Notes under the pieces: model-generated | Databases searched by the model: none | Told to the model about the DNA's origin: nothing | The model's input: the letters and a program-made list of their open reading frames with translations, nothing else | Source: an uncultured Acidobacteriota bacterium | GTDB taxonomy: Bacteria; Acidobacteriota; Vicinamibacteria; Fen-336 | DNA: 64,000 nucleotides | Direction: 5' to 3' | NCBI GenBank assembly: GCA_963700695.1 | Contig: CAVOYO010000003.1 | Coordinates: 61,180-125,179 of the forward strand | In this document: positions 1 to 64,000 of the stretch, one piece after another | How positions within the stretch are numbered: position 1 is the first letter of the stretch | Layout of the letters: every line of letters starts with the position of its first letter | Made by a program: the position numbers and the translations under genes

Positions 1-453
1 CCGGCGATGCCGCCGTCCAGGACGGGCTGGCGGAGCTGGCCGCGCCGTGCCCCGGACCGCTTCGCCGTTCGCTTCGGCTACGACGAAGGCGCTCGCTCAC
101 CGGATCATGGCGGGCGCCGACATGTTCCTCATGCCGTCGCGGTCCGAGCCGTGCGGCCTCACCCAGATGTACGCGCTGCGCTACGGCACCGTCCCGATCG
201 TGCGGATCGACCGGAGGGCTCGCGGACACCGTCGAGCCGTACGATCCGACGCACGGGTCGGGGACGGGCTTCCGCTTCGATCACGCCGACGGCACCGGGC
301 TCGTCTGGGCCCTCGACCAGGCCCTCGCGGCCCAGCGGGACGCCGGCGGGCTGGGAGAAGCTGATGCGGAACGGGATGGCCAGGGACTTCTCGTGGGAGC
401 GCTCGGCGCGGGAGTACGTGGCCCTCTACCGCCGAGCCACGGAGAAGGCGTAG
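1..453 (+). CDS. glgA: glycogen/starch synthase, C-terminal fragment (5' end outside window; at least 3 frame changes as assembled)
   Basis: Pieces [14 protein letters not shown] / [38 protein letters not shown] / [24 protein letters not shown] / [33 protein letters not shown] lie in three + frames and together read as a GlgA C-terminus; stop TAG 451-453. Confidence 0.75.
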
Positions 454-1050
454 GTGGTGAGGTCGTCCAGGGCCAGCCGGTTGACGTGGGTGTGCCGCAG
501 GCTCGGGCCATCACCTGCATGAGGTGGACGGCGGCTCGAAGAAGCGTTGGAGTCTTCGCGCCGACTGCTCGATGACGAGCCTTCGGCGCAGGTCGGCTTC
601 TGAGTGGCGATGCCGACCGGGCAGTTGTCGGTGTGGCAGGCTCGCATCGCCAGACAACCGATGGCCTGGATGGCGGCGTTCGACACCGCGATGCCGTCGG
701 CGCCCAGGGCCAGCGCCTTCACGAAGTCCGCGGGGACCCTCAGCCCCCCGGTGACGATCAACGTGACCTGTCGTTGGCCCAGGCGGTCCAGGTGCCGACG
801 CGCGCGGGCGAGGGCCGGGATGGTCGGCACCGAGATGTTGTCCCGGAAGATGAGTGGAGCCGCGCCGGTGGCGCCTCCGCGCCCGTCCAGGATGACCTAG
901 TCGACCCCGACGCCGAGGGCGGCGTCGATGTCCTTCTCGACGTGCTGGGCGGAGAGCTTCACCCCGATCGGGATCCCTCCGGTGGCCTCGCGAACCACGA
1001 CCGCGAATTCGCGGTGCTGGTCGAGATGCTCCCAATCGGGAAAGCGTGGC
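426..1050 (-). pseudogene. FMN-dependent glutamate synthase-related protein (GltB domain-2 family), C-terminal remnant of about 200 aa, frameshifted
   Basis: EFAVVVREATGGIPIGVKLSAQHVEKDIDAALGVGVD ... VPTIPALARARRHLDRLGQRQVTLIVTGGLRVPADFVKALALGADGIAVSNAAIQAIGCLAMRACHTDNCPVGIATQKP ... LVIEQSARRLQRFFE. The N-terminal half expected for this family is absent; homology stops about 100 nt from the divergent trxA start. Confidence 0.55.
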
Positions 1051-1162
1051 GGTGAGACCGCCGGCAACGGTCGCGGGCCCCGTGCCCTTCCCGCCGCCGC
1101 GACTACGGGGCACGGGCGGGGTATCCTCGGGGTCGAACGCAACCGAGAGCGAGGGGAGTGCA

Positions 1163-1489
1163 ATGTCCGGAGGCATCGAGGTGTTCACCGATCAGAACTG
1201 GCAGCAGGAGGTGATGGAGTCGTCCACGCCGGTGCTCGTGGACTTCTGGGCCGAGTGGTGCGCCCCCTGCAAGGCGATGGTGCCGGACCTCGAGGCCATC
1301 GCCGGCGAGTACGCCGGGCGCGTGCGCGTGGGGAAGCTGAACGTCGAGGAGAACCAGCAGGTGCCGTTTCAGTACCACATCACCGCCATGCCGACGCTGA
1401 TCGTCCTCAAGGGCGGTCAGGTGGCCGAGCAGCGCGTCGGCAAGATGAGCCGCGCCCAGCTCGCGAAGCTCCTCGATCCGATCGTCTAG
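1163..1489 (+). CDS. trxA: thioredoxin
   Basis: [39 protein letters not shown]... with WCAPC active site; 108 aa; ATG at 1163 inside ORF 1046..1489. Confidence 0.92.
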
Positions 1490-3157
1490 AGCATGGGGAT
1501 CCGGACGCCGCGCTCGCGGGCGACCTCGATCGCGCGCTCGTAGCCGGCGTCGACGTGGCGCATGACCCCGGTGCCCGGGTCGGTCGTCAGCACGCGCTCG
1601 AGGCGCTCGGCGGCCTCGTCGGTCCCGTCCGCGACCACGACCATGCCCGCGTGGATCGCGTAGCCCATCCCGACGCCGCCGCCGTGGTGCACCGAGACCC
1701 AGGTGGCGCCCGCCACCGCGTTGAGCAGCGCGTTGAGGATCGGCCAGTCGGCGACGGCATCGGAGCCGTCCCGCATCGCCTCGGTTTCGCGGTTGGGTGA
1801 TGCGACCGAGCCGGCGTCGAGGTGGTCGCGTCCGATCACGATCGGGCGCCTTCACCCGCCCGCTACGAACGAGGTCGTTGAAGACCAGGCCCATCTTCGC
1901 CCGCTCGCCGTAGCCGAGCCAGCAGATCCGGCAGGGCAGGCCCTGCGGCTTCACCCTCTCGCGGGCCAGGGTGATCCAGCGGGCGAGGGCCTCGTCCTCG
2001 GGGAAGGTGGCGAGCACGGCGTCGTCGGTGGCGGCGAGGTCGTCCATGTCGCCCGAGAGGCACGCCCAGCGGAACGGGCCCTTCCCCTCGCAGAACAGCG
2101 GTCGGATGTAGGCGGGCACGAAGCCGGGGAAGTCGAAGGCGTTCTCGACCCCGGCCTTCTGCGCCTCGGCGCGGATGTTGTTGCCGTAGTCGAAGACGAC
2201 CGACCCTCGCTCCTTGAGGGCGAGCATGGCCCGCACGTGCTCGCCCATGCTGCGGCGGGCCTCGGCCATGTACTTCGTGGGATCTTCCGTCGCGCAGCTC
2301 GAGCGCCTCGTCGTAGGTCATGCCGTTCGGGACGTAGCCGTTGAGCGGGTCGTGGGCGCTCGTCTGGTCGGTGACGAGGTCGGGCACGGACGCCCCGGCG
2401 CACCAGCTCGGGGAGGACGTCGGCCGCGTTGCCGAGGAGACCGATCGAGAGCGGCCGGCCCTCGTCGGCGGCCTCGCGGGCCTGGGCGAGGGCCTCGTCG
2501 AGGCTCTCCGTCATCACGTCGAGGTAGCGCCGTCTCGAGGCGCCGCTCGATCCGGTGGCGGTCGACCTCGACCGCGATCATCACGCCCTCGTTCATGGTG
2601 GCGGCGAGGGGCTGCGCGCCGCCCATGCCGCCGAGTCCGGCGGTGACCACCAGACGCCCCTTGAGGCTCGCCGCCGAAGTGCTGTCGGGCGGCCTCGGCG
2701 AAGGTCTCGTAGGTGCCCTGGAGGATCCCCTGCGTGCCGATGTAGATCCACGAGCCCGCGGTCATCTGGCCGAACATCATCAGGCCCTTGCGGTCGAGCT
2801 CGTAGAAGTGCTCCCACGTGGCCCACGCCGGGACGAGCATCGAGTTCGAGATCAGGACCCGCGGGGCGTCGGCGTGCGTCCGGAAGACGCCGACCGGCTT
2901 GCCGGACTGGACGAGGAGCGTCTCGTCGTTCCCGAGCGATCGCAGCGAGCGCACGATGGCGTCGTAGCACTCCCAGTTGCGGGCGGCCTTGCCGATCCCG
3001 CCGTAGACGACCAGGTCCTGCGGGCCGCTCTGCCGACCTCGGGGTCCAGGTTGTTCATGAGCATGCGCAGCGCCGCCTCCTGCTGCCAGGACTTGCAGGA
3101 GAGGGTGGTGCCGCGCGGGGCGCGGATGGTGCGGGGCGTCGTGGTCACATCAGCCAT
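1486..3157 (-). CDS. hutU: urocanate hydratase (at least 6 frame changes as assembled)
   Basis: Collinear fragments in three minus frames: [41 protein letters not shown] / [46 protein letters not shown] / [27 protein letters not shown] / [22 protein letters not shown] / [20 protein letters not shown] / [43 protein letters not shown] / [25 protein letters not shown]. Total span about 557 codons. Confidence 0.88.
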
Positions 3158-3175
3158 CTGGGCTCCTCGGTGTCG

Positions 3176-3466
3176 TCATCTCCGTCGATCTTCGGCGGGC
3201 GGTCCGTTCGCCCACCTCGTGCAAGACGCGGAACCACCTCTGGGGACCGGTCCTCTTGCGGGGACCGGGGAGGCGCGAGTCTGCCACCACCTCTCCAGCC
3301 AGCCCGCGAGCAGGAGGAGGATCGCCCCGGCCCCGAGGAGGAAGGGCCAGGTCTGGCGCAGGCCAAAACGCGCGCCCGCCGCGACCAGGGGGAGGCCGAC
3401 GAGGGCGAGCAGGAGTGCGCCCGCTACCCAGGGGGCGCGCCGGCGCAGCTTGGACAAGGACGTCAT
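3176..3466 (-). CDS. hypothetical small membrane protein (96 aa)
   Basis: MTSLSKLRRRAPWVAGALLLALVGLPLVAAGARFGLRQTWPFLLGAGAILLLLAGWLERWW: two hydrophobic helices between hutU and hutH. No family recognised, weak RBS. Confidence 0.3.
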   Translation of the reverse strand: MTSLSKLRRRAPWVAGALLLALVGLPLVAAGARFGLRQTWPFLLGAGAILLLLAGWLERWWQTRASPVPARGPVPRGGSASCTRWANGPPAEDRRR

Positions 3467-3482
3467 CGGGAGGGGTGCCTCT

Positions 3483-5037
3483 TCACCCCTCCAGCCTACC
3501 GCAGACCGCCTCGGCGGCGGCGAGAACGTCGCCCGAGGCGACCAGGACGGCGGCGGCCTCGATGTCGGGGCTGACCACGCGGTCGCGCTCTCGGGCCGCG
3601 ACCTGTGTCCGCAGCCGGGCATGGACCGCCTCGAGGGCGGGCGAGGAGCGCAGGGGGCGGCGGAACTCGAGCGCCTCGGCCGCGGCGACGAGCTCGATGG
3701 CGAGCACCCGCCGCGTGTTCGCCACCACCAGCGCCGCCTTGTGGGCGGCGGTCACTCCCATCGAGACGTGGTCCTCCTTGCCCGCCGAGGTGGGGATGGA
3801 GTCGACGCTGGCCGGGTGGGCGAGGGCCTTGCTCTCGGACGCGAGGGCCGCCGCCGTGACGTGCGCCATCATCAGGCCCGAGTGCAGGCCGCCCTCGCGC
3901 GCGAGGAAGGCGGGCAGCCCGGACAGGGCGGGATTGACCAGCCGCTCGCGTGCGCCGCTCGCTGATGGCCCCGAGCTCGGCGGCGGCGATGGCGAGGAGG
4001 TCGGCGGCGATCGCCACCGGCTGGCCGTGGAAGTTGCCGCCGGAGAGGATGTCTCCGCTCTCGGCGAACACCATCGGGTTGTCGGTGGCGGAGTTCATCT
4101 CGACGCTCACCGTCCGCGCGACGAAGTCGAGGGCGTCGCGCAGGGCCCCGTGGACCTGGGGCATGCAGCGCAGGCTGTAGGCGTCCTGGACCTGCCGGGC
4201 AGTCCTGGTGCGAGGCGCGGATCGCGCTCCCCTCGAGGAGGCGCCGAAGACACCGTGCCGAGGCGGCCTGTCCCGGGTGGGGACGCGCGGCGTGGATGCG
4301 CTCGTCGAAGGCGACGTCGGTTCCCTGGAGCGCGTCGAGGGTCAGGGCCCCCACCACGTCGGCGGTGCGAGCGAGGCGCTGGGCCTCGGCGAGGGCGAGC
4401 CCGGTCACCGCGGTCATCAGCTGCGTTCCGTTGATGAGGGCCAGGCCCTCCTTGGGTTCCAGGGTCACCGGGGCGAGGCCGGCCGCCCGCAGCGCCGCCG
4501 CGCCGGCGAGGCGTCGGCCTTCGAAGGTGCACTCGCCCTCGCCCACGAGGGGGAGCGCGAGGTGGGCGAGGGGGGCCAGGTCTCCGCTCGCCCCGACCGA
4601 GCCCGCGCGAGGGCACCACCGGATGCACGCCGCGGTTGAGCATGGCGACCAGCAGCTCCAGCGTCTCGAGGCGGATGCCCGAGAAGCCCTTGGCCAGGAC
4701 GTTGGCGCGGAGGAGCATCAGGGCCCGGGTCTCCGGCGTCGCCGAGAGGGTCGCCGACGCCCGCGGCGTGGCTGCGCACGAGGTTGAGCTGCAGCTCCCG
4801 GAGGCGGTCGAGCGGGATGTGGACGTCGGCGAAGTTGCCGAAGCCGGTGGTGACGCCGTAGACGACCGCCCCGCGCGCCACGGCATCGTCGACGATGCGG
4901 CGGGAGGCGCGGACGGCCTCCCTGGCCGCGGGAGCGAGGGTCACCGGACGTCCCTGGCGCGACACCGCCTCGAGAGCGGGGAGGTCGAGCCCACCGCCGT
5001 CGATGGCCAGCGGCTCGATCTCGTTCTTCGGGCTCAT
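3483..5037 (-). CDS. hutH: histidine ammonia-lyase (at least 4 frame changes as assembled)
   Basis: Collinear fragments: [18 protein letters not shown]...[14 protein letters not shown] / [38 protein letters not shown] / [23 protein letters not shown] / [33 protein letters not shown]...GNFHGQPVA / [15 protein letters not shown]. Span about 518 codons. Confidence 0.88.
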
Positions 5038-5143
5038 ACGGGCAGGAGAAGCGGCCGCAATATAGCACGCGCTCCCGACACCTTGCCCCTCCGGGGGGCG
5101 GCGGCTAGAATCAGTGTTTCACTGGCCGGAACGAGAGGTGGGG

Positions 5144-5489
5144 ATGTCCGACTGGACGATGGCGACGTTGCAGCTGCGCGGGAAGGTCCGGCGCTTCGTG
5201 CAGACGACCGTCCAGCGCGAAGACACCCAGGCCCTGCTCGACAAGCGCCAAGGGGAGTGCAACCGCTGCGGGGCGTGCTGCAAGATCCTGTTCCGCTGCC
5301 CGTTCCTGGACACCGACGCCGATGGCCAGTACACCTGTCGCATCTACGCGATGCGATTCTCCCAGTGTCGGCTCTTCCCGCTCCACGCCGCGGGACCTGC
5401 GCGAGCTCGGGGAGGAGTGCAGCTACACGTTTGAGGCCGAGCCGTTGATTCCGGCGCCCGGTGCGACGCCGGAGCCCGCCCTCGAGTAA
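5144..5489 (+). CDS. YkgJ/UPF0153-family zinc/iron-chelating Cys-cluster protein (one frameshift near 5384)
   Basis: ECNRCGACCKILFRCPFL...YTCRIYAMRFSQCRLFP has the CxxCxxCC plus distal Cys pattern of this family. Deleting one C at 5383-5384 continues as TPRDLRELGEECSYTFEAEP... to TAA 5487-5489. Confidence 0.6.
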
Positions 5490-5513
5490 GCTCGGGCCTC
5501 GACGGCTCCAGCA

Positions 5514-6822
5514 ATGCCCAACATCGTGATCGTCGGCGCCCAGTGGGGCGACGAAGGCAAAGGCAAGGTCGTGGACCTGCTGACTCCCCGGGTGCAGGTC
5601 GTGGCCCGCTACAACGGGGGCCACAACGCCGGACACACGGTGATCGTCGGGGGGAAGAAGTTCATCCTCCACGTCATCCCCTCGGGGATACTGCACCCTG
5701 GCGTCCTGTGCGTCGCCGGGAACGGCATGGTCATCAATCCCGCCGCCTTCGAGCGCGAGAAGACGGAGCTCGAGGAGCTCGGTGTCGAGGTTGGCGAGGA
5801 CCTCGTGATCTCCGACCGGGTGCACCTGATCCTGCCCCACCACTACGCCCTCGAAGCGCTCTCGGAGGAGCAGCGGGGGAGCCGCGCGCTCGGCACGACG
5901 CTGCGGGGCACCGGGCCGGCCTACGAGGACAAGGTGGGCCGCCGCGGAGTGACCATGGGGGATCTGCCTGCGTCCCGACTCCCTCGACGAGAAGCTGGCA
6001 GAGGCACGGCGGCACTACGAGGCCCTCTTCCGCGGGGCGGGGCGGGAGCCCGAGGTCGACTGGGGGCGTGTCATCGCCGATCTCGTGGCCTTCGGGGAGC
6101 GGCACCGGAGCCAGATCAAGGACGCGTCGCTCGTACTTCACGAGCAGATGGCCCGGGGGTACTCGATCCTCTTCGAGGGGGCACAGGCCACTCTCCTCGA
6201 CGTCGACCACGGCACCTACCCCTTCGTGACGAGCTCGTCGGCGACGGCGGGAGGGGTGGCGGTCGGAGCCGGGGTGCCACCCGTCGAGCATCGACGGCGT
6301 CCTGGGCGTGGCCAAGGCCTACTGCACGCGGGTCGGAACCGGGCCCTTCCCGAGCGAGGCCGAGGAGGCCGCGGCGGAGGCCCTGCGCGCCCGGGGGAAG
6401 GAGTACGGGGCGACGACCGGCCGGCCTCGACGCTGCGGCTGGTTCGACGCAGTCGCGGCACGATACGCGACGCGGCTGAACGGCTTCGACACCCTCGCCC
6501 TGACGAAGCTCGACGTGCTCGACGAGCTCGACGAGATCCCGGTGTGCGCCGCCTACCGCTTCGAGGGGGAGACGCTCGACCGAGTTCCCGTCCGACCTGT
6601 CGGTGCTCGAGCGCTGCGAGCCCGTGTTCGAGAACGCTCCCGGGGTGGAAGGCGCCGACCTCCGGCGCGCGGGAGTGGGATCAGCTGCCGGCGGCGGCAC
6701 GCGGCTACGTCGAGCGCCTCTCGGAGCTCGTGGGGACCGAGGTGGGGATCGTGTCGACGGGCCCCGACCGCGAGGAAACGGTCATCCGCGGCCAGAGCGC
6801 CCTGGCGTCGTGGTTTTCGTAG
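5514..6822 (+). CDS. purA: adenylosuccinate synthetase (at least 3 frame changes as assembled)
   Basis: [23 protein letters not shown]...[11 protein letters not shown] / [25 protein letters not shown] / [16 protein letters not shown]...[16 protein letters not shown]...[10 protein letters not shown] / [13 protein letters not shown]; about 436 codons. Confidence 0.92.
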
Positions 6823-6834
6823 CTCCGATCGTTG

Positions 6835-7135
6835 CGACCTGACACGCGAGCCCCTCGCTATCCCTCCCCACGTGGGGAGGGGAAGCTTGACGATCAGGCC
6901 TCGCGACACCCGCGTGTCCTCACGACACGCGGGCGACGCAAGGCCTGGTGGCCAGCCGCATCTCGTTGCACGGCCCCCCAGCGTATCCCTCCCCACGTAG
7001 GTAGGGGGGACGCGAAGTCGAGCTTGCGAGACGAGCGTCGACTCCCGAGTGTAAGTCGCGACGCGCAAGCGTCGCCTCCTATTCCTCTGCCCCCACCCTG
7101 TCCCTCTCCGCGTAGGGCCCCTACGGGCGCGTGCT
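6835..7135 (+). repeat. intergenic modular repeat cluster, locus 1 (X unit + Y unit + degenerate tail)
   Basis: Contains the 20-bp palindrome CCCTCCCCACGTGGGGAGGG (6862-6881), a CGCGTGTC...GACACGCG hairpin, GGCCTGGTGGCCAG, a second TATCCCTCCCCACGTAGG head, GTCGAGCTTGCGAGACGAGCGTCGAC and the hairpin GCGACGC-GCAA-GCGTCGC (7058-7075). Near-identical modules recur at 25.5, 28.6, 33.8 and 49.7-50.1 kb. Confidence 0.9.
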
Positions 7136-7187
7136 AACATGCCTCCGGTCGGGCCGCCCGGACTCTCACCCGGGCATCCCAGGGCCC

Positions 7188-7262
7188 GCGCCCGTAGCTC
7201 AATGGTAGAGCGAGAGCCTTTTAAGCTCGAGGTTGTAGGTTCGAGTCCTACCGGGCGCACCA
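7188..7262 (+). tRNA. tRNA-Lys (anticodon UUU)
   Basis: GCGCCCG TA GCTC AATGGTA GAGC G AGAGC CTTTTAA GCTCG AGGTT GTAGG TTCGAGT CCTAC CGGGCGC A CCA folds as a cloverleaf; 75 nt, encoded CCA. Confidence 0.9.
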
Positions 7263-7422
7263 GTAGCGCAGGGGGACGTCGGCACTTCTGCCGTCCCGTC
7301 ACCGTCGATCGCAAATCTTGCGCTCGTTCGTGTGCTCATGCCCTCTATGCCGTTGATTCATGGCGCAGAAGGGCGTGGCGAGGAGTTTGCATCCTTTGAG
7401 CGCTGGAAAGGGGTCAAAGAGC

Positions 7423-8848
7423 ATGCCCACGACTGTGGAGAGGCCCAAGCCTTTCCTCCTGCCGCAGTTCTGCAAGGGGTGTGGCCGCTGCATCGAGGCC
7501 TGCGCCAAGCACTGCATCGAGCCCGGCACCGAGGTCGAACCCGGAGACCGGGTTGATCCCGGTGGTGTTCGACCTCGAGGACGTGCTCGGCCTGCGGGCT
7601 CTGCATGAGCGCCTGTCCCGAGCCCTACGGGCTCGCGCCGCAGCCGGAGTCCGAGCTTCGAGCTGGAGGACCCGGCCGCGCTCTTCGGTCCGCGCGCGAC
7701 CCCGCCGGAGAAGCCCGAGACGATCCCGGACACACGGGTGCCGCTCCCGGCGACCGCGGCCCCTGGTCGTCAAGGGGACCTACGCGTCGGCGATCGGCGC
7801 GCTGCTGGCCGGCTGCCGACACTTCTTCGGCTACCCGATCACCCCGTCGACGGAGGGCGCGGAGCTGATGGCCCAGCTCCTGCCCGGAGCTCGACGGTGT
7901 CTTCGTGCAGGCGGTGAGCGAGGTGGCCACCGTCAACATGATGTACGGCTGCGGCGGCGCGGGCCTGCGGGCCATGACCTTCACCTCGTCGCCGGGCTTC
8001 AGCCTGATGCTGGAGGGCATCTCGCTACATGGTCGGGGCCGGAGGTCCCCGGGCGTCTTCGTCAACGTGATGCGCGGCGGGCCGGGCCTCGGCAACATCG
8101 CGCCCGGAGCAGGCGGACATCAAGCTGGCCTGCCGCGGCCTCGGGCCACGGCAACACCCACGGCATCGTCCTGACCCCGTCGACGCCGCAGGAGATGCTC
8201 GACCTGACGATGCTGGCCTTCGACCTCGCCTTCCGCTACCGCAACCCGGTGGTGCTTGCTGTGCGACGGCTACCTCGGCCAGATGACCGGCAAGGTCGAG
8301 CTCCCGAAGACGATGGTGGTGCCCGGGCTCCCGGAGTGGGCCGTCTCGGGCGACCGGGCCCACCGCCGCAACCTCATCTCCTCGATCCAGCTCTCGGAGC
8401 CGACCTCGAGGAGCACAACGAGCACCTCGAGCGCAAGTACGCCGAGATCGCGGCAAACGAGCAGCGGGCCGATCTCTTCCGTTGCGAGGACGCAGAGATA
8501 CTGGTCGTGGCCTGCAACACACCGGCGCGGATGGCCAAGGGAGCGGTCGAGACGCTCCGCGCGCGAGGGATCAAGGCGGGGCTCTTCCGCCCCCTCACCC
8601 TGTGGCCGTTCCCGGTGCGCACATCCAGAAGGCTGCTCGGGGGCGCCCAGCGGGTCGTCGTCGTCGAGGCGTCGAGCGGTGGCCAGCTCGAGGACGAGCT
8701 CCGGCTGAGCCTCAGCAAGGCCGGCCTCGCCCACCCGCCGATCGAGAACGTCCGCCACTCCGGCGGGGTCCTGCCCCAGCAGACCGAGATCGTCGAGCGG
8801 GTGACCGCTCCCCGGGCCGCGCGCCGGGAGGAGGGGGTGCCGGCATGA
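7423..8848 (+). CDS. 2-oxoacid:ferredoxin oxidoreductase, fused ferredoxin(delta)/alpha subunit (multiple frame changes as assembled)
   Basis: N-terminal 2x[4Fe-4S] motifs [15 protein letters not shown] and (shifted frame) [14 protein letters not shown]. Then [36 protein letters not shown] / [37 protein letters not shown] / [31 protein letters not shown] / [39 protein letters not shown]. Confidence 0.85.
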
Positions 8849-9681
8849 GCGTCTTCTACGACCGCTTCGAGCGGCACGACCACGCGCGAGGCCTCAAGGG
8901 CCAGAGCACCCACTACTGCCCGGGATGCGGGCACGGCCTGGCCCACAAGTACCTCGCCGAGGCGATCGAGGAGCTCGACGTGCAGGACCGGACCATCGCG
9001 ATCTCGCCGGTCGGGTGCAGCGTCTTTCTCTACTACTACCTCGACGTCGGGCAACTCGCAGGCGGCGCACGGCCGCGCCCCCGCGGTGGCGCTCGGGCCA
9101 CAAGCTCGCCAATCCCGAGTCGATCGTCATCAGCTACCAGGGCGACGGCGACCTCGCCTCGATCGGCCTCGCCGAGATCATGAGCGTGGCCCAGCTCGGG
9201 ATCCCGATCACCGTCATCTTCGTCAACAACGCGATCTACGGGATGACCGGCGGGCAGATGGCCCCGACGACCCTGCATGGGCCAGAAGACCAGCACGAGT
9301 CCCTACGGGCGCGACCCGCTTCACCGGCGAGCCCATGAAGGTGGCGGAGCTCATGGCCACCCTCGACGGGCCGGTCTACGTCGAGCGGGTGGCCCTCTTC
9401 GACTCGAAGCGTCGGGTCAAGGCGGCGAAGGCGATCAAGAAGGGCATCCGCCTGCAGGTCGAGAACAAGGGGCTTCTCCTTCGTCGAGGTCCTCGCCGAG
9501 TGTCCGACGCACCTCAAGATGACGCCGCTCGAGGCGGAGCAGTGGGTGAAGGAGCAGATGCTCCCGATCTTCCCGCTCGGCGTCAAGAAGGACGCGGTGC
9601 CCGAGGACGGCTGGCCGCTCCCGTCGACGGCCGAGCTTCGAGCCCGGCACCAGTGGCCGAGGCCATCGGCAGCACCGGTGA
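8845..9681 (+). CDS. 2-oxoacid:ferredoxin oxidoreductase beta (TPP-binding) subunit (frameshifted; 3' end approximate)
   Basis: [44 protein letters not shown] / SIVISYQGDGDLASIGLAEIMSVAQLGIPITVIFVNNAIYGMTGGQMAPTT / VYVERVALFDSKRRVKAAKAIKKG. ATGA overlap with the alpha stop at 8845-8848. Confidence 0.82.
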
Positions 9682-10290
9682 GAGCGCGGCACGCGTTTCT
9701 GCGACGGCTTCCCGCAGACGCCCTACGGGAAGGACATCGCGATCAAGCTCGCCGGGGCCGGAGGCGACGGTGCCCAGACCGCGGCGCTTCTCCTGACGCG
9801 GGCCGCCATCAACGAGGGCTTCGACTCGACCCACATCCCGAGCTACGGCCCCGAGTCGCGCGGGGGCACCTCGTACGCGGACGTGCGCATCGCGCGAGGA
9901 CGAGGTCCTCTCGCCGGCGGCGCCGGAGCCCCACGCTCCTGGTCGCGTTCAACGCGCCGAGCCTGGCGAAGTTCGGGCCCCGGGTCGTCGAGGGCGGCGT
10001 GGTCATCTACGACAGCTCGGTCATCGCCGAGGTGCCGCCGCTGCCGCCGGGGGTGCAAGGTGGTTCCGGTCCCGTTCGCCCAGATCGCGGTCGACCTCGG
10101 GAAGGCCATCGTGAAGAACGTCGTGGCGCTCGGGGCGCTGCAGGAGGCGACACAGATCTTCCCGAAGGAGACTCTCCTCGCCGCCATCCGGCAGGCCCTG
10201 TCCCACAAGTGCGCGCTGATCCCCCTGAACGAGGAGGCCTTCGCGTGGGGCGTCAGGTCCGCGGCCAGTGCCGCGAAGGGGGACTCGTGA
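9682..10290 (+). CDS. 2-oxoacid:ferredoxin oxidoreductase gamma subunit (frameshifted; start not resolved)
   Basis: KDIAIKLAGAGGDGAQTAALLLTRAAINEGFDSTHIPSYGPESRGGTSYADVRIA / LLVAFNAPSLAKFGPRVVEGGVVIYDSS / VVPVPFAQIAVDLGKAIVKNVVALGALQEAT...; stop TGA 10288-10290. Confidence 0.75.
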   Translation, partial: ERGTRFCDGFPQTPYGKDIAIKLAGAGGDGAQTAALLLTRAAINEGFDSTHIPSYGPESRGGTSYADVRIARGRGPLAGGAGAPRSWSRSTRRAWRSSGPGSSRAAWSSTTARSSPRCRRCRRGCKVVPVPFAQIAVDLGKAIVKNVVALGALQEATQIFPKETLLAAIRQALSHKCALIPLNEEAFAWGVRSAASAAKGDS

Positions 10291-10544
10291 GCGTCACCGC
10301 CAGCGAGACACTGAGCCCGGAGGAGCGGCGCCTTCTTCTCGCCCTCCGCGAGATCCCGGAGAGCCCGCTGCGTGAGCTCTTCACGACCCTCGTCTCCGAG
10401 CTGACCGACTTCGTGACGAGCCCGACCTGTGCCGAGATGCAGGCCGACGGTGCCCCCTGCAGCTCGGCCGAGGCCTCCTGCGACCAGTGCCGCAAGCTGG
10501 AGCAGCTCCTCGAAGGGCTCCGGACGAGACTTCACGCAGGCTGA
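10287..10544 (+). CDS. hypothetical small Cys-containing protein (85 aa)
   Basis: GTG 10287 overlaps the gamma-subunit stop (GTGA). VSVTASETLSPEERRLLLALREIPESPLRELF...SPTCAEMQADGAPCSSAEASCDQCRKLEQLLEGL; four Cys spaced C-x10-C-x6-C-x2-C; no family recognised. Confidence 0.4.
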   Translation: MSVTASETLSPEERRLLLALREIPESPLRELFTTLVSELTDFVTSPTCAEMQADGAPCSSAEASCDQCRKLEQLLEGLRTRLHAG

Positions 10545-10580
10545 GGCCGCCCCGCCGCGGCGGCCACCGGAGGCGCATCC

Positions 10581-11696
10581 ATGGACATCGGCATTCCGAA
10601 GGAGGCACGGCCGCGCGAGCACCGCGTGGCGCTCGCCCCGTCCGGGGTTCGGACGCTGGTCCAGCAGGGACATCGCGTGTGGGTCGAGTCGGACGCGGGA
10701 CTCGACGCCGGCCACCCGAACTCGGCGTACGAGTCGGCGGGGGCCAGCATCGCGTACAGCCGCGAGGAGGTCCTCGAGAGAGCGGCGCTCGTCGCCACCG
10801 TCTACGCTCCGCTGGCCTGCGACTACGAGCACCTCGAGAAGGACCAGGTCGTCTTCGGGTTCTGGGCCCTTCCCGCGACCCGCCCCGAGGACTTCGAGGC
10901 GCTCCTCGCCCGTGGGATCACCGCGGTCGGCATCGAGGCGATCGAGGACTCCGCCGGGCACGCCCCGGTGCGCACGAGCATGTCGGAGATCGCGGGGAGC
11001 CTCGCGGTGACGCTCGGCAGCAGCTTCCTCCTGAACGAGTTCGGGGGGAAGGGGATCCTGCTCGGGGGCGTGGCCGGGGTTCCCCCCGCGCACTTCGTCA
11101 TCCTCGGCGCCGGCGTTCTCGGCCGCTCGGCGGCGCGGGCCGCGATCGGTCTCGGCGCCCAGGTCACGCTCCTCGACCGCAGCGTGGGGATCCTGCGCGA
11201 GGTGGGCCGGGAGGTGCCCTCCGGGTACACCACGATGCTCGCCACCCGACCCAACATCGAGATGGCGCTCTCCTTCGCCGACCTCGTCCTCGGGGCGGTG
11301 GCGGTGAGCGGGCAGCGGCCGCCGATCCTCGTGACCCGCGACATGCTGCGCCACATGAAGCCGCGCACGGTGGTGATGGACCTCTCGATCGACATGGGAG
11401 GCTGCTTCGAGACCTCGCGACCGACTTCGCTCGCCAGCCCCACGTACGAGGTGGACGGCATCTTGCACATGTGCGTCCCCAACCTCCCGTCGGTGGCCGC
11501 GCGCACCGCGACCAAGGCCTTCACGAACGCGACCCTGCCCTACCTGCAGACGATCGCGGAGCAGGGGATCGAGAGTGCGGTGAAGGCCCATCCCGACCTC
11601 GCGCGCGGAATCCTCCTCTACCGTGGTCAGTGCGCCAGCGAGACCCTGGCCCGCTCCTTCGGGGTCGAGTGGCGCCCCGTGCCGATCGAAGGGTAG
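10581..11696 (+). CDS. alanine dehydrogenase/PNT-family NAD(P)-dependent dehydrogenase (divergent; substrate uncertain)
   Basis: Intact 371 aa; MDIGIPKEARPREHRVALAPSGVRTLVQQGHRVWVE...; Rossmann motif VILGAGVLGRSAARAAIGLGAQVTLLD. Clear AlaDH fold signature, but the KVKEP and YLHLA motif positions read TVYAP and FWALP. Confidence 0.75.
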   Translation: MDIGIPKEARPREHRVALAPSGVRTLVQQGHRVWVESDAGLDAGHPNSAYESAGASIAYSREEVLERAALVATVYAPLACDYEHLEKDQVVFGFWALPATRPEDFEALLARGITAVGIEAIEDSAGHAPVRTSMSEIAGSLAVTLGSSFLLNEFGGKGILLGGVAGVPPAHFVILGAGVLGRSAARAAIGLGAQVTLLDRSVGILREVGREVPSGYTTMLATRPNIEMALSFADLVLGAVAVSGQRPPILVTRDMLRHMKPRTVVMDLSIDMGGCFETSRPTSLASPTYEVDGILHMCVPNLPSVAARTATKAFTNATLPYLQTIAEQGIESAVKAHPDLARGILLYRGQCASETLARSFGVEWRPVPIEG

Positions 11697-11698
11697 CG

Positions 11699-12997
11699 AT
11701 GGCCTGGACGGACATCTATCGGAGCCGGGTCACCACCGCGGAGAAGGCGGTGGGGTGCGTGGCCTCCGGTCACCACGTGTGGCTGCACGCGGGCTGCAAC
11801 AACCCCGAGGAGCTGGTCAAGGCCCTCGTAGGCCGGGCCGGCGAGCTGGAGAACGTCGAGGTCACCCACCTCCTGACCTTCGGGGCCGCCGACCACGTTG
11901 ATCCCCGATACGAGAAGACCTTCCGCCACCGGGCCCTCTTCACCGGCCACAACGTCCGCCAGGCGGTGAACGAGGGCCGGGCCGACTTCGTTCCCGTCTT
12001 TCTCTCCGAGATCCCGGGCCTGGTTCGGGACGGGACCATCCCCGTCGACGTGGCCCTCATCCAGGTCTCACCGCCCGACGAGCACGGCTTCTGCTCTTAC
12101 GGGGTGGGGGTGGAGTGCACCAAGGCGGCCGCGGAAACCGCGAAGACCGTGGTGGCCCTCGTCAACCGGCAGATGCCCCGCTCGCTGGGAGACGCGTTCA
12201 TCCACGTCTCCCGCCTCACCCACGTCGTCGAGATCGACCGCCCGGTGCTGGAGCTGCCGCAGGTGACGGAGGTCGGCGACGTCGCCCGGGCGATCGGGAA
12301 GAACGTGGCGGACCTCATCGAAGATGGGTCCACGCTTCAGATGGGGATCGGCGAGATCCCGGACGCGGTCCTCCTGTTCCTGAACGAGAAGAAGGATCTG
12401 GGAATACACACCGAGATGTTCTCGGACGGGGTCGTCGAGCTGTTCGAGCGAGGGGTCGTGACCGGGGAGGCCAAGACCCTCCACAAGGGGAAGATCATCT
12501 CCTCGTTCGTCCTCGGGTCCAAGAAGACCTTCGACTTCCTCGACAACAACCCGTTCGTCGAGTTCCATCCCACCGAGTACGTGAACGACCCCTTCATCAT
12601 CGCCAAGAACGAGAAGATGGTGGCGATCAACTCCGCGATCGCGGTGGACATCACCGGCCAGATCTGCGCCGACTCGATGGGGAAGAACATCTACTCCGGG
12701 TTCGGGGGACAGGTCGACTTCATCCGGGGCGCGGCCCGCTCGCCCGGGGGCAAGCCGATCATCGCGCTGCGCTCGACCGCGAAGGACGGGGCGGTCTCGC
12801 GCATCGTGGACACCCTCACCGAGGGCGCCGGTGTCGTGACCACGCGGGCCGACGTCCACTACGTGGCGACGGAGTACGGGGTCGCGAACCTCCACGGCCG
12901 CTCCCTCCGCGAGCGGGCGAAGGCTCTCATCGAGTGCGCCCACCCGGACTTCCGCGAAGGCCTGCGGTCCGCCGCCCGCGCGCGGAACCTGATGTAG
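11699..12997 (+). CDS. acetyl-CoA hydrolase/transferase family protein (4-hydroxybutyrate CoA-transferase-like)
   Basis: Intact 432 aa; MAWTDIYRSRVTTAEKAVGCVASGHHVWLHAGCNNPEEL..., GSTLQMGIGEIPDAV, SGFGGQVDFIRGAARSPGGKPIIAL, VHYVATEYGVANLHG. Confidence 0.85.
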   Translation: MAWTDIYRSRVTTAEKAVGCVASGHHVWLHAGCNNPEELVKALVGRAGELENVEVTHLLTFGAADHVDPRYEKTFRHRALFTGHNVRQAVNEGRADFVPVFLSEIPGLVRDGTIPVDVALIQVSPPDEHGFCSYGVGVECTKAAAETAKTVVALVNRQMPRSLGDAFIHVSRLTHVVEIDRPVLELPQVTEVGDVARAIGKNVADLIEDGSTLQMGIGEIPDAVLLFLNEKKDLGIHTEMFSDGVVELFERGVVTGEAKTLHKGKIISSFVLGSKKTFDFLDNNPFVEFHPTEYVNDPFIIAKNEKMVAINSAIAVDITGQICADSMGKNIYSGFGGQVDFIRGAARSPGGKPIIALRSTAKDGAVSRIVDTLTEGAGVVTTRADVHYVATEYGVANLHGRSLRERAKALIECAHPDFREGLRSAARARNLM

Positions 12998-13044
12998 CGG
13001 AGGGACGAGACCTGTCCCTTCAGGGGCTCGTGCTTGGAGCGGGA

Positions 13045-16000
13045 TCAGTGCAGCTCGCGTGCCTCCCGCGAGCCGCCCAGACGTGTGCGGAGCCAGGTCC
13101 GCAAGCGTGCGCCGCTCAGGTCGTCGAGGAGCGTGTAGACGACGGGCACCACGATCAGCGTGAGCAGCGTCGAGGCGAGCAGGCCGCCGACCACGACCAC
13201 CGCCATCGGGGCGCGCTGGCCGCCGCCCACGCCCAGCCCCAGGGCGATGGGCAGCATCCCGAAGACCATGGCGGCCGTCGTCATGAGGATGGGCCGCAGG
13301 CGGACGGGGCCCGCCTTGAGCAGGGCCGCGTCTCGCGTCCATGCCGTCGCGCGTGCGCAGCGTGATGGTGTAGTCGATCGAGCAGGATGGCGTTCTTCGT
13401 CACGAGGCCCATCAGCATGATGATGCCGATCATGGCGAAGATGCTGAGCACGTGCCCGGCCAGGATCAGGGCGCCGATGGCCCCGATCAGCGACAGCGGA
13501 AGCGACAGCATGATGGTGAAGGGGTGGACGAAGCTGCCGAACTGTGAGGCCAGCACCATGTAGATCAGGATCACCGCGAGGAACAGGGCGAACGTCAGGT
13601 TCCGGAAGGACTCCTCCATGATCTCGGCCATACCCTCGAAGTCGACGACGAAGCCCTCGAGGCAGGCCCGATCCGCTCCACGATCCCGCTGACGTCCTGG
13701 ACGGCGGCCCCCAGCGGCTTGCCCTCGAGGTTGCCGAGAATCGTGATCTGTCTCTGCCGCGCCTGGTGATCGATCTGCGTGGGACCGGTGTCGTGGACGA
13801 CGCGGGCGATGTTGCCCAGCTGTACCGTCTCCCCGCTGCGGGCCCGCAGCGGCAGCGCCTCGATGCGCCTCGGATCGTCGCGGTCGGACTCGACCAGACG
13901 CACGCGCACGTCGTACTGCTTGCCCTCCTCCTGGTACTTCGTGACCTCGTCGCCGCCCACGAGCAGCCGGACCGCCGTGCCCAGCGACGCGGCGCTGATC
14001 CCGAGGTCGGCCGCCCGCTTGCGGTCGATGAGGATGGAGACCTGGGGGTTGCCTCGCTCGAAGCTGGTGTCGAGGTCGACGAGCCCGGGGGTCTTCTCCA
14101 TCTCGGTCAGCGATGCGGTCCGTGGCGCCGGCCAGCTCGTCGAGCGACGCCGTCTTGGGGCCGCGGACGTTGACCTGCAGCTCCGCGGCCCGGAGCCCTC
14201 CGCCGCTGATGCGCGGCACCGGCTCGACGGCGATCCCGACCTCCCGGACCGACGCCAGCTGCTGGCGGATCTGGTTCATGACCTCCTGCTGGCTCTGGTC
14301 ACGCTGGCCCGGCTCGACGAGCTTGGCCAGGAGCACGGCGCGGTTCACCTTGCCCTGGCTGCCGCCGCCGATGGTGGTGAAGACGTTCTCCGACCGAGGG
14401 GTGCGTGCTCAGCCTCGCCTCGATGTCCCGGACCACCCGATCGGTCGCGTCCAGCGACCATCCCGGGTCGGCGCGCACGATCACGTTGAACTGGGACTCG
14501 TCGGCCTCGGGCACGAACTCGGTGCCGATGTCGCTGACGAGGACGAGGCTGACCAGCAGCAGAGACGACGCCCGTGGCGACGACGCTGGGCCGGTGGCCG
14601 CAGCGACCAGGCCAGCAGCGCTCCGGTAGCCGCGATCCAGAGCGTCGAGCCAGCCCTCGATGATGCGGTAGATGCGGCTGTGCTGCTCGGGTGACGCTCA
14701 GGAACTGCGAGGACGAGCATCGGCGTGAGCGTGAAGGACACGAACAGCGAGATCATGACGGCGAAGGCCACGGTGATCCCGAACTGGTAGAAGAAGCGCC
14801 CGATCAGGCCCTCCATGAAGGCGACGGGGATGAAGACCGCGACGATCGAGAAGGTCGTGGCCATCACCGCCAGCCCGATCTCGGAGGTGGCGGAGTCCGC
14901 GGCCTCCCGTCGGTCGGCCCCTTCCTCCATGTGCCGGAAGATGTTCTCGATCACGACGATGGCGTCGTCGATCAGGATGCCCACCGACAGCGACAGCGCC
15001 GAGCATGGTGAGCATGTTCAAGGAGAAGCCGAAGCCCTCGATGACGGAGAAGGTCCCGATGATCGACGTCGGGATCGCCACGGCCGAGATCAGCGTGGTG
15101 ATCCAGGTTGCGCAGGAAGAAGAAGATGACGGCGACGGCCAGGGCCCCGCCGAAGATCATGTGGAACTTGACGTCGTTGATGTTCTCCTCGATGTACTCC
15201 GAGGTGTCGTTGGCGACGACCATGGCGAAGCCCTCGGGGAGCTGCTGCTCGATCTCGGAGAGGGCGGTCCGGATACCGTGGGCGACGGCCACGGCGTTGG
15301 TGCCGGACTGGCGCCGGATCAGCAGCGAGACGGCCCGCTCGCCGTCGAGCCGCGAGAGGCGAGCGCTCGTCGGCGAGGCCGTCCTCGACGAGGGCCACGT
15401 CCTGCAGGTAGACGGTGCCGGCCGGCGCGCTGGGCCACCACGATGCGGGCGAAGCCGTCGGGGTGCTCGATGCGGCCGCGGGTGCGCACCACCAGGTCAC
15501 GCGGGCCCGTCTCGATGCGGCCGCCGGGGACCTCGACGTTCTCGGTCTGCAGCGCGCGCACCACGTCGTCGACGGTCAGGCCGTAGGCCGACAGCCGGTC
15601 CATGCTGATCCAGACGCGGATCTCGCGGTCCCGACCGCCCAGGATCTCCACCGAGCCCACGCCGTTGACGCGCTCGAGGCGCTCCTTGACCACGTCGTCG
15701 GCGAACTCCGTGAGCTCGCGGATCGACCCCGCCCCCGAGAGGGCCACCGCCATGATCGGGGAGGAGTCGGGGTCCAGCTTCTCGATCACCGGCGGCTCGA
15801 CGTCGTCGGGGAGGTCGCGGCGGACCGTGGAGACCTTGTCCCGCACGTCCTGGGCGGCCAGGTCCACGTCCCGCTCGAGCTCGAACTCGACGAACGACGA
15901 TGCTGACGCCCTCGCTGCTCTGGGAGCGCAGGCTCTTGATGCCGCTGATGGTGTTCAGCGCCTCCTCCAGACGCTCGGTGACGTCCGTCTCCACGGTCTC

Positions 16001-16169
16001 CGGGTCGGCTCCGGGCAGAACGGTCGTCACGGTGACGATGGGGAAGTCCACCTTGGGGAACAGGTCGACGCCGAGGCGACGGATAGGCGACGAGACCGAA
16101 GACGACGATGGCGGAGATGACCATGGTCGCGAACACCGGCTGGCGGATGGAGGTCTTCGATATCCACAT
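13045..16169 (-). CDS. RND (AcrB/HAE1-type) efflux permease (at least 8 frame changes as assembled)
   Basis: [25 protein letters not shown] / [25 protein letters not shown] / [27 protein letters not shown] / [21 protein letters not shown]...[20 protein letters not shown] / [38 protein letters not shown]...[10 protein letters not shown] / [18 protein letters not shown]; about 1041 codons. Confidence 0.88.
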
Positions 16170-16176
16170 GGCGTCG

Positions 16177-17269
16177 CTAGCTCCCGATGCGGACGCGGTC
16201 GCCGGGCCGCAGGCCCTCCGCTCCGCTCACGATCACGCGGTCGGTCGGGCTCAGCCCCGAGAGCACGCTCACCCTGTCGCTCGTCTCCGCTCCGACCTGC
16301 ACCACGACGGACTCGAGCCCGGTCGTCCCGGACCACGAAGACCTGCTCGATGCCCTCACGCCGGACGAGCGCCGAGCGCGGGATGACCAGCGATCCCGGG
16401 AACGTGTGCGAGGGGGACCTGGACCGACGCGTAGAAGCCCGGCTTCAGGCGGTGGTCGCGGTTCGGGACCCTGGCCTCGACGCGAATCGTGCGGCTGTGG
16501 ACGTCCAGCGTCGGGAAGATCGTCATGACGTCGCCCTCGAAGCTCTCGCCCGGCAAGCGCGGTGACGGCCGTGGTCACCGCCTGGCCGACCGCGAGCCGG
16601 TCGGCGTGCTTCTCGGGCACCTCGAAGCGCAGCTTGAGCGGGTCGATCTGGATCAGCTCGAGCAGCGGATCGCCGGCCTGACGTACTCGCCGACGCTCTC
16701 GTTCTTTGCCTGGATGACTCCGGCAAACGGGGCCGTGATCGTCATGTCCTCGAGGCGCTGGCGGGCCAGGGCCAGCGTGCTCTCGGCTCCGTCCACGGCA
16801 GCCACGGCGGCGTCGTGCTGGGCCTTGAAGGTGTCGAAGGTGCCCTGGGAGATGGTCCGGTCGGAGAGCAGCAGCTGCTTCCGCTCCAGCTCGCTCTTGG
16901 CCTTCTCGAAGTTCGCCTGGGCCTGGGCCAGGGCCGCCTCGGCCTGCTTGACGGCCAGCTTCGCCTTGGTCGGGTCCAGCAGCAGGAGCAGGTCGCCCCT
17001 GCCGCACCCGGTCCCCCTCCCGGACCCGAAGCTCGGCCACGGTCCCCAGGGTCTCCGTGCTGATGGTGGCCTCCTCGTAGGCGACGAAGGATCCGGGAGC
17101 CGTGATCTCGATCGCCAGCGTGTCATCCGACGGGCATCGCCACCTCGACGATCGGCACGGAGGGCTCGGCCGTTCCCGACTCGGAGGGTGCCTCCTTCTG
17201 GGAGCACGAGAGTGAGCTGGCGAGCAGCAGGACGCCGAGCGTCGTGTGCAGTGTGTGGCTGGGCTTCAT
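16177..17269 (-). CDS. RND efflux membrane-fusion (periplasmic adaptor) protein (frameshifted)
   Basis: [24 protein letters not shown] lipoprotein-type signal; coiled-coil [33 protein letters not shown]; [20 protein letters not shown]; [19 protein letters not shown]; C-terminal [19 protein letters not shown]. Confidence 0.82.
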
Positions 17270-18590
17270 TCCTGTCCTCCGGAGCTGGCGATCACGTCCT
17301 GGGCAAAGGTGCCGATGGCCCGCTCGAGCCGGAAGATGGCCAGCTCGAGCTGATACGTGGCGAGGGCGAGCTGTCGCTCGGAGCGGGTCAGGGCCTCGTT
17401 GGACGTCAGGATGTCCAGGTCCGTGGCCTCTCCCACCCGGTAGGCCTTCTGCGTCGAGTCGGCGTTCTTGCGAGCGAACTCCACCTGCTGCTCCAGCAGG
17501 TCCACGCTGGCCGCCTGGGTCTCCACGTCCAGCCGAGCGCTGCGGATCTCCTGCTCGACCTGCTTCTGGAGCAGGTTCCAGCTGCAGCTCGACCTCGCGC
17601 AGCTCGGAACGGGCCGTGGCGACCTGCGACTCCCGGTAGAAGCCGTCGAAGAGCGTCCAGGTGGCGTTCACGCTCACCGAGGCGAGCGTGTCCGAAGGGA
17701 AGTTGGCGCGGCGCTTGACGAAGCTGCCGTCGAGGTGAATGTCGGGCAGGTACCGGTCGCGCTGCTTCTGGATCTGAAGCTCACCGATCCGACGCCGCAG
17801 GGCCAGCCCGCGCAGCTCGGTTCGCGTGCGCAGCCCGGCGTCGACGAGCTCGTCCGTGGTCTCGGCTCGGTCGTTGCGGCTTGTCGGGCCGCAGCACGCG
17901 GAAATCGCCCTTCAGGCCCGTGAGCACCGAGAGCCTGCTGCTTGGCGATCTCGAGGTTGTTGCTGGGCCTCGAGCAGCTCGCGTTGGGCACCGGCGTGGG
18001 CCACCCGCGCCCGCAGCACGGCGGTCTCGACCGACTCACCGGCCCGGTAGAGCGACTCGGCGGTACGCAGGGTCTCCTCGTTGACCTCGACCGATCGCCG
18101 CGTGATCTCGATGTTGTCCTGGATGGCCAGGACGAGGTAGTAGGCGCGGGTCACGTCGAGCAGGCTGTCCATGACCGTCGTCTCGTACGAACGGTTGGCG
18201 AGCTCGACCCCCAGCGTCGCCTGCTGCCGGCGCCTTGATGCTGGGCAGGTCGAAGAGGGGCTGCGTGAAGGCGAAGGCCAGCTCGTAGTCGTGGCGGGGC
18301 AGGATCTTGAGCGACTGACCCTCGAACTCCAGCTCCGCGGACGTGAGGTTGTGGGTGTAGGCCCCCTGGGTGAACACCTTGGGCAGCAGCGCCGAGGTGG
18401 CGGCACGGCGCCCCTGCTGGGCCCGCTCGATGCGCTCCAGGCCGCTGCCGATCACCTCGTAGTTGTCGAGGGCCATGCGGTGCGCCTCTTCGAGGGTGAC
18501 GACTGGTGGGGCCTGGGCGGAGGCGGCCGGCGGTCCGGCCAGGAAGGGGAGCGCGAGCAGCCAGCCGCCGCGCGGCATCCGTCTGTTCAT
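17266..18590 (-). CDS. TolC-family outer membrane efflux protein (frameshifted)
   Basis: MNRRMPRGGWLLALPFLAGPPAASAQ signal, VTLEEAHRMALDNYEVIGSGLERIERAQQ..., second repeat LLEQQVEFARKNADSTQKAYRVGEATDLDILTSNEALTRSERQLALATYQLELAIFRLERAIG. Confidence 0.82.
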
Positions 18591-19291
18591 GAAGATCCTC
18601 CGCCTCCCTTCGGTGATGCAGCTTCGGCTTCCACCAGGGCCGTCAGGCCGGCGCTCGTGAAACGGACGATGTGCTCGATGGCTTCGTCCCAGTCGAGCAG
18701 CGGCACGCGCTCGGCCCCGAACTCGCTCAGGTGAAGCTGCACCCGATTCAGGTGACCCAGCTGGGCGAGAAAGAGGTGAACGCCGACTCGGAGCGCCTTG
18801 GCACTCGCGCCGGGGCAGGCCGCCCGCAGGGCGTCGCCCAGCACCTGCTGCAGCGGCTCGAGGAACTCCTCGAGCAGGAACTCAGCCCCGACAACGGGCT
18901 CCGCCAGCTCACGGGCCACGAGCATCTCGGCGCGTCGGGCGTCCGGCTGGGACGCCGGCCGGCCCCACGCCCGCGCGTAGGCCTCGAGCACGTCCGCCAC
19001 CCGAGGCTTCCCGGCGCTGTTCTCGACGGCGTCGCGCACGGCCTGGAGCTCGGTGCCGTCGAAGCGAGCGGCCAGCTGGCGGAACACGGCGCGGTAGAGG
19101 TTCTCCTTGCTGCCGAAGTGGTAGTTGACCGCCGCCACGTTGGCTCCGGCCGTGCGCGCGATGTCCCGGATGGAGGTGCCGCGAAAGCCATGCTCGGCAA
19201 ACAAGGACGTCGCGGCGTCGATCAGCAGCCGCCGTGTCTGCTCTCCCTTCTCGCTGTGTGCATCTCTGATGAGGCCGATGTCTGAGCTCAT
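18587..19291 (-). CDS. TetR/AcrR-family transcriptional regulator (first gene of the efflux operon)
   Basis: Intact 234 aa; HTH region TRRLLIDAATSLFAEHGFRGTSIRDIARTAGANVAAVNYHFGSKENLY; RBS GAGGAGAAGG upstream of the ATG. Confidence 0.9.
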   Translation of the reverse strand: MSSDIGLIRDAHSEKGEQTRRLLIDAATSLFAEHGFRGTSIRDIARTAGANVAAVNYHFGSKENLYRAVFRQLAARFDGTELQAVRDAVENSAGKPRVADVLEAYARAWGRPASQPDARRAEMLVARELAEPVVGAEFLLEEFLEPLQQVLGDALRAACPGASAKALRVGVHLFLAQLGHLNRVQLHLSEFGAERVPLLDWDEAIEHIVRFTSAGLTALVEAEAASPKGGGGSS

Positions 19292-19468
19292 GCCTTCTCC
19301 TCAACGTCACCGGTGCACAGCGTATCAAACCTAAGATTGAAACAAAAGATTTAATTGTCTGTTTTGGCTGGCTTCACATCAGGGTTGGCCCCGGGCGGGC
19401 CGTGTTCGGGGCCGAAGAAGCCCCGCCCCGGGACGCCCCCCCGTCTTCATGGAACTGAAGTTCAGCTT

Positions 19469-19498
19469 CAAGTGACTCTGTCCAAACAGAGTCACTTG
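19469..19498. promoter_or_regulatory. perfect 13-bp-arm palindrome CAAGTGACTCTGT-CCAA-ACAGAGTCACTTG (candidate operator or terminator)
   Basis: Read directly. It lies between the nfnB-like stop (19565) and the tetR start (19291), with imperfect symmetry extending about 12 bp further on each side; no U-tract on either strand. Confidence 0.4.
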
Positions 19499-19564
19499 AA
19501 CTCGAGTTTCATCTTTCTCGTCGGCCTGGTCTTTATGGGCGCCGGGATCCCGGAGGGATCCGGT

Positions 19565-21051
19565 CTCAGGCGCTGGCTTCCTGGGCGGGCTCCTCGGGGA
19601 GCTCCCACTCCCCGGTTGTGAGGTACTCGTCGATCGAGCGCGGCGGCGGTGCGGCCGGCGCCCATCGCCAGGATGACGGTGGCGGCGCCGGTGACGATGT
19701 CGCCGCCGGCGAAGACGCCCTTCTTCGAGGTGCGGAGGGTCTTCGGGTCGGCCTCGATGTAGCCCCAGCGGTTGGTCGCGAGGTCGGGGGTCGTCGACTG
19801 GACGAGCGGGTTGGGGCCGGTGCCGATCGCGACGATCACCACGTCGAGGGGGATCTCGAACTCCGAGCCGGCGATGGGAACGGGGCGCCGCCGGCCCGAG
19901 TCGTCCGGCTCGCCCAGCTCCATCCGGCTGGCAGCGTGCGGCCTTGAGCCAGCCGTTGTCGTTGCCGAGGAACTCGAGGGGGTGGGTGAGGGTCTGGATC
20001 TCGACTCCCTCGTCCTTGGCGTGGTGGATCTCCTCGGCGCGCGCCGGCATCTCCGTCTCGGAGCGGCGATAGATCAGACACGTCTTCTGCGGCTCCAAGC
20101 CGCAGCGGCGGTGCGGATCGCGTCGAGGGCGGTGTTGCCGCCGCCGACGACCGCGACGCGTCTTGCCCTTGCAGTCGTAGATCGGCTCGTCGTACTCGGG
20201 AAAGCGGTAGGCCTTCATCAGGTTCACGCGGGACAGGAACTCGTTGGCCGAGTAGACGCCGTTCAGGTTCTCGCCGGGGATGCGCAGGAAGCGCGGCAGG
20301 CCGGCGCCCGGTGGCCACGAAGACGGCGTCGATAGCCCTCCTCGTTCGATGAGCTCGTCGATGGTCACGGTCTGCCCGACGACGACGTTGGTCTCGAACT
20401 TCACGCCCATCTTGCGCAGGTTGTCGACCTCGCGGCGCACGATGTCCTTGGGCAGGCGGAACTCGGGGATGCCGTAGACCAGGACGCCGCCGATCTCGTG
20501 CAGGGCCTCGAAGACGGTGACGTCGTGGCCCCTTCTGGACGAGGTCGCCGGCGGCGGTGAGCGACGGCGGGGCCGCTGCCCACGATGGCCACCTTCTTGC
20601 CGGTCGGCGGCGCCCGCGGCGGCAGCCCGACCTTGCCGGACTCGCGCTCCCAGTCGGCGATGAAGCGCTCGAGGTAGCCGATCGCGAGCGGGCTCGAACT
20701 TCTTGCCGAGGACGCAGGTGCCCTCGCACTGGTCCTCCTGCGGGCAGACGCGGCCGGTGATCGCCGGCAGCACGTTGTCCTCGCGCATCTTGGCCGCCGC
20801 GGCCCGGTAGTCCCCGGTCGAGGACCAGGTCGACGAACTCGCGGATCTTGACCCCGACCGGACAGCCGTGGACGCACACCGGCTTCTTGCACTCGAGGCA
20901 GCGCGTGGCCTCGGTCTGGGCGACGGCCTACGGCGAGGCCGAGGTTGACCTCCTGGAAGTTGCGGGCCCGCGCCGCGGGGTCCTGCTCGGGCATCTTCTG
21001 GCGGGGGATCTTGATCCGCTCCTTCGGCTTGATGCGGGTTCGTTGGCTCAT
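19565..21051 (-). CDS. GltD/NfnB/SudA-family NAD(P)H-dependent oxidoreductase, large subunit (multiple frame changes)
   Basis: MSQRTRIKPKERIKIPRQKMPEQDPAARARNFQEVNLG / CLECKKPVCVHGCPVGVKIREF / GRVCPQEDQCEGTCVLG / KKVAIVGSGPA / FEALHEIGGVLVYGIPEFRLPKDIV / VFAGGDIVTGAATVILAMGAGR; GGAGG RBS before the ATG at 21051. Confidence 0.82.
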
Positions 21052-21106
21052 GCCCTCCACCTCGGCATCCTCGAGGCGGCAGCGGTGTCCGGGTACGCGG
21101 GCCAGC

Positions 21107-21945
21107 TCACTTCTCGGGGTCGGCGAGGAACCGGTCCAGGGCCTCGGCCTCCGGCCTGCGGTACATCGCGTTGCGGCTGCGGAGGATGTCGAAGTCCACC
21201 GCGGTGGGCGTCGAACTCCGGTCCGTCGACGCAGGCGAACTGGCTCTTCCCGTCGATGCTCACCCGGCAGCCCCCGCACATGCCGGTTCCGTCGACCATG
21301 ATCGAGTTCAGGCTGACGACGGTCCGGATGCCGTGGGGGCGGGTGGTCTCGGCGACCGCCCGCATCATCGGGATCGGGCCGATGGCCAGCACGTAGTCGA
21401 TCGTCTGCCCCGGCATCGATCAGCTTCTGCAGGGCGTCGGTGACGAGGCCCTTCTCGCCGTAGCTGCCGTCGTCGGTCGTGACGTGCACCTCGTCGCTCG
21501 CGGCGCGGATCTCGTCTTCGAGGATGACCAGGTCGCGGGTGCGGCCGCCGAGGATCGAGATCACCCGGTTGCCCGCCTTCTTCAGCGCGACCGCGGTCGG
21601 GTAGGCGATGGCCGCGCCGACGCCGCCGCCGATGACGACCGCGGTGCCGAAGCTGCTCGACCTCGGAGGGCTTCCCGAGCGGCCCGACGACGTCGAGGAT
21701 GGCGTCGCCGGTCTCCAGCGAGTTGAGCAGCTTGGTGGTCTTGCCGATGCCCTGGACGACGATCGTGATCGTCGCCGCCGCTCGGCGTCGGAGTCGGCGA
21801 TGGTGATCGGGATCCGCTCGCCGTGCTCGTGCACGCGCAGGATGACGAACTGGCCGGCCTTGCGCTTGCGGGCTACGCGAGGGGCCTGTATCCGGAACAG
21901 CTTGACGTCCGGGGCGAGGAAGCGGGCTTCGAGGAGAGGAAACAT
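21107..21945 (-). CDS. PyrK/NfnA/SudB-family FAD/[2Fe-2S] electron-transfer subunit (frameshifted)
   Basis: MFPLLEARFLAPDVKLFRIQAPRVARKRKAGQFVILRVHEHGERIPITIADSD / TAVVIGGGVGAAIAYPTAVALKKAGNRVISILGGRT / SLNSIMVDGTGMCGGCRVSIDGKSQFACVDGPEF; ends ...LADPEK* (TGA 21107-21109). Confidence 0.8.
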
Positions 21946-22099
21946 GATGGGTACTGCGGAAGCAGGAAGCGGGCCAACTGGCCGCCCGTGGGCCGCGCCC
22001 GGACAGCTGTCGGCGGCACAGAATCGGACACGGGGAGGCTAAGTCCCGATTAATGAGTACCTAGTCGCCGGTATGCCCCTTGCGTAGACGCCGGGGGAG

Positions 22100-22324
22100 A
22101 TGAGGATCCTGCGCCATCGGCAGACCCGCCACTTTGTCGCCCTTCTCGTGAGCTGCCGCTGCGGCCGGAAGTTTCTGCACCGTCTGGACCGCTCGATGGT
22201 GCCCTGCCTCGACTGCGGCCGTATCGAGGACCTCAGCCGGATGGTCGGGAGGCTCCGTTCGGCCCGCAAGGCCGAACGCCGGCGCGCGCCCCAGGCGGCG
22301 CGCCGCTCCCGCCCCCGAGGCTGA
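22100..22324 (+). CDS. hypothetical small zinc-ribbon-like basic protein (74 aa)
   Basis: CRCGRKF...x13...CLDCGR (CxC / CxxC) followed by an Arg-rich tail; GGGGGAG 3 nt upstream of the ATG; no family recognised. Confidence 0.35.
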   Translation: MRILRHRQTRHFVALLVSCRCGRKFLHRLDRSMVPCLDCGRIEDLSRMVGRLRSARKAERRRAPQAARRSRPRG

Positions 22325-22372
22325 CGTCGGCTCGGGACGAGCCCCTCGGGGGGCCCGAGCTAGAATGCCGAG

Positions 22373-24299
22373 GTGAAGCAAGCGACACGTGTCGCCACCC
22401 GGCTGTCCAGACGAGCCGCGCGGCGGGGGTCGAAGCCGGAGCGACTGTGGGCGCTCCTGCCCGAAATCTGGAGCCTCGTCCGGCCCCGCCGCGGGCTCCT
22501 CGCCCTGGGCTTCGTCCTCATGGCGATGAATCGCGTGGCCGGCCTCGTCCTGCCCGGCTCCACCAAGTTCCTGATCGACGACGTGATCGGCAACCGGCAG
22601 GTGGGCCTCCTCCTGCCCCTCGTGGGCGCCGTGCTCGGGGCGACGCTCGTCCAGGGCCTCACGTCCTACGGCCTCGTCCAGCTCCTGTCCAAGGCGGCGC
22701 AGCGCCTGATCGCGGAGATGCGGATCAAGGTCCAGGCGCACGTGGGCCGGCTCCCGGTGGCGTTCCACGACGGCACGAAGACGGGCGAGCTCGTGTCGCG
22801 CATCATGACCGACGTAGAGGGCGTGCGAAACCTGATCGGCACGGGTCTGGTGGAGCTGGGCGGGGGACTGCTGACCGCGGCCCTCGCGTTCTGCGTCCTG
22901 ATCTGGCTCTCGCCTCCGATGACCCTCCTCACCCTCGTCTCCCTCGTGGCCTTCGCGCTCGTTCTCTTCCGGGCGTTCCGGGTGCTGCGCCCGATCTTCA
23001 GGCAGCGGGGCGAGATCTACGCCGAGGTGACGGGGCGCCTGACGGAGTCGCTGGGCGGGGTGCGGGTCGTGAAGGGCTACCAGGCCGAGGGCCGGGAGGC
23101 GGAGGTGTTCGCCGGGGGTGTCCGTCGGATCCTCGACAACGTCTTCCGCACGCTGACGACGACCTCTGCGCTCTCGCTCGCCTCGACGGTGCTGCTCGGT
23201 GCGGGGGGCGCGGCGGTCATGTACCTGGGGGCACGCGAGATCCTCGCCGGGCGGATGACGGTCGGCGCCTTCTTCACCTACACGATGTTCCTCGGCTTTC
23301 TGGTCGGCCCCTTCTTCCAGATCGCCGCCATCGGGACGCAGCTGACCGAGGCCCTCGCCGGTCTCGAGCGCACGAGGGAGATCCTCCGCGAGCGCCCCGA
23401 GGACGAGGACCCCCGCCGAACGGTGGAGCTCCCCGAGGTGCGCGGCGAGATCGTCTTCGAGGACGTCGGCTTCGCCTATTCGGAGGGTGAGCCGGTCCTT
23501 CGAGCGGTGTCTCTCCGCGCGGAACCGGGGACGGTCACCGCGCTCGTCGGGCCGTCGGGAGCCGGCAAGTCCACGATGATCGGGCTCGTCTGCGCGTTTT
23601 ACGCTCCCGGGCTCGGGCCGGGTGCTGATCGACGGCGTGGACCTCTCGACGGTGCAGCTCGACTCGTACCGCCGTCACCTCGGGGTGGTGCTCCAGGAGA
23701 CGTTCCTCTTCGACGGGAGCATCCGCGAGAACATCGCCTTCGCCCGACCCGGCGCCGAGCAGGACTCGATCCTCGAAGCCGCGCGCCTCGCTCACGTCGA
23801 CGAGTTCACGACGGCCTTTCCCGACGGGTACGACACGATCGTCGGGGAGCGCGGCGTTCGCCTGTCCGGGGGGCAGCGTCAGCGGGTGGCCATCGCACGG
23901 GCGATCCTGGCCGACCCCCGGGTTCTCATCCTCGACGAGGCGACGTCCAGCCTCGACTCGGAATCGGAGGCCTTCATCCAGGAAGGCCTGGCCTGGCTCA
24001 TGAAGGGTCGTACGACCTTCGTGATCGCGCACCGACTGTCGACGATCCGGCGGGCCGACCGGATCCTGGTGGTGGAGAAGGGGGAGATCGTGGAGCGGGG
24101 CACCCACGAGGCGCTCCTGGCCGCGGGGGGCCGCTACCACGCGATGTACACGCGGCAGCACGGGCTGACGGCGAACCTGTTCCTTGCGCCGGGCGAGGAG
24201 GCGCGGCGGTCTCGATCGGACGGAGCCGAGCGGGACGAGGGCGTGACAACAGAAGACGCGGCCGACCGGCAGGGTGTCCTGTGGATCCTGCGCGAATGA
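22373..24299 (+). CDS. ABC transporter, fused permease/ATPase (MsbA/ABCB-type exporter; one frameshift near 23610)
   Basis: Six-TM N-terminal domain, Walker A GPSGAGKST, signature LSGGQRQRVAIARA, Walker B ILILDEATS, H-loop TFVIAHRL. The two halves are in different frames. Confidence 0.88.
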
Positions 24300-25423
24300 C
24301 CGACTCTCCCTTTGCCGGGAAGGTGGTCCTCGCCCCCCTGACCGTCGGGGGCAACCTGCCCTTCCGGCGTCTGTGCGTCGAGCTGGGGGCACAGGTCACC
24401 GTCGGTGAGATGGCGATGGTCCGCAAGCTCCTCTCCGGGAGCCCGAGTGAGTTCGCCCTCCTCAAGAGCCACCCCGACGAGGGCTTCTTCGGTGTGCAGC
24501 TCGCGGATCGAAAGGAGGACAGCCTGGCCGAGGGCGCCCGGATCGCCGAGTCGCGAGGGGCGCGCTTCATCGACCTGAACTGCGGCTGCCCCATCCACGA
24601 GATCACGCGCCGAGGCCTCGGCGCCAGCCTCCTCCGCAAGCCGACGAAGCTGGGTCGGCTGGTGGACGCGTTGAAGAAGGCGGTCTCCGTTCCTGTGACC
24701 GTCAAGCTGCGCACCGGCTGGAGAGAGGGGAAGGAGAACGTCTCGGAGGTGGCACGGGTCTGCGAGGAGAGCGGGGCCGACGCCATCACCCTGCACGCGC
24801 GCAGCCGCGAGCAGCGCTACAACCGCGCGGCGGACTGGGACCTCATCGGCCGGGTCGCGGCGGAGCGCGGGGTCCCCGTCATCGGGAACGGCGACATCCT
24901 CACCCACTACGAGGCCCGGGAGCGGATGACACGCTCGGGCGTGGGCTCGGTGATGCTGGCCCGGGGCGCCCTGATCAAGCCCTGGCTCTTCCGGGAGGTG
25001 AGGACGGGCCAGGCCTGGGAGCCCACGGGCGAAGAGCGCCTGCAGGTGCTCTGGCGACTGGTCGAGCTGCTTCGCGAGCATTTCGGTGAGGACGAGCGCG
25101 GGCGCAGACGCGCCATGCGCTTCCTCCCCTGGCACATGAACTTCTTTTGTCGCTACCGTCCCCTTCCCGAGGATCAATACGCGGAGAAGTCCCGACTCCA
25201 CCCGCTGCTGCAGTCGCGCCTCGAAGCGGGAAAGCCCGCGACACCGCTGGAACGTCTCCTGGCCGACACGAGGCCCGAGACGCACCAGCGGATCGCCGAA
25301 GAGCTCATGGCCTCCGCGACGGGGGACGAGGCATTGGCGCGAGCGCAGCAGCTCGCAGCGTCACTCCCCCCGGACACCACCGAGAGGACCCTCGACGTCG
25401 CGGCCAGGGAGGTCGCGGGCTGA
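24296..25423 (+). CDS. tRNA-dihydrouridine synthase
   Basis: Intact 375 aa; VVLAPLTVGGNLPFRRLCVELGA..., FIDLNCGCPIHEITRRGLGASLL, VTVKLRTGW, ITLHARSREQRY, VIGNGDI; ATGA overlap with the upstream stop. Confidence 0.88.
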   Translation: MTDSPFAGKVVLAPLTVGGNLPFRRLCVELGAQVTVGEMAMVRKLLSGSPSEFALLKSHPDEGFFGVQLADRKEDSLAEGARIAESRGARFIDLNCGCPIHEITRRGLGASLLRKPTKLGRLVDALKKAVSVPVTVKLRTGWREGKENVSEVARVCEESGADAITLHARSREQRYNRAADWDLIGRVAAERGVPVIGNGDILTHYEARERMTRSGVGSVMLARGALIKPWLFREVRTGQAWEPTGEERLQVLWRLVELLREHFGEDERGRRRAMRFLPWHMNFFCRYRPLPEDQYAEKSRLHPLLQSRLEAGKPATPLERLLADTRPETHQRIAEELMASATGDEALARAQQLAASLPPDTTERTLDVAAREVAG

Positions 25424-25454
25424 GGGGGAGTCGACGCACGGCGTACCCCCAATC

Positions 25455-25600
25455 GTTCATCGACCCCCCACCCTATCCCTCCCCACGTGGGGAGGGGAAC
25501 GCCTTGAGATAGGCCCCGTACGCCCTTGTGTCCCCAAGGAGGGGACACGAGGGCGAGTCTGGGCCTGGTGGCCAGTCGCACTCATTACCATAGACCCCCG
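25455..25600 (+). repeat. intergenic modular repeat, locus 2 (single X unit)
   Basis: TTCATCGACCCCCCACCCTATCCCTCCCCACGTGGGGAGGGGAA-GCCTTGAGATAGGCC-hairpin CTTGTGTCCCC/AAGGA/GGGGACACGAG (25525-25551)-GGGCCTGGTGGCCAGTCGCA. Confidence 0.9.
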
Positions 25601-25698
25601 CCTTCCCTCCTCCCGGGGCTCGCTCGGCTTGAAACGCCCGTGACGACGGCGTACGCTGGCCGACAGCGAACCCCAACAAACCAAGGAGACTGGCGGCC

Positions 25699-27081
25699 AT
25701 GAAGCGCCATCCCGCGCCCTGCGACAGCATTCTCGATGCCATCGGCTCGACCCCGCTCATCCGTCTGCGGCGGATCACCCGGGGCATCCGCACTCCGGTC
25801 CTCGGGAAGGCCGAGAACCTCAACCCCGGGGGCTCGGTGAAGGACCGGATCGGGCTGGCCATCGTCGAGGGGGCGGAGCGGCGAGGCGAGCTCAAGCCGG
25901 GCGGGGTCGTCGTCGAAGCCACGAGCGGCAACACCGGCATCGGTCTGGCGGTGGCGGCGGCGATCAAGGGCTACCGGTGCATCTTCACCATCCCGGACAA
26001 GATGTCGAGCGAGAAGATCCGGCTGCTCCGTGCGTTCGGGGCGGAGGTCGTGGTCGTGCCGACGGCGGTGCCCCCGGATCACCCCGAGTACTACATCCAG
26101 AAGGCGATCAGCATCGCGAGGTCCACTCCGGGGTCCTTCTTCGCCAACCAGCACTTCAACCCCGACAACCCCGACGCTCACTACCGGACGACGGGCCCGG
26201 AGATCTGGGAGCAGACGGACGGGCGGGTGACGCACTTCGTGTGTGCCCCCGGGACCGGTGGGACCATCACCGGAGTGGGCCGATACCTCAAGGAGCAGAA
26301 CCCGGAGGTCCGGGTGATCGCCGGCGACCCGGTGGGCTCTCTCTACGCCGAGTACGCGCGAACCCGGAAGATGGGAGAGGGGGGGCCCTACAAGGTCGAG
26401 GGCATCGGCGGGGACAAGATCCCCACGTCGCTGGACTTCGACGTCGTGGACGAGTGGATGACCGCGTCCGACGCCGACGCGTTTCGCACCGCGCGGCGCC
26501 TGACCCGAGACGAGGGTCTCTTCATCGGCGGCTCGGGTGGGCTGAACGTGTGGTGTGCTCTCGAGGTGGCCCGTCGGGTGGACGACCCCGAGGCGATGGT
26601 CGTGACGATCCTCTGCGACACCGGCGAGCGGTACTTGTCGAAGCTGTTCGACGACACCTGGATGCGCGAGAACCAGATGCTCGACGCGGAGCGCACGACC
26701 GCGGGCGAGCTCCTCGAGCGGCACCCGGAGGAGGTCCCCCCGATCGTGTCGGTGGGGCCCTCGGCCAACCTGCGTCAGGCGCTCAACCTCCTCAGCACCT
26801 GGGGCGTCTCGCAGCTTCCGGTGGTCGACGGGGACGACTGCGTCGGCTCGGTCAGCGAAGCCCTGATGGCGCGTGTCCTCGAAGACGGCAAGCTGCTCGA
26901 CCGCCCGGTCTCGGAGCTGATGTCCGGGCCCTTCCCGGTGGTCGACGCGGACGTTCCCCTGGACCGACTCGTCAGCCTGCTCTCGAAGGAGACGCCGGCG
27001 GCGCTGATCCGGGAGAGCGGCCGCCTGATCGGCATCGTGAACCGGTACGACGTCCTGCGGCAGGTCGCGGGCATCGGCTGA
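25699..27081 (+). CDS. cystathionine beta-synthase (PLP cysteine-synthase fold + C-terminal CBS pair)
   Basis: Intact 460 aa; ENLNPGGSVKDRIG (PLP Lys), TSGNTGIGLA, GTGGTITG. The C-terminal roughly 130 aa form a tandem CBS domain. Confidence 0.88.
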   Translation: MKRHPAPCDSILDAIGSTPLIRLRRITRGIRTPVLGKAENLNPGGSVKDRIGLAIVEGAERRGELKPGGVVVEATSGNTGIGLAVAAAIKGYRCIFTIPDKMSSEKIRLLRAFGAEVVVVPTAVPPDHPEYYIQKAISIARSTPGSFFANQHFNPDNPDAHYRTTGPEIWEQTDGRVTHFVCAPGTGGTITGVGRYLKEQNPEVRVIAGDPVGSLYAEYARTRKMGEGGPYKVEGIGGDKIPTSLDFDVVDEWMTASDADAFRTARRLTRDEGLFIGGSGGLNVWCALEVARRVDDPEAMVVTILCDTGERYLSKLFDDTWMRENQMLDAERTTAGELLERHPEEVPPIVSVGPSANLRQALNLLSTWGVSQLPVVDGDDCVGSVSEALMARVLEDGKLLDRPVSELMSGPFPVVDADVPLDRLVSLLSKETPAALIRESGRLIGIVNRYDVLRQVAGIG

Positions 27082-27099
27082 GACAGAGTCTTCGCGCGG

Positions 27100-28596
27100 T
27101 CAGGACCGGACGCGGGCCACGGCTGCCCGCCAGCCGGCAAGCAGGCGGTCCCGATCCGCCGCGTTCATGGCGGGTGCGAAGAGGCGGTCGCGGGTGCGGG
27201 TGCCGCGGAGGGCGTCGGGGCTCGGCCAGAAGCCCACCCCGAGGCCGGCGAGGAGGGCCGCCCCGGCGGCGGTGGTGTCGAGGAGCGCCGGGCGATCGAC
27301 GGGCACCCCGAGGATGTCCGCCTGGAACTGCATGAGGAAGCCGTTGGCGGCGGCGCCGCCGTCGACGCGCAGCTCGCGCAGGACGACCCCCGACTCCTCG
27401 TTCATGACGTCGACGACGTCCCGGGTCTGGTAGGCGATGCTCTCGAGGGCGGCGCGGACGACGTGGGCCCGGCCGGCACCACGGGTGAGGCCGACGATGG
27501 CCCCGCGGGCATCGGGGTCCCACCAGGGGGCCCCGAGCCCAGCGAAGGCGGGAACGAGATACACACCGGCGGTGTCCGGGACGGCGGCCGCGATGTCCTC
27601 CGTCTCCGCGGCGTGGCGGACGAGGCCGAGCTCGTCGCGGAGCCACTGGACGGCGGCGCCGGCGACGAAGATGGCGCCCTCGAGGGCGTAGGCGGGGCCG
27701 CCCCCGCTGTCGCAGCACAGCGTGGTCAGGAGCCCCTTCCGGCTGATGACGGGACGGTCGCCGGTGTGGAGGACAAGAAAGGCCCCGGTCCCGTAGGTGT
27801 TCTTCGCCATCCCGGGTTCCCAGCAGCCCTGGCCGAACAGGGCGGCCTGCTGGTCGCCAGCGATTCCAGCGATGGGGACGCCGTCGGGCACTCCCTCGAC
27901 ACCGGAGGTCTCGCCGAAGACCCCGCTGCTCGGGCGCACCTCGGGGAGCATCGCCGCCGGCACCTGGAGGATCGAGAGGAGCTCCCGGTCCCAGTCGCGC
28001 TCGTGAATGTTGTACATGAGCGTCCGCGAGGCGTTCGTGGGCTCGGTCGCGTGAACTCGGCCGCCGGTCATACGGCTGAGGAGCCAGGTGTCGATCGTGC
28101 CGAAGGCGAGATCCCCGGCCTCCGCCCGGCGTTGAAGGTCCTCGTCCCGGTCGAGGATCCAGCGGACCTTGGTCCCGGAGAAGTAGGGGTCGACTACGAG
28201 GCCGGTGCGCTCGTGGAACAGGGACTCGTGGCCGTCGGCCTTGAGACGAGCGCAGATCTCCGCGGTCTGTCGGCTCTGCCACACGATCGCGCGATGGACG
28301 GGCCGCCCGCTGGATCGCTCCCACACGACCGCGGTCTCCCTCTGGTTCGTGATCCCGATGGCCTTCAGGCCGTCGGGTGGGAGGGCGGAGGCCCTCAGCG
28401 CATCCGCCATCACGCGGCGGCTCGTCTTCCAGATCTCTTCCGGATCGTGCTCGACCCAGCCGGGGCGCGGGTAATGCTGGGTGAACTCCGAGGTGGCCCG
28501 CCCGAGGACCTCTCCGGCGACTCCGAAGACGATGGCGGTCGTGGCGGTGGTGCCCTGGTCGAGGGCGAGAATGGCGGCGGCGGCACGTGCGGGCAT
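27100..28596 (-). CDS. glpK: glycerol kinase
   Basis: Intact 498 aa; [83 protein letters not shown]. Confidence 0.93.
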
Positions 28597-28607
28597 GGGC
28601 GGATTCT

Positions 28608-28800
28608 ACTTGTTCATTGACCCCCCACCCTATCCCTCCCCACGTAGGGGCGGAAAAGGCCGGACAGAGGCCTTGGACATCCGCGTGTCCCCAGGGAAGG
28701 GACACGCGGGCGAGCTGGGCTGGTGACCAGACGCACATGTTCATCGACCCCCATTGTCCCCACGGAAGGGACAGGCGGGCGGCGGAGGGTCTGATGGCCG
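28608..28800 (+). repeat. intergenic modular repeat, locus 3 (X unit + degenerate second unit)
   Basis: TTCATTGACCCCCCACCCTATCCCTCCCCACGTAGGGG..., hairpin CGCGTGTCCC/CAGGGAA/GGGACACGCG (28682-28708), CTGGTGACCAGACGCA, then a second TTCATCGACCCCC head with a decayed hairpin. Begins 12 nt from the glpK start codon. Confidence 0.88.
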
Positions 28801-28816
28801 AGCCGCGAACGAGGGC

Positions 28817-29866
28817 CTAGGGTCTCCATCCGAGCGCGAAGAAGACTGCGAAGTCCGTGGTGCTCTGCTGGGCGATCAGGTTCTCGGTGACACCGACGTC
28901 CAGGCGGACGGTTCGTCCGAGATCGACGCGCCCCCCGAGGTTCACGAGCCAGTGCACCCCGGGGTAGGAGTCGATGTTCTCCACGAGGCGGCTGGCGGCG
29001 TTCGTCTCGACGATCAGGCTCACGCGACACCAGGGTCGCCACTCGAACGCGGCGAAGCCCTGGGCTCGCGTCCGGGAGTACTCGAGGCCACGCACGGGAC
29101 CCGGATCCTGAATGCTCAGCCCGGCCCCGGCGTAGAGGTCGATCGTGCGCCCGAGGGGAGTCGCCACGACGAGCTGCGCCCCGGCCCCGAGACCGTGTCG
29201 GTCGTAGGGCCCCGTCGCGGTGGGGAGGGACACGCGCCCCACGAGGGCGAGGGACGGGTCGGCGAGCCCCCCGTCGAGAGCTCGCCACCGCACGTCGAGC
29301 TGCACGCTGCCGAGACCGGTGCCCTCGTAGGGGTTCCACGAGAAGTGCTGCTCGTCCGTGGTGGTGCCCTCGATCCGGAAGGCGTCGCGCAGGAAGATCG
29401 GACGCGCGGCGTCTTCGACGCGGAAGACACGATGCCAGGAATCGATGAACGCGTCGAGCCCGCCGCCGCCCCTGTGTTGTACGGGGACACGGATCCCCAC
29501 GTCGAAGTGGCGGCCGAGCCCCCGGCGCAGCGTGGCCGCGAGGGTGAGCGCCTCTCCGTCGATCAGGAAGCGCCGGTCGGCGGGATTCTCACCTCGCACG
29601 TCCTGTGTCCAGGAGAAGGAGTTGGACAGGAGGAGCGAGACGTCGACCGTCCACTCCCCCCGCGAAACCGTGTGGGGGGAGGTGGCCGGGAGCGTCAGGC
29701 GAGGCTGCGCCAGCAGGTGATCGTCGCGGATCTCGGCCGGCCCGCGCCGCGCGCCGGGGCCCCGGCCGTCATCTTTGGGGGCGTCCTGGGCGCCCGCTGT
29801 CCCCACGAAGAGGAGGCCAGCGAGGGCCAGCGCCCCACGGCCGAGGAGGCGGGAGCGTCGACTCAC
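28817..29866 (-). CDS. putative outer-membrane beta-barrel protein (possibly DUF3187-like; uncertain)
   Basis: GTG start giving VSRRSRLLGRGALALAGLLFVGTAGAQ signal peptide; about 350 aa; alternating beta-strand-like pattern; C-terminal ...FAVFFALGWRP. The longer ORF to 30061 would run through tRNA-Glu. Confidence 0.5.
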   Translation of the reverse strand: MSRRSRLLGRGALALAGLLFVGTAGAQDAPKDDGRGPGARRGPAEIRDDHLLAQPRLTLPATSPHTVSRGEWTVDVSLLLSNSFSWTQDVRGENPADRRFLIDGEALTLAATLRRGLGRHFDVGIRVPVQHRGGGGLDAFIDSWHRVFRVEDAARPIFLRDAFRIEGTTTDEQHFSWNPYEGTGLGSVQLDVRWRALDGGLADPSLALVGRVSLPTATGPYDRHGLGAGAQLVVATPLGRTIDLYAGAGLSIQDPGPVRGLEYSRTRAQGFAAFEWRPWCRVSLIVETNAASRLVENIDSYPGVHWLVNLGGRVDLGRTVRLDVGVTENLIAQQSTTDFAVFFALGWRP

Positions 29867-29895
29867 GGGAGCAGGCGGCTCGGCCGGGCGAGTGA

Positions 29896-29972
29896 TGGCG
29901 ACCCTGGAGGGATTCGAACCCTCGATCTCCACCTTGAAAGGGTGGCGTGCTGGGCCTCTGCACCACAGGGTC
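29896..29972 (-). tRNA. tRNA-Glu (anticodon UUC)
   Basis: Reverse complement GACCCTG TG GTGCAGAGGCCCAGCAC G CCACC CTTTCAA GGTGG AGATC GAGGG TTCGAAT CCCTC CAGGGTC G CCA; closely resembles the canonical bacterial tRNA-Glu D-loop AGAGGCCCAG. Confidence 0.9.
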
Positions 29973-30171
29973 GGGGGAAGGTCTGACAGAAGTCCCGGCG
30001 AATCAAAGAAATAGCCTACACGCCTCCGGACGTCCGGGCAAGCCCACGAGGGTGGGCCCAAGAGGGCAGCGTCCCAGCCCGGAGGCGCCCCAGGAGGTGC
30101 GTCGCACCGCCGGCCAGCCAGCGTCCGGGGCCTCCCCGGGGGGCGACGAACGACGGCCAGTGCGGGAAACC

Positions 30172-30330
30172 TCAGGCGGCGCGGGGAAGATCGCGATCGT
30201 CGGGGGCCGGCCGTGCCATCGGGCGCGTGTAGGGGCGCGGGGGTCTCTCCATCGCGAGCAGCGCGTGGAAGATGAGCCCGCTCCCGAAAAGCAGGAGAGC
30301 CGCGGCCAGAAACTGTAGAAGCATCACCAT
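30172..30330 (-). CDS. hypothetical 52-aa membrane peptide
   Basis: MVMLLQFLAAALLLFGSGLIFHALLAMERPPRPYTRPMARPAPDDRDLPRAA*; GAGGA 6 nt upstream of the ATG; below the ORF-track length cut-off; no homology recognised. Confidence 0.25.
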   Translation of the reverse strand: MVMLLQFLAAALLLFGSGLIFHALLAMERPPRPYTRPMARPAPDDRDLPRAA

Positions 30331-30475
30331 CTCATCCTCACGGTGCCACCCTATAGGCGGGTACGGCCGGGACGGGTCCGGTGTTTCGCTTCTTTTTCGC
30401 TTTTCCGCACGGGGGATACTCCGTCGCGGCTCTCCCCGCTGAAAACAAGGGACTTGGGAAGGGAATGACCCCGGC

Positions 30476-31189
30476 TCAGCGCTTCTGCGGGCGGGCGGGC
30501 CGCATCTCGATGCGGCTCAGGTGGGCGCCGTCACGCGTCCGCGTGAGATCCACGACCGTCCGGGCGAGATCCTCCGCGGTCAGCATCCAGGAGGCGTCGG
30601 AGGGCTGCGGGGCGCCCTCGAACTGGGTGTCGACGGAGCCCGGGGCGATCGTGGTCACCTTCACCCCGCGCTGGCGGACCTCGAGCATGAGACACGTCGC
30701 GAAGTGGTCCAGCGCGGCCTTGCTGGCGCAGTAGGCGGCCATCCCGGCGATCGGGTTGACCCCGGCGAGCGACGAGATCATGAAGACGTGCCCGCCGCGG
30801 TGCACCAGGTGGGGAAGCGCGGCACGGGTGAGCCGGAACACGGCCGTCACGTTGGTGCCGATGACGCGGTCCCAGTCCTCGTCGCTGGTGTCGACCACGT
30901 TGGCGAACGCACCTACGCCAGCGTTGTTGACGAGGATTTGCAGACCACCGAAGTGATCGACGGCCGCGTTCACCGCGCCGGCCGCCACCGAGGAGCTTCG
31001 AACGTCGCCGGCGAAGGCGAGCCCTCGACCCCCCTGCGCCTCGATCTCCTCGACGAGCGTGTCGAGCTCGGCCGCGGAGCGGGCCACACCCGTCACCGCA
31101 ACCCCTTCGCGGGCCAGGGCGAGTGAGATCGCGCGGCCGATTCCCCGGCCGGCGCCGGTCACGAGCGCGGACGCCTCTTTGAGCTCCAT
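30476..31189 (-). CDS. short-chain dehydrogenase/reductase (SDR) family oxidoreductase
   Basis: [25 protein letters not shown] (TGxxxGxG), NNAG, catalytic S...YCASK. Start at MELKEA preferred over the upstream GTG (31219) by typical SDR N-terminus. Confidence 0.88.
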
Positions 31190-31314
31190 GCTCGCAGTAT
31201 AGGAGGGGGTGGTTGCCACGGCAAAGAAGACGGAGTCGATCCCGACCCCCGGCTCCGGGGGGCGGCTTGCCGCCGAGGGCCGGCGGACCCTATATTCGGG
31301 GACGGACCCGACCC

Positions 31315-32247
31315 ATGGACTACAAGGACTACTACAAGGTGCTGGGCGTCAAGAAGGACGCGAGCGCCAAGGAGATCAAGGCGGCCTACCGCAAGCTGGC
31401 CCGCAAGTACCACCCCGACGTGAACTCCGGCGACGAGAACGCGGAGGCCCGCTTCAAGGAGGTCAACGAGGCGCACGAGGTTCTCGGAGATCCGGAGAAG
31501 CGGCAAGCGATACGACCAGTTCGGCTCCAACTGGGAGGCCTTCAGTCGCGGCGGCGCCCCGGGAGCGGGGCGGGTTCCCCGGCGGGTTCCGCGTCGAGTA
31601 CCAGGACCTCGGCGGTGGTGGCGGCGGCTTCTCGGACTTCTTCCGGACGTTCTTCGCGGGAGGGGGCGGTTTCGGCGGCGGCGGTGGCTTCCCCGGGGGC
31701 TTCGGCGGCGCCGGGGAGATCTACGAGCCGCCCTCCGACGCCGAGGGCGAGGTGACGCTGACCTTGCCGGAGGTGTTGGCCGGCACCACCCGTGAGGTGG
31801 GTCTCGAGGAGAAGGGTCAGACGCGGCGGGTCGAGGTGAAGATCCCCCCGGGTGTCCGCGAGGGCTCACGGGTGCGCGTGGCGGGGGCCGGGGCGGCGGG
31901 CTCGCGAGGCCGGCGGGGCAACCTCTATCTTCGGGTGCGGATCGCCCCGGATCCGAGATTCGAGCGGAAGGGGGATGACCTCGCGACCGTCGTTCGGGTG
32001 CCGCTGACGACGGCGATCCTGGGCGGGCGAGGCCGAGGTCCCGACCCTCGAGGGGACGGTGGCGATCAAGATCCCGCCGCAGACGCCGGTCGGGCGGTCG
32101 TTCCGGCTGAAGGGAAAGGGGCTGCCCCGCCTCGGCAAGAGCGACGGGCGGGGAGACATCCTGGCCAGTCTCGCGGTGGAGCTGCCGAGCACGCTCTCCG
32201 AACGGCAGAAGGAGCTGTTCGAGGAGCTGCGCGGCAGCGGCGTGTGA
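31315..32247 (+). CDS. cbpA: DnaJ-class co-chaperone without zinc finger (CbpA-like; at least 2 frame changes)
   Basis: J domain [37 protein letters not shown]...[15 protein letters not shown]; G/F-rich linker; C-terminal domains [17 protein letters not shown]..., [23 protein letters not shown]...; no CxxCxGxG repeats. Confidence 0.82.
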
Positions 32248-32286
32248 CCCGAATCACCTGATCCTCGGGGGCACCGCTCTTCGGCG

Positions 32287-32316
32287 TTGTACCCGATCGG
32301 GCCGGTCCGCTACACT
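32287..32316 (+). promoter_or_regulatory. candidate sigma70-type promoter (TTGTAC-18-TACACT) for the CsgG-family gene
   Basis: Read directly, about 25 nt upstream of the AGGAGG RBS at 32331. Confidence 0.3.
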
Positions 32317-32340
32317 CCCCTCAACGAGTCAGGAGGGCGA

Positions 32341-33033
32341 ATGAGGCTGAGGGCTTTGAGGGTGCTGGTGGCGGCGCTGGCGTTGGCGGGGATGGTCTCT
32401 ACGGCGTCAGCGCAGTCCGACCGACCGATGGTCGCGGTGATGGACTTCGACTACAGCGCGGTCAACAACTGGTGGAGCGGTGTCTGGGGGAACTACGACG
32501 TTGGCAAGGGCATGGCGGACATGGTGGTCGACGAGTTGATCAACGAGTCGGACTTCCGCGTGATCGAGCGGAAGAGGATCGACACCGTGCTCGCCGAGCA
32601 GGACTTCGCTCAGAGCGACCGCGCCGACCCGAGTGCGGCCAAGCTGGCGCAGGTGGGCAAGGTGCTCGGCGTCCGCTACATCATCGCGGGCTCGATCACC
32701 AAGTTCAACACGTCGGACAAGAACTACTCGGCCGGGGGGATCGTCAAGGGTCCGCTCGGGGGCCTCGGCCTCAAGAAGTCGAAGAGCGAGGTTCAGCTCA
32801 ACGCCCGGGTGATCGACGCCACCACGGGCGAGATCCTCGTCGCGGCCAAGGGCAACGGTGAGTCCAACAAGGGCGGTGGGGTCTCGGTCGCCGGTGGCGC
32901 GAGCGGCGTCGGCGGTGGCTTCAGCATGGGGTCGAGCGAGTATCGGGCCAGCGCGCTGGGCGAGGCGCAGGAGATGGCCTGCGTCGAACTCGTCAAGAAC
33001 ATCGTAAAGCGCCAGGGCAAGCTCCAGCAGTAG
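32341..33033 (+). CDS. CsgG/HfaB-family (curli production assembly/transport component-like) secreted protein
   Basis: Intact 230 aa; signal MRLRALRVLVAALALAGMVSTASA|Q; VAVMDFDYSAV..., GKGMADMVVDELINESDFRVIERKRIDTVLAEQDF, VRYIIAGSITKF, LNARVIDATTGEIL; AGGAGG RBS. Confidence 0.75.
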   Translation: MRLRALRVLVAALALAGMVSTASAQSDRPMVAVMDFDYSAVNNWWSGVWGNYDVGKGMADMVVDELINESDFRVIERKRIDTVLAEQDFAQSDRADPSAAKLAQVGKVLGVRYIIAGSITKFNTSDKNYSAGGIVKGPLGGLGLKKSKSEVQLNARVIDATTGEILVAAKGNGESNKGGGVSVAGGASGVGGGFSMGSSEYRASALGEAQEMACVELVKNIVKRQGKLQQ

Positions 33034-33049
33034 GCGTGCTCCCGGTGCG

Positions 33050-33110
33050 CTAGCCCCGATCCGAGGCCGCCGACCTCAGGCGAGTTCGCAGAATCTCGGA
33101 TCGGGGCTAG
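33050..33110. other. 16-bp perfect inverted repeat CTAGCCCCGATCCGAG ... CTCGGATCGGGGCTAG (29-nt spacer)
   Basis: Arms at 33050-33065 and 33095-33110, just downstream of the CsgG-family stop. Followed by GC hairpin CCCGCCGC-CCCG-GCGGCGGG (33118-33137). No U-tract, so not a canonical intrinsic terminator. Confidence 0.5.
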
Positions 33111-33178
33111 AATCGGGCCCGCCGCCCCGGCGGCGGGTCCATGTCGCTTTGGCTCCCGCGGCCAGGACGGCCACTCTC

Positions 33179-33739
33179 ATGGCCGAGCCCGTCTTCACCG
33201 TCGCCAACCAGCTCACGATGCTGCGGATGGCGTTGGTGCCGCTGCTGGTCCTGCTCGCCCTCGGGCGCCAGTTCACCTGGGCGTTGGTCGTGTTCGTGGT
33301 GGCCGGGCTCACCGATGCCCTCGACGGCTACATCGCCCGCCACGGCCACCAGATCACCAAGCTCGGGGCGACCCTCGACCCCATCGCGGACAAGATCATG
33401 GTGGGCTCGACCTACGCGGTTCTGACGTGGAGCTCGGCGGTGGTCTGCCCGATGCCGATCTGGCTGACCGTCACGCTCCTCTTCCGCGACACCATGCTGG
33501 TGGTGGGCGTCCTCGCCGTGAACCTGACCGTGGGGCCCCGGGTGTTCTATCCCTCGCGGTTCGGGAAGGCCTCGAGCGCCCTCAACATGGTCGCGGGCGG
33601 CGCCGCGCTGGCGGTCAACGCCGCGGGAGACTGCCTTCCGGCCATGCGCTGGCTCTACGTCGCCACCCTGGCCGTGTTGATCGCCTCGACCGCTCAGTAC
33701 ATCTACAGCGCCAGCGAGAGGCCTCCGAAGAAGCGCTAG
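33179..33739 (+). CDS. pgsA: CDP-alcohol phosphatidyltransferase (phosphatidylglycerophosphate synthase-like)
   Basis: MAEPVFTVANQLTMLRMALVPLL...; motif DALDGYIARHGHQITKLGATLDPIADK (DGxxAR...G...D...D); multi-TM; an alternative TTG start at 33149 is possible. Confidence 0.85.
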   Translation: MAEPVFTVANQLTMLRMALVPLLVLLALGRQFTWALVVFVVAGLTDALDGYIARHGHQITKLGATLDPIADKIMVGSTYAVLTWSSAVVCPMPIWLTVTLLFRDTMLVVGVLAVNLTVGPRVFYPSRFGKASSALNMVAGGAALAVNAAGDCLPAMRWLYVATLAVLIASTAQYIYSASERPPKKR

Positions 33740-33756
33740 CTGCCAGGGAGCGGAAG

Positions 33757-33960
33757 CCAGGCCTAGGCTCGCCCGCGTGTCCCTTCCCTGGGGACACGCG
33801 GGTGCGCGGGGCCCATCTCAAGGCCTTTCCCGGCCTGTCGGAGGCGACGCTCGCGCGTCGCAGCGTACTCTCGGGGTCGACGCTCGTCTCGCGAGCTCGA
33901 CTTCGCGTCCCCCGAGCCCCTACGTGGGGAGGGATAGGGTGGGGGGTCATTGAACGATTG
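33757..33960 (-). repeat. intergenic modular repeat, locus 4 (inverted orientation: Y unit + X tail)
   Basis: The reverse complement reads TTCAATGACCCCCCACCCTATCCCTCCCCACGTAGGGG...GTCGAGCTCGCGAGACGAGCGTCGAC...GCGACGC-GCGA-GCGTCGC (33844-33861)...CGCGTGTCCCCAGGGAAGGGACACGCG... Confidence 0.9.
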
Positions 33961-34016
33961 TGGCCGCCGAGCCGCAAGGCTTCGGCCCCGCGCACGCGGG
34001 TTCGGCCGACAGGACG

Positions 34017-34971
34017 CTAGAGAGGCGAGCTGTCGGGGATCCCGAGCTTCTCCCGGAAGTAGATCACGGTCCGCCTCAGGCCTTCGTCCAGCGGGACCCG
34101 AGGCTCCCACTCGAGGATGGCGCGGGCGCGGGCGATGTCGGGTTGACGGACCCTGGGGTCGTCGACGGGCAGGGGTCGCTCCACGATCCCCGACGACGAG
34201 CCGGTGAGGCCGATGACCCTCTCCGCGAGAGAGCGAATCGACATCTCCGCCGGATTTCCGAGGTTCACGGGCGTGGCGGTGTCCGACATCATGAGGCGAA
34301 CGATCCCCTCGACGAGGTCGGACACGTAGCAGAGGCTCCGGGTCTGGCTGCCGTCACCGAAGACAGTGACGTCCTGTCCCCGCAGGGCCTGGCTCATGAA
34401 CGCGGGAATGGCGCGGCCGTCGTCGACTCTCATCCGCGGGCCGTAGGTGTTGAAGATCCGCACGATGCGGGTCTCGATGAGATGGACGCGGTGATAGGCC
34501 ATCGTGAGGGCCTCGGCAAAGCGCTTGGCCTCGTCGTAGACGCCGCGCGGGCCGACCGGGTTGACGTTCCCCCAGTAGTCCTCCCGTTGCGGGTGAACGA
34601 GAGGGTCCCCGTAGACCTCGGAGGTCGAGGCGAGCAGGAAGCGTGCTCGCTTGGCCTTGGCCAGCCCCAGGCAGTTGTGGGTGCCGAGGCTGCCGACCTT
34701 CAGGGTCTGGATCGGGAGCTTCAGGTAGTCGATCGGGGAGGCCGGGCTCGCGAAGTGGAAGATGTAGTCGAGCGGGCCCTCGATCGCGATGTAGTCGGTG
34801 ACGTTGTGCCGGACGAAGACGAAGTCGCGGCCCGTGAGGTGGGCGATGTTGTCCACGTCCCCGGTGACGAGGTTGTCCATCCCGATGACCGAGAAGATCA
34901 CGCTCGAGGAGGGCCTCGCAGAGGTGCGAGCCGATGAAGCCGGCGGCACCGGTGACCAGGGCTCGTGGCAT
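34017..34971 (-). CDS. UDP-glucuronate decarboxylase (UDP-xylose synthase)-type NAD-dependent epimerase/dehydratase (one frameshift near 34900)
   Basis: [19 protein letters not shown] / [16 protein letters not shown]..., [69 protein letters not shown]. Confidence 0.85.
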
Positions 34972-34975
34972 CGGC

Positions 34976-36430
34976 TCAGTAGGCGTGCTTCTGGCCGAAG
35001 CCGCGGAAGAGGGTGAGGATCAGGATCTTGAGGTCGAGCAGCAGCGACCAGTTCTCGATGTAGTAGATGTCGTGCTCGATCCGCTTCTCGATCGAGGTGT
35101 TGCCGCGCCAGCCGTTCACCTGGGCCCAGCCGGTGATGCCGCTCTTGACCCGGTGCCGGCGCATGTACTGCGGGATGCGCTCGCGGAACTGGGCCACGAA
35201 GGGCGGCCGTTCCGGGCGGGGCCCGACCAGGCTCATGTCTCCGAGAAAGACGTTGATCAGCTGGGGCAGCTCGTCGAGGTTGAACCGGCGGAGCCAGATC
35301 CCCGACGCGGGTGCGTCGCGGGTCGTCGGAGGTGGCGAAGATGGGTCCAGTGTCCTTCTCGGCCTCGTCGACCATGGTGCGGAACTTGAAGATCTGGAAG
35401 GTCCTTCCGTCGAGGGTCATGCGCTCCTGACGGAGGAAGACCGGCCCCTTGCCACCGAGGAGCTTGATGAGCAGCGGCGATGATCGGGAAGACGGGAACG
35501 ACGGTGAGCCCGACGAGCAGCAACGCGGAGGAGGTCACGTCCATGAGCCGCTTCGCCATGCTGTTCCAGCCCTGCAGCGGCACCTCGTTGAGGCTGATGA
35601 TCGGGATGCCGTCGAGGTCCTCCAGGGCGGCCTTGATCGTCGCGTACTGCACGACGTCGGGGACGACCTTGATGTCGACGCACTCGTTGCTGAGGCTGCG
35701 CACGAGGGGCACGATGCGGGCGTGGTCCTCGAGGGGAAGGGCGACGTAGAGCTGGTCCGCCCCGTGCCGCTCGAGGGCCTGGCGCGCCTCGTCGAGGGTC
35801 CCGACCACGGGCACCCCCGCGTGCCCCGAGGCGTCGCGCGAGTCGGCGAGGAAGCCGCTCGACCCGGTATCCGAGCTCGCGGTGCGCGAGCAGGGCCTCG
35901 GCCACCGTCCGCCCGAGCTCTCCCGTGCCGGCCACGAGGACCCGGGTGACGTTGTACCCCGCCGCCCACTGGCGCTGGAGCCAGGCCCGGATCGCCCCGC
36001 GACCGGCGTTGAGGAAGAGCACGTCGAGGACGACGAAGAGGGCGAAGACGGCCTGGCTGTACTCCCAGCTCGGGGCGACGTCAGGCTGGTAACGATAGTA
36101 GACGCGCACGTAGAGGGTGGCGCCCAGCGTCAGGGCGGTGCCAATAAGGACGCTGAAGAGGATGGCGAAGAACTCGTCGATGCGGCTCCGGCCCCGCTTG
36201 ACCTGGTAGAGCCCGTGAAAGTAGAGGACGGCCGGCCACACGACCGCCATGAAGGGGATGAGGAGCAGGTAGCGTGAGAGATCGGGGATCCCTTTGGTGA
36301 CGGGGATGAAGAGGTGGACGGCGTCGGCGTGGAACCGCACGACGTAGGCCAGGACCCAGGCCAGTGCCGTCACCGTGACGTCCACGGCGATGAAGAGCAC
36401 CATCATCAGCCGGGTCTGGAATCTCAGCAT
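34976..36430 (-). CDS. undecaprenyl-phosphate hexose-1-phosphate transferase (WcaJ/EpsB-type priming glycosyltransferase; at least 3 frame changes)
   Basis: N-terminal TM block [31 protein letters not shown]..., central Rossmann-like [18 protein letters not shown]-terminal sugar-transferase domain FKFRTMV...[22 protein letters not shown]...[13 protein letters not shown]...[20 protein letters not shown]. Confidence 0.85.
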
Positions 36431-37530
36431 TCGGGGAATCTGCCGTTCAGAGCGCGCTCCACGAGGCGCCGGACGCGGGTCTCGAAGACCTCGCGGCGGT
36501 GGGCCTCGGCCCGGGCCCGGAGCGTCAGTCTATCAAAGGGGGTAGAAGCGAGGGTAGCGAGAGCGGCGCGGAGCGCGGGCGCGGTGGGGTCGGAGAACAC
36601 GACCCCGGTGCGACCGTCCTGCACGCTCTCCGGGCCGCCTCCTTCCCCGTAGACGACCGCGGGCCGGCCACAGGCCATCGCCTCGAGGGGGACGATGCCG
36701 AAGTCCTCGACCCCGGGCATGAGAACCGCCCGGCAACCCCGGTACTGCTCGCGGAGCTCCGAGTCGTCGACCCGCCCGAGGAAGGAGACTTCGGGAGGGG
36801 CGAGGGCGCGGAGGCGGGCCTCTTCGGGTCCGGTTCCCACGATGCGCAGCGGCCACCCGGTGCCACGGTAGGCCTCGAGCGCGAGCTCGAGCCGCTTGTA
36901 GGGCGCGAGGGCGGACACCACGAGATCGTATGTGCCGGGTCGATCGGGGCCGGGCGTGAAGTGGTCGGTGTCGACCGGAGGAGGGATGACCTCTGCCTCC
37001 CGCCCGTAGTAGCGCCGAATGCGGTCGGCGACGTAGGCGCTGTTGGCGGCAAAGTGGTGGACGCGGGCGGCGGACGCCGTGTCCCAGGCGCGCAGACCGG
37101 CGGCGGCGGGGGGTATGGCCAGGCGACCGAGGAGACCCAGACGCCCGGAGCCGAAGTAGTCGTCGTAGCGGTCCCACACGTAGCGCATCGGCGTGTGGCA
37201 GTAGCAGAGGTGGAGCGCTCCCCGACCCGGCCGGACTCCCTTCGCCACGCAGTGGGAGCTCGAGAGGACGAGATCGAACCCACGCAGGTCGAATCGCTCG
37301 GCGGCGAAGGGGAAGAGGGGGAGGTAGTGGCGGTAGCGACGTGCGGAAGCCGGGAGGCCTTGCACGAAGGAGGTGCGGATCTCCCGCGCCTCGAGCTCCG
37401 GGTCCACCGAGCCCTCGACGTGGAGGAGGGTGAAGATGGGTGCGTCGGGGTAGAGCCGGGCGAGCGAGAGAAGGACCTTCTCGCCACCCCGCATCCCGGT
37501 GAGCCAGTCGTGAACGAGCGCGACCCTCAG
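36424..37530 (-). CDS. glycosyltransferase family 4 (GT-B, RfaG-like)
   Basis: (L)RVALVHDWLTGMRGGEKVLLSLARLYPDAPIFTL..., EDFGIVPLEAMACGRPAVV. The conserved N-terminus extends upstream of ATG 37494, so the true start (possibly CTG 37530, overlapping the upstream stop) is uncertain. Confidence 0.8.
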   Translation of the reverse strand: MRVALVHDWLTGMRGGEKVLLSLARLYPDAPIFTLLHVEGSVDPELEAREIRTSFVQGLPASARRYRHYLPLFPFAAERFDLRGFDLVLSSSHCVAKGVRPGRGALHLCYCHTPMRYVWDRYDDYFGSGRLGLLGRLAIPPAAAGLRAWDTASAARVHHFAANSAYVADRIRRYYGREAEVIPPPVDTDHFTPGPDRPGTYDLVVSALAPYKRLELALEAYRGTGWPLRIVGTGPEEARLRALAPPEVSFLGRVDDSELREQYRGCRAVLMPGVEDFGIVPLEAMACGRPAVVYGEGGGPESVQDGRTGVVFSDPTAPALRAALATLASTPFDRLTLRARAEAHRREVFETRVRRLVERALNGRFPEC

Positions 37531-38675
37531 CGCGCGGGCTCCGCGAGGGCGGGGACGGGTCGGCCCAGCGCCTTCAGGTAGCCGGCGTGGATCGCGCGGA
37601 CCGAGCGCTCCCAGCTGAAGGCCCGGGCGCGGGCGCGCCCCTTCTCGATGAGCTGCTCGCGGAGGTCGTCGTCGTCGAGGACCGCCGCGATCCCGGCCGC
37701 GATGTCCTCCACGCGATAGGGATCCACGAGCAGGGCGGCATCGGCCACGACCTCGGGCAGCGAGGACATGCGGGAGGTGACGACCGGCGTGCCGCAGGAC
37801 ATCGCCTCGAGAGGGGGGAGACCGAAGCCTTCGTAGAGCGAGGGGAAGGCGAACACCGACGCCATGCGGTAGAGGGCGGCGAGGGTGCGGGGGGGAACGA
37901 AACCGAAGAAGCGAACGTCCTGTCGAAGGCCGGTGGACTCGACCGCGCGGCGCAGCGCGCCGTACTTGCTCACGTCGTCGCCGATGAGCAGGAGCTGGAG
38001 GTCCTCGTGCCCGCCCTGCTCACGCACGAGGGCGAAGGCGCGGATCAGTCGCTCGAGGTTCTTGTGCGGCTTCACGTTGCCGGCGAAGAGCACGAAGCGC
38101 CCGTGGATCTGGTAGCGCTCCCTCACGCGTGCCATCTCCTCCTCGCCCGGGTCCTCGAGCAGCTCGCTGTCGATCGCGTTCGGCACCACGTGCACCTTGT
38201 CGGGATCGGCCCACGAGTAGAAGCGGAGGATGTCGGACCGCGAGGCCTCCGAGACCGTGAAGACCACCGCGCTGTGGCGGATGGCGCTGCCCATCATGTA
38301 CCGGGCGTAGCGCCACGCCATCCGGTTGGGAAGGTACTGGGGAAACAGAAGGTGGATGCAGTCGTGGATCGTGACCACCGACGGGATCGTGCACAGAAGC
38401 GGACGCACGTAGTGCGGCGAGTGCAGCAGCTCCGCCCCCAGCCGCTTCAGCTTGAGCGGGATCGACAGGTGCTCGCGCACACCGTATCCCGCCGAGCTGT
38501 CGACGACGGGGACGAAGTTCTCGGCCAGGTCGCGCAGGGTGGCTTCGTCGGCGTCGTGGCAGAACAGGAAATACGTGGTCTCGTGATCGAGCCGGGCCAG
38601 GTGGCGCACGAGGTTTCGGACGTACGTGCCGATCCCGAAATCCCGCCACTTTCGCACGTCGACTGCAATCTTCAC
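37527..38675 (-). CDS. glycosyltransferase family 4
   Basis: GTG start; VKIAVDVRKWRDFGIGTYVRNLVRHLA..., FAFPSLYEGFGLPPLEAMSCGTPVVTS (EX7E-type motif); intact. Confidence 0.85.
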   Translation of the reverse strand: MKIAVDVRKWRDFGIGTYVRNLVRHLARLDHETTYFLFCHDADEATLRDLAENFVPVVDSSAGYGVREHLSIPLKLKRLGAELLHSPHYVRPLLCTIPSVVTIHDCIHLLFPQYLPNRMAWRYARYMMGSAIRHSAVVFTVSEASRSDILRFYSWADPDKVHVVPNAIDSELLEDPGEEEMARVRERYQIHGRFVLFAGNVKPHKNLERLIRAFALVREQGGHEDLQLLLIGDDVSKYGALRRAVESTGLRQDVRFFGFVPPRTLAALYRMASVFAFPSLYEGFGLPPLEAMSCGTPVVTSRMSSLPEVVADAALLVDPYRVEDIAAGIAAVLDDDDLREQLIEKGRARARAFSWERSVRAIHAGYLKALGRPVPALAEPAR

Positions 38676-38776
38676 TGGCGCTCTGCCTGTTCCGACAAAT
38701 CCCCGCGTGACAATAACATGAGGAGACGGACGGACCCAAGCGAGGGACGGCCGGGGAAGGGGCGTGGCCCGAGCGG

Positions 38777-39685
38777 TCAGCCGCGACCGAGGGCCAGTCG
38801 GCCCAGCGCCCAGGCCTCCTCCCGGCCGGCCTCGTCCGCGGACAGGGCGCCTCGGGCGAGCCCGACGAAGGCCCGTCCGAGAAGGAAGAGTCGAAGCCCC
38901 CCGCGGGCGAGGGGACCGTTGTGCTTCCGGTAGTAGAGGAGATGGCTCCGGTGATACTCCAGCCGGGCCCGCTCCGGGGCGCGCGCCATGCTCTGTCCGA
39001 GCTGGTGGCGGATCCTGGCGGCCGGGGTGAAGATCACTCGCCAGCCCGCACCCCGCAAGCGACGGCACAGATCGGCGTCCTCCTCGTAGAGGAAGAAGCC
39101 CTCGTCGAAGCCTCCCACTGCCTCGAGGGCCTCTCGACGGGCCATGAGGCACGCACCGGACACCCAGCCGGGCTCGTGCTCGCGGGCGTGACGGTCCTCC
39201 GCTTCGCGGAGCGCCTCGGGGACGCCACGCCGAACGCCTCGCACGAGCCGCCGCTGCCCCCGCTCGCTCGACGGGGTGAGGTCGGGCCCGGTGGACACCT
39301 GGATCGTGCCGTCCGGGTCGCGGGTGAGCGGTCCCACCGCCCCGACATCGGCGTCGGCGTCCAGCCGGGCGGCCAGGATCTCGACCGCGCCCGCGGTCAC
39401 GGTGGCGTCGGGATTGAGGAAGAGGACATGGGGCGCGGTCGTGGCCCGCACGCCCTGGTTGCACGCGCGAGCGAACCCGACGTTCACGGGGTTGGCGATC
39501 ACCCGCACCTCGGGGTTTCGGGCGCCGACCGCCGCGGGCGAGCCGTCTTCGCTGGCGTTGTCGACCACGACGGTCTCGAACACTACGCCGACGTAGCGAG
39601 CGAGGGAGTCGAGACAGGCGACCAGGGCCTCCCGCGCGTTGAAGGACACGATCACGACGGCAACGGACGGGGGCGACGGGCTCAC
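38777..39685 (-). CDS. glycosyltransferase family 2
   Basis: VAVVIVSFNAREALVACLDSL...VVVDNASEDGS..., LFLNPDATV, GACLMARREALEAVGGFDEGFFLYEEDADLCRRL. The GTG at 39685 gives a GTGA overlap with the upstream stop; the longer ORF to 39730 is also possible. Confidence 0.85.
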   Translation of the reverse strand: MSPSPPSVAVVIVSFNAREALVACLDSLARYVGVVFETVVVDNASEDGSPAAVGARNPEVRVIANPVNVGFARACNQGVRATTAPHVLFLNPDATVTAGAVEILAARLDADADVGAVGPLTRDPDGTIQVSTGPDLTPSSERGQRRLVRGVRRGVPEALREAEDRHAREHEPGWVSGACLMARREALEAVGGFDEGFFLYEEDADLCRRLRGAGWRVIFTPAARIRHQLGQSMARAPERARLEYHRSHLLYYRKHNGPLARGGLRLFLLGRAFVGLARGALSADEAGREEAWALGRLALGRG

Positions 39686-40803
39686 GGCCGGGCCGCCCCG
39701 AGGCACGCCGCCCGCGTGAGGGCGGCACATCGGTCCCAGGAGTAGCGACCGGCGAGATCGTGACCGGCGACGATCAACCGCTCGCGAAGGTCGGTCTCAC
39801 TCAGCACTCGATCGAGGGCGCTCGCCACCGCCGACTCGTTGCGGGGGGCAACGGTGAGAGCAGCGCCTCCGAAGATCTCTCCGAGGGAAGGCGGCCGGGC
39901 AACGACGAGGGGAACGCCACGCGAAGCGGCCTCGAGGGCGGGCAGCCCGAAGCCCTCGTACTCGGAGAGAAAGACCGCGGCATCGGCGGCGGCGTAGCGA
40001 TCGGCCAGACCGGCCTCGTCCACGAAGCCGGAAAGGCGCACGCGGTCCGTGAGGCCGACTGAGGCGACCAGGGCAGGGAGGTCGAGCGGGGGGTGGGTCC
40101 GGTTGTCGCCGACGACGTCGAGGAGCAGTCCAGAGTGACGTCGGGCGAGGCGGGCCATGGCCCGCAGGAGCACGGGCAGGCAGCGCCGGTTGAGGACGGA
40201 GCCGACCGTGATGACGTACGGCCCGGAGAGCCCCAGACGCCGGCGAGCCTCCTCCCGGGGAGGTGGCACCGGCAGGTCGTCGTCGGGTCCGAGGGGCGCG
40301 AGCGTCACGCGGTCGGCGGCGGACGGGAAGCGCCGAACGATCTCGCGGCGCGTGAAGTCCGAATTGGTGAGGACGGCCCGGGAGGCGTGGATGCTGAGGC
40401 TCACGAGCAGCCGACGGCGCAGCCCATCCTGGTACGAGAAGTCCTGGGGCTGAAAGAAGAAGGAGAGGTCGTGCACCATCGTGACGCGAGGGGTGCGGAG
40501 CGACAGGGGACACACGTAGGCGGGGGAGAAGAAGACGTCGGGGTGATCGGCGCGGGCGATGGGGGGAAGGCTCCGCTCGAGCCAGACGAGGCCGCGCGCG
40601 CGACCGTCGCCCACGGGACGGCGTTCGATCGCGGTGTGATCCAGTACCGGATCTTCCGGGGGGGACCCGCTGAAGTAGACGAGCAGCCTGTCGCCCGTCT
40701 CGCGCCAGCGGCGCAGGAGATTTCGGAGATAGCGGCCGGTGCCGGTGGGCTGGCCCTGAAGCTCCCGGCCGTCGATGCCGACGACGAGCGGCCTATCGTC
40801 CAA
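39682..40803 (-). CDS. glycosyltransferase family 4
   Basis: TTG start; LDDRPLVVGIDGRELQGQPTGTGRYLRNLLRRW..., VFLSEYEGFGLPALEAASRGVPLVV; intact; overlaps the upstream gene by 11 nt. Confidence 0.82.
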   Translation of the reverse strand: MDDRPLVVGIDGRELQGQPTGTGRYLRNLLRRWRETGDRLLVYFSGSPPEDPVLDHTAIERRPVGDGRARGLVWLERSLPPIARADHPDVFFSPAYVCPLSLRTPRVTMVHDLSFFFQPQDFSYQDGLRRRLLVSLSIHASRAVLTNSDFTRREIVRRFPSAADRVTLAPLGPDDDLPVPPPREEARRRLGLSGPYVITVGSVLNRRCLPVLLRAMARLARRHSGLLLDVVGDNRTHPPLDLPALVASVGLTDRVRLSGFVDEAGLADRYAAADAAVFLSEYEGFGLPALEAASRGVPLVVARPPSLGEIFGGAALTVAPRNESAVASALDRVLSETDLRERLIVAGHDLAGRYSWDRCAALTRAACLGAARP

Positions 40804-41908
40804 GGACCGTGCGATAGAAGGCGATCGTCCGCTGGGCCGTGTCCTGCCAGTCGAAGCGCTGGCTGCGCTCGAGGCCCCGCCTCCTCGAGGCCTCGGCCAG
40901 AGCCGGGTCGTCGAGAAGGCGCTCGATCGCCTGGGTGAGGGCGCCCACGTCGCCGGGATCGACCAGAGTCGCAGCGTCGCCCGCGACCTCCTCGAGCGCG
41001 GAGCCACGCGAGCAGACCACGGGGAGCCCGGCCGCCATGGCCTCGACTACCGGGAGGCCGAAGCCCTCCTCGAGCGAGGGGAGGACGAGAAGGCCGGAGG
41101 CGGCCATCAGGGCGCGGATGTCGTCTCGGGCAAGATAGCCGGTGGCGCGGATCTGGGGGCCGACCCGATCGCCCCCCTGGGCCCACGAGGACCCGGGGCC
41201 GGCCAGGACGAGAGGAGGAACGTCTCGGCGGCGCCGGGCCAGATTGAGGTAGGCCATCACCAGGGACACCAGGTTCTTCCGCTTCTCGTCGCTGCCGACG
41301 TAGAGGATGGCTCCCCGGGGGAGCCGGAGGCGATTCAGCGTGGCCGCGACCTGCGGCTCCGGCGGCACCTCACGGAAGAAGGGGTCCACGCCGAGGGGGG
41401 TCACCGCGATCTTCTCGGGCGGGATCCCGAGGAGGGTCTGGGCCTCCCGCGCGGTGAACTGGGAGACGCAGAGGATCCCGTCGGCCTCACGGGCGTGCTC
41501 CCGCACCAGGTCCACGTAGTCGCGCCGTATCTCCGCCCCCGTCATCTCCGGGTGCTTCAGGAAGAACAGGTCGTGGATCGTGAGGATGCGGCGGGCGCGA
41601 CGGGCGGGGATCAGGAGGGGGTGGGGGGAGTGGACGAGATCGAGGGGAGCGCCGACCAGACGGTCGAGGCTGGGCCAGCCGAGGCGGTTCCACGCGAGAT
41701 TGAGCCCCCCGACCGGGAAGCGGCGGTCCACGAGGTGGACGTTCGTCGGCCAGATTCGGGCGGGGTAGCGCTCCTTGAGCGAGGCCGAGAAGTAATAGAA
41801 GGTGTCGTCGAGCGCGAGGGCGGGCAGGCGATCGAGCAGGCCGAGCACGTAGCTCCCCACCCCGGTCGGTTGGGCGAGCGAAGGCCGCACATCGAGTCCG
41901 AACTTCAT
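40793..41908 (-). CDS. glycosyltransferase family 4
   Basis: MKFGLDVRPSLAQPTGVGSYVLGLLDRL..., LVLPSLEEGFGLPVVEAMAAGLPVVCS; intact; ATG 41908 preferred over the upstream 42004. Confidence 0.82.
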   Translation of the reverse strand: MKFGLDVRPSLAQPTGVGSYVLGLLDRLPALALDDTFYYFSASLKERYPARIWPTNVHLVDRRFPVGGLNLAWNRLGWPSLDRLVGAPLDLVHSPHPLLIPARRARRILTIHDLFFLKHPEMTGAEIRRDYVDLVREHAREADGILCVSQFTAREAQTLLGIPPEKIAVTPLGVDPFFREVPPEPQVAATLNRLRLPRGAILYVGSDEKRKNLVSLVMAYLNLARRRRDVPPLVLAGPGSSWAQGGDRVGPQIRATGYLARDDIRALMAASGLLVLPSLEEGFGLPVVEAMAAGLPVVCSRGSALEEVAGDAATLVDPGDVGALTQAIERLLDDPALAEASRRRGLERSQRFDWQDTAQRTIAFYRTVLGR

Positions 41909-41996
41909 GAGACGCTGAATGATAGCAGGCCTCTCGCCGAGGACAGTTGTGCTAGGCTGAACGGTCACTCGTAGCGCCAACGGAGGAGCGAAGGGA

Positions 41997-43295
41997 TTGA
42001 ACATCGGGGTCGTCGGAACGGGCTACGTGGGGCTGGTCGTCGGGGCGTGTCTCGCCGAGACCGGCAACTCGGTCCGGTGCGTCGATAGCGACGAGGACAA
42101 GATCGCCGCCTTGCGCCTCGGCCGGATCCCCATCTACGAGCCGGGGCTGGAGGAGATCGTCCTTCGCAACGTGACCGAGGAGCGCCTGCGGTTCAGCACC
42201 GACCTCGGCGAGACGGTGGCCGCCAGCGACGTGATCTTCATCGCGGTGGGAACACCGCAGGATGAGGACGGCTCGGCCGACCTGAGGCACGTGCTCGAGG
42301 TGGCGCGGGACATCGCGAGGGCGATGAACGGGGACAAGATCATCGTCAACAAGTCCACGGTGCCGGTGGGGACGGCGGCGAGGGTCCACGAGGTCGTGAC
42401 CTCCCTCACCACGCACCGGGTCGCGGTGGTGTCGAACCCCGAGTTCCTGAAGGAGGGCACCGCGGTCGACGATTTCCTCAAGCCCGACCGCGTGGTCATC
42501 GGGACCAACCAGCCCGAGGTCGAGAAGGTGATGCGCCGACTCTACCGGCCGTTCGTTCTCACCGGAAAGCCCATCATCGTCATGGACCCCGCCTCGGCCG
42601 AGCTGACCAAGTACGCGGCCAACGCGATGCTCGCGAGCCGGATCTCGTTCATGAACGAGATCGCCAACTACTGCGACCGGGTGGGCGCCGACGTCCACAG
42701 CGTCCGGATGGGCATCGGCTCGGACAGCCGCCTCGGGGCCTCGTTTCTCTTCCCCGGGGTCGGCTACGGCGGCTCCTGCTTTCCGAAGGACGTGAAGGCC
42801 CTCATCCGGATGGGCCAGGACGCAAACGTTCCGCTGCACGTGATCGAGGCGGTGGACCGCACGAACGAGGAGCAGAAGTCGAGCATCGTCCCGCGCGTGG
42901 CCGCTCATCTCGGTGGCCTCGAGGGGAAGGTCGTGGCGGTGTGGGGACTCGCGTTCAAACCCCGGACCGACGACATACGCGAGGCCCCCGCGATCGCCAT
43001 CATCGAGGGGCTCCTGGCGGGGGGGGCCTCGGTCCGGGCCTACGATCCGAAGGCGGAGGCCGGAGCCCGACGTCTGCTCGGCGACCGGGTCAGCCTGTGC
43101 AGCCGGGCCTACGAGGCGGCGACGGGAGCGGACGCCCTCGTGGTGGTGACCGAGTGGAACGAGTTCCGAGAGCCCGACTTCCGCGAGCTCAAGGCGAGGA
43201 TGCGTCACCCGGCCCTCTTCGACGGCCGGAATATCTACAATCCCCAGACCGTGCGGGAGATGGGCTTCCACTACGAGGGAATCGGGCGCCGATGA
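41997..43295 (+). CDS. ugd: UDP-glucose 6-dehydrogenase
   Basis: Intact 432 aa (TTG start, GGAGGAG RBS); NIGVVGTGYVGLVVGACLAETG, NPEFLKEGTAVDDF, GVGYGGSCFPKDV (catalytic Cys), WGLAFKPRTDDIREAPA. Confidence 0.92.
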   Translation: MNIGVVGTGYVGLVVGACLAETGNSVRCVDSDEDKIAALRLGRIPIYEPGLEEIVLRNVTEERLRFSTDLGETVAASDVIFIAVGTPQDEDGSADLRHVLEVARDIARAMNGDKIIVNKSTVPVGTAARVHEVVTSLTTHRVAVVSNPEFLKEGTAVDDFLKPDRVVIGTNQPEVEKVMRRLYRPFVLTGKPIIVMDPASAELTKYAANAMLASRISFMNEIANYCDRVGADVHSVRMGIGSDSRLGASFLFPGVGYGGSCFPKDVKALIRMGQDANVPLHVIEAVDRTNEEQKSSIVPRVAAHLGGLEGKVVAVWGLAFKPRTDDIREAPAIAIIEGLLAGGASVRAYDPKAEAGARRLLGDRVSLCSRAYEAATGADALVVVTEWNEFREPDFRELKARMRHPALFDGRNIYNPQTVREMGFHYEGIGRR

Positions 43296-44020
43296 GCGCC
43301 TCCGAGCGCATCCCGCCCCGGCGAACCCCGCTCGAGGATCCGCTCCTGACCGTCGTCATGCCGGTCTACAACGAGAAGGCGACGGTGGAGGAGATCGTGG
43401 CCCGCGTCCTCGCGGTCCCGCTGCGGATCGAGCTCATCGCGGTGGACGACGCCTCGACGGACGGCAGCCGCGAGATTCTCGAGAAGCTGTCCCGGGAGGG
43501 CGGCTTCCGCGTGCTGCACCAGGAGCGCAACCAGGGCAAGGGGGCGGCGGTCCGTCGGGGGATCGAGGCGGCCACCGGGGACGTGATCGTCGTGCAGGAC
43601 GCCGACCTGGAGTACAGCCCGGAGGAGTATCCGGACCTTCTCGATCTCATCGTCAAGGGCAAGGCGGATGCGGTCTTCGGCAGCCGCTTCATCGGCCGGC
43701 ACCGCTGCTTCCTCTTCACCCACTATCTCGCGAACCTGTTCCTGAACCTGGTCACGAACATCCTCTACAACACGACCATGACCGACATGGAGACCTGCTT
43801 CAAGGCGGTGCGCGCGGAGGTGCTGAAGGACCTGAGGTTGAAGAGCGACCGCTTCGGGATCGAGCCGGAGATCACGGCCAAGCTCTTCAAGCGGGGGGCC
43901 CGGGTCTACGAGGTCCCGATCACCTACGAGGGGCGTGACTACAGCGAGGGGAAGAAGATCACCTGGCGGGACGGCTTTCCCGCCCTCTGGACCCTGGTCA
44001 AGTACCGGTTCACCGACTAG
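43292..44020 (+). CDS. glycosyltransferase family 2 (polyprenol-phosphate sugar transferase-like)
   Basis: LLTVVMPVYNEKATVEEIV...AVDDASTDGS..., VVQDADLEYSPEEY, TDMETCFKAV; ATGA overlap with the ugd stop. Confidence 0.85.
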   Translation: MSASERIPPRRTPLEDPLLTVVMPVYNEKATVEEIVARVLAVPLRIELIAVDDASTDGSREILEKLSREGGFRVLHQERNQGKGAAVRRGIEAATGDVIVVQDADLEYSPEEYPDLLDLIVKGKADAVFGSRFIGRHRCFLFTHYLANLFLNLVTNILYNTTMTDMETCFKAVRAEVLKDLRLKSDRFGIEPEITAKLFKRGARVYEVPITYEGRDYSEGKKITWRDGFPALWTLVKYRFTD

Positions 44021-44158
44021 CGCCGGCCCCGCTCGCCGGAGGCTGTTGCCGGGGGGCCGCCTCCGCCGTTATACTCGATATTTCGGGCAGCCTGCTAAAC
44101 GGCCGCCGGCCAAGGAGATGAGGCCATCGCCCTCCCCGCGCACCCCCCTCCTGCGAGC

Positions 44159-45975
<1,817 letters not shown>

Positions 45976-45979
<4 letters not shown>

Positions 45980-46860
45980 TCCGCTCCATGACCGGCTACG
46001 GCTCCGCCGGGCTCGAGACCGAGGCGGTGCGGGCGGCGGTCACCGCCCGCAGCCTGAACCACCGTTACCTCGACGTGACCGTGCACGTCCCCCGACGGCT
46101 TCAGCCGCTGGAGGGCGAGATCAAGGAGGCGGTCGGTCGGACCGTGCGGCGCGGGCGGGTGGAGCTGTCGGTCCAGGCCACCCTCGCGGAGGGGCCCGCG
46201 GAGGAGGTGGTGCCGTCCCGACCGCTCGTCGCCTCGCTCGTGCGCGCGCTGCGCGACATGCAGAACGAGTTCGGGCTCGAAGGGGGAGTGGCGGTGTCGG
46301 ACCTCGTGCGCTTTCCCGGGGCCCTCGAGCGGGCGGAGGCCCCGGCGACCGTGCCCGGCGAGGCGCACCAGGCGCTCTTCGCCCTCGTGGGGCAGGCCCT
46401 GGAGGGTCTGGACACCATGCGGCGGGCCGAGGGCGAGCGGCTTCGCACGGAGCTGGAGCGGGCGCTCCTGGCCATCGAGGCGGCGACGGAGGCGATCGAG
46501 CGACGCGCGGAGGAGACACGGGAGGCCCGGCAGGTCACGCTGCTGGAGCGGCTGCGGGGCCTGGTGGTGGAGCTCGGCCTGGAGGACGGGCGGCTCTTCC
46601 AGGAGGTGGTTCGCTCCGTGGAGCGCCACGACGTGGCGGAGGAGATCCAGAGGCTGCGGAGCCACGCGGCGATGGCCCGGGAGCTCCTCGCGGCCGAAGA
46701 CCGCCCGGCCGGGAAGCGGCTGGACTTCCTCGCCCAGGAGCTCATGCGCGAGGCCAACACGATCGGCAGCAAGGTGGCCGACGCCACCCAGGTCCAGATC
46801 GTCGTCGGCCTCAAGGCCGAGATCGAGCGGCTGCGCGAGCAGGTGCAGAACGTTGAGTGA
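45976..46860 (+). CDS. yicC: YicC-family stress-induced protein
   Basis: MIRSMTGYGSA..., C-terminal DFLAQELMREANTIGSK...VVGLKAEIERLREQVQNVE; intact 294 aa. Confidence 0.88.
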
Positions 46861-47495
46861 GCGACTCCCGAGCGTGATCGTGGTCTCTGCGCCTTCCGGC
46901 GCGGGGAAGAGCACCGTGGTCACCCGGGTCCTCGACGAGATGCCGGGCCTGCGCTTCTCGGTTTCGCACACGACGCGACCGCCGCGCCCCGGCGAGCACG
47001 GCGGGGTCGAGTATCACTTCGTCGATCGTCCCGCTTTCGAGCGGCTGCGCGAGGAGGGGAAGCTGCTCGAGTGGGCGGAGGTGCACGGCAACCTGTATGG
47101 GACCGGCCTCGCGGAGTACGACCAGGCCCGCGCCGAGGGAGCCGACCTGCTGCTGGACGTGGACGTTCAAGGCGCGGCCCAGGTGCGCGAGAAGATGCCG
47201 GAGGCGGTGACCGTGTTCGTTCTGCCCCCCTCCTACGAGGTGCTGGAGCGCCGACTGCGGGGGAGGGGGCAGGACGACGAGCCCACGATCAAGCGCCGGC
47301 TCGCCGCCGCCGGCCGGGAGATTCGCGCCTTCGAGCACTACGACTACGCGATCGTCAACGACGACCTCGACGCGAGCGTCGAGTCACTCAAGTGCATCGT
47401 GCGGGCCGCGCCGCTGCCGCGTGAGCCACGTGGCCGAGCGGGCCCGCGCCATCGAGAGAACCTTCGAGTTGGCAAAGGAGACGAACAGAGCATGA
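46853..47495 (+). CDS. gmk: guanylate kinase (3' end requires a frame correction near 47.41 kb)
   Basis: VIVVSAPSGAGKSTV..., SVSHTTRPPRPGEHGGVEYHFV, EWAEVHGNLYGT. As assembled the ORF runs on into rpoZ. The shifted frame gives ...RCRVSHVAERARAIERTFELAKETNRA* with TGA overlapping the rpoZ ATG. Confidence 0.82.
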
Positions 47496-47734
47496 AACAG
47501 GTATACCTGCCCCGGGACGTGGATTCCAAGTTCCGCTTCATCACCGTGGCCGCCCAACGGGCCAAGCAGCTTCAGAGCGGGGCCAAGCCCCGTGTGGACA
47601 CCCGTAGCCGCAAGGCGACGCGGGTCGCCATCGAGGAGACCATCGCGGGAACCGTCTCCTGGGAGGTGAGGGATGAAGGGCCGGAGGTCGAGGTCGAGGC
47701 CGTGGCCGCGGTGGCCGCGGAGAATGAGGTCTAG
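47492..47734 (+). CDS. rpoZ: DNA-directed RNA polymerase omega subunit
   Basis: MKQVYLPRDVDSKFRFITVAAQRAKQLQSGAKPRV...ATRVAIEE; 80 aa; canonical position after gmk. Confidence 0.85.
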   Translation: MKQVYLPRDVDSKFRFITVAAQRAKQLQSGAKPRVDTRSRKATRVAIEETIAGTVSWEVRDEGPEVEVEAVAAVAAENEV

Positions 47735-47748
47735 CCGGGAGGCGATCC

Positions 47749-48963
47749 ATGCCGATGGTGGTGCTCGGGGTCACCGGGTGCATCGCGGCGTACCGGGCGT
47801 GTGAGGTGCTCCGCGAGCTGCAGCGGTGCGAGGTGGACGTGCACGTGGTCATGACCTCGGCCGCCACCCGCTTCGTGGGACCGATGACCTTCGAGGCGCT
47901 CTCGCACCACCCGGTCTTCCACGATCAGTGGGCGCTCGGCGCGAACAGCGACATCCGCCACATCAGCCTCGCGGATGCGGCCGATCTCCTCCTGGTCGCT
48001 CCGGCCACCGCCAACATCGTCGGCAAGTTCGCGCGGGGGATCGCCGACGACGCCCTGAGCACGCTGTACACCGCCACCGCGTCGCCGACGGTGATCGCCC
48101 CCGCGATGAACGTCAACATGTTCGAGCACCCCGCGGTGCAGGAGAACCTCGCGATCCTGCGCTCGCGCGGGGTCCGCGTCGTGGAGCCGGGCAGCGGGTA
48201 CCTCGCGTGCGGGTGGCTCGGTCGGGGCCGCCTCGCGGAGGTGGGCGAGATCGTCGAAGCGGCGATGGCGGCGCTGGCCCGCCGGCGGGACCTGTCCGGC
48301 GAGACGCTGCTGGTCACCGCCGGACCGACCGTCGAGGACATCGACCCGGTCCGATTCGTCTCGAATCGCTCGTCCGGGAGGATGGGCTACCGGGTCGCGG
48401 AAGCGGCGCGCGACCGTGGGGCACAGGTGATCCTCGTTTCCGGACCGACGAGCCTTCCCGCGCCGAGCGGGATGGAGTGCGTGTCCGTGCGGTCCGCCGA
48501 GGCGATGGCGCGGGCGGTGGAGGAGCACTTCGATCGGGCCACGGTCGTCGTGGCGGCGGCGGCCGTGGCCGACTACCGGCCGGCCGCCGTTTCCGGCGCC
48601 AAGCTCAAGAAGGGCGACGGCCCGCTCACCCTCGAGCTGGTGCGGACCGAGGACATCCTCGGTGGTCTCGGAGAGAAGAAGGGCGATCGGCTTCTCGTGG
48701 GATTCGCGGCGGAGACGGAGCAGCTCGTGGACCGAGCGCGGGCCAAGATGAAGGCGAAGAAGCTGGACCTGATCGTCGCCAACGAGGTGGGCACCGGCTT
48801 CGGCGCGGAGACCAACGCCGCGGTTCTTCTCCGCAAGAGCGGCCCGCCGGTCGACGTGCCCCTGGTGAGCAAGCGCGAGCTGGCCGACCGCATCTGCGAC
48901 GAGATCGTCCAGCTCCGCTCGGCGGTGACGGCGCCCGAGAAAGCGGGCGCAGGTCCCCAGTGA
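47749..48963 (+). CDS. coaBC: bifunctional phosphopantothenoylcysteine decarboxylase / phosphopantothenate-cysteine ligase
   Basis: Intact 404 aa; [84 protein letters not shown]. Confidence 0.92.
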
Positions 48964-49673
48964 CCGACGAGGACGACGTGCGCCGGGACGTCGCGGAGCA
49001 CGCCCGCTTCCTGGCCTCGCTGACCGGCATTGGGGTGCGCCTTCCACCCGAGGGCGCGGCCGCGGGGGAGCCGGGTCCCGCGACGGGTGGGGGAGCGGCG
49101 CTGGACCCGGAGGCCGGGCTGCGCGCCATCCGCGAGGAGATGGGGGACTGCCAGCGCTGCCGGCTTGCGGGCGGCCGCAAGACGATCGTCTTCGGGCAGG
49201 GGAACCCCCGAGCGGAGCTGATGTTCGTGGGCGAGGCGCCGGGCGCCGAAGAGGACGAGCAGGGGCTCGCCTTCGTGGGGCGGGCCGGCAGGCTGCTGAC
49301 CGACATCATCGAGAAGGGCCTCAAGATGAAGCGGTCCGACGTGTGGATTGGGAATATTCTGAAATGCCGGCCGCCGAAGAACCGAAACCCCGAGACGGAC
49401 GAGGTCATGGCCTGCCAGCCGTTCCTCGAGGCCCAGATCCGCACGATCCGCCCCAAGGTCCTGGTGGCCCTCGGGAAGTTCAGCGCGCACTGGCTGCTCA
49501 AGACCGCGACCCCGATCACGCGTCTCCGCGGACAGCTCGGCGAGTGGGAGGGCATCCCCGCGATGCCCACGTACCATCCGGCCTATCTCCTCCGGAACCC
49601 CAGCGCCAAGAAGGACCTCTGGGAGGACATGAAGGTCGTCCTCGGGCTCCTCGGCCGCCCTGTTCCTGATTAG
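48960..49673 (+). CDS. uracil-DNA glycosylase, family 4
   Basis: GTG start (GTGA overlap); [50 protein letters not shown]..., [24 protein letters not shown]. Confidence 0.88.
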
Positions 49674-49707
49674 TGGCCTGAACGCTGAGCTGACGGCGTT
49701 CAGGCCA
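49674..49707 (+). terminator. 12-bp perfect stem hairpin TGGCCTGAACGC-(10 nt)-GCGTTCAGGCCA directly after the udg stop
   Basis: Read directly; starts 1 nt after TAG 49671-49673; no U-tract, so function as an intrinsic terminator is uncertain. Confidence 0.35.
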
Positions 49708-49721
49708 CGGTCATCCCTCGA

Positions 49722-50075
49722 TCATTCATCGACCCCCCACCCCAACCCTCCCCACGTAGGGGGAGGGGAAGGCTTGAGATAGGCCATGGACACCTGCGTG
49801 TCCCCAGGGAAGGGACACGCAGGCGAAGCCTGGCCTGGTGGCCAGTCGCAGTTGAACCATGCCCCCCAGCGTATCCCTCCCCACGTAGGGGGCTCGGGGG
49901 ACGCGACGTCGAGCTTGCGAGACGAGCGTCGACCCCGAGTGTACGCCGCGACGCGTAAGCGTCGCCTCCGACAGGCCGGGAAGGCTTGAGATAGGCCACG
50001 GACACCCGCGTGTCCCCGGGGAGAGGACACGCGGGCGAGGCCTGGCCTGGTGGCCGGTCGCACTTGTTCATCGAC
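49722..50075 (+). repeat. intergenic modular repeat cluster, locus 5 (X + Y + X units, bounded by TTCATCGACC)
   Basis: Largest and best-preserved copy: head ATTCATCGACCCCCCACC...CCCTCCCCACGTAGGGGGAGGGG, GGCTTGAGATAGGCC (twice), hairpins at 49793-49823 and 50005-50035, GCCTGGCCTGGTGGCC(A/G)GTCGCA (twice), Y unit with GCGACGC-GTAA-GCGTCGC (49948-49965); ends ...CACTTGTTCATCGACC. Confidence 0.92.
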
Positions 50076-50326
50076 CCGGAGAACAGAAACGTCGCGGCGC
50101 TGGGCGCGCCAGGGGCCCGCGGAGCGGGGCGTGGAGCCCCCCTCCCTCAGTGAAATGTCCGTGGCGCGTGGGGGGCGATTCGAGCGAGGGAGGGCGCTGC
50201 TTAAAGTTGAAAGGGCAACGCCCGACCGAGCGTCCCCGCGGAGCGGGCCCCTGAAGCGGCCTCTCCCGCGTCGTCCTGGGCATCGGGGGACCTGTGGATG
50301 CGCATGGGCACGCTAGAGTAGCGGGC

Positions 50327-52696
50327 ATGGAGCCGGAGCTCGTCTCGGTGGCGCTGCCTCTGCCGTTCCAGGCGCCGTTCACCTACCGTCTGCCGCGGGG
50401 GGCGGCGATTCCGCCGACGGGGTGCCGCGTCCAGGTGCCCTTCGCGGGGCGGCGGGTGATTGGCGTGGTGACGGGGCCGGCGGACAGGCCGGGGGAGAGG
50501 CTGAAGCTCCGGGACGTCACCGCGGTTCTGGACGAGAGCCCGCTGGTCACCCAGCCTCTGCTGGACCTCGCCTCCTGGGTCGCCGAGCACTACCTCGCTC
50601 CTCCCGGCGAGTGCTTCCGGCTCGTGATGCCGCCGGCCGGGGTCCGAGCGAGCCGGGCGGTGGTGAGGCTCGTTCGTCCGGAGGCGGAGCCCGACGATCC
50701 CGTGGTCGAGGCCCTGCGGGCGAAACCGCTGCGTCTGTCGACCCTCGGCCGCCGCCTGGGCGGGGACCCGCAGGCGCAGGTCGCCCGGCTCCGGCGGGCG
50801 GGGGTCGTCGAGGTGGAGCAGGCGATCGACGCCCCCGGCTTTCGTGACCGCCAGGTCGCGGTCCTGGTCGACGGTGACGGTGCCCCGAGGGGGCGGGCAC
50901 AGGCCGAGGCGCTCGACCGTCTCCGCTCCGCCGGCGGGCGGGCGCGCGTGAGCCACCTCGCCGAGGGGCGACCTTCGATTCGCGGCGCGCTCGGGCGGCT
51001 GGCGGGGAAGGGACTCGTCAGGCTGGAGCAGGAGCGGGACGTCCGTTCGCCCGAGGGCCTGCCGGTTCCGGGGGCCACCGTGCTGACGCCCACGGAGGAT
51101 CAGGTCCGGGTGCTCGAGCCCCTCCTCGAAGCGGTGCGCTCCGCAGGGTCTGGCTCGTTCCTGCTGCACGGCGTCACCGGCAGCGGCAAGACCGAGGTCT
51201 ACTTCAGGACCATCGAGGCCGTCCTCGAGGGGGGACGGGGCGCCGTCGTGCTCGTCCCCGAGATCGCCCTGACCCCGCTCCTCGTGCGCGCCGCCCGAGC
51301 GCGCTTCGGGGAGACGGTGTCGGTGCTGCACAGCGAGCTCTCGAAGGGGGAGCGTCACGACCAGTGGTGGAGGATCCGGGAGGCCGAGGCCCGGGTCGTC
51401 GTGGGGGCGCGCTCGGCCGTCTTCGCCCCTGTTCCCGAGCTGGGGCTGGTCGTCGTCGACGAGGAGCACGACGCCGCCTACAAGCAGGACGAGAGTCCCC
51501 GCTATCACGGGCGCGACGTGGCGGTGATGCGGGCCCAGCTCGAGGGCTGCCCGGTTCTCCTGGGCTCGGCCACCCCGTCCGTCGAGTCACACACGAACGC
51601 GCTGAAGGGCAAGTACGTCGGGCTCTCGATGCCGGACCGCATCGGGACGCGTCGACTGCCGCGGGTGGAGGTGGTGGATCGACGGCAGATGATCAAGGCG
51701 GGGGGAGACCCGATCCTGGGTCCGACGCTGCGCGAGGCCCTGGCCGCGCGAGTCGAGCGGGGGGAGCAGGCACTGCTCCTCCTGAACCGGCGGGGCTACG
51801 CCACGAGCCTCCTGTGCCGCGAGTGCGGCGAGCAGGCCGCCTGCCCCAACTGCTCGGTCTCCCTGACGCTGCACCGCGGCGGAAGCCGGGCGTTGTGCCA
51901 CTACTGCGGCCACGACGTGCGGGCGCCCTCCGCCTGCGCGGCCTGCCGCGGGCCGTATCTGAGGCTGACGGGCTACGGGACGGAGAAGGTGGTGGAGGCG
52001 GTGAAGACCATCCTGCCCTCGGCACGTGTCGAGCGCCTCGACCGCGACCGCGCGAGCCGGCGCGGGGTGCTTGCCGAGGTCCTGGCCCGCTTCGAGGCGG
52101 GCGAGATCGACGTCCTGGTCGGCACCCAGATGATCGCCAAGGGGCACGACTTCCCCCGCGTCACCCTGGTCGGCGTCGTCGACGCCGACGTGGGGCTGGG
52201 GCTTCCCGATTTCCGCTCGGCCGAGCGCACCTTCCAGCTCCTCACGCAGGTGGCGGGACGCGCCGGTCGGGGGGACGTGCCGGGGGAGGTCATCCTGCAG
52301 AGCCACCTGCCCGACCACTACGCGATGGGCTTCGCCTGCGCCCAGGACTACGCCGGGTTCTACGAGCGGGAGATGGAGTTCCGGCGGACCATGGCGTACC
52401 CGCCGACGGTCGCCCTCGTGAACGTCGTCATCCGTGCCGACCAGGCCGGGACCGGGGCCCGGGCGGCGGACGCCCTGGCCCGACGGCTGCGGGAGTCGGC
52501 CCGGGGACGGTTTCGTGTGCTGGGCCCCGCCCACGCCCCTCTGGCCCGCCTGAAGAGCGAGCACCGGTTCCAGGTCCTTCTGAAGGGCCCCCGGCCCGCC
52601 ATGCGCGAGGCGGTGCGCGAGGCGCTCGTCGAGGCCCACGGCCCGCAGCGCTGGCCGAAGGTCGCGGTGGACGTCGATCCCCTGACTGTCATGTGA
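50327..52696 (+). CDS. priA: primosomal replication protein N' (PriA helicase)
   Basis: Intact (about 789 aa from MEPELV); LLHGVTGSGKTEVY, VVDEEHD, zinc-binding CRECGEQAACPNCSVSLTLH...CHYCGH...CAACRG, VGTQMIAKGHDFP, GRAGRG. Confidence 0.92.
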   Translation: MEPELVSVALPLPFQAPFTYRLPRGAAIPPTGCRVQVPFAGRRVIGVVTGPADRPGERLKLRDVTAVLDESPLVTQPLLDLASWVAEHYLAPPGECFRLVMPPAGVRASRAVVRLVRPEAEPDDPVVEALRAKPLRLSTLGRRLGGDPQAQVARLRRAGVVEVEQAIDAPGFRDRQVAVLVDGDGAPRGRAQAEALDRLRSAGGRARVSHLAEGRPSIRGALGRLAGKGLVRLEQERDVRSPEGLPVPGATVLTPTEDQVRVLEPLLEAVRSAGSGSFLLHGVTGSGKTEVYFRTIEAVLEGGRGAVVLVPEIALTPLLVRAARARFGETVSVLHSELSKGERHDQWWRIREAEARVVVGARSAVFAPVPELGLVVVDEEHDAAYKQDESPRYHGRDVAVMRAQLEGCPVLLGSATPSVESHTNALKGKYVGLSMPDRIGTRRLPRVEVVDRRQMIKAGGDPILGPTLREALAARVERGEQALLLLNRRGYATSLLCRECGEQAACPNCSVSLTLHRGGSRALCHYCGHDVRAPSACAACRGPYLRLTGYGTEKVVEAVKTILPSARVERLDRDRASRRGVLAEVLARFEAGEIDVLVGTQMIAKGHDFPRVTLVGVVDADVGLGLPDFRSAERTFQLLTQVAGRAGRGDVPGEVILQSHLPDHYAMGFACAQDYAGFYEREMEFRRTMAYPPTVALVNVVIRADQAGTGARAADALARRLRESARGRFRVLGPAHAPLARLKSEHRFQVLLKGPRPAMREAVREALVEAHGPQRWPKVAVDVDPLTVM

Positions 52697-52717
52697 GCGG
52701 AGCCGGAGCCTTACGCG

Positions 52718-53728
52718 CTACTGGAGGTTCAGGAAGCGGGACAAGCCCACGGCCTCGAAGAAGTCGGTCCAGGACCAGATGATCGGGTTCGGGACGAAGC
52801 ACAGGATGAAGACAACGAGGCTCAGAAGGCCGACGAGCTCGCGGCCCCGTCCCACCGGCAGGCGGTCGTTCAGGGTCGGCGGATGCCGGCGGCCGAGGAC
52901 ACGCAGGAGAATCGCCCAGAGGATCCAGTTGGGACCGAAGTAGACGAGGGCCACGCAGACCCAGGAGCCGATGCGCGAGATCCGCTGCGCGCGCTCCTTC
53001 AGGAGCGAGTAGGTGACGTGCCCGCCGTCGAGCTGGCCGATCGGCATGAGGTTGAGAGCGGTGACGAACAGACCAAACCAGGCGGCGAGGCCCAGGGGCC
53101 CCAGCGTGAGCGTCATCTCGTCGGGAACCACCCCGTGGACGAGTCGTGCCGCCCACTGGAAGAGGAGCGGTTCCCCGAGAAAGATCCCTCCGGCATCGGG
53201 AGGAAGGACGGTCATCCGGGCCTCTTGAAGGCCGAGCCACAGCACGGGCAGGCAGACGGCAAAGCCGGCCAGCGGGCCGGCCACCCCGATGTCGAAGAGC
53301 GCGCGACGGTGGGGGATGGGGGCACGGATGCGGATGAAGGCGCCCAGAGTGCCGACGAGGGTGAACGGGGCGGGCAGGAAGAAGGGAAGCGTGGCGTCCA
53401 CGCCGTAGTACCGGCAGGCAAGGTAGTGGCCCATCTCGTGGGCGAGAAGGATCCCGAGAAGCCCCGCCGCGAGGCGGAAACCCGCCGAGACGTCGACCAC
53501 CTCGAAGATGCCCTGGCCCGGGATGATGACGGTCTGAGCGGACTGGAAGACGCCGGTCACGAAGACCGAGGCCACCGTCAGGATGAAGAGAACGAGGTTC
53601 CGTCCCCACCTCTGCCAGGCGTTCTGGGGCGGAGGTGGGGTGTAGATCCAGACGGGGGCTCGGTAGGCGAGCGGGTCTGCCAACCGGTTCGGTTCCTCCG
53701 AACCACCGGGGAGCGTGGGAGAGCCCAA
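52718..53728 (-). CDS. site-2 protease family (peptidase M50) membrane metalloprotease
   Basis: Intact 336 aa; multi-TM; HEMGHYLACRYYGV (HExxH), NLMPIGQLDGGHV. Confidence 0.85.
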   Translation of the reverse strand: MGSPTLPGGSEEPNRLADPLAYRAPVWIYTPPPPQNAWQRWGRNLVLFILTVASVFVTGVFQSAQTVIIPGQGIFEVVDVSAGFRLAAGLLGILLAHEMGHYLACRYYGVDATLPFFLPAPFTLVGTLGAFIRIRAPIPHRRALFDIGVAGPLAGFAVCLPVLWLGLQEARMTVLPPDAGGIFLGEPLLFQWAARLVHGVVPDEMTLTLGPLGLAAWFGLFVTALNLMPIGQLDGGHVTYSLLKERAQRISRIGSWVCVALVYFGPNWILWAILLRVLGRRHPPTLNDRLPVGRGRELVGLLSLVVFILCFVPNPIIWSWTDFFEAVGLSRFLNLQ

Positions 53729-53747
53729 GTCGGGGCGAGAGCTGGCG

Positions 53748-54020
53748 CTAGAGGGCGAGGTTCTGGAGGTCCTTGCCGGGCTTGAAGCGGATGGTCCGTC
53801 CCGGCGGGATCTTGACCTCCTTGCCGGTGCGTGGGTTGCGGCCGATGCCGCGCTTTCTCGGCTTCACCTGGAAGACGCCGAAGCCTCGGAGCTCGATCCG
53901 GTCGCCCTTCATCAAGGAGTCCTTCATCGCTTCGAGGACGGCCTCTACCGCCACCTCTGCCTTGACCTTCGTGATGTCGGCGGCCCGCGCCACCTCGTTG
54001 ATGATGTCCACCTTGATCAT
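53748..54020 (-). CDS. HU/IHF-family DNA-binding protein (IHF-beta/HU-like)
   Basis: Intact 90 aa; MIKVDIINEVA..., IELRGFGVFQVKPRKRGIGRNPRTGKEVKIPPGRTIRFKPGK; GGAGGAGG RBS. Confidence 0.9.
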   Translation of the reverse strand: MIKVDIINEVARAADITKVKAEVAVEAVLEAMKDSLMKGDRIELRGFGVFQVKPRKRGIGRNPRTGKEVKIPPGRTIRFKPGKDLQNLAL

Positions 54021-54049
54021 GGGGATGGACCTCCTCCTAAGTAACAGCT

Positions 54050-54079
54050 AGTATAGGCTTTGCTCGTTTCCGCTGTCAA
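54050..54079 (-). promoter_or_regulatory. consensus sigma70-type promoter TTGACA-18-TATACT for the HU-family gene
   Basis: The minus strand reads TTGACAgcggaaacgagcaaagccTATACT, about 30 nt upstream of the ATG and followed by GGAGGAGG. Confidence 0.5.
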
Positions 54080-54091
54080 ACCGCGACCCAG

Positions 54092-55411
54092 ATGATCCCT
54101 CTCCCGCGCATCGCTCTCGTCGGTCGCCCCAATGTCGGGAAGTCGACGCTCTTCAATCGGATCTGCGGGCGCCGCAAGGCCATCACCGACGGACGGCCGG
54201 GCTCGACGCGCGACCGCAACTACGCCCAGGTGGAGTGGCAGGGGGCCGCCTTCGAGCTGATCGACACCGGCGGCCTGCTCCTCGGGACCGACGACCCGCT
54301 CCTCGGCCCCGCGGTCGAGCAGGTCCAGCGGGCCATCGAGGAGGCGGACGTCGTGCTGTTCCTGGTCGACGGCCGGGCTGGTCTCCTGCCCGACGACGAG
54401 GAGATCGCCCGCCAGCTCCGGCGCCACGGGCAAGCGCGTGATCCTGGTGGTGAACAAGGTCGAGGGGCCCTCGGTCGGGCCCGGCGAGTTCGCCCGGCTG
54501 GGCTTCGGGCCCCTGTTCGCGATCTCGGCCGAGCACGGCCAGGGCATCGGCGACCTGCTCGACGCGGCCCTCGAGGGGCTTCCCGTTGCGGTCCTGGAGG
54601 ATGGGGCATCGCCACCCCTCCGTCTGGCGCTCGTCGGTCGCCCCAATGTCGGCAAGTCCTCTCTGCTCAACCGGCTCCTCGGCGCGGAGAGGGCGGTCGT
54701 GTCGGCCATCCCCGGCACGACGCGGGACTCCGTGGACAGTCCGTTCGAGCGGGATGGCCGGCGCTACCTGCTCGTGGACACGGCGGGGATCCGGCGCGTG
54801 CGTCTGCTCAAGGAGAACGTCGATCACGTGAGCGTCGTTCAGGCGCGACGGGCGATCGAGCGCGCCGACGTGGGCGTGGTCGTGCTGGACGCCGAGTCGG
54901 GCCTGCGGGAGATGGACGCGACGATCGCGGGCCGGGTCGTCGAGGCCGGCCTCGGGCTGGTCCTCGCTGTCAACAAGTGGGACACCGCCCGTGGCCATGG
55001 ACTCACCCAGCGGACGCTTTCGAGCGGGACGTTCGGGACGCGCTCAAGTTCGCCCCGTGGGCCCCGGTGGTCTTCGTGTCGGCGACGAAGGGCCAGGGGC
55101 TGGACCGCCTCCTCGCGACGGTGGGGAAGGTCGAGGACACGCGGCGCTTTCGGGTCACCACGGGGGAGCTGAACCGCCTCCTGGCGCGGGCGGCCCAGGC
55201 GCACAGCCCGAAGCCGGACCGGGGACACCGATCGGTGCGGATCCTCTTCGGGAGCCAGATCGGCACCGCCCCCCCCACCTTCGCCCTCTCCGTGAATCAG
55301 CCCGTCGACCTGCACTTCTCCTACAGACGGTACCTGGAGAACCGGATCCGGGAGGCCTTCGGGTTCGAGGGGACCCCCCTGCGGCTCAAGATCCGCCACC
55401 GAAAGCACTGA
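54092..55411 (+). CDS. der: ribosome-associated GTPase Der/EngA (two compensating frameshifts near 54430 and 55000)
   Basis: Two GTPase domains, each with GRPNVGKS(T/S)L; DTGG / DTAG; NKVE / NKWD; C-terminal KH-like domain ...PPTFALSVNQPVDLHFSYRRYLENRIREAF. The middle third lies in the 54438..55172 frame. Confidence 0.9.
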   Translation: MIPLPRIALVGRPNVGKSTLFNRICGRRKAITDGRPGSTRDRNYAQVEWQGAAFELIDTGGLLLGTDDPLLGPAVEQVQRAIEEADVVLFLVDGRAGLLPDDEEIARQLRRHGQARDPGGEQGRGALGRARRVRPAGLRAPVRDLGRARPGHRRPARRGPRGASRCGPGGWGIATPPSGARRSPQCRQVLSAQPAPRRGEGGRVGHPRHDAGLRGQSVRAGWPALPARGHGGDPARASAQGERRSRERRSGATGDRARRRGRGRAGRRVGPAGDGRDDRGPGRRGRPRAGPRCQQVGHRPWPWTHPADAFERDVRDALKFAPWAPVVFVSATKGQGLDRLLATVGKVEDTRRFRVTTGELNRLLARAAQAHSPKPDRGHRSVRILFGSQIGTAPPTFALSVNQPVDLHFSYRRYLENRIREAFGFEGTPLRLKIRHRKH

Positions 55412-55446
55412 CCCGGGACCTCAAGTACTCGTTGAGGCTTTGCGCC

Positions 55447-55475
55447 TTGACACCGCACCGGTGTTCTCATATACT
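55447..55475 (+). promoter_or_regulatory. consensus sigma70-type promoter TTGACA-17-TATACT upstream of ihfA
   Basis: TTGACAccgcaccggtgttctcaTATACT read directly; about 75 nt upstream of the ihfA ATG. Confidence 0.55.
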
Positions 55476-55481
55476 CCCTCC

Positions 55482-55504
55482 GCACTTCGGACGTAAGTGC
55501 TTTT
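55482..55504 (+). promoter_or_regulatory. 5'-proximal hairpin GCACTT-CGGACGT-AAGTGC followed by TTTT in the predicted ihfA leader
   Basis: Begins about 7 nt after the -10 element; a second T-run (GATTTTT) lies 11 nt further on. Could be a stabilising 5' stem-loop or a weak attenuator. Confidence 0.35.
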
Positions 55505-55549
55505 GGTGGTGGGATTTTTCGTGACTCGCAACGGAGCTGACGCGGGGCC

Positions 55550-55828
55550 ATGACCAAAGCCGACATCGCCCGGATCGTGTACGAGCGACACGGCGGGATC
55601 TCGAATCGCGAGGCGGCGCGCCTCGTCGAGATCATTTTCGAGAGCATCAAGCGCCACCTGGGCGACAGCGACAAGGTCCAGATCACCGGGTTCGGTACGT
55701 TCCTGGTCCGCCAGAAGAGGGAGCGCCGTGGGCGCAACCCCCAGACTGGAGAGGAGATGCTGATCAAGCCCCGAAGTTCCGTCGTCTTTCGCCCGTCCAA
55801 GCTTCTCACGCCGGCCCTGAGCGATTAG
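55550..55828 (+). CDS. ihfA: integration host factor alpha-like (HU/IHF family)
   Basis: Intact 92 aa; [13 protein letters not shown]..., [42 protein letters not shown]. Confidence 0.88.
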
Positions 55829-55844
55829 GCTATACCGCCTCGCG

Positions 55845-56246
55845 ATGGACAAGGCGATCCCCAACAAGCTCTTCTTCAAGATCGGTGAGGTCTGCGAGAT
55901 CACCGATACCCAGCCGTACGTCCTGCGGTACTGGGAGTCGGAGTTTCCGGCGCTCGCCCCGGCGAAGAACAGCTCCGGTCAGCGGATCTACCGCCGGAAA
56001 GACATCGAGACCGTCCTGCGCATCAAGCAGCTGCTCTACGAAGAGGGCTTCACGATCGCCGGGGCGAAGAAGAGGCTCGAGTCGGAGATGAGCGGGCGCG
56101 GCCCCACGCCACAGTCGATGGCGAGCCAACCGGACCCGCCGCCGGCGGAGGGTGACGACCGCACGCGTACCGTACTGTTCGAGGTGAGGGACCAGCTCCG
56201 GGAGATCTTGACCCTCTTGGACAAGGGTGCTAAAAGGGTCAACTGA
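55845..56246 (+). CDS. MerR-family transcriptional regulator
   Basis: Intact 133 aa; [69 protein letters not shown]. Confidence 0.85.
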
Positions 56247-56251
56247 CCAGT

Positions 56252-56328
56252 CGGGATGTAGCGCAGCCTGGTAGCGCACCTGCTTGGGGTGCAGGTGGTC
56301 GCCGGTTCAAATCCGGCCATCCCGACCA
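56252..56328 (+). tRNA. tRNA-Pro (anticodon GGG)
   Basis: CGGGATG TA GCGC AGCCTGGTA GCGC A CCTGC TTGGGGT GCAGG TGGTC GCCGG TTCAAAT CCGGC CATCCCG A CCA. Confidence 0.9.
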
Positions 56329-56386
56329 TTCATCGAACTCGCGATCGGCCCCGGGGACCGCGCTCCCGGGGCTTTGCTTTGAGGCC

Positions 56387-57269
56387 ATGACCGAACCGCT
56401 CATCCTGGTGACCAACGACGACGGCGTGCGAGCCCGGGGGATGCCGATCCTCGCGAATGCGCTCGCGAGCAGGCGCAGACGTGCACGACGTGGCCCCGGA
56501 TCAGGAGCAGAGCGCCACCTCTCACTCCGAATCGGCGCTCTCACTCGCTGAACATCAAGGATCCGCTTCGCGCGCAGCGGATCGAACCGCAGGTCCACGC
56601 GGTGAACGGCACCCCCGCGGACTGCGTCCATCTCGCCATGATCGAGCTGCTGCCGAGACGGCCCGACCTCGTGGTCTCTGGCATCAACGCAGGGACCCAA
56701 CCTCGCCGACGACATCTACCGCTCCGGTACGGTGGCGGGCGCCCGCGAGCGGCGGTTCTACGGCGTGCACGCGATCGCGATCCTCGTTCGCCGCCCGTGA
56801 CGGGGAGCGACTTGAGCCATGCCGCCGAATTCGCGCGGAGGCTCTCCGCCCGCGTACTCGCGGACGGACTGCCTGGCGGAGCTTCCTGAACGTGAACGTT
56901 CCCGCCGGGTCCGCCGGACGGAGTCCACTGACCGTCCAGTGGCAGCCCTCGCACGCAGCCGGGCCCGTCGAAGGCCCCGGGAACCCGGGTGCGGGCTACT
57001 ACTGGGCCGACGAGGACCGGCACCGGTGGGAGAGCGACGCCCCCTCGGATCGGGGCGTCATCAGCAGCGGCCGGATCTCGGTGACGCTCATCCAGACCGA
57101 CTGCACCAACCACCGGTTGACGGACAGGCTGCAGGGCTGGGCCCGGGACCTGAATGGAGCGGCCCGGGAGGGGCAGCCGACAGGCGGCTGGCGCCGAAGA
57201 GCGCTGAGAGCGCGGTTGGAGCGTCCCGGCGCGCGTGGTGTAGAATTGGGTCCTTCGCTCGGGGCGTAG
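56387..57269 (+). CDS. surE: 5'/3'-nucleotidase SurE (multiple frame changes; 3' end uncertain and, as drawn, touches the next tRNA)
   Basis: MTEPLILVTNDDGVRARG... / VAPDQEQSATSHS / VNGTPADCVHLAMIELLPRRPDLVVSGINAG / SGTVAGAREAA-like / GRISVTLIQTDCT in different + frames. Confidence 0.75.
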
Positions 57270-57336
57270 CGCAGCCTGGTAGCGCGCTTGGTTCGGGACC
57301 AAGAGGTCCGGAGTTCAAATCTCCGCGCCCCGACCA
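57260..57336 (+). tRNA. tRNA-Pro (anticodon CGG)
   Basis: CGGGGCG TA GCGC AGCCTGGTA GCGC G CTTGG TTCGGGA CCAAG AGGTC CGGAG TTCAAAT CTCCG CGCCCCG A CCA. Confidence 0.9.
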
Positions 57337-57505
57337 CTTCCACCAACAACTCGCTTGTGCGTCAAGACCTCGGAGTTGCCGGGGGGGAGGTCCCTCGGTG
57401 CCGCTGAGGGTCGGGACGCCCGGCTTGGCGTGGAGGCGATCCGGACGGCGGCAGGCCGCGTCGCCTGCACGAAGAAGCTAGAATCCGTGCGGGGGAGCCC
57501 CTCGG

Positions 57506-59657
57506 ATGAAGGTGGCCATCGTCTACAACCGGAACAGCCAGAACGTCATCAACCTCTTCGGCATGCCGAACCGCGAGAAGATCGGCATGAAGACCATCGG
57601 CCGCCTCGCCGATGCGCTCCGCAAGGGCGGTCATCAGGTGGTCGCCTTCGAGGGCGACAAGGATCTGATCGAGAAGCTCGAGGATTTCATGCCGCGGGTC
57701 GTGCAGGGAGAACGCCCGGGCATGGTCTTCAACGTGTCCTACGGTCTGCAAGGCCAGGCGCGCTACACGCACGTGCCGAGCATCCTGGAGATGGTGGGCA
57801 TCCCGTATGTGGCCTCGGGGCCGATGGGGCACTCGTTGTCCCTCGACAAGGTCGTGACGAAGATGATCCTCAAGCAGCACGGCCTTCCCACGCCGAACTT
57901 CACGGTGATGCACGCCCCGGATGCCCCGGTCTCCGGGCTCGCCTATCCGATGATCGTCAAGCCCCGGAACGAAGCGGTGTCGTTCGGGCTCAAGGTGGTC
58001 CACGACGAGGGCGAGCTGCGCGAGGCGGCCCGGGTGATCTTCGACGAATACAAGCAGCCGGTCCTCGTCGAGCAGTTCATCGAAGGCCGGGAGATCAACG
58101 TCGGCCTCCTCGGGAACAACCCCCCGGAGGCGTTTCCGCCGGTGGAGCTGGGATTCGGCGATGGCCCCTCGGTCTATAGCTACGAGGACAAGACCGGTCG
58201 AAGCGGACGGGTCATCGAGCACATCTGCCCGGCGCCGATCGGGGAGGAGATCAGCCGCCGGGCCCAGGAGATTGCGATCGGGGCCTTCCAGGCCCTCGGG
58301 TTGCAGGACTGCGCCCGTGTCGACATGCGCCTCGAGGGGGAGGGAAGCCTCTACGTCCTCGAGACCAACAGCCTCCCGAGCCTGGCCGAGCGCGGCTCCT
58401 ATCTCGTCGGGGCGGCTCATTTGGGCCTCGACTTCACGTCGTTCGTCAACCGCCTGGTCGAGGTCGCGAGCGCCCGCTACTTCGGTACTCCCGAACCGCC
58501 GGTCCTCGACGCCCGCCGGGTCGACACGCGCTCCCACGCGGTGGGCTTCGTGACCCAGCGCCGGGAGGTGATCGAGCGCCGGCTCCGGGACTGGGTGGCG
58601 GTGTCGAGCCCCACCTCGGACCCCGTGGGGATCCAGCAGGCGGTCGCGCGCGCCACCGCCCTCTTCGACGATCTGGGCATGAAGGCGGTGGGGCCCCTCA
58701 CCGACCCGCCCCACGCATGGACCTGGGAGACTCAGGCTGGCCTGGATGGCGGCATCCTGCTCGTGGCCCACGTGGACGTCACCGCGGTGGCCTCGACCCC
58801 ACACCAGCCCTTCCGCCGTGAGCCGGAGTGGCTCCACGGCGAGGGTATCGGGAGCTCTCGGGCCCCGCTGGTCATGATCGAGTTCGCACTGCGAGCGCTC
58901 CGTAGCATCCGGCGCCTGCGCAGACTGCCCCTGGGTGTCCTGCTGTACGCGGATGAAGGTCGGGATGCCCGCGACAGCGCAGAGGCGATCCGGACGGCGG
59001 CGGGCCGAGCAAAGCGGGTGATCGTCCTGCGGCCGGGTCTGCCCGACGAGGGCGTCGTCTTGCAGCGGCGCGGCAACCGCCGCTTTCACCTCCGCGTGGC
59101 GGGCGTGGCAGTCAGCCTGGGGCGAGCCGCGCGACAGAAGGGCGTGCTCCGGTGGACGTGGGACCGCCTGGAGGCGATCTCGCAGCTCGGCTCGTCAAGA
59201 AGCCGGGTCTCGGTGTCGGTGCTGGTCGATCGGGACCGAGCGCCACCCCACGCGCCTCCCGCACCGGGTGACGGCGACGCTCCTCATGACCTACCCGGAC
59301 CCGAAGACGGCCGACCGGACCGAGGAGCGGATGCGGACCCTGCTGGGCAAGCGCGGCCCGAGGTGGGAGCTTGTCCGCGAGGCCGACCGCCCCCCCATGC
59401 GCGAGCGCCCAATCAACACACGGCTCTACGGCGCGCTGGCCGCCGTGGCCACGGACCATGGCCTGAAGCTCAAGAAGGACAGCTCGGCCTGGGCCTCGGT
59501 GGCCGGACTGGTGCCGGCGAAGACGGCGGCTGTGTGCGGCTTCGGTCCCACGACGAAAGAGCGGGGCAAGCCCCAGGAGGCGGTCTCGCGGATCGCCCTC
59601 ATCCAGCACACCCTCATCCTGGCGGATTTCCTCGCTCGCGAGCTCGAGCAGAGGTAG
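57506..59657 (+). CDS. ATP-grasp (D-Ala-D-Ala ligase-like) / M20-peptidase-like fusion protein, paralog 1 (one frameshift near 59233)
   Basis: N-terminal about 330 aa: MKVAIVYNRNS..., MIVKPRNEAVSFGLKVV, LVEQFIEGREINVGLLGN, LYVLETNSLPSL (E-x-N Mg site). C-terminal about 380 aa: ILLVAHVDV (HxD), WLHGEGIGSSRAPL, VLLYADEG, and after the frame change MTYPDPKTADRTEERMRTLLG...CGFGPTTKERGKPQEAVSRIALIQHTLILADFL. Confidence 0.75.
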
Positions 59658-59669
59658 GGACCCGGGCCC

Positions 59670-61445
59670 TCAGCGGGGCGGTCCGGCCGCCGAGCCGTCA
59701 CGCCGGGGGTCGGCAACCCCGGTCAGTTCGCCGTCGTTCCGCATCACGAGCTGGACGCACCCCAGATAGAAGGAGTAGGGGTCGCGCCGCTGAATCTCGA
59801 ATCCGGCGGCCTGAAGGGCTTCGGGGATATCGTCCCGCATGCGTGAGGCCTCGAGGGAGACGAGGCCGTCGAGCGAGCAGAAGAGCCGCGGCGCGTCTAC
59901 CGCCGCGAGCGGCGTGTGAGTCTGGAGCCGCAGCAGCACCTGGAGGATCGACGGGGTGATCCGCCCGCTGCCGGGCGAACCGATGACCAGCCAGGGGCGC
60001 TGGCCGCGGAAGACGATGGTCGGAGCGACGCTGGCCCAGGGGGCGGCGTTTGGCCGCAGGTAGTAGGGGTGAGCGATGTCCTCGGTTTCGAACGCGCTCA
60101 TGTAGTTGTTGTAGAGGAAGCCGAGGCCAGGGGTGGCGACCGCCGCCCCGTAGACACGCTCGATCGACTGCGTGAGCCCAACCGCGTTGCCCTCGCCATC
60201 CATGACGGAGAGGTGCGTGGTCTCGCCGCTCCCGGCCGCCCTCCGAACCACGCGGCGGGCAATCCTCTGCGCGTGCTCGGTGCTGATCATACGTTTCTCG
60301 CTGACCTGGGCGTAGAAGTGCGGATCGAACGGCCGGTCCCGGCGGTCGCGGAAGGCCCGGCGGATCGTCTCCGCCAGGGCAACTGCGCCCCTCGGTGAGT
60401 CGAGGTCGCGCAGTTCCGGCGGGATCTGCTGGTAGACATTGAGCATCTGGACCAGCGTCCTCCCGGCGCCCGGCGGGGGGAAGGTGAAGACCCGCAGGCC
60501 CTCGTAGCGGGTCGCGAGTGGCCGACGCTCGATGGGCCACGGGATCTGGGCCAGATCGTCCCTCCGGATCAGCCCGTCGTTGGCCGTCATGTCGGCGTGG
60601 ATCTGTGCCGCGATCTCGCCCGTGTAAAAGTCCTCGATCCCGTGCTCGGCCAGCCGGGCGAGGGTCTCGGCGAGCACCGGTTGGCGTTGGCGGGCGCCGG
60701 CGACGTATGGCGCCTCCCCTCCGCGCAGGAAGAACGGCGCCGCGCTCCCGTCGGCGAGCTTGCTCAGCTCTCGGCGGGTCAGGGCCTGCTGGAGCGCGCT
60801 CACCCGATAGCCCTTTCGCGCAAGTCGGATGGCCGGCTCGAGAACCCGGGCGAGCGAGAGCCTCCCGTGGGTCCTGAGTGCCCAGGCGAGCGTGGCCGGC
60901 GTGCTGGGCACGGTGGTGGCGCGGTATCCCCGGAGTCGGCTTGCCCTGCCGAGGGCAGCAGCATCCGTGCGGTTGGGGGCACGCGATGAGCCATCGAGGG
61001 CGAAGGTTCGTCGCGGCGCGGCGAGGTAGACGAGCATCGTGGTCTGGCCGCCGAGACCGGAGGCCGCCGGCTCACAGACGCCGAGTGCGAAGGCGGCCGC
61101 GACGGCGGCGTCGACGGCGTTGCCCCCGTCCGCGAGCATCTCGGCTCCGGCCTCGCTGGCCCGGTGGTGGGCGGTGGCGATCATGCCGCGTCGAGACACC
61201 GCCACGCGCTGGGCGTGGACGATGCGTCGATCGCCGAGCTCGAGGAGATCGGTGTCGACGCGGTCCGGTGTCTGCGCCGCGGTGGTGGCCGTGGTTGGCG
61301 CTCCGTCGTTCTTCGTCGCCGGAGGCGAGGTGTCGGACGCCGCCGTGGCGGTCACCTTCTTCTTGGTGGTCATGTGGTGGCCTGCGAGGCGCAGCATGCC
61401 ACGTCTCGAGGGCTCCCGCCAACGCTCACGGTACCGTCTCCCCAT
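59670..61445 (-). CDS. ggt: gamma-glutamyltranspeptidase family protein (start codon uncertain: 61445, 61397 or 61373)
   Basis: Intact; MIATAHHRASEAGAEMLADGGNAVDAAVAAAFALGVCEPAASGLGGQ, autoprocessing/nucleophile region GSGETTHLSVMDGEGNAVGLTQSI, GLGFLYNN, IGSPGSGRI, ADPRRDG. The N-terminus is T/A/P-rich with no hydrophobic signal segment. Confidence 0.88.
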   Translation of the reverse strand: MGRRYRERWREPSRRGMLRLAGHHMTTKKKVTATAASDTSPPATKNDGAPTTATTAAQTPDRVDTDLLELGDRRIVHAQRVAVSRRGMIATAHHRASEAGAEMLADGGNAVDAAVAAAFALGVCEPAASGLGGQTTMLVYLAAPRRTFALDGSSRAPNRTDAAALGRASRLRGYRATTVPSTPATLAWALRTHGRLSLARVLEPAIRLARKGYRVSALQQALTRRELSKLADGSAAPFFLRGGEAPYVAGARQRQPVLAETLARLAEHGIEDFYTGEIAAQIHADMTANDGLIRRDDLAQIPWPIERRPLATRYEGLRVFTFPPPGAGRTLVQMLNVYQQIPPELRDLDSPRGAVALAETIRRAFRDRRDRPFDPHFYAQVSEKRMISTEHAQRIARRVVRRAAGSGETTHLSVMDGEGNAVGLTQSIERVYGAAVATPGLGFLYNNYMSAFETEDIAHPYYLRPNAAPWASVAPTIVFRGQRPWLVIGSPGSGRITPSILQVLLRLQTHTPLAAVDAPRLFCSLDGLVSLEASRMRDDIPEALQAAGFEIQRRDPYSFYLGCVQLVMRNDGELTGVADPRRDGSAAGPPR

Positions 61446-62202
61446 CCGCGTTGCACGCTAGGCCCGCGAGGGCCGCGGCAAATCGCCCGCGCAGCTCCAC
61501 GAGCCGCCGCTCGTCGATCGTGCAACGATCCGCGTCGAACCACGGCTCGGAAAGATAGAGCGACCGGTTCATCTCGATCTGGATCCAGGGCAGCGGGTGG
61601 CGCCCGTAACGGCGGGTGATGTAGCCACCCTTGAAGGGGCGGTTGAGCGCGACCTGCTGTGGAGCGCAGTCGAAGGAGCGCGCCAGCCGCTCGGCGAGGC
61701 GCTCGAGCAGAGCGTCGTCACAGGTGCGTCCTTCGCCGTTGCTCAGGCAGAACAGTGGGCGCGGCGTGTCGGCATCGGGGGCCACCGGCGGGGGGAGGGC
61801 GGCCATCGAGTGGCAGTCGAGCCCCAGTCGCAGCCCCGCGCCGCGCCCCGCCTCCGACAGCGCCGCGTGGTACGGACGGTAGTATCTCGCCAGGAGTGTC
61901 TCGGTGAGCGCGTCGTCCAGCGGCGTGTCATAGACGGGACGACCAAAGCAGGTGGCGGTCTTCACGACGCCGTCGGTGTTGGCGGGGGGACGATCATCCT
62001 CCGCACGGTTCAGGTCGACGAAGGCGCGGGCGACGTGGGCGACCTGGACGTGGGCGACCCGGTCTCCTAAGTCGTAGATGCCGGGGGTGAAGGCGTCGCC
62101 ATCCTCGAAGATCTCCGCCGCGGTCGCGCGGACGCGCCCCGCGACCTCCGGCGGCGTCTCCGTCCCCCCGTGAGGGATCGAGATCACTATCGGAAGGCTC
62201 AT
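61426..62202 (-). CDS. N-formylglutamate amidohydrolase (FGase, PF05013-like) family protein
   Basis: MSLPIVISIPHGGTETPPEV..., AFVDLNRAEDD, RYYRPYH, LGLDCHSM, PFKGGYITRRYG; about 258 aa; ATGA overlap with the upstream gene's stop. Confidence 0.78.
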   Translation of the reverse strand: MSLPIVISIPHGGTETPPEVAGRVRATAAEIFEDGDAFTPGIYDLGDRVAHVQVAHVARAFVDLNRAEDDRPPANTDGVVKTATCFGRPVYDTPLDDALTETLLARYYRPYHAALSEAGRGAGLRLGLDCHSMAALPPPVAPDADTPRPLFCLSNGEGRTCDDALLERLAERLARSFDCAPQQVALNRPFKGGYITRRYGRHPLPWIQIEMNRSLYLSEPWFDADRCTIDERRLVELRGRFAAALAGLACNADGETVP

Positions 62203-64000
62203 TGGCCAGGCAGTCCTGCCGGCGGCGCGCTCGAGATCCGAACGAGGTACTGTGCGAGCAGCAGCGTGTGTTGGAGGAGGCTGGTTCGGTGCACCGCCTC
62301 GTGCGGGGTGTGCAGGTCGCGCGCCAGGGGGGCCAGGCCGCACACGACCCCCGCCTCCTCCGGGACGAGTCCCGCGACCGAAGGGGAGGCTGAGCTCTCC
62401 TGAATCAGCGGGATCTCCCAGGCCTCGGCCACATCCGCCAGCTCCTGCGCCAGCTGGGCGTTGCGCCTGCGCTCGAGCATCGGTGGCCGGTCGGAGACCA
62501 GGTGGAGCTGCCAGGGCGGTCCGCCCTTGCCCAGGAGGCCGCGGATCTTCGCCTCCGTCTCGTCCGCGGTGTGGGACTCCGGGTAGCTGACGAGGACGCG
62601 CGCCCTGACCCGGTGGGGCAGCAGATCGGGAAAGCGCGTCGTCTCGAAGCTGACCGTGAACACCTCCAGGCGGTCCTTGCGCGACGCCAGCTCCGCCATC
62701 GCCTCGACCCTGTTGCAGGCCCACCGCAAGACATCCGTCCTCTTCGCGGCCTGGCCGAGACCGGCGGGCTTGCCCTCGACCACGAGCTGGTAGGTGCGGA
62801 GGCCCCGGCGGCGGGTGATGATCTTCCCGCTCGGCGAGCCCGGCTGGAGCACGAGGACCCTCTTGACGCGGGAGGCGGCCCGAACGATGAGGTCGCGGCT
62901 GAAACGGCACGCCCGAGCCTCGTCGGCGTAGACGAGCACTCCGATCCGCTGGTGGTGGAGCCGCTTCTGATGGCGCAACGACCGCAGCGCGAACTCCAGC
63001 ATCGCCAGCGGCGCGCGGGAGGCGCCGATGGCCTCGCCGTACAGCCACTCCGGGTCTCGCCGGAACGCCTGGAAGGGGACCTCGTCGCCGAGCAGCATGT
63101 CGAGGTGGGCGATCAAGAGGGTGCCACCCTCCATCCCCTTGGCGGTCTCCCAGGTCGAGACGATGTGCTCGTCCGACAGGTCCTTGACGGGCTGGAGGCC
63201 CATCTCGCGGTAGCGGTCGGCCAGGTTGCGCTCCAGCGCCCGGATGCCGATCGTGTCGTCGGTGCGGCTGGAGAGCGAGACCAGGTCCGAGACACGACGC
63301 TCGATCTGGTCGCGGCGGGATGTCAGGAACTGGAACGCGGTCTGCGCCGGAGAGGCGTCCCTGCCGCTGATCGGAGCGGGCGAGGGCGTCCCGAAGTAGC
63401 GGGCGCTCGCGACCTCCACGAGACGGTTGACCAGGGCCGGGAAGTCGAGGCCGGCTTGCTGCGCCCCGATGACGAAGGAGCCGCGGTAGCCGAGGCTGGG
63501 CAGGCTGTTGAGCTCCAGCAGATAGAGGTTGCCCTCGGGGTCGAGCCGCACGTCGACGCGCGCGCAGTCATAGCATCCGAGCGCGGTGAAGGCTCGGCGT
63601 GCGAGGTCCTGGGCCCGGGCGGTGGTCGCCTCGTCGAGGTCCGCCGGGCACAGGTAGCCGACCGTCCGTCCCGAGCGCCCTCCCTTGTCGTCGTTGGAGT
63701 AGATGTTCGGGCCCCCGGAGAAGTCCAGCTCCACGGGTGGAAAGGCCTCGGGCGGATTGCCCAGGACGCCGACGTTGATCTCGCGCCCGTCGATGAAGCG
63801 CTCCACGAGGACCGGCTCCTCGAACTCCTTGAAGATGACGTCGGTCGCCGCTCTCAGCTCCTCCTCGTCCCGAACGACCTTCAGCCCGAAGGAGTCCGCC
63901 CCGCTCTTGGGCTTGACGATCAGCGGGAAGGGCAGGTCGGGGGTCTCGAAGCCAGGCGCGTGCACGACCGTGAAGTCGGGGGTCGGCAGGCCCGCCTGCT
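62199..64000 (-). CDS. ATP-grasp (Ddl-like) / M20-peptidase-like fusion protein, paralog 2 (N-terminus beyond window edge)
   Basis: Homology to paralog 1 continues to the window edge (QAGLPTPDFTVMHAPGF...). LIVKPKSGADSFGLKVV, LVERFIDGREINVGVLGNPPEAFPPVEL, LYLLELNSLPSL, NRLVEVASARYFGTP, LLIAHLDM, WLYGEAIGASRAPL, VLVYADEA, CGLAPLARDLHTPHEAVHRTSLLQHTLLLAQYL. Confidence 0.78.
   Translation of the reverse strand, partial: QAGLPTPDFTVVHAPGFETPDLPFPLIVKPKSGADSFGLKVVRDEEELRAATDVIFKEFEEPVLVERFIDGREINVGVLGNPPEAFPPVELDFSGGPNIYSNDDKGGRSGRTVGYLCPADLDEATTARAQDLARRAFTALGCYDCARVDVRLDPEGNLYLLELNSLPSLGYRGSFVIGAQQAGLDFPALVNRLVEVASARYFGTPSPAPISGRDASPAQTAFQFLTSRRDQIERRVSDLVSLSSRTDDTIGIRALERNLADRYREMGLQPVKDLSDEHIVSTWETAKGMEGGTLLIAHLDMLLGDEVPFQAFRRDPEWLYGEAIGASRAPLAMLEFALRSLRHQKRLHHQRIGVLVYADEARACRFSRDLIVRAASRVKRVLVLQPGSPSGKIITRRRGLRTYQLVVEGKPAGLGQAAKRTDVLRWACNRVEAMAELASRKDRLEVFTVSFETTRFPDLLPHRVRARVLVSYPESHTADETEAKIRGLLGKGGPPWQLHLVSDRPPMLERRRNAQLAQELADVAEAWEIPLIQESSASPSVAGLVPEEAGVVCGLAPLARDLHTPHEAVHRTSLLQHTLLLAQYLVRISSAPPAGLPGQ

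Follow-up and report, generated by a model that had tools for sequence, protein, structure and literature searches.

Five intergenic loci in the window, i.e. the whole 64-kb stretch of DNA analysed here, are head-to-tail arrays of a structured, multicopy, non-coding repeat family. This family is carried by Vicinamibacteria-type Acidobacteriota and is apparently lineage-specific and undescribed. In our judgement, it probably represents a set of lineage-specific, structured, non-coding intergenic repeats of these bacteria which are non-autonomous and mobile in trans. The original prediction of a modular, multi-hairpin intergenic repeat family is thereby supported, and its modules were located where they had been reported in all five intergenic loci. 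Extent and composition of the arrays in the window were set by profile searches, yielding the following parts (window coordinates).

Locus 1
6852-7083, plus strand: array of composition X+Y
6852-6962, plus strand: unit 1, degenerate head without TTCATCGACC, then X body
6862-6881, plus strand: head hairpin CCCTCCCCACGTGGGGAGGG of unit 1
6879-6962, plus strand: X body of unit 1, central hairpin at about 6908-6935
6963-7083, plus strand: unit 2, Y-type head and Y body
6976-6998, plus strand: Y-type head CCCCCCAGCGTATCCCTCCCCACGT of unit 2
7017-7042, plus strand: long hairpin in the Y body of unit 2
7058-7075, plus strand: hairpin GCGACGC-GCAA-GCGTCGC in the Y body of unit 2
7087-7122, plus strand: partial, degenerate third head (TTCCTCTGCCCCCACCCTGTCCCTCTCCGCGTAGGG), array end
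Locus 2
25456-25582, plus strand: array of composition X, a single head+X unit (head 25456-25499)
25464-25484, minus strand: G-quadruplex (G4) motif of the head
about 25522-25554, plus strand: central hairpin of the X body
25583-25620, plus strand: degenerate partial head (CTCATTACCATAGACCCCCGCCTTCCCTCCTCCCGGGG) closing the array
Locus 3
28613-28800, plus strand: array of X and the 3' half of a second X
28613-28738, plus strand: single head+X unit
28621-28641, minus strand, the sense strand of glpK: G4 motif of the head
28740-28800, plus strand: second-unit remnant, TTCATCGACCCCC followed without a gap by the 3' half of an X body
Locus 4
33747-33959, minus strand: array of composition Y+X, a single head+Y+X unit
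33959-33835, minus strand: head and Y body
33830-33747, minus strand: X body
33926-33946, plus strand: G4 motif of the head
Locus 5
49725-50065, plus strand: array of composition X+Y+X
49725-49853, plus strand: unit 1, head+X, X hairpin at about 49792-49824
49733-49753, minus strand: G4 motif of unit 1
49856-50065, plus strand: unit 2, Y-type head and Y body (49856-49974), then X body (49978-50065)
49948-49965, plus strand: GUAA hairpin of unit 2
50067-50077, plus strand: terminal TTCATCGACCC, start of a further head, closing the array

According to the profile searches, every part within an array lies on the same strand, and no copies were found in the window beyond the five arrays. The head core CCCTCCCCACGTRGGG gives 11 matches in the window at up to two mismatches compared to 0.33 expected, a count reached in none of 100 shuffles; the X tail GCCTGGTGGCCAGTCGCA gives 5 matches (0.18 expected) and TTCATCGACCCCC gives 8 (3.1 expected), six of which fall inside the five loci. 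The window is GC-rich and seemingly carries frameshift-type errors. Hence, one could suspect chance similarity in a genome of 70% GC or an assembly artefact, but the probability of this is practically nil: the shuffle controls reject it, and it is refuted by the presence of the same units in independent assemblies from many samples. The proposed lack of coding capacity was borne out by X copies differing by 1-, 2- and 6-nt indels and by Pfam domains that are confined to the genes flanking the arrays. These genes are functionally unrelated to each other by Pfam, likewise in agreement with the original prediction, while its statement that the clusters fill nearly the whole spacer was too strong, as the arrays make up 57-87% of their spacers and the remainder at loci 2 and 5 apparently includes a native hairpin or promoter. 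The array of locus 1 ends 65 nt from a downstream tRNA-Lys (7188-7262), the unit of locus 2 is flanked by the dus stop codon (25423) and the promoter-like region of a PALP/CBS gene, the reverse complement of the head in locus 3 ends 16 nt upstream of the glpK ATG (28596), and the unit of locus 4 sits between convergent stop codons (33737-33739 and 34017-34019).

All units start with a conserved head of about 45 nt, consisting of TTCATCGA, four C-runs and a GC hairpin of 8 bp. The C-runs are arranged as CCCCCC-A-CCC-TAT-CCC-T-CCCC, with the last two forming the 5' arm of the hairpin, which has the composition CCCTCCCC-ACGTAG-GGGGAGGG, is closed by GGGGAGGG and begins 21 nt from the left end of the unit. 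This shared module and its G4-capable strand had been overlooked originally, and X and Y had been regarded as parallel units. The latter is wrong, since both unit kinds open with the common head and the Y body lies between head and X body, as exemplified by the Y+X unit at 33747-33959. The type of body following the head varies between lineages. In the lineage of the window, the X body is a 6-bp stem around a 13-bp hairpin, and some units have, ahead of X, a Y body, the two hairpins of which lie within the 3' arm of the head hairpin. Most soil relatives carry a short S body, which results in a unit of 71 nt. Unit length thus ranges from 71 to 225 nt, the modules head, X, Y, S and Z are found in several combinations, and TTCAT is present at every unit junction.

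On either strand, the predicted fold of a single unit is much more stable than those of shuffled sequences (z from -4.1 to -5.5). Pairing in the X hairpin amounts to 94%, and seven of its 13 pairs are changed on both sides, a level of covariation that none of 500 shuffles reached; compensatory changes maintain this 13-bp hairpin. In the Y copy of another MAG, a stem CUCGGGG/CCCCGAG is replaced by CCGCGGG/CCCGCGG when the alignment is read by eye, though RNAalifold paired the same columns differently. The GNRA tetraloop claimed for Y holds in three of the four known Y copies and fails in the remaining one, the tetraloops being GCAA, GUAA, GCGA and GCCA. Two further structures were rejected. A predicted long-range stem closing the head+X unit (CGAC/GTCG, CCACC/GGTGG) was discarded because changes in the tail are never compensated in the head among 12 units, and the small hairpin CTGGCC-TGGT-GGCCAG has no covariation support, with one compensated pair in the competing stem TAGGCC/GGCCTG. 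For 126 S units, RNAalifold gave no usable consensus.

Stable folds, a covarying hairpin, the GNRA-type tetraloops of three Y copies out of four and the location of X/Y arrays behind stop codons would all be compatible with a family of genes for structured small RNAs in many paralogous copies, be they sRNAs in their own right or products of 3'UTR processing. We nevertheless consider this improbable. Both strands fold equally well, and mismatches in the X hairpin (5 G-U versus 9 A-C) exhibit no strand preference and do not point to selection at the RNA level. In the Rfam check, the family gave no match even at E ≤ 10; the best match in locus 5 scored 19 bits against a threshold of 70, and the only gathering-score matches in the window were its four tRNAs. 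Scans of loci 2 and 5 revealed neither sigma-70 promoters nor hairpin-plus-T-run terminators. Moreover, shuffled, truncated and tandem modules fit DNA repeats better than genes, and both orientations relative to neighbouring genes occur.

Beyond the window, the family is distributed much more widely than the original prediction had noticed, and the commoner form, a 71-nt unit at start codons, had escaped it as well. The head is present in at least 10 Acidobacteriota/Vicinamibacteria MAGs and at least 120 soil or sediment metagenome contigs, and related contigs contain over 160 copies of it. Outside the lineage of the window, the usual form is the 71-nt S unit, while MAG ALSabin.176 and contigs from sediment or soil hold the full X unit; in one public sample, each of two runs contains over 30 contig fragments of such units, tandem joints included. 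Where a glycerol kinase flanks an array, the sources name it Acidobacteria or Vicinamibacteria. A scan of a genome collection with a 16-nt pattern returned at least 104 matches, which are mostly due to chance, and about 30 family members are among the matches listed. Neither a plasmid collection nor viral contigs gave a match to the family. No isolate or RNA run was found to hold the window sequence, the best run sharing at most 27% of its words, and those runs that have words in common with S units consist of contigs and carry no strand information. A search of the available literature found no paper on this repeat family, in line with the original remark that the sequence family was not recognised.

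Copies elsewhere also occupy intergenic spacers, as the original prediction of an intergenic family implies, with the short S form possibly including the neighbouring start codon. The S unit exactly spans the gap from a stop codon to the start codon of the next gene and often provides the ATG. In S heads, TAGGGT is located 9 nt upstream of this ATG. Such element-edge start codons were confirmed in eight of nine tested genes, the Pfam domains of which begin within residues 2-16. Arrays are not oriented at random with respect to genes, and their orientation differs with the body type: of 75 classified S arrays, 58 have the TTCATC end directly next to a gene start (p = 2e-6), co-directional S arrays split 41:9 (p = 6e-6), and the TTCATC end is located behind a stop codon in 12 of 14 X/Y arrays, all of these being counts from a GC-frame heuristic that misclassified at least one window locus (locus 5, corrected by Pfam in the X/Y count). 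In the window itself, four of five arrays lie on the G-rich (+) strand, a very small number. Between rplD and rplW, an S unit occurs in two organisms and must, by this position, belong to the operon transcript; both copies have the common head, including those parts that the search pattern left free, and different bodies. Neighbouring IS elements or transposases were not seen in the few neighbourhoods checked by Pfam. A suspected transposase between inverted S copies in L146 and L148 was rejected, as the genes there have housekeeping roles: glpX, znuA and one for an ABC-transporter ATPase that is probably znuC.

Read on its G-strand, the head contains GGGGAGGGATAGGGTGGGGGG, a canonical G4 motif whose loops measure 1, 3 and 1 nt. 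This motif is present in four heads of the window, and heads account for four of the five short-loop G4 motifs found there. Using ViennaRNA with G4 energies, the quadruplex is favoured on this strand and forms part of the predicted minimum free energy fold. In 17 distinct heads chosen without selection on the C-run part of the sequence, substitutions per site amount to 0.22 in the C-runs versus 4.25 in the loops (Fisher p = 4e-8). Most metagenome copies were picked by the exact head pattern, and head invariance in that sample is therefore given by construction. Four C-runs and a CACGTG hairpin with other loops, i.e. the same design, also occur in Alphaproteobacteria contigs. G4 motifs in bacterial 5' regions have been reported in Deinococcus and Paracoccus and with E. 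coli reporters. The head resembles them in its four short-loop G-runs, which lie on the sense strand shortly before start codons, and in the nearby complementary C-tract able to compete as a hairpin, whereas here the predicted motif belongs to a repeat, probably movable, that exists in hundreds of nearly identical copies.

Based on the canonical motif, its share of the window's short-loop G4 motifs, the ViennaRNA preference, the conserved C-runs and the recurrence of the design in Alphaproteobacteria, the head might instead be a selected cis-regulatory hairpin/G4 (or i-motif) switch 5' of start codons and not selfish DNA. It would then bring a G-rich Shine-Dalgarno-like tract, often together with the ATG, and thereby set downstream translation or transcription, while X/Y arrays would represent a derived 3'-end version of the head module. 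In favour of this, the 58 of 75 S arrays mentioned above have the G-strand as sense strand immediately ahead of the start codon, Pfam confirms the element-edge start codons, the rplD-rplW copies share head but not body, and 5'UTR RNA G4s are reported to enhance translation in E. coli (PMC11087576). Still, we regard such a selected switch as unlikely, given that neighbouring genes are functionally unrelated and close relatives lack the element at the same site. In addition, the C-strand is sense behind the stop codon in 17 of 75 S arrays and in most X/Y arrays, the fourth run is missing from heads of the Y type and from degenerate ones, and the invariance in most of the metagenome sample results from exact-pattern selection. 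Only tentatively can the head be proposed as a portable hairpin/G4 switch, that is, a mobile cis-regulatory module whose design, four C/G runs plus a hairpin centred on CACGT, recurs in two phyla (Acidobacteriota and Alphaproteobacteria).

In two window copies (6862-6881 and 25477-25496), the head hairpin is the perfect 20-bp palindrome CCCTCCCCACGTGGGGAGGG, and many copies adjoin gene starts or occupy divergent spacers. Both observations would fit binding sites of a dimeric DNA-binding protein, such as a global regulator or nucleoid protein, with merely incidental bodies. The binding of IHF, gyrase and Pol I by REP/BIME elements counts in the same direction. Most head copies, however, carry the asymmetric loop ACGTAG instead of CACGTG with a freely variable fifth loop base, copies occur between convergent stop codons and inside operons, and conservation reaches the non-palindromic C-runs. 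A palindromic operator would, furthermore, give no orientation bias. Overall, this explanation is very improbable.

Support for probable mobility comes from relatives in which the same sites are empty. The DUF3187-glpK spacer of locus 3 is empty in L230 (glpK 96% identical) and also in L225-L227 (83-85%), while in L229 (95%) it contains head+X followed by head+Y+X. Compared to this latter array, window locus 3 lacks about 145 nt by internal deletion, its second-unit remnant being the leftover of the head+Y+X unit that is intact in L229. Similarly, the spacer of locus 4 is empty in L231, L232 and L233 (94, 94 and 90% identical), where the gap measures -4 to 36 nt versus 277 nt in the window. 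With flanking proteins 90-96% identical, these empty sites at loci 3 and 4 imply that arrays are gained or lost as blocks, and the arrays also change via tandem duplication and internal deletion. The presence/absence pattern could also stem from precise loss rather than gain. Comparison of filled and empty site at locus 3 reveals no clear target duplication, and the filled site misses 5 nt of the empty one. CTAG is found at both ends of the locus 4 spacer and ATGA-type repeats at S units; these short direct repeats may represent duplications, or else be nothing more than the stop and start codons.

REP, BIME and REPIN elements are repeats of Proteobacteria mobilised by RAYT, an IS200/IS605-like Y1 transposase. 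The likeness to REP/BIME or MITE elements noted originally holds with regard to REP/BIME behaviour but not membership, as GTAG tag, alternating orientation and terminal inverted repeats are missing. Hence, the family behaves like REP/BIME, yet is not a demonstrable member. Shared features are short GC-rich hairpins in many extragenic copies, positions downstream of stop codons and within operons, a sequence specific to the lineage, preservation of hairpins by compensatory change and, as in BIMEs, mosaic clusters built from a small module set. In contrast to REPs, there is no GTAG/GTGG at the palindrome foot: GTAG occurs only in the head hairpin loop, and GTAC or GGAC takes its place ahead of the X hairpin. 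The units are also longer (71-225 nt) and open with a non-palindromic C-run tract. Different from BIMEs and REPINs, they are arranged directly head to tail instead of as inverted pairs or in alternating orientation; among 89 arrays checked for orientation, only two had parts on both strands. A tblastn search with an E. coli RAYT query gave no hit at E < 1 in the window and 1.47 Mb of related loci.

In the same phylum, tyrosine-transposase genes of Koribacter, Terriglobus, Acidobacterium and Granulicella are flanked by repeats sharing GGGGWSAS, as described in the work on TIR/TIRYT repeats (Di Nocera et al. 2013, PMC3733652). This motif is matched by the arm GGGGACAC of the X hairpin, but the host species named there belong to other classes of the phylum and no TIRYT gene was seen here. 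A possible kinship, with the repeats compared by motif only, is thus a lead only, and the fit is weak evidence because the motif comprises 8 degenerate nucleotides in a 70% GC genome.

MITEs such as Correia/NEMIS of Neisseria, ERIC and RUP/BOX are likewise non-coding, intergenic and 70-350 nt long; they are co-transcribed with neighbours (as presumably are the present units), show insertion polymorphism between strains, and some supply promoters, processing sites or start-proximal sequence. Unlike MITEs, the present family lacks terminal inverted repeats (the unit termini TTCATCGACC... and ...GTCGCA are not inverted copies), showed no consistent target-site duplication at the sites compared and no related autonomous IS, and tandem head-to-tail arrays are its rule. 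Like the present units, IS200/IS605-derived PATEs have no inverted termini; the subterminal hairpin starting roughly 20 nt in from the left end, the missing duplication at the single well-resolved site (locus 3) and the constant TTCAT at the junctions, which would be expected if insertion takes place 3' of a fixed target, may be further points in common. They differ in that no TnpA/TnpB partner was found here and in the identical left and right junction sequences, which are atypical for PATEs. Three other classes were dismissed: CRISPR arrays, since the units abut without unique spacers; integron attC sites, since GTTCATC does not fit GTTRRRY and the neighbours are housekeeping genes; and intrinsic terminators, since no GC hairpin with T-run is present at loci 2 and 5.

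Taking the probable reading of non-autonomous repeats mobile in trans as a basis, we infer that the units are mobile DNA settling in minimal intergenic gaps without damaging genes. Mobilisation would probably occur in trans, with a hairpin-recognising, single-strand HUH/Y1 enzyme of RAYT/TIRYT-like type as best guess. The units would be co-transcribed with neighbouring genes, X/Y arrays may act as 3' hairpin clusters behind stop codons in RNA 3'-end protection or pausing, and the head could be a structural switch between hairpin and G-quadruplex/i-motif, the tract CCCCTCCCCC being complementary to its G-strand.

Vicinamibacteria-type Acidobacteria are among the most abundant soil bacteria, while their non-coding DNA is almost unstudied. 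The repeat family is their apparent counterpart of enterobacterial REP/BIME elements with a different plan, i.e. direct units with a common head and interchangeable bodies. Its repeats explain assembly breaks in intergenic regions of these genomes and represent a marker for strain-level variation; for annotation, they call for caution, as false ORFs arise in the repeats and start codons lie inside them. With the same predicted G4-capable hairpin module at gene starts, at gene ends and inside operons, the family offers hundreds of natural experiments, by which the debated role of bacterial G-quadruplexes becomes directly testable. If the head were indeed a portable switch, a small mobile unit would land exactly between stop and start codon, bringing along a G-rich tract for ribosome binding and often the ATG as well; translation or transcription would thereby be rewired for hundreds of genes with no relation to each other, those of ribosomal-protein operons among them.

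The repeat units in the five intergenic spacers (loci 1-5, numbered by position in the window) form a structured, multicopy, non-coding family with insertion/deletion polymorphism and body-type-specific orientation. Direct reading of the loci confirmed that the modules claimed for them in the original prediction are present at their positions, and in a mechanical repeat search the same loci ranked top among the window's direct and inverted families (D1, D2, D4, D5, I3-I12). Within the window, the head core CCCTCCCCACGTRGGG matches 11 times at two or fewer mismatches (0.33 expected), the X tail five times (0.18 expected) and TTCATCGACCCCC eight times (3.1 expected), six of these eight inside the loci. 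Array limits were set by profile searches with window copies as models, which gave no further copies in the window, and the parts of each array all lie on one strand. All arrays are located between ordinary genes, as recognized by Pfam domains or, for locus 1, tRNAs (head, the start of about 45 nt common to all units; X and Y, body types behind it):

Locus 1, 6852-7083, plus strand: degenerate head+X, head+Y, partial head; left purA (+, stop 6822), right tRNA-Lys (+)
Locus 2, 25456-25582, plus strand: head+X, then degenerate partial head; left dus (+, stop 25423), right PALP/CBS gene (+, start 25699)
Locus 3, 28613-28800, plus strand: head+X, then truncated unit; left glycerol kinase (-, start 28596), right DUF3187 (-, stop 28817)
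Locus 4, 33747-33959, minus strand: head+Y+X; left CDP-alcohol phosphatidyltransferase (+, stop 33739), right epimerase (-, stop 34017)
Locus 5, 49725-50065, plus strand: head+X, head+Y+X, then TTCATCGACCC; left uracil-DNA glycosylase (UDG) family (+, stop 49673), right priA (+, start 50294)

The arrays take up 57-87% of their spacers, which had been described as filled nearly whole, and the parts outside them look like they hold native signals, such as an 11-bp hairpin directly 3' of the UDG stop and a TTGAAA-17-TACGCT box, conserved among relatives, 5' of the CBS gene. Stand-alone hairpins at 49682-49713 (GGCCTGAACGC...GCGTTCAGGCC, between UDG stop and array) and 33966-33992 (GCCGAGCC-GCAA-GGCTTCGGC, between epimerase stop and array) are not members of the family and may be the two genes' own 3' hairpins. 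Neither sigma-70-like promoters nor hairpin-plus-T-run terminators were found in loci 2 and 5, the two loci scanned; that the units are sRNA genes is very unlikely, and this explanation fits the data less well. Window GC is about 70% throughout. A 620-nt inverted similarity of 71-73% (57873-58492 versus 63384-64000, two long ORFs on opposite strands) and a 55-nt motif occurring four times within a run of minus-strand ORFs (36655-41069) look like paralogous coding sequence, not members of the family, and two same-strand tRNA-Pro genes (anticodons GGG and CGG, 56252-56328 and 57260-57336) are 1 kb apart. Furthermore, purA is split over two frames (5514-6479, Pfam positions 1-150; 6085-6822, positions 187 onward), and one ORF (22373-25423) fuses an ABC transporter with truncated ATPase domain in frame with dus. 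Hence, indel errors or real frameshifts are probably present in the window, and homopolymer lengths in individual repeat copies may be off by one.

While the X and Y modules are real, alignment of the copies does not support their status as two parallel units, as every unit starts with the head and Y is nested. The head reads TTCATCGA-CCCCCC-A-CCC-TAT-CCC-T-CCCC-ACGT(A)G-GGGGAGGGG, its last two C-runs pairing with GGGGAGGG in an 8-bp hairpin. In head+X units of about 130 nt, the X body follows directly as a 6-bp stem (TAGGCC/GGCCTG) around a 13-bp hairpin (CCGCGTGTCCCC...GGGGACACGCGG) and the tail GGTGGCCAGTCGCA. In head+Y+X units of about 225 nt, the Y body of about 95 nt lies between ...CACGTAGGGG and GGGAAGGCTTGAG so that it sits inside the 3' arm of the head hairpin; its two hairpins are a long imperfect one and GCGACGC-GNNA-GCGTCGC. 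On both strands, the fold of a single unit is much more stable than that of dinucleotide shuffles (z from -4.1 to -5.5). In a comparison of 16 X bodies, taken from the window and 10 other contigs, 94% pairing is seen in the central hairpin, and 7 of its 13 pairs have changed on both sides, a covariation reached by none of 500 shuffles. The four Y copies found carry the tetraloops GCAA, GUAA, GCGA and GCCA, and the copy that comes from another metagenome-assembled genome (MAG), read by eye, has CCGCGGG/CCCGCGG in place of CUCGGGG/CCCCGAG as its outer stem, RNAalifold pairing the columns differently. A predicted pairing of the two ends of a unit found no support in the comparison of copies.

Read on the opposite strand (G-strand), the head is CCCCTCCCCC-TACGT-GGGGAGGG-ATA-GGG-T-GGGGGG-TCGATGAA, i.e. 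four G-runs with loops of 1, 3 and 1 nt, and would thus be capable of forming a quadruplex or, on the C-strand, an i-motif. Judging from the sequence, the complementary C-tract 5' of the G-runs could lock the first two runs into a hairpin. Heads make up four of the five short-loop G4 motifs on both strands of the window, and the predicted minimum free energy fold of the G-strand includes the quadruplex (ViennaRNA with G4 energies). Among 17 distinct heads, which had been chosen by their hairpin part alone, substitutions per site amount to 0.22 in the two free C-runs versus 4.25 in the loops and 4.0 in the TTCATCGA leader (Fisher p=4e-8); Y-type and degenerate heads have one run missing. The same design of four C-runs plus hairpin, with different loops and flanks (CCCCCCACCCC-N3-CCCCTCCCCACGTGGGG(G)AGGGG), was caught by the same scan in Alphaproteobacteria (Rhodobacterales, Devosia and another alphaproteobacterium; contigs L014, L017, L018, L042, L057, L063, L079, L085), which could stem from common ancestry, transfer or convergence. 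The main rival explanation, in which the head is a selected regulatory switch and not selfish DNA, is rather unlikely and is compatible with a reading of the units as mobile DNA.

Although the pattern used for the genome-collection scan was too short, family members were returned: the MAG 'Acidobacteria bacterium ALSabin.176' holds complete X units (87% identity over 127 nt) plus a Y body, and at least 10 further Acidobacteriota/Vicinamibacteria MAGs have heads of more than 90% identity. In a metagenome collection, a 27-nt pattern specific for the head was found on at least 120 contigs from soils and sediments, this sample being picked by the exact pattern, and at least 161 head copies were collected in all. 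Relatives of the window glycerol kinase, which itself lies on a contig of 222 kb, are named Acidobacteria or Vicinamibacteria by their sources; at most 27% of the window's words were present in any one sequencing run, so that the source organism is uncultured. Plasmid and viral collections gave no match to the repeats. Among the matches listed, the dominant form outside the window's lineage is a 71-nt unit with a third body type, S, consisting of head, AACGCTG, about 12 variable nt, GGCTCCGC and 3-5 nt, which occurs singly, in tandem (71-74-nt period) or with a partial head behind. In one public sample with two runs, more than 30 S-unit contig pieces, tandem joints included, were present in each run; that the repeats are an artefact fits the data less well and has next to no probability. 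In a further body type, GATACATCGGAATGCG follows directly on the initial 27 nt of the head (TTCATCGACCCCCCACCCTATCCCTCC); it contains the hairpin CCGAT-AC-ATCGG and sometimes lies without any complete unit nearby (L209 219-260, L207 1246-1290, L160 1001-1040; also L112, L210, L214).

Flanks were classified by a GC-frame heuristic that is imperfect, window locus 5 being miscalled. By this heuristic, the TTCATC end adjoins the start of an other-strand gene in 58 of 75 classified S arrays (p=2e-6), and co-directional S arrays are G-strand sense in 41 cases versus 9 (p=6e-6). Where the G-strand is sense, 0-7 nt separate the upstream stop codon from one end of the unit, and the start codon is the ATG in the reverse complement of TTCAT or an ATG 4 nt beyond. 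Eight of nine proteins starting at an S-unit edge have their Pfam domain start within residues 2-16 (PurN, B12-binding domain, TGT, PurE, ABC-3, CoaX, methylmalonyl-CoA mutase, L23), and GlpX likewise shows an early domain start. In two organisms, an S unit lies between rplD, identified from the L4 motif WRQKGTGRAR, and rplW (L217 about 3684-3790, L223 about 3853-3960), and must therefore be transcribed within the operon. As the heads of these two copies match also outside the 27 nt forced by the search pattern while their bodies have diverged, the copy is old, inherited and transcribed in an essential operon. X/Y arrays, most of them between convergent genes, have the TTCATC end behind a stop codon in C-strand sense in 12 of 14 cases (heuristic plus Pfam), as do window loci 1, 2, 4 and 5; within the window, only locus 3 is G-strand sense, directly before glpK. 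The dependence of orientation on body type speaks for a role of transcription, and the effect could reflect selection on RNA or on tolerance. It does not fit a symmetric DNA site; heads as protein-binding sites, which also fit the data less well, are thus given very little credence.

Comparison with relatives shows whole arrays to be gained or lost en bloc within the time in which strains diverge; tandem duplication and internal deletion reshape them. At locus 3, relatives with 83-85% identical GlpK have no element in a spacer of 20-25 nt (TAG-ACxCGC-TACAAT-N8-ATG), and L230 (96% GlpK) is also empty (TAG CCCTCGTTC TTCGT TAGAAT CCGGGTCC ATG). L229 (95% GlpK) carries head+X then head+Y+X at this site, which is also the architecture of window locus 5; window locus 3 has the L229 array minus about 145 nt, deleted between GACCCCC and TGTCCCC. 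The insertion ends are GGATTCTA|CTTGTTCATTGACC...GAGCCGC|GAACGAGGG; no target duplication is visible there, and the filled site lacks 5 nt that the empty one has. In all relatives, glpK has TA(C/G)AAT 6-8 nt 5' of its ATG and no Shine-Dalgarno sequence (window 28597-28612; L225 and L227 3981-4000; L226 3976-4000; L230 about 89-116), which looks like the -10 box of a leaderless or near-leaderless mRNA; the window array was added just upstream of this box. In L228 (88% GlpK), a GC-rich, unrelated hairpin sequence of 56 nt (CACGCCGCCGG...GGTGGCGTG..., 3429-3498) occupies the DUF3187-glpK spacer, which seems to attract insertions of different kinds. At the locus 4 site, the stops of three relatives (94, 94 and 90% identical) overlap (CTAG) or lie 26-36 nt apart versus 277 nt in the window. 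L231 has one CTAG formed by the overlapping stop codons of both convergent genes (744-747), and the window spacer has one at each end (33736-33739 and 34017-34020), which could stem from target duplication (4 nt) or from coincidence of the two stops. At the locus 2 site, dus and the CBS gene overlap in L225. S units have ATGA-type repeats at both ends, which are not called target duplications because they coincide with stop and start codons.

On balance, the units are probably non-autonomous mobile DNA that would occupy minimal gaps between genes and be co-transcribed with its neighbours, X/Y arrays acting as stable hairpin clusters behind stop codons. The mobilizing enzyme would be a single-strand, hairpin-recognizing HUH/Y1 enzyme (RAYT/TIRYT or IS200/IS605-like), which fits better than a DDE transposase: the units have no inverted termini, a hairpin lies subterminally, TTCAT stands unchanged at each junction, locus 3 shows no duplication, and the hairpins are kept by compensation. 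Acidobacteria have been reported to carry RAYT-like genes with flanking repeats sharing GGGGWSAS (PMC3733652), a consensus which the X arm GGGGACAC fits. A RAYT-like mobilizer is proposed only tentatively, since no such gene was found in 1.5 Mb of window and related loci (tblastn, approximate E. coli RAYT query).

Rfam gave no match, neither at gathering score nor at E<=10, and no description of the family was found in the literature searched, the sequence itself also being used for searching. Membership in the MITEs, which have inverted termini, fails on the lack of these. The proposed resemblance to REP/BIME elements holds in behaviour, which is the closest, both being mosaic, extragenic hairpins inside and behind operons; in contrast, the window family shows neither a GTAG tag nor an inverted or alternating arrangement, nor was a RAYT gene seen in the 1.5 Mb covered. 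As far as sequence can tell, the family would belong with the known structured intergenic repeats as an undescribed variant, the unusual traits of which are one head shared by units whose bodies are interchangeable, arrays that are strictly direct and end in a partial head, a putatively G4-capable head with runs conserved across genera, and an S form that fits the stop-to-start gap exactly, with the start codon within the repeat.

Follow-up and report, generated by a model that had tools for sequence, protein, structure and literature searches.

The sequence examined is a 64,000-nucleotide stretch of DNA from an uncultured Acidobacteriota bacterium, referred to here as the window. Near its end, two ATP-grasp/M20-like fusion genes (fusions A and B) flank a GGT homologue and an FGase-family gene (Table 1), and a preliminary description of the sequence had proposed that they synthesise and recycle a small, possibly gamma-glutamyl-containing, compound.

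Table 1. Features of the locus, with positions counted from the first letter of the window.
Feature	Position	Strand	Evidence
Possible -10 promoter element TAGAAT, ~22 nt 5' of the fusion A start	57479..57484	+	
Fusion A (A-type), Ddl-type ATP-grasp ligase plus predicted M20-like pseudo-peptidase	57506..59657	+	ORF listing, translation, homologues, Pfam/NCBIfam, AF2
ATP-grasp (Ddl-fold) half of A, residues 1 to ~328	57506..58489	+	PDB Ddl matches, Foldseek
Carboxypeptidase-G2-like M20 half of A, residues ~345-716	58538..59657	+	1CG2 profile match, Foldseek
1-base insertion in fusion A (GG, single G in orthologues)	59224..59225	+	DNA alignment
GGT-family Ntn hydrolase, longest ORF	59670..61445	-	Pfam, alignment to E. 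coli and Bacillus GGT
GGT partner residues Thr409 (nucleophile), Tyr448 and Ala451	60219-60221; 60102-60104; 60093-60095	-	
FGase-family amidohydrolase, 258 aa	61426..62202	-	Pfam FGase, PDB 2Q7S
Fusion B (B-type paralogue), C-terminal 599 residues	62199..64000	-	Translation, identity to A
M20-like half of fusion B	~62202-63338	-	

Gene organization of the locus

The ORF listing returned the gene order and strands given in the preliminary description. The ATGA overlap reported there is present, with the stop codon of fusion B at 62199-62201 and the FGase start at 62202-62200, and 12 nt (59658-59669) separate the stops of fusion A and the GGT homologue. Fusion B leaves the window at its end, with 599 codons visible and about 120 N-terminal residues lying beyond. 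The GGT gene had been placed correctly, but the start given at 61445 probably lies too far 5'; homology with the related locus L013 points to the ATG at 61397, or possibly 61373.

Fusion A cannot be read as the single ORF described earlier, as its 2152 nt are not a multiple of 3 and the frame is broken. Frame 1 continues into junk to 59959, and the true C-terminus lies in frame 2 (59226-59657). DNA alignment with the orthologues of loci L014 and L008 locates one extra G at 59224/59225, which shifts frame 1 into frame 2, and rules out the other candidate, an extra C in the CCCC run at 59246-59249. Minus this base, fusion A is a normal family member of 716 aa, which reads ...VLSIGTERHPTRLPHRV... 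and is identical to the L014 protein at 612 of 716 residues; the query used for it in the homology searches carried the CCCC-run repair, 8 residues off the final one. Other genes of the window are also frame-broken, der/engA being split over two frames and surE fragmentary, and essential genes are among them. Because of these other broken frames, an assembly error is the more likely source of the indel than a pseudogene; if it is real, B would be the sole functional fusion here.

The TAGAAT hexamer 5' of fusion A is a weak candidate for a -10 element; the block GCTAGAATC is also conserved 5' of the orthologues of L015 and L008, with TACAATC in L014. A consensus scan for promoters and terminators returned nothing over shuffled expectation, the 169-nt leader of fusion A has no significant fold relative to shuffles (z -0.84), and Rfam gave no riboswitch or leader RNA, neither for 50-64 kb of the window at E≤0.1 nor for seven related loci. 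Clustering of small ORFs 5' of the fusion across all loci, as a search for an adjacent precursor or carrier peptide, gave low-complexity or lineage-specific out-of-frame ORFs only.

The ATP-grasp half of the fusions

In both fusions, a carboxypeptidase-G2-like M20 domain follows a Ddl-type ATP-grasp ligase, and Pfam bears out the earlier domain assignment (Dala_Dala_lig_C, E 1e-35; Peptidase_M20, E ~5e-6). All of the strings formerly listed as shared occur in both, and they align over 588 residues with 52% identity. Homologues of fusion A are about 716 aa long with up to 88% identity, and its AF2 model has a pLDDT of 84.7.

The ATP-grasp half of A matches Ddl entries of the PDB (E 1.6e-30) and shares with Ddl (PDB 8EVX, 8EVZ, 2DLN) the three-domain ATP-grasp fold, Foldseek aligning it with P. 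aeruginosa DdlA/DdlB at TM 0.82. Conservation extends to the residues for ATP/Mg2+ and the acyl phosphate and to the Glu to which the first substrate's α-amino group binds: E24, K152, D228/K229, R271, D273, E286 and N288 are invariant in 226 homologues, and K152, K229, R271, D273, E286, N288 and E24 are the equivalents of Ddl K144, K215, R255, D257, E270, N272 and E15, respectively. With these residues kept, the ligase half is predicted to be catalytically intact. It differs from Ddl in being 22-28% identical to it and in falling under the NCBIfam Ddl cut-offs (PRK01372, 173.9 vs 243 bits; TIGR01205, 158.1 vs 245.65), in its altered serine-loop and ω-loop specificity residues (of the triad Glu15–Ser150–Tyr216 only Glu is kept, Ser150 becoming Val/Asp and Tyr216 Thr/Gly), in its 390-aa C-terminal domain, and in its non-murein gene context. 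Public annotation names the family 'D-alanine–D-alanine ligase' or 'ATP-grasp domain-containing protein', of which the first label is misleading.

Fusions A and B are old paralogues, 52% identical, that share one hydrolase pair; the B-type clade relatives of fusion B are 66-94% identical to it. The Ddl-equivalent substrate loops change from A to B at 155-158 (NEAV to SGAD), 226-230 (YEDKT to NDDKG), and 295-296 (E(H/R) to YR).

The M20-like half as a predicted pseudo-peptidase

Glutamate carboxypeptidases are the nearest relatives of the M20 half. Its family profile matches carboxypeptidase G2 (1CG2) with E 1.2e-8, Foldseek aligns it to 1CG2/6XJ5 at TM 0.77 through the catalytic and dimerisation lobes, and the M20 halves score 26-27 bits against the PF01546 cut-off of 24.6. 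The fusion thus keeps the two-lobed fold of carboxypeptidase G2, including the dimerisation lobe, as well as the equivalents of the H-x-D Asp and the general-base Glu175. Unlike carboxypeptidase G2, to which it is ~16% identical, it departs from the set of five di-zinc ligands (His112, Asp141, Glu176, Glu200, His385): three positions (the bridging Asp141, Glu176 and Glu200) carry other residues and the two His positions vary, so that a di-zinc centre is not to be expected. The ligand equivalents in A are H422 (variable), S450 for D141 (variable), G485 for E176, and R509 for E200. Across the homologues, Asp141 is replaced by Ser, Thr, Val or Arg, Glu176 by Gly and Glu200 by Arg; the His112 equivalent is His in 183 of 226, and that of His385 is Gly, Tyr, Arg or His. 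The bridging Asp, Glu176 and Glu200 equivalents are gone in all fused cluster representatives, whereas the nearest stand-alone relatives of ~385 aa keep all five ligands (H-x-D/D/E-E/E/H) in the same alignment. This loss of zinc ligands in every fused lineage marks the domain, as far as its residues can tell, as a pseudo-peptidase, and three of the four amide activities proposed in the preliminary description are credible. The M20-like half is also very strongly conserved, with many invariant Arg, His, Asp and Ser residues, a conservation that could reflect a new catalytic function instead of binding.

The GGT-like and FGase-like partners

The FGase and GGT families both have glutamate amides as substrates. 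The GGT partner has a G_glu_transpept match in Pfam of 5e-112 and resembles canonical GGT (E. coli 2DBU/2E0W, Bacillus 4Y23) and the GGT-like cephalosporin acylase (2NLZ) in its Ntn-hydrolase fold, its autoprocessing T-T-H site (81 of 81 partners) and its α-carboxylate-binding Arg (Arg114 equivalent, 78/81). Unlike canonical GGT, it scores under the TIGR00066 cut-off (325 vs 357.85) and is without a signal peptide, as no such peptide or hydrophobic N-terminal segment was present in the seven partners inspected. In the γ-glutamyl α-amino clamp (Asn411/Glu423, Gln430/Glu442, Asp433/Asp445), the first position alone is kept, as Glu in 77/81; the second is Tyr in all 81 and the third Ala in 76/81. 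The GGT partner represents a distinct, cytoplasmic subfamily with a remodelled acyl pocket, and the acyl group may perhaps not be glutamyl at all. The ligase-hydrolase module proposed earlier stands, and its 'gamma-glutamyl' character is, with the altered pocket, to be taken as a lead and not as given.

The FGase partner, an amidohydrolase of the N-acyl-glutamate type, covers positions 2-219 of the 219 in PF05013 (E 5e-54, 184 bits) and matches PDB 2Q7S with E 4.7e-19. It has the full-length FGase fold and profile of HutG of histidine catabolism but differs from it in falling under the equivalog cut-off (TIGR02017, 93 vs 278.75) and in context, with no hut genes in the listed neighbourhoods of the unit.

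Conservation and genomic context

The fusion family has matches in 405 GTDB species. Among 77 non-redundant loci that were informative, 72 have fusion, GGT and FGase together; these span four or more phyla, and almost all are MAGs. The phyla include Acidobacteriota, Planctomycetota, Actinomycetota and Pseudomonadota, among others, and the family is 61-65% identical between phyla. The conserved order is fusion, GGT, FGase, with one ligase and usually with gaps of 3-5 nt or overlaps of 4 nt, so that two ligases per cluster are the exception, and the two-paralogue layout with FGase preceding GGT is peculiar to the lineage of this window. The tight module of amide-forming and amide-cleaving enzymes described earlier is therefore genuine and co-conserved, and no characterised pathway or member of the fusion family was found to match it. 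A full-text literature search returned no paper on the trio or the fusion, and an earlier in-silico mention is possible.

The preliminary description had the gene set right, but a recurrent link to Mg2+ transporters and MscS lay outside its view. MgtE, CorA, CNNM/CorC and MscS recur next to the unit or within its operon; such genes lie within 300 nt of it in 21 of 85 loci from four phyla, and at up to 1.5 kb from the unit there are 1.57 of them per 10 kb vs 0.11 at 4.5-7.5 kb, a ~14-fold difference. In L008 and L014, GGT and FGase form a single co-directional run with CNNM, MgtE and an MS channel. About 70% of the loci have no transporter neighbour within 10 kb. An enolase-superfamily (MR/MLE) neighbour in 13 loci was set aside as a coincidence in a large family, because its distances vary and its identity between phyla is only 25-34%; amidohydrolase, luciferase-like and xanthine-dehydrogenase-like neighbours reflect synteny within sponge Acidimicrobiia only.

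Proposed function and alternative explanations

The reading preferred here, with a probability of about 0.5, is that the trio is a cytoplasmic three-enzyme unit for the ATP-driven synthesis and the hydrolysis of a small, probably glutamate-containing solute with a link to ion or osmotic balance. The ligase would act in the direction of synthesis, using ATP to phosphorylate a small amino acid at its carboxylate, which is then coupled to an amine, as Ddl does. Its product would probably be a small glutamate-containing amide or peptide, in line with the kinship of the M20 half to glutamate carboxypeptidases and with the glutamate-amide substrates of both hydrolase families. The M20 domain would have no peptidase role and would instead serve in dimerisation, in ligand binding or in both. 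The GGT-like and FGase-like hydrolases would take the product apart, so that synthesis and turnover control the level of an intracellular solute, and in the window, A-type and B-type ligases with different substrate loops would use a common hydrolase pair. Since the unit recurs beside or inside operons with MgtE, CorA, CNNM/CorC and MscS, a link between the solute and Mg2+ or osmotic homeostasis is probable; it would serve, for instance, as an anionic osmolyte or counter-ion. A single ligase, taken alone, leaves the need for two different hydrolases unexplained, which speaks against such a cycle.

A bolder form of the same proposal is considerably less probable. In it, the trio would be an undescribed metabolite cycle around a new glutamate-based, possibly N-blocked, anionic cytoplasmic solute that buffers Mg2+ or osmotic stress. 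The pseudo-M20 domain might guide the Ddl-type ligase, with dedicated cytoplasmic GGT-like and FGase-like enzymes degrading the solute, a scheme held with the same reserve. Its users, equally tentatively, would be mostly uncultured Acidobacteriota, Planctomycetota, sponge-associated Acidimicrobiia and others, and it is no less speculative that lineages carrying ligase paralogues of types A, B and C produce a small set of related molecules.

Among the other explanations, a catabolic or salvage route of the Puu type is unlikely, though the best placed. An imported amine or acid would be conjugated at the cost of ATP and later freed by the two hydrolases, a pathway logic that a ligase with amide hydrolases generally fits, and the unit does hold more hydrolases than ligases; yet it has no conserved oxidase, dehydrogenase, aminotransferase or uptake transporter at its side, the sole recurrent neighbours are Mg2+ and MscS channels, and Puu-type ligases are glutamine-synthetase-like, not Ddl-like.

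Slightly less probable still is tail modification, in which the ligase would extend a protein or ribosomal peptide at its end by amino acids such as glutamates, the hydrolases would trim them and the M20-like domain would dock the substrate. RimK and the tubulin-tyrosine-ligase-like enzymes are ATP-grasp modifiers of protein ends, and a fused non-catalytic domain with many conserved Arg could dock a protein. However, the 85 loci show neither a conserved small ORF nor a candidate carrier gene beside the fusion, the nearest family by sequence and fold is Ddl and not RimK, and the equivalent of Ddl E15, which binds the free α-amino group of a small-molecule substrate, is invariant.

A cell-wall role is improbable. 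A paralogue of Ddl that produces D-Ala–D-Ala or some variant dipeptide, with a fused dipeptidase in the manner of VanA/VanX, would serve murein synthesis or recycling, and both the top matches and the public label are those of D-Ala–D-Ala ligases; but the scores are far under the Ddl cut-offs (174 vs 243 bits), the S150 and Y216 equivalents of the specificity triad are changed, the peptidase half has no metal site, and the neighbourhoods hold GGT and FGase as partners and no mur, ddl or van genes. The idea that unrelated or decaying genes lie together by chance, to which the frameshift in fusion A might point, is refuted by the neighbourhood survey and retains almost no probability, as 72/77 loci from different phyla keep the trio with its genes overlapping or directly adjoining, the fusion family is 61-65% identical between phyla, and essential genes of the window are frame-broken too.

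The unit is present in hundreds of species of several phyla, known mostly from metagenomes. If the synthesis-and-hydrolysis reading holds, bacterial Mg2+ or osmotic homeostasis would gain a new small-molecule participant, one cytoplasmic GGT subfamily and one FGase subfamily would receive a function, and there would be a clear case of a peptidase fold reused as a non-catalytic ligase module; even with an ordinary product, a widespread mis-annotation would be corrected.

Comparison with known systems

The Ngg/AsnO system, which Sagot et al. are said to have described in 2010, reportedly uses a fused ATP-grasp-type enzyme to build the osmolyte N-acetylglutaminylglutamine amide. It is likened to the unit by description only, in having such a fused enzyme and, as its osmolyte, a glutamine/glutamate-based peptide with a blocked α-amino group; its fusion partner is reportedly a GNAT acetyltransferase, and unlike the unit, it is said to have no GGT or FGase. 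Glutathionylspermidine and trypanothione synthetase-amidases combine in one polypeptide an ATP-grasp amide synthetase and an amide-hydrolase domain for the same metabolite (PMC2427367). The ligase of the unit likewise fuses ATP-grasp with a hydrolase-type domain but belongs to another ATP-grasp clade; the amidase of those enzymes is an active CHAP-type cysteine amidase, whereas the fusion carries an apparent M20 relic without a metal site, and hydrolysis probably falls to the separate GGT-like and FGase-like proteins. In Staphylococcus aureus, the LdmS–HmrA operon couples an L-amino-acid ligase to an M20D peptidase in amino-acid or dipeptide metabolism (PMC9486568). It resembles the unit in the genetic coupling of an ATP-grasp ligase to an M20 family protein and differs from it in having two separate genes, an active M20D enzyme and no GGT or FGase partners.

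Gene map of the window

The window has a G+C content of about 70%, and its right-hand end carries two paralogous fusions (A and B) of a Ddl-type ATP-grasp half with a carboxypeptidase G2 (CPG2)-like M20 half, accompanied by a GGT-family and an FGase-family gene. The gene order and strands of the preliminary description were upheld by the ORF listing and translations. The stop of fusion B and the start of the FGase-family gene do overlap as ATGA, and 12 nt do separate the convergent stops of fusion A and the GGT gene. The two fusions, described as alike along their full length, are 52% identical over 588 aligned residues, and every string quoted for them is present. Judged by homology with L013 (L numbers denote related loci in other genomes), the GGT gene probably starts at the ATG at 61397 and not at 61445.

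Features of the window and of related loci
Sequence	Feature	Position	Strand	Basis or remark
Window	89-nt direct repeats	49766–49854; 49978–50066		90% identical
Window	31-nt repeats	49733; 49862
Window	der/engA	54092–55411		frame switches near 54430 and 55020
Window	der/engA, GTPase domain 2	54438–55172 (ORF)
Window	tRNA-Pro (GGG)	56252–56328
Window	surE	56457–57269		Pfam SurE match in ORF 56602–56889
Window	tRNA-Pro (CGG)	57260–57336
Window	fusion A	start 57506	+	ORF listing, translation
Window	GGT homologue	59670–61445 (longest ORF)	-	ORF listing, translation
Window	GGT N-terminal extension	61240–61397
Window	FGase-family gene	61426–62202	-	ORF listing, translation
Window	fusion B	62199 to window edge	-	ORF listing, translation
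L001/L002	fusion	10001–12517		called as 838 aa
L001/L002	FGase ORF	12159–12911		missed by gene caller
L013	additional GGT-family gene	1984–3540		518 aa
L094	GGT and third fusion	2–1888; 1951–3532

Fusion A had been read as a single ORF ending at 59657, but this span of 2152 nt is not one ORF; frame 1 continues into spurious sequence up to 59959, and the true C-terminus lies in frame 2. DNA alignment with the orthologues in L014 and L008 placed an extra G at 59224/59225 and ruled out an extra base in the CCCC run of the gene. With this G removed, fusion A encodes a 716-aa protein containing VLSIGTERHPTRLPHRV, of which 612 of 716 residues are identical to L014. An assembly indel is more likely than a pseudogene, since der/engA and surE are also broken in the window and the approximately 1800 fusion homologues found, about 716 aa long, are all intact.

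To the left of the fusion, GGT and FGase genes, the visible window holds housekeeping genes only (priA, M50 protease, HU, der, IHF, MerR, surE and two tRNA-Pro), while the right side is cut off by the window end. Two frame breaks interrupt der/engA: the full-span ORF supplies the frame for both GTPase domain 1 and the KH-like C-terminus, and GTPase domain 2 lies in a different frame. Breakage of this essential gene points to residual assembly indels. The surE gene, flanked by the tRNA-Pro pair, is fragmentary, with about 31 residues matching the Pfam profile and the remainder spread across other frames. Immediately upstream of priA lie two 89-nt direct repeats, each with an internal 31-nt palindrome, together with two shorter 31-nt repeats, in a pattern that looks REP- or MITE-like.

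Conservation of the fusion and its partners

The fusion family is compact, with 61–65% identity between phyla and a mean column identity of 66%. Scanning one genome per GTDB species gave 405 relatives; the best 80 of these are all MAGs and belong to Acidobacteriota, Planctomycetota, Acidimicrobiia (including the sponge-associated Ca. Poriferisodalis and Ca. Aldehydirespirator), Alphaproteobacteria, Desulfobacterota, Cloacimonadota and others, the closest to the window being an Acidobacteriota MAG (85%). When all ORFs of 94 loci were clustered without prior bias, only the GGT and FGase families were near-universal besides the fusion. There are 85 non-redundant loci, 77 of them with enough downstream DNA to be judged, and both partners are carried in 72 of the 77, almost always in the order fusion→GGT→FGase with gaps of 3–5 nt or overlaps of 4 nt. 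Chance adjacency, one of the outcomes that the preliminary description had named as fatal to its peptide ligation and turnover module, is thereby excluded. L001 and L002 are among the few loci in which the trio is incomplete: a sulfatase gene stands in place of GGT, and the fusion overlaps the convergent FGase ORF.

Genes of MgtE, CorA, CNNM/CorC and MscS-type channels recurrently adjoin the unit. Of the 85 loci, 21 have such a channel or transporter gene at most 300 nt from the unit, and 27 have one somewhere in the locus. Up to 1.5 kb from the unit, these genes reach a density of 1.57 per 10 kb, versus 0.11 per 10 kb at 4.5–7.5 kb. The arrangements vary among Acidobacteriota, Planctomycetota, Acidimicrobiia and Rhodospirillales; in the closest relatives, L008 and L014, the co-directional series is MS channel–MgtE_N–MgtE–CNNM–GGT–FGase, with GGT and FGase last. 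An enolase-superfamily (MR/MLE) gene also occurs 1–9 kb upstream of the fusion in 13 loci of several phyla (including L004, L019, L041, L049 and L093), probably by coincidence, because its between-phyla identity is only 25–34% and the distances are variable.

Domain architecture of the fusion

Both fusions score in Pfam and NCBIfam for a Ddl-type ATP-grasp domain and, weakly, for an M20 domain over its full length. An AlphaFold2 model of the fusion built from 34 homologues (pLDDT 84.7) superposes on P. aeruginosa DdlA/DdlB in its N-half (TM 0.82) and on CPG2 in its C-half (TM 0.77). Residues matching the catalytic ones of Ddl (E24, K152, D228/K229, R271, D273, E286 and N288) are invariant in 226 homologues, and Ser150 and Tyr216, which belong to the Ddl specificity residues, are substituted; on these grounds, the ligase half looks active and is almost certainly not a D-Ala–D-Ala ligase. 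Its scores fall well below the curated Ddl cut-offs.

The C-half profile matches CPG2 (E 1.2e-8), of which the zinc ligand Asp141 is replaced by Ser/Thr/Val/Arg, Glu176 by Gly and Glu200 by Arg; both zinc-ligand His positions are variable, and the general-base Glu175 and the H-x-D Asp are retained. As a control, the C-half profile was run against 1.8 billion representative proteins. In one and the same alignment, all five ligands are present in the nearest stand-alone relatives (about 385 aa), whereas every fused cluster representative of about 715 aa lacks them, which identifies the M20-like domain as a predicted pseudo-peptidase. It must have some function, as it is very strongly conserved and has numerous Arg, His, Asp and Ser positions that never vary; conservative guesses are dimerisation and ligand binding. 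M20-like relatives deficient in metal ligands also occur as stand-alone proteins (P0288, P0290 and P0327; about 390 aa), and others carry a different extension of about 170 aa at the N-terminus (P0289, P0298, P0325 and P0359; about 555 aa), so the pseudo-M20 group is broader than the ATP-grasp fusion.

GGT and FGase partners

The GGT homologue can be aligned over its whole length to the GGTs of E. coli and Bacillus; its small subunit begins at the T-T-H site. Among 81 partner GGTs, the nucleophile is invariant (81/81) and the α-carboxylate Arg is retained in 78, while the Gln430/Glu442 position is Tyr in all 81 and the Asp433/Asp445 position is Ala in 76; in canonical GGT, this Asp binds the γ-glutamyl α-ammonium group. 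None of the seven partner GGTs examined has a hydrophobic N-terminus. These pocket replacements and N-termini mark it as a dedicated cytoplasmic GGT-family hydrolase, for which a glutamyl-like moiety, either blocked or non-amino, may be the acyl group. In this Acidobacteriota lineage, the GGTs of the window, L008 and L013 carry a low-complexity N-terminal extension of 30–45 residues rich in Thr/Ala/Pro/Lys, which is absent from orthologues of other phyla (537–548 aa). The FGase homologue matches the entire PF05013 profile (5e-54) and PDB 2Q7S; its score misses the HutG equivalog cut-off by a wide margin, and its surroundings contain no hut genes.

Paralogues A, B and C-type

Fusion B is a member of a smaller clade, for which separate operons of the form B→GGT→FGase are seen in L010 and L011. 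The A/B duplication is old, as A is nearer to its orthologues of other phyla (61–65%) than to B. The window GGT and FGase are 83% and 71% identical to the L008 partners, and the FGase is 45% identical to that of L011; by these identities, both are orthologous to the GGT and FGase that accompany A-type genes, so the two ligases of the window have a single hydrolase pair in common, in the unusual order B→FGase→GGT. The A/B differences fall in loops forming the Ddl substrate sites, which suggests different substrates.

In L094, a relative of B (88%) is preceded by an apparently frame-broken GGT gene and by a third, very divergent (C-type) fusion, which shares 32% identity with A and B and has their ATP-grasp and dead-M20 architecture. 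Paralogue arrays thus exist in this lineage, and a similar one, with another GGT and a C-type fusion, may lie beyond window position 64000. In L013, the closest relative of B (94%), the additional shorter GGT-family gene, absent from the window, converges on B between it and the FGase→GGT pair.

Proposed role and comparison with known systems

Directly supported are an active-looking ligase joined to a metal-less CPG2-like domain, the GGT and FGase partners, their near-obligate co-occurrence and the channel enrichment. A general cycle that makes and breaks a small metabolite is given even odds (probability about 0.5): the ligase would form a small amide by an acyl-phosphate route, and the GGT-like and FGase-like hydrolases would break it down. 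N-acyl-Glu is what CPG2 and FGase act on, and GGT acts on γ-Glu amides; as all three non-ligase folds come from families recognising glutamate amides, the product might contain a glutamate or glutamate-like unit, a tentative assignment. A role for the compound in Mg2+ or osmotic homeostasis, as a solute or counter-ion of the cytoplasm, is more doubtful still. Modification of protein tails, catabolism of a glutamylation type, a cell-wall pairing of a Ddl with a dipeptidase and chance adjacency each fit the neighbour set less well than the metabolite cycle.

The component folds are all known. What appears undescribed is their combination, along with the pseudo-M20 fusion, the GGT subfamily and the association with channel genes. 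Public names of the fusion family are generic or wrong, and no PDB entry spans the fusion. Full-text searches returned nothing on the trio or the fusion; the amidoligase survey of Iyer et al. (2009) lay outside their coverage, and an earlier in-silico mention is possible.

Several known systems are precedents for the logic of such a cycle and not for membership in it. N-acetylglutaminylglutamine amide is an ATP-grasp-dependent osmolyte, and osmotically stressed E. coli accumulates γ-glutamyl peptides. A synthetase and an amidase are fused in trypanothione synthetase-amidase (PMC2427367), and a ligase is paired with an M20 protein in the LdmS–HmrA operon (PMC9486568).
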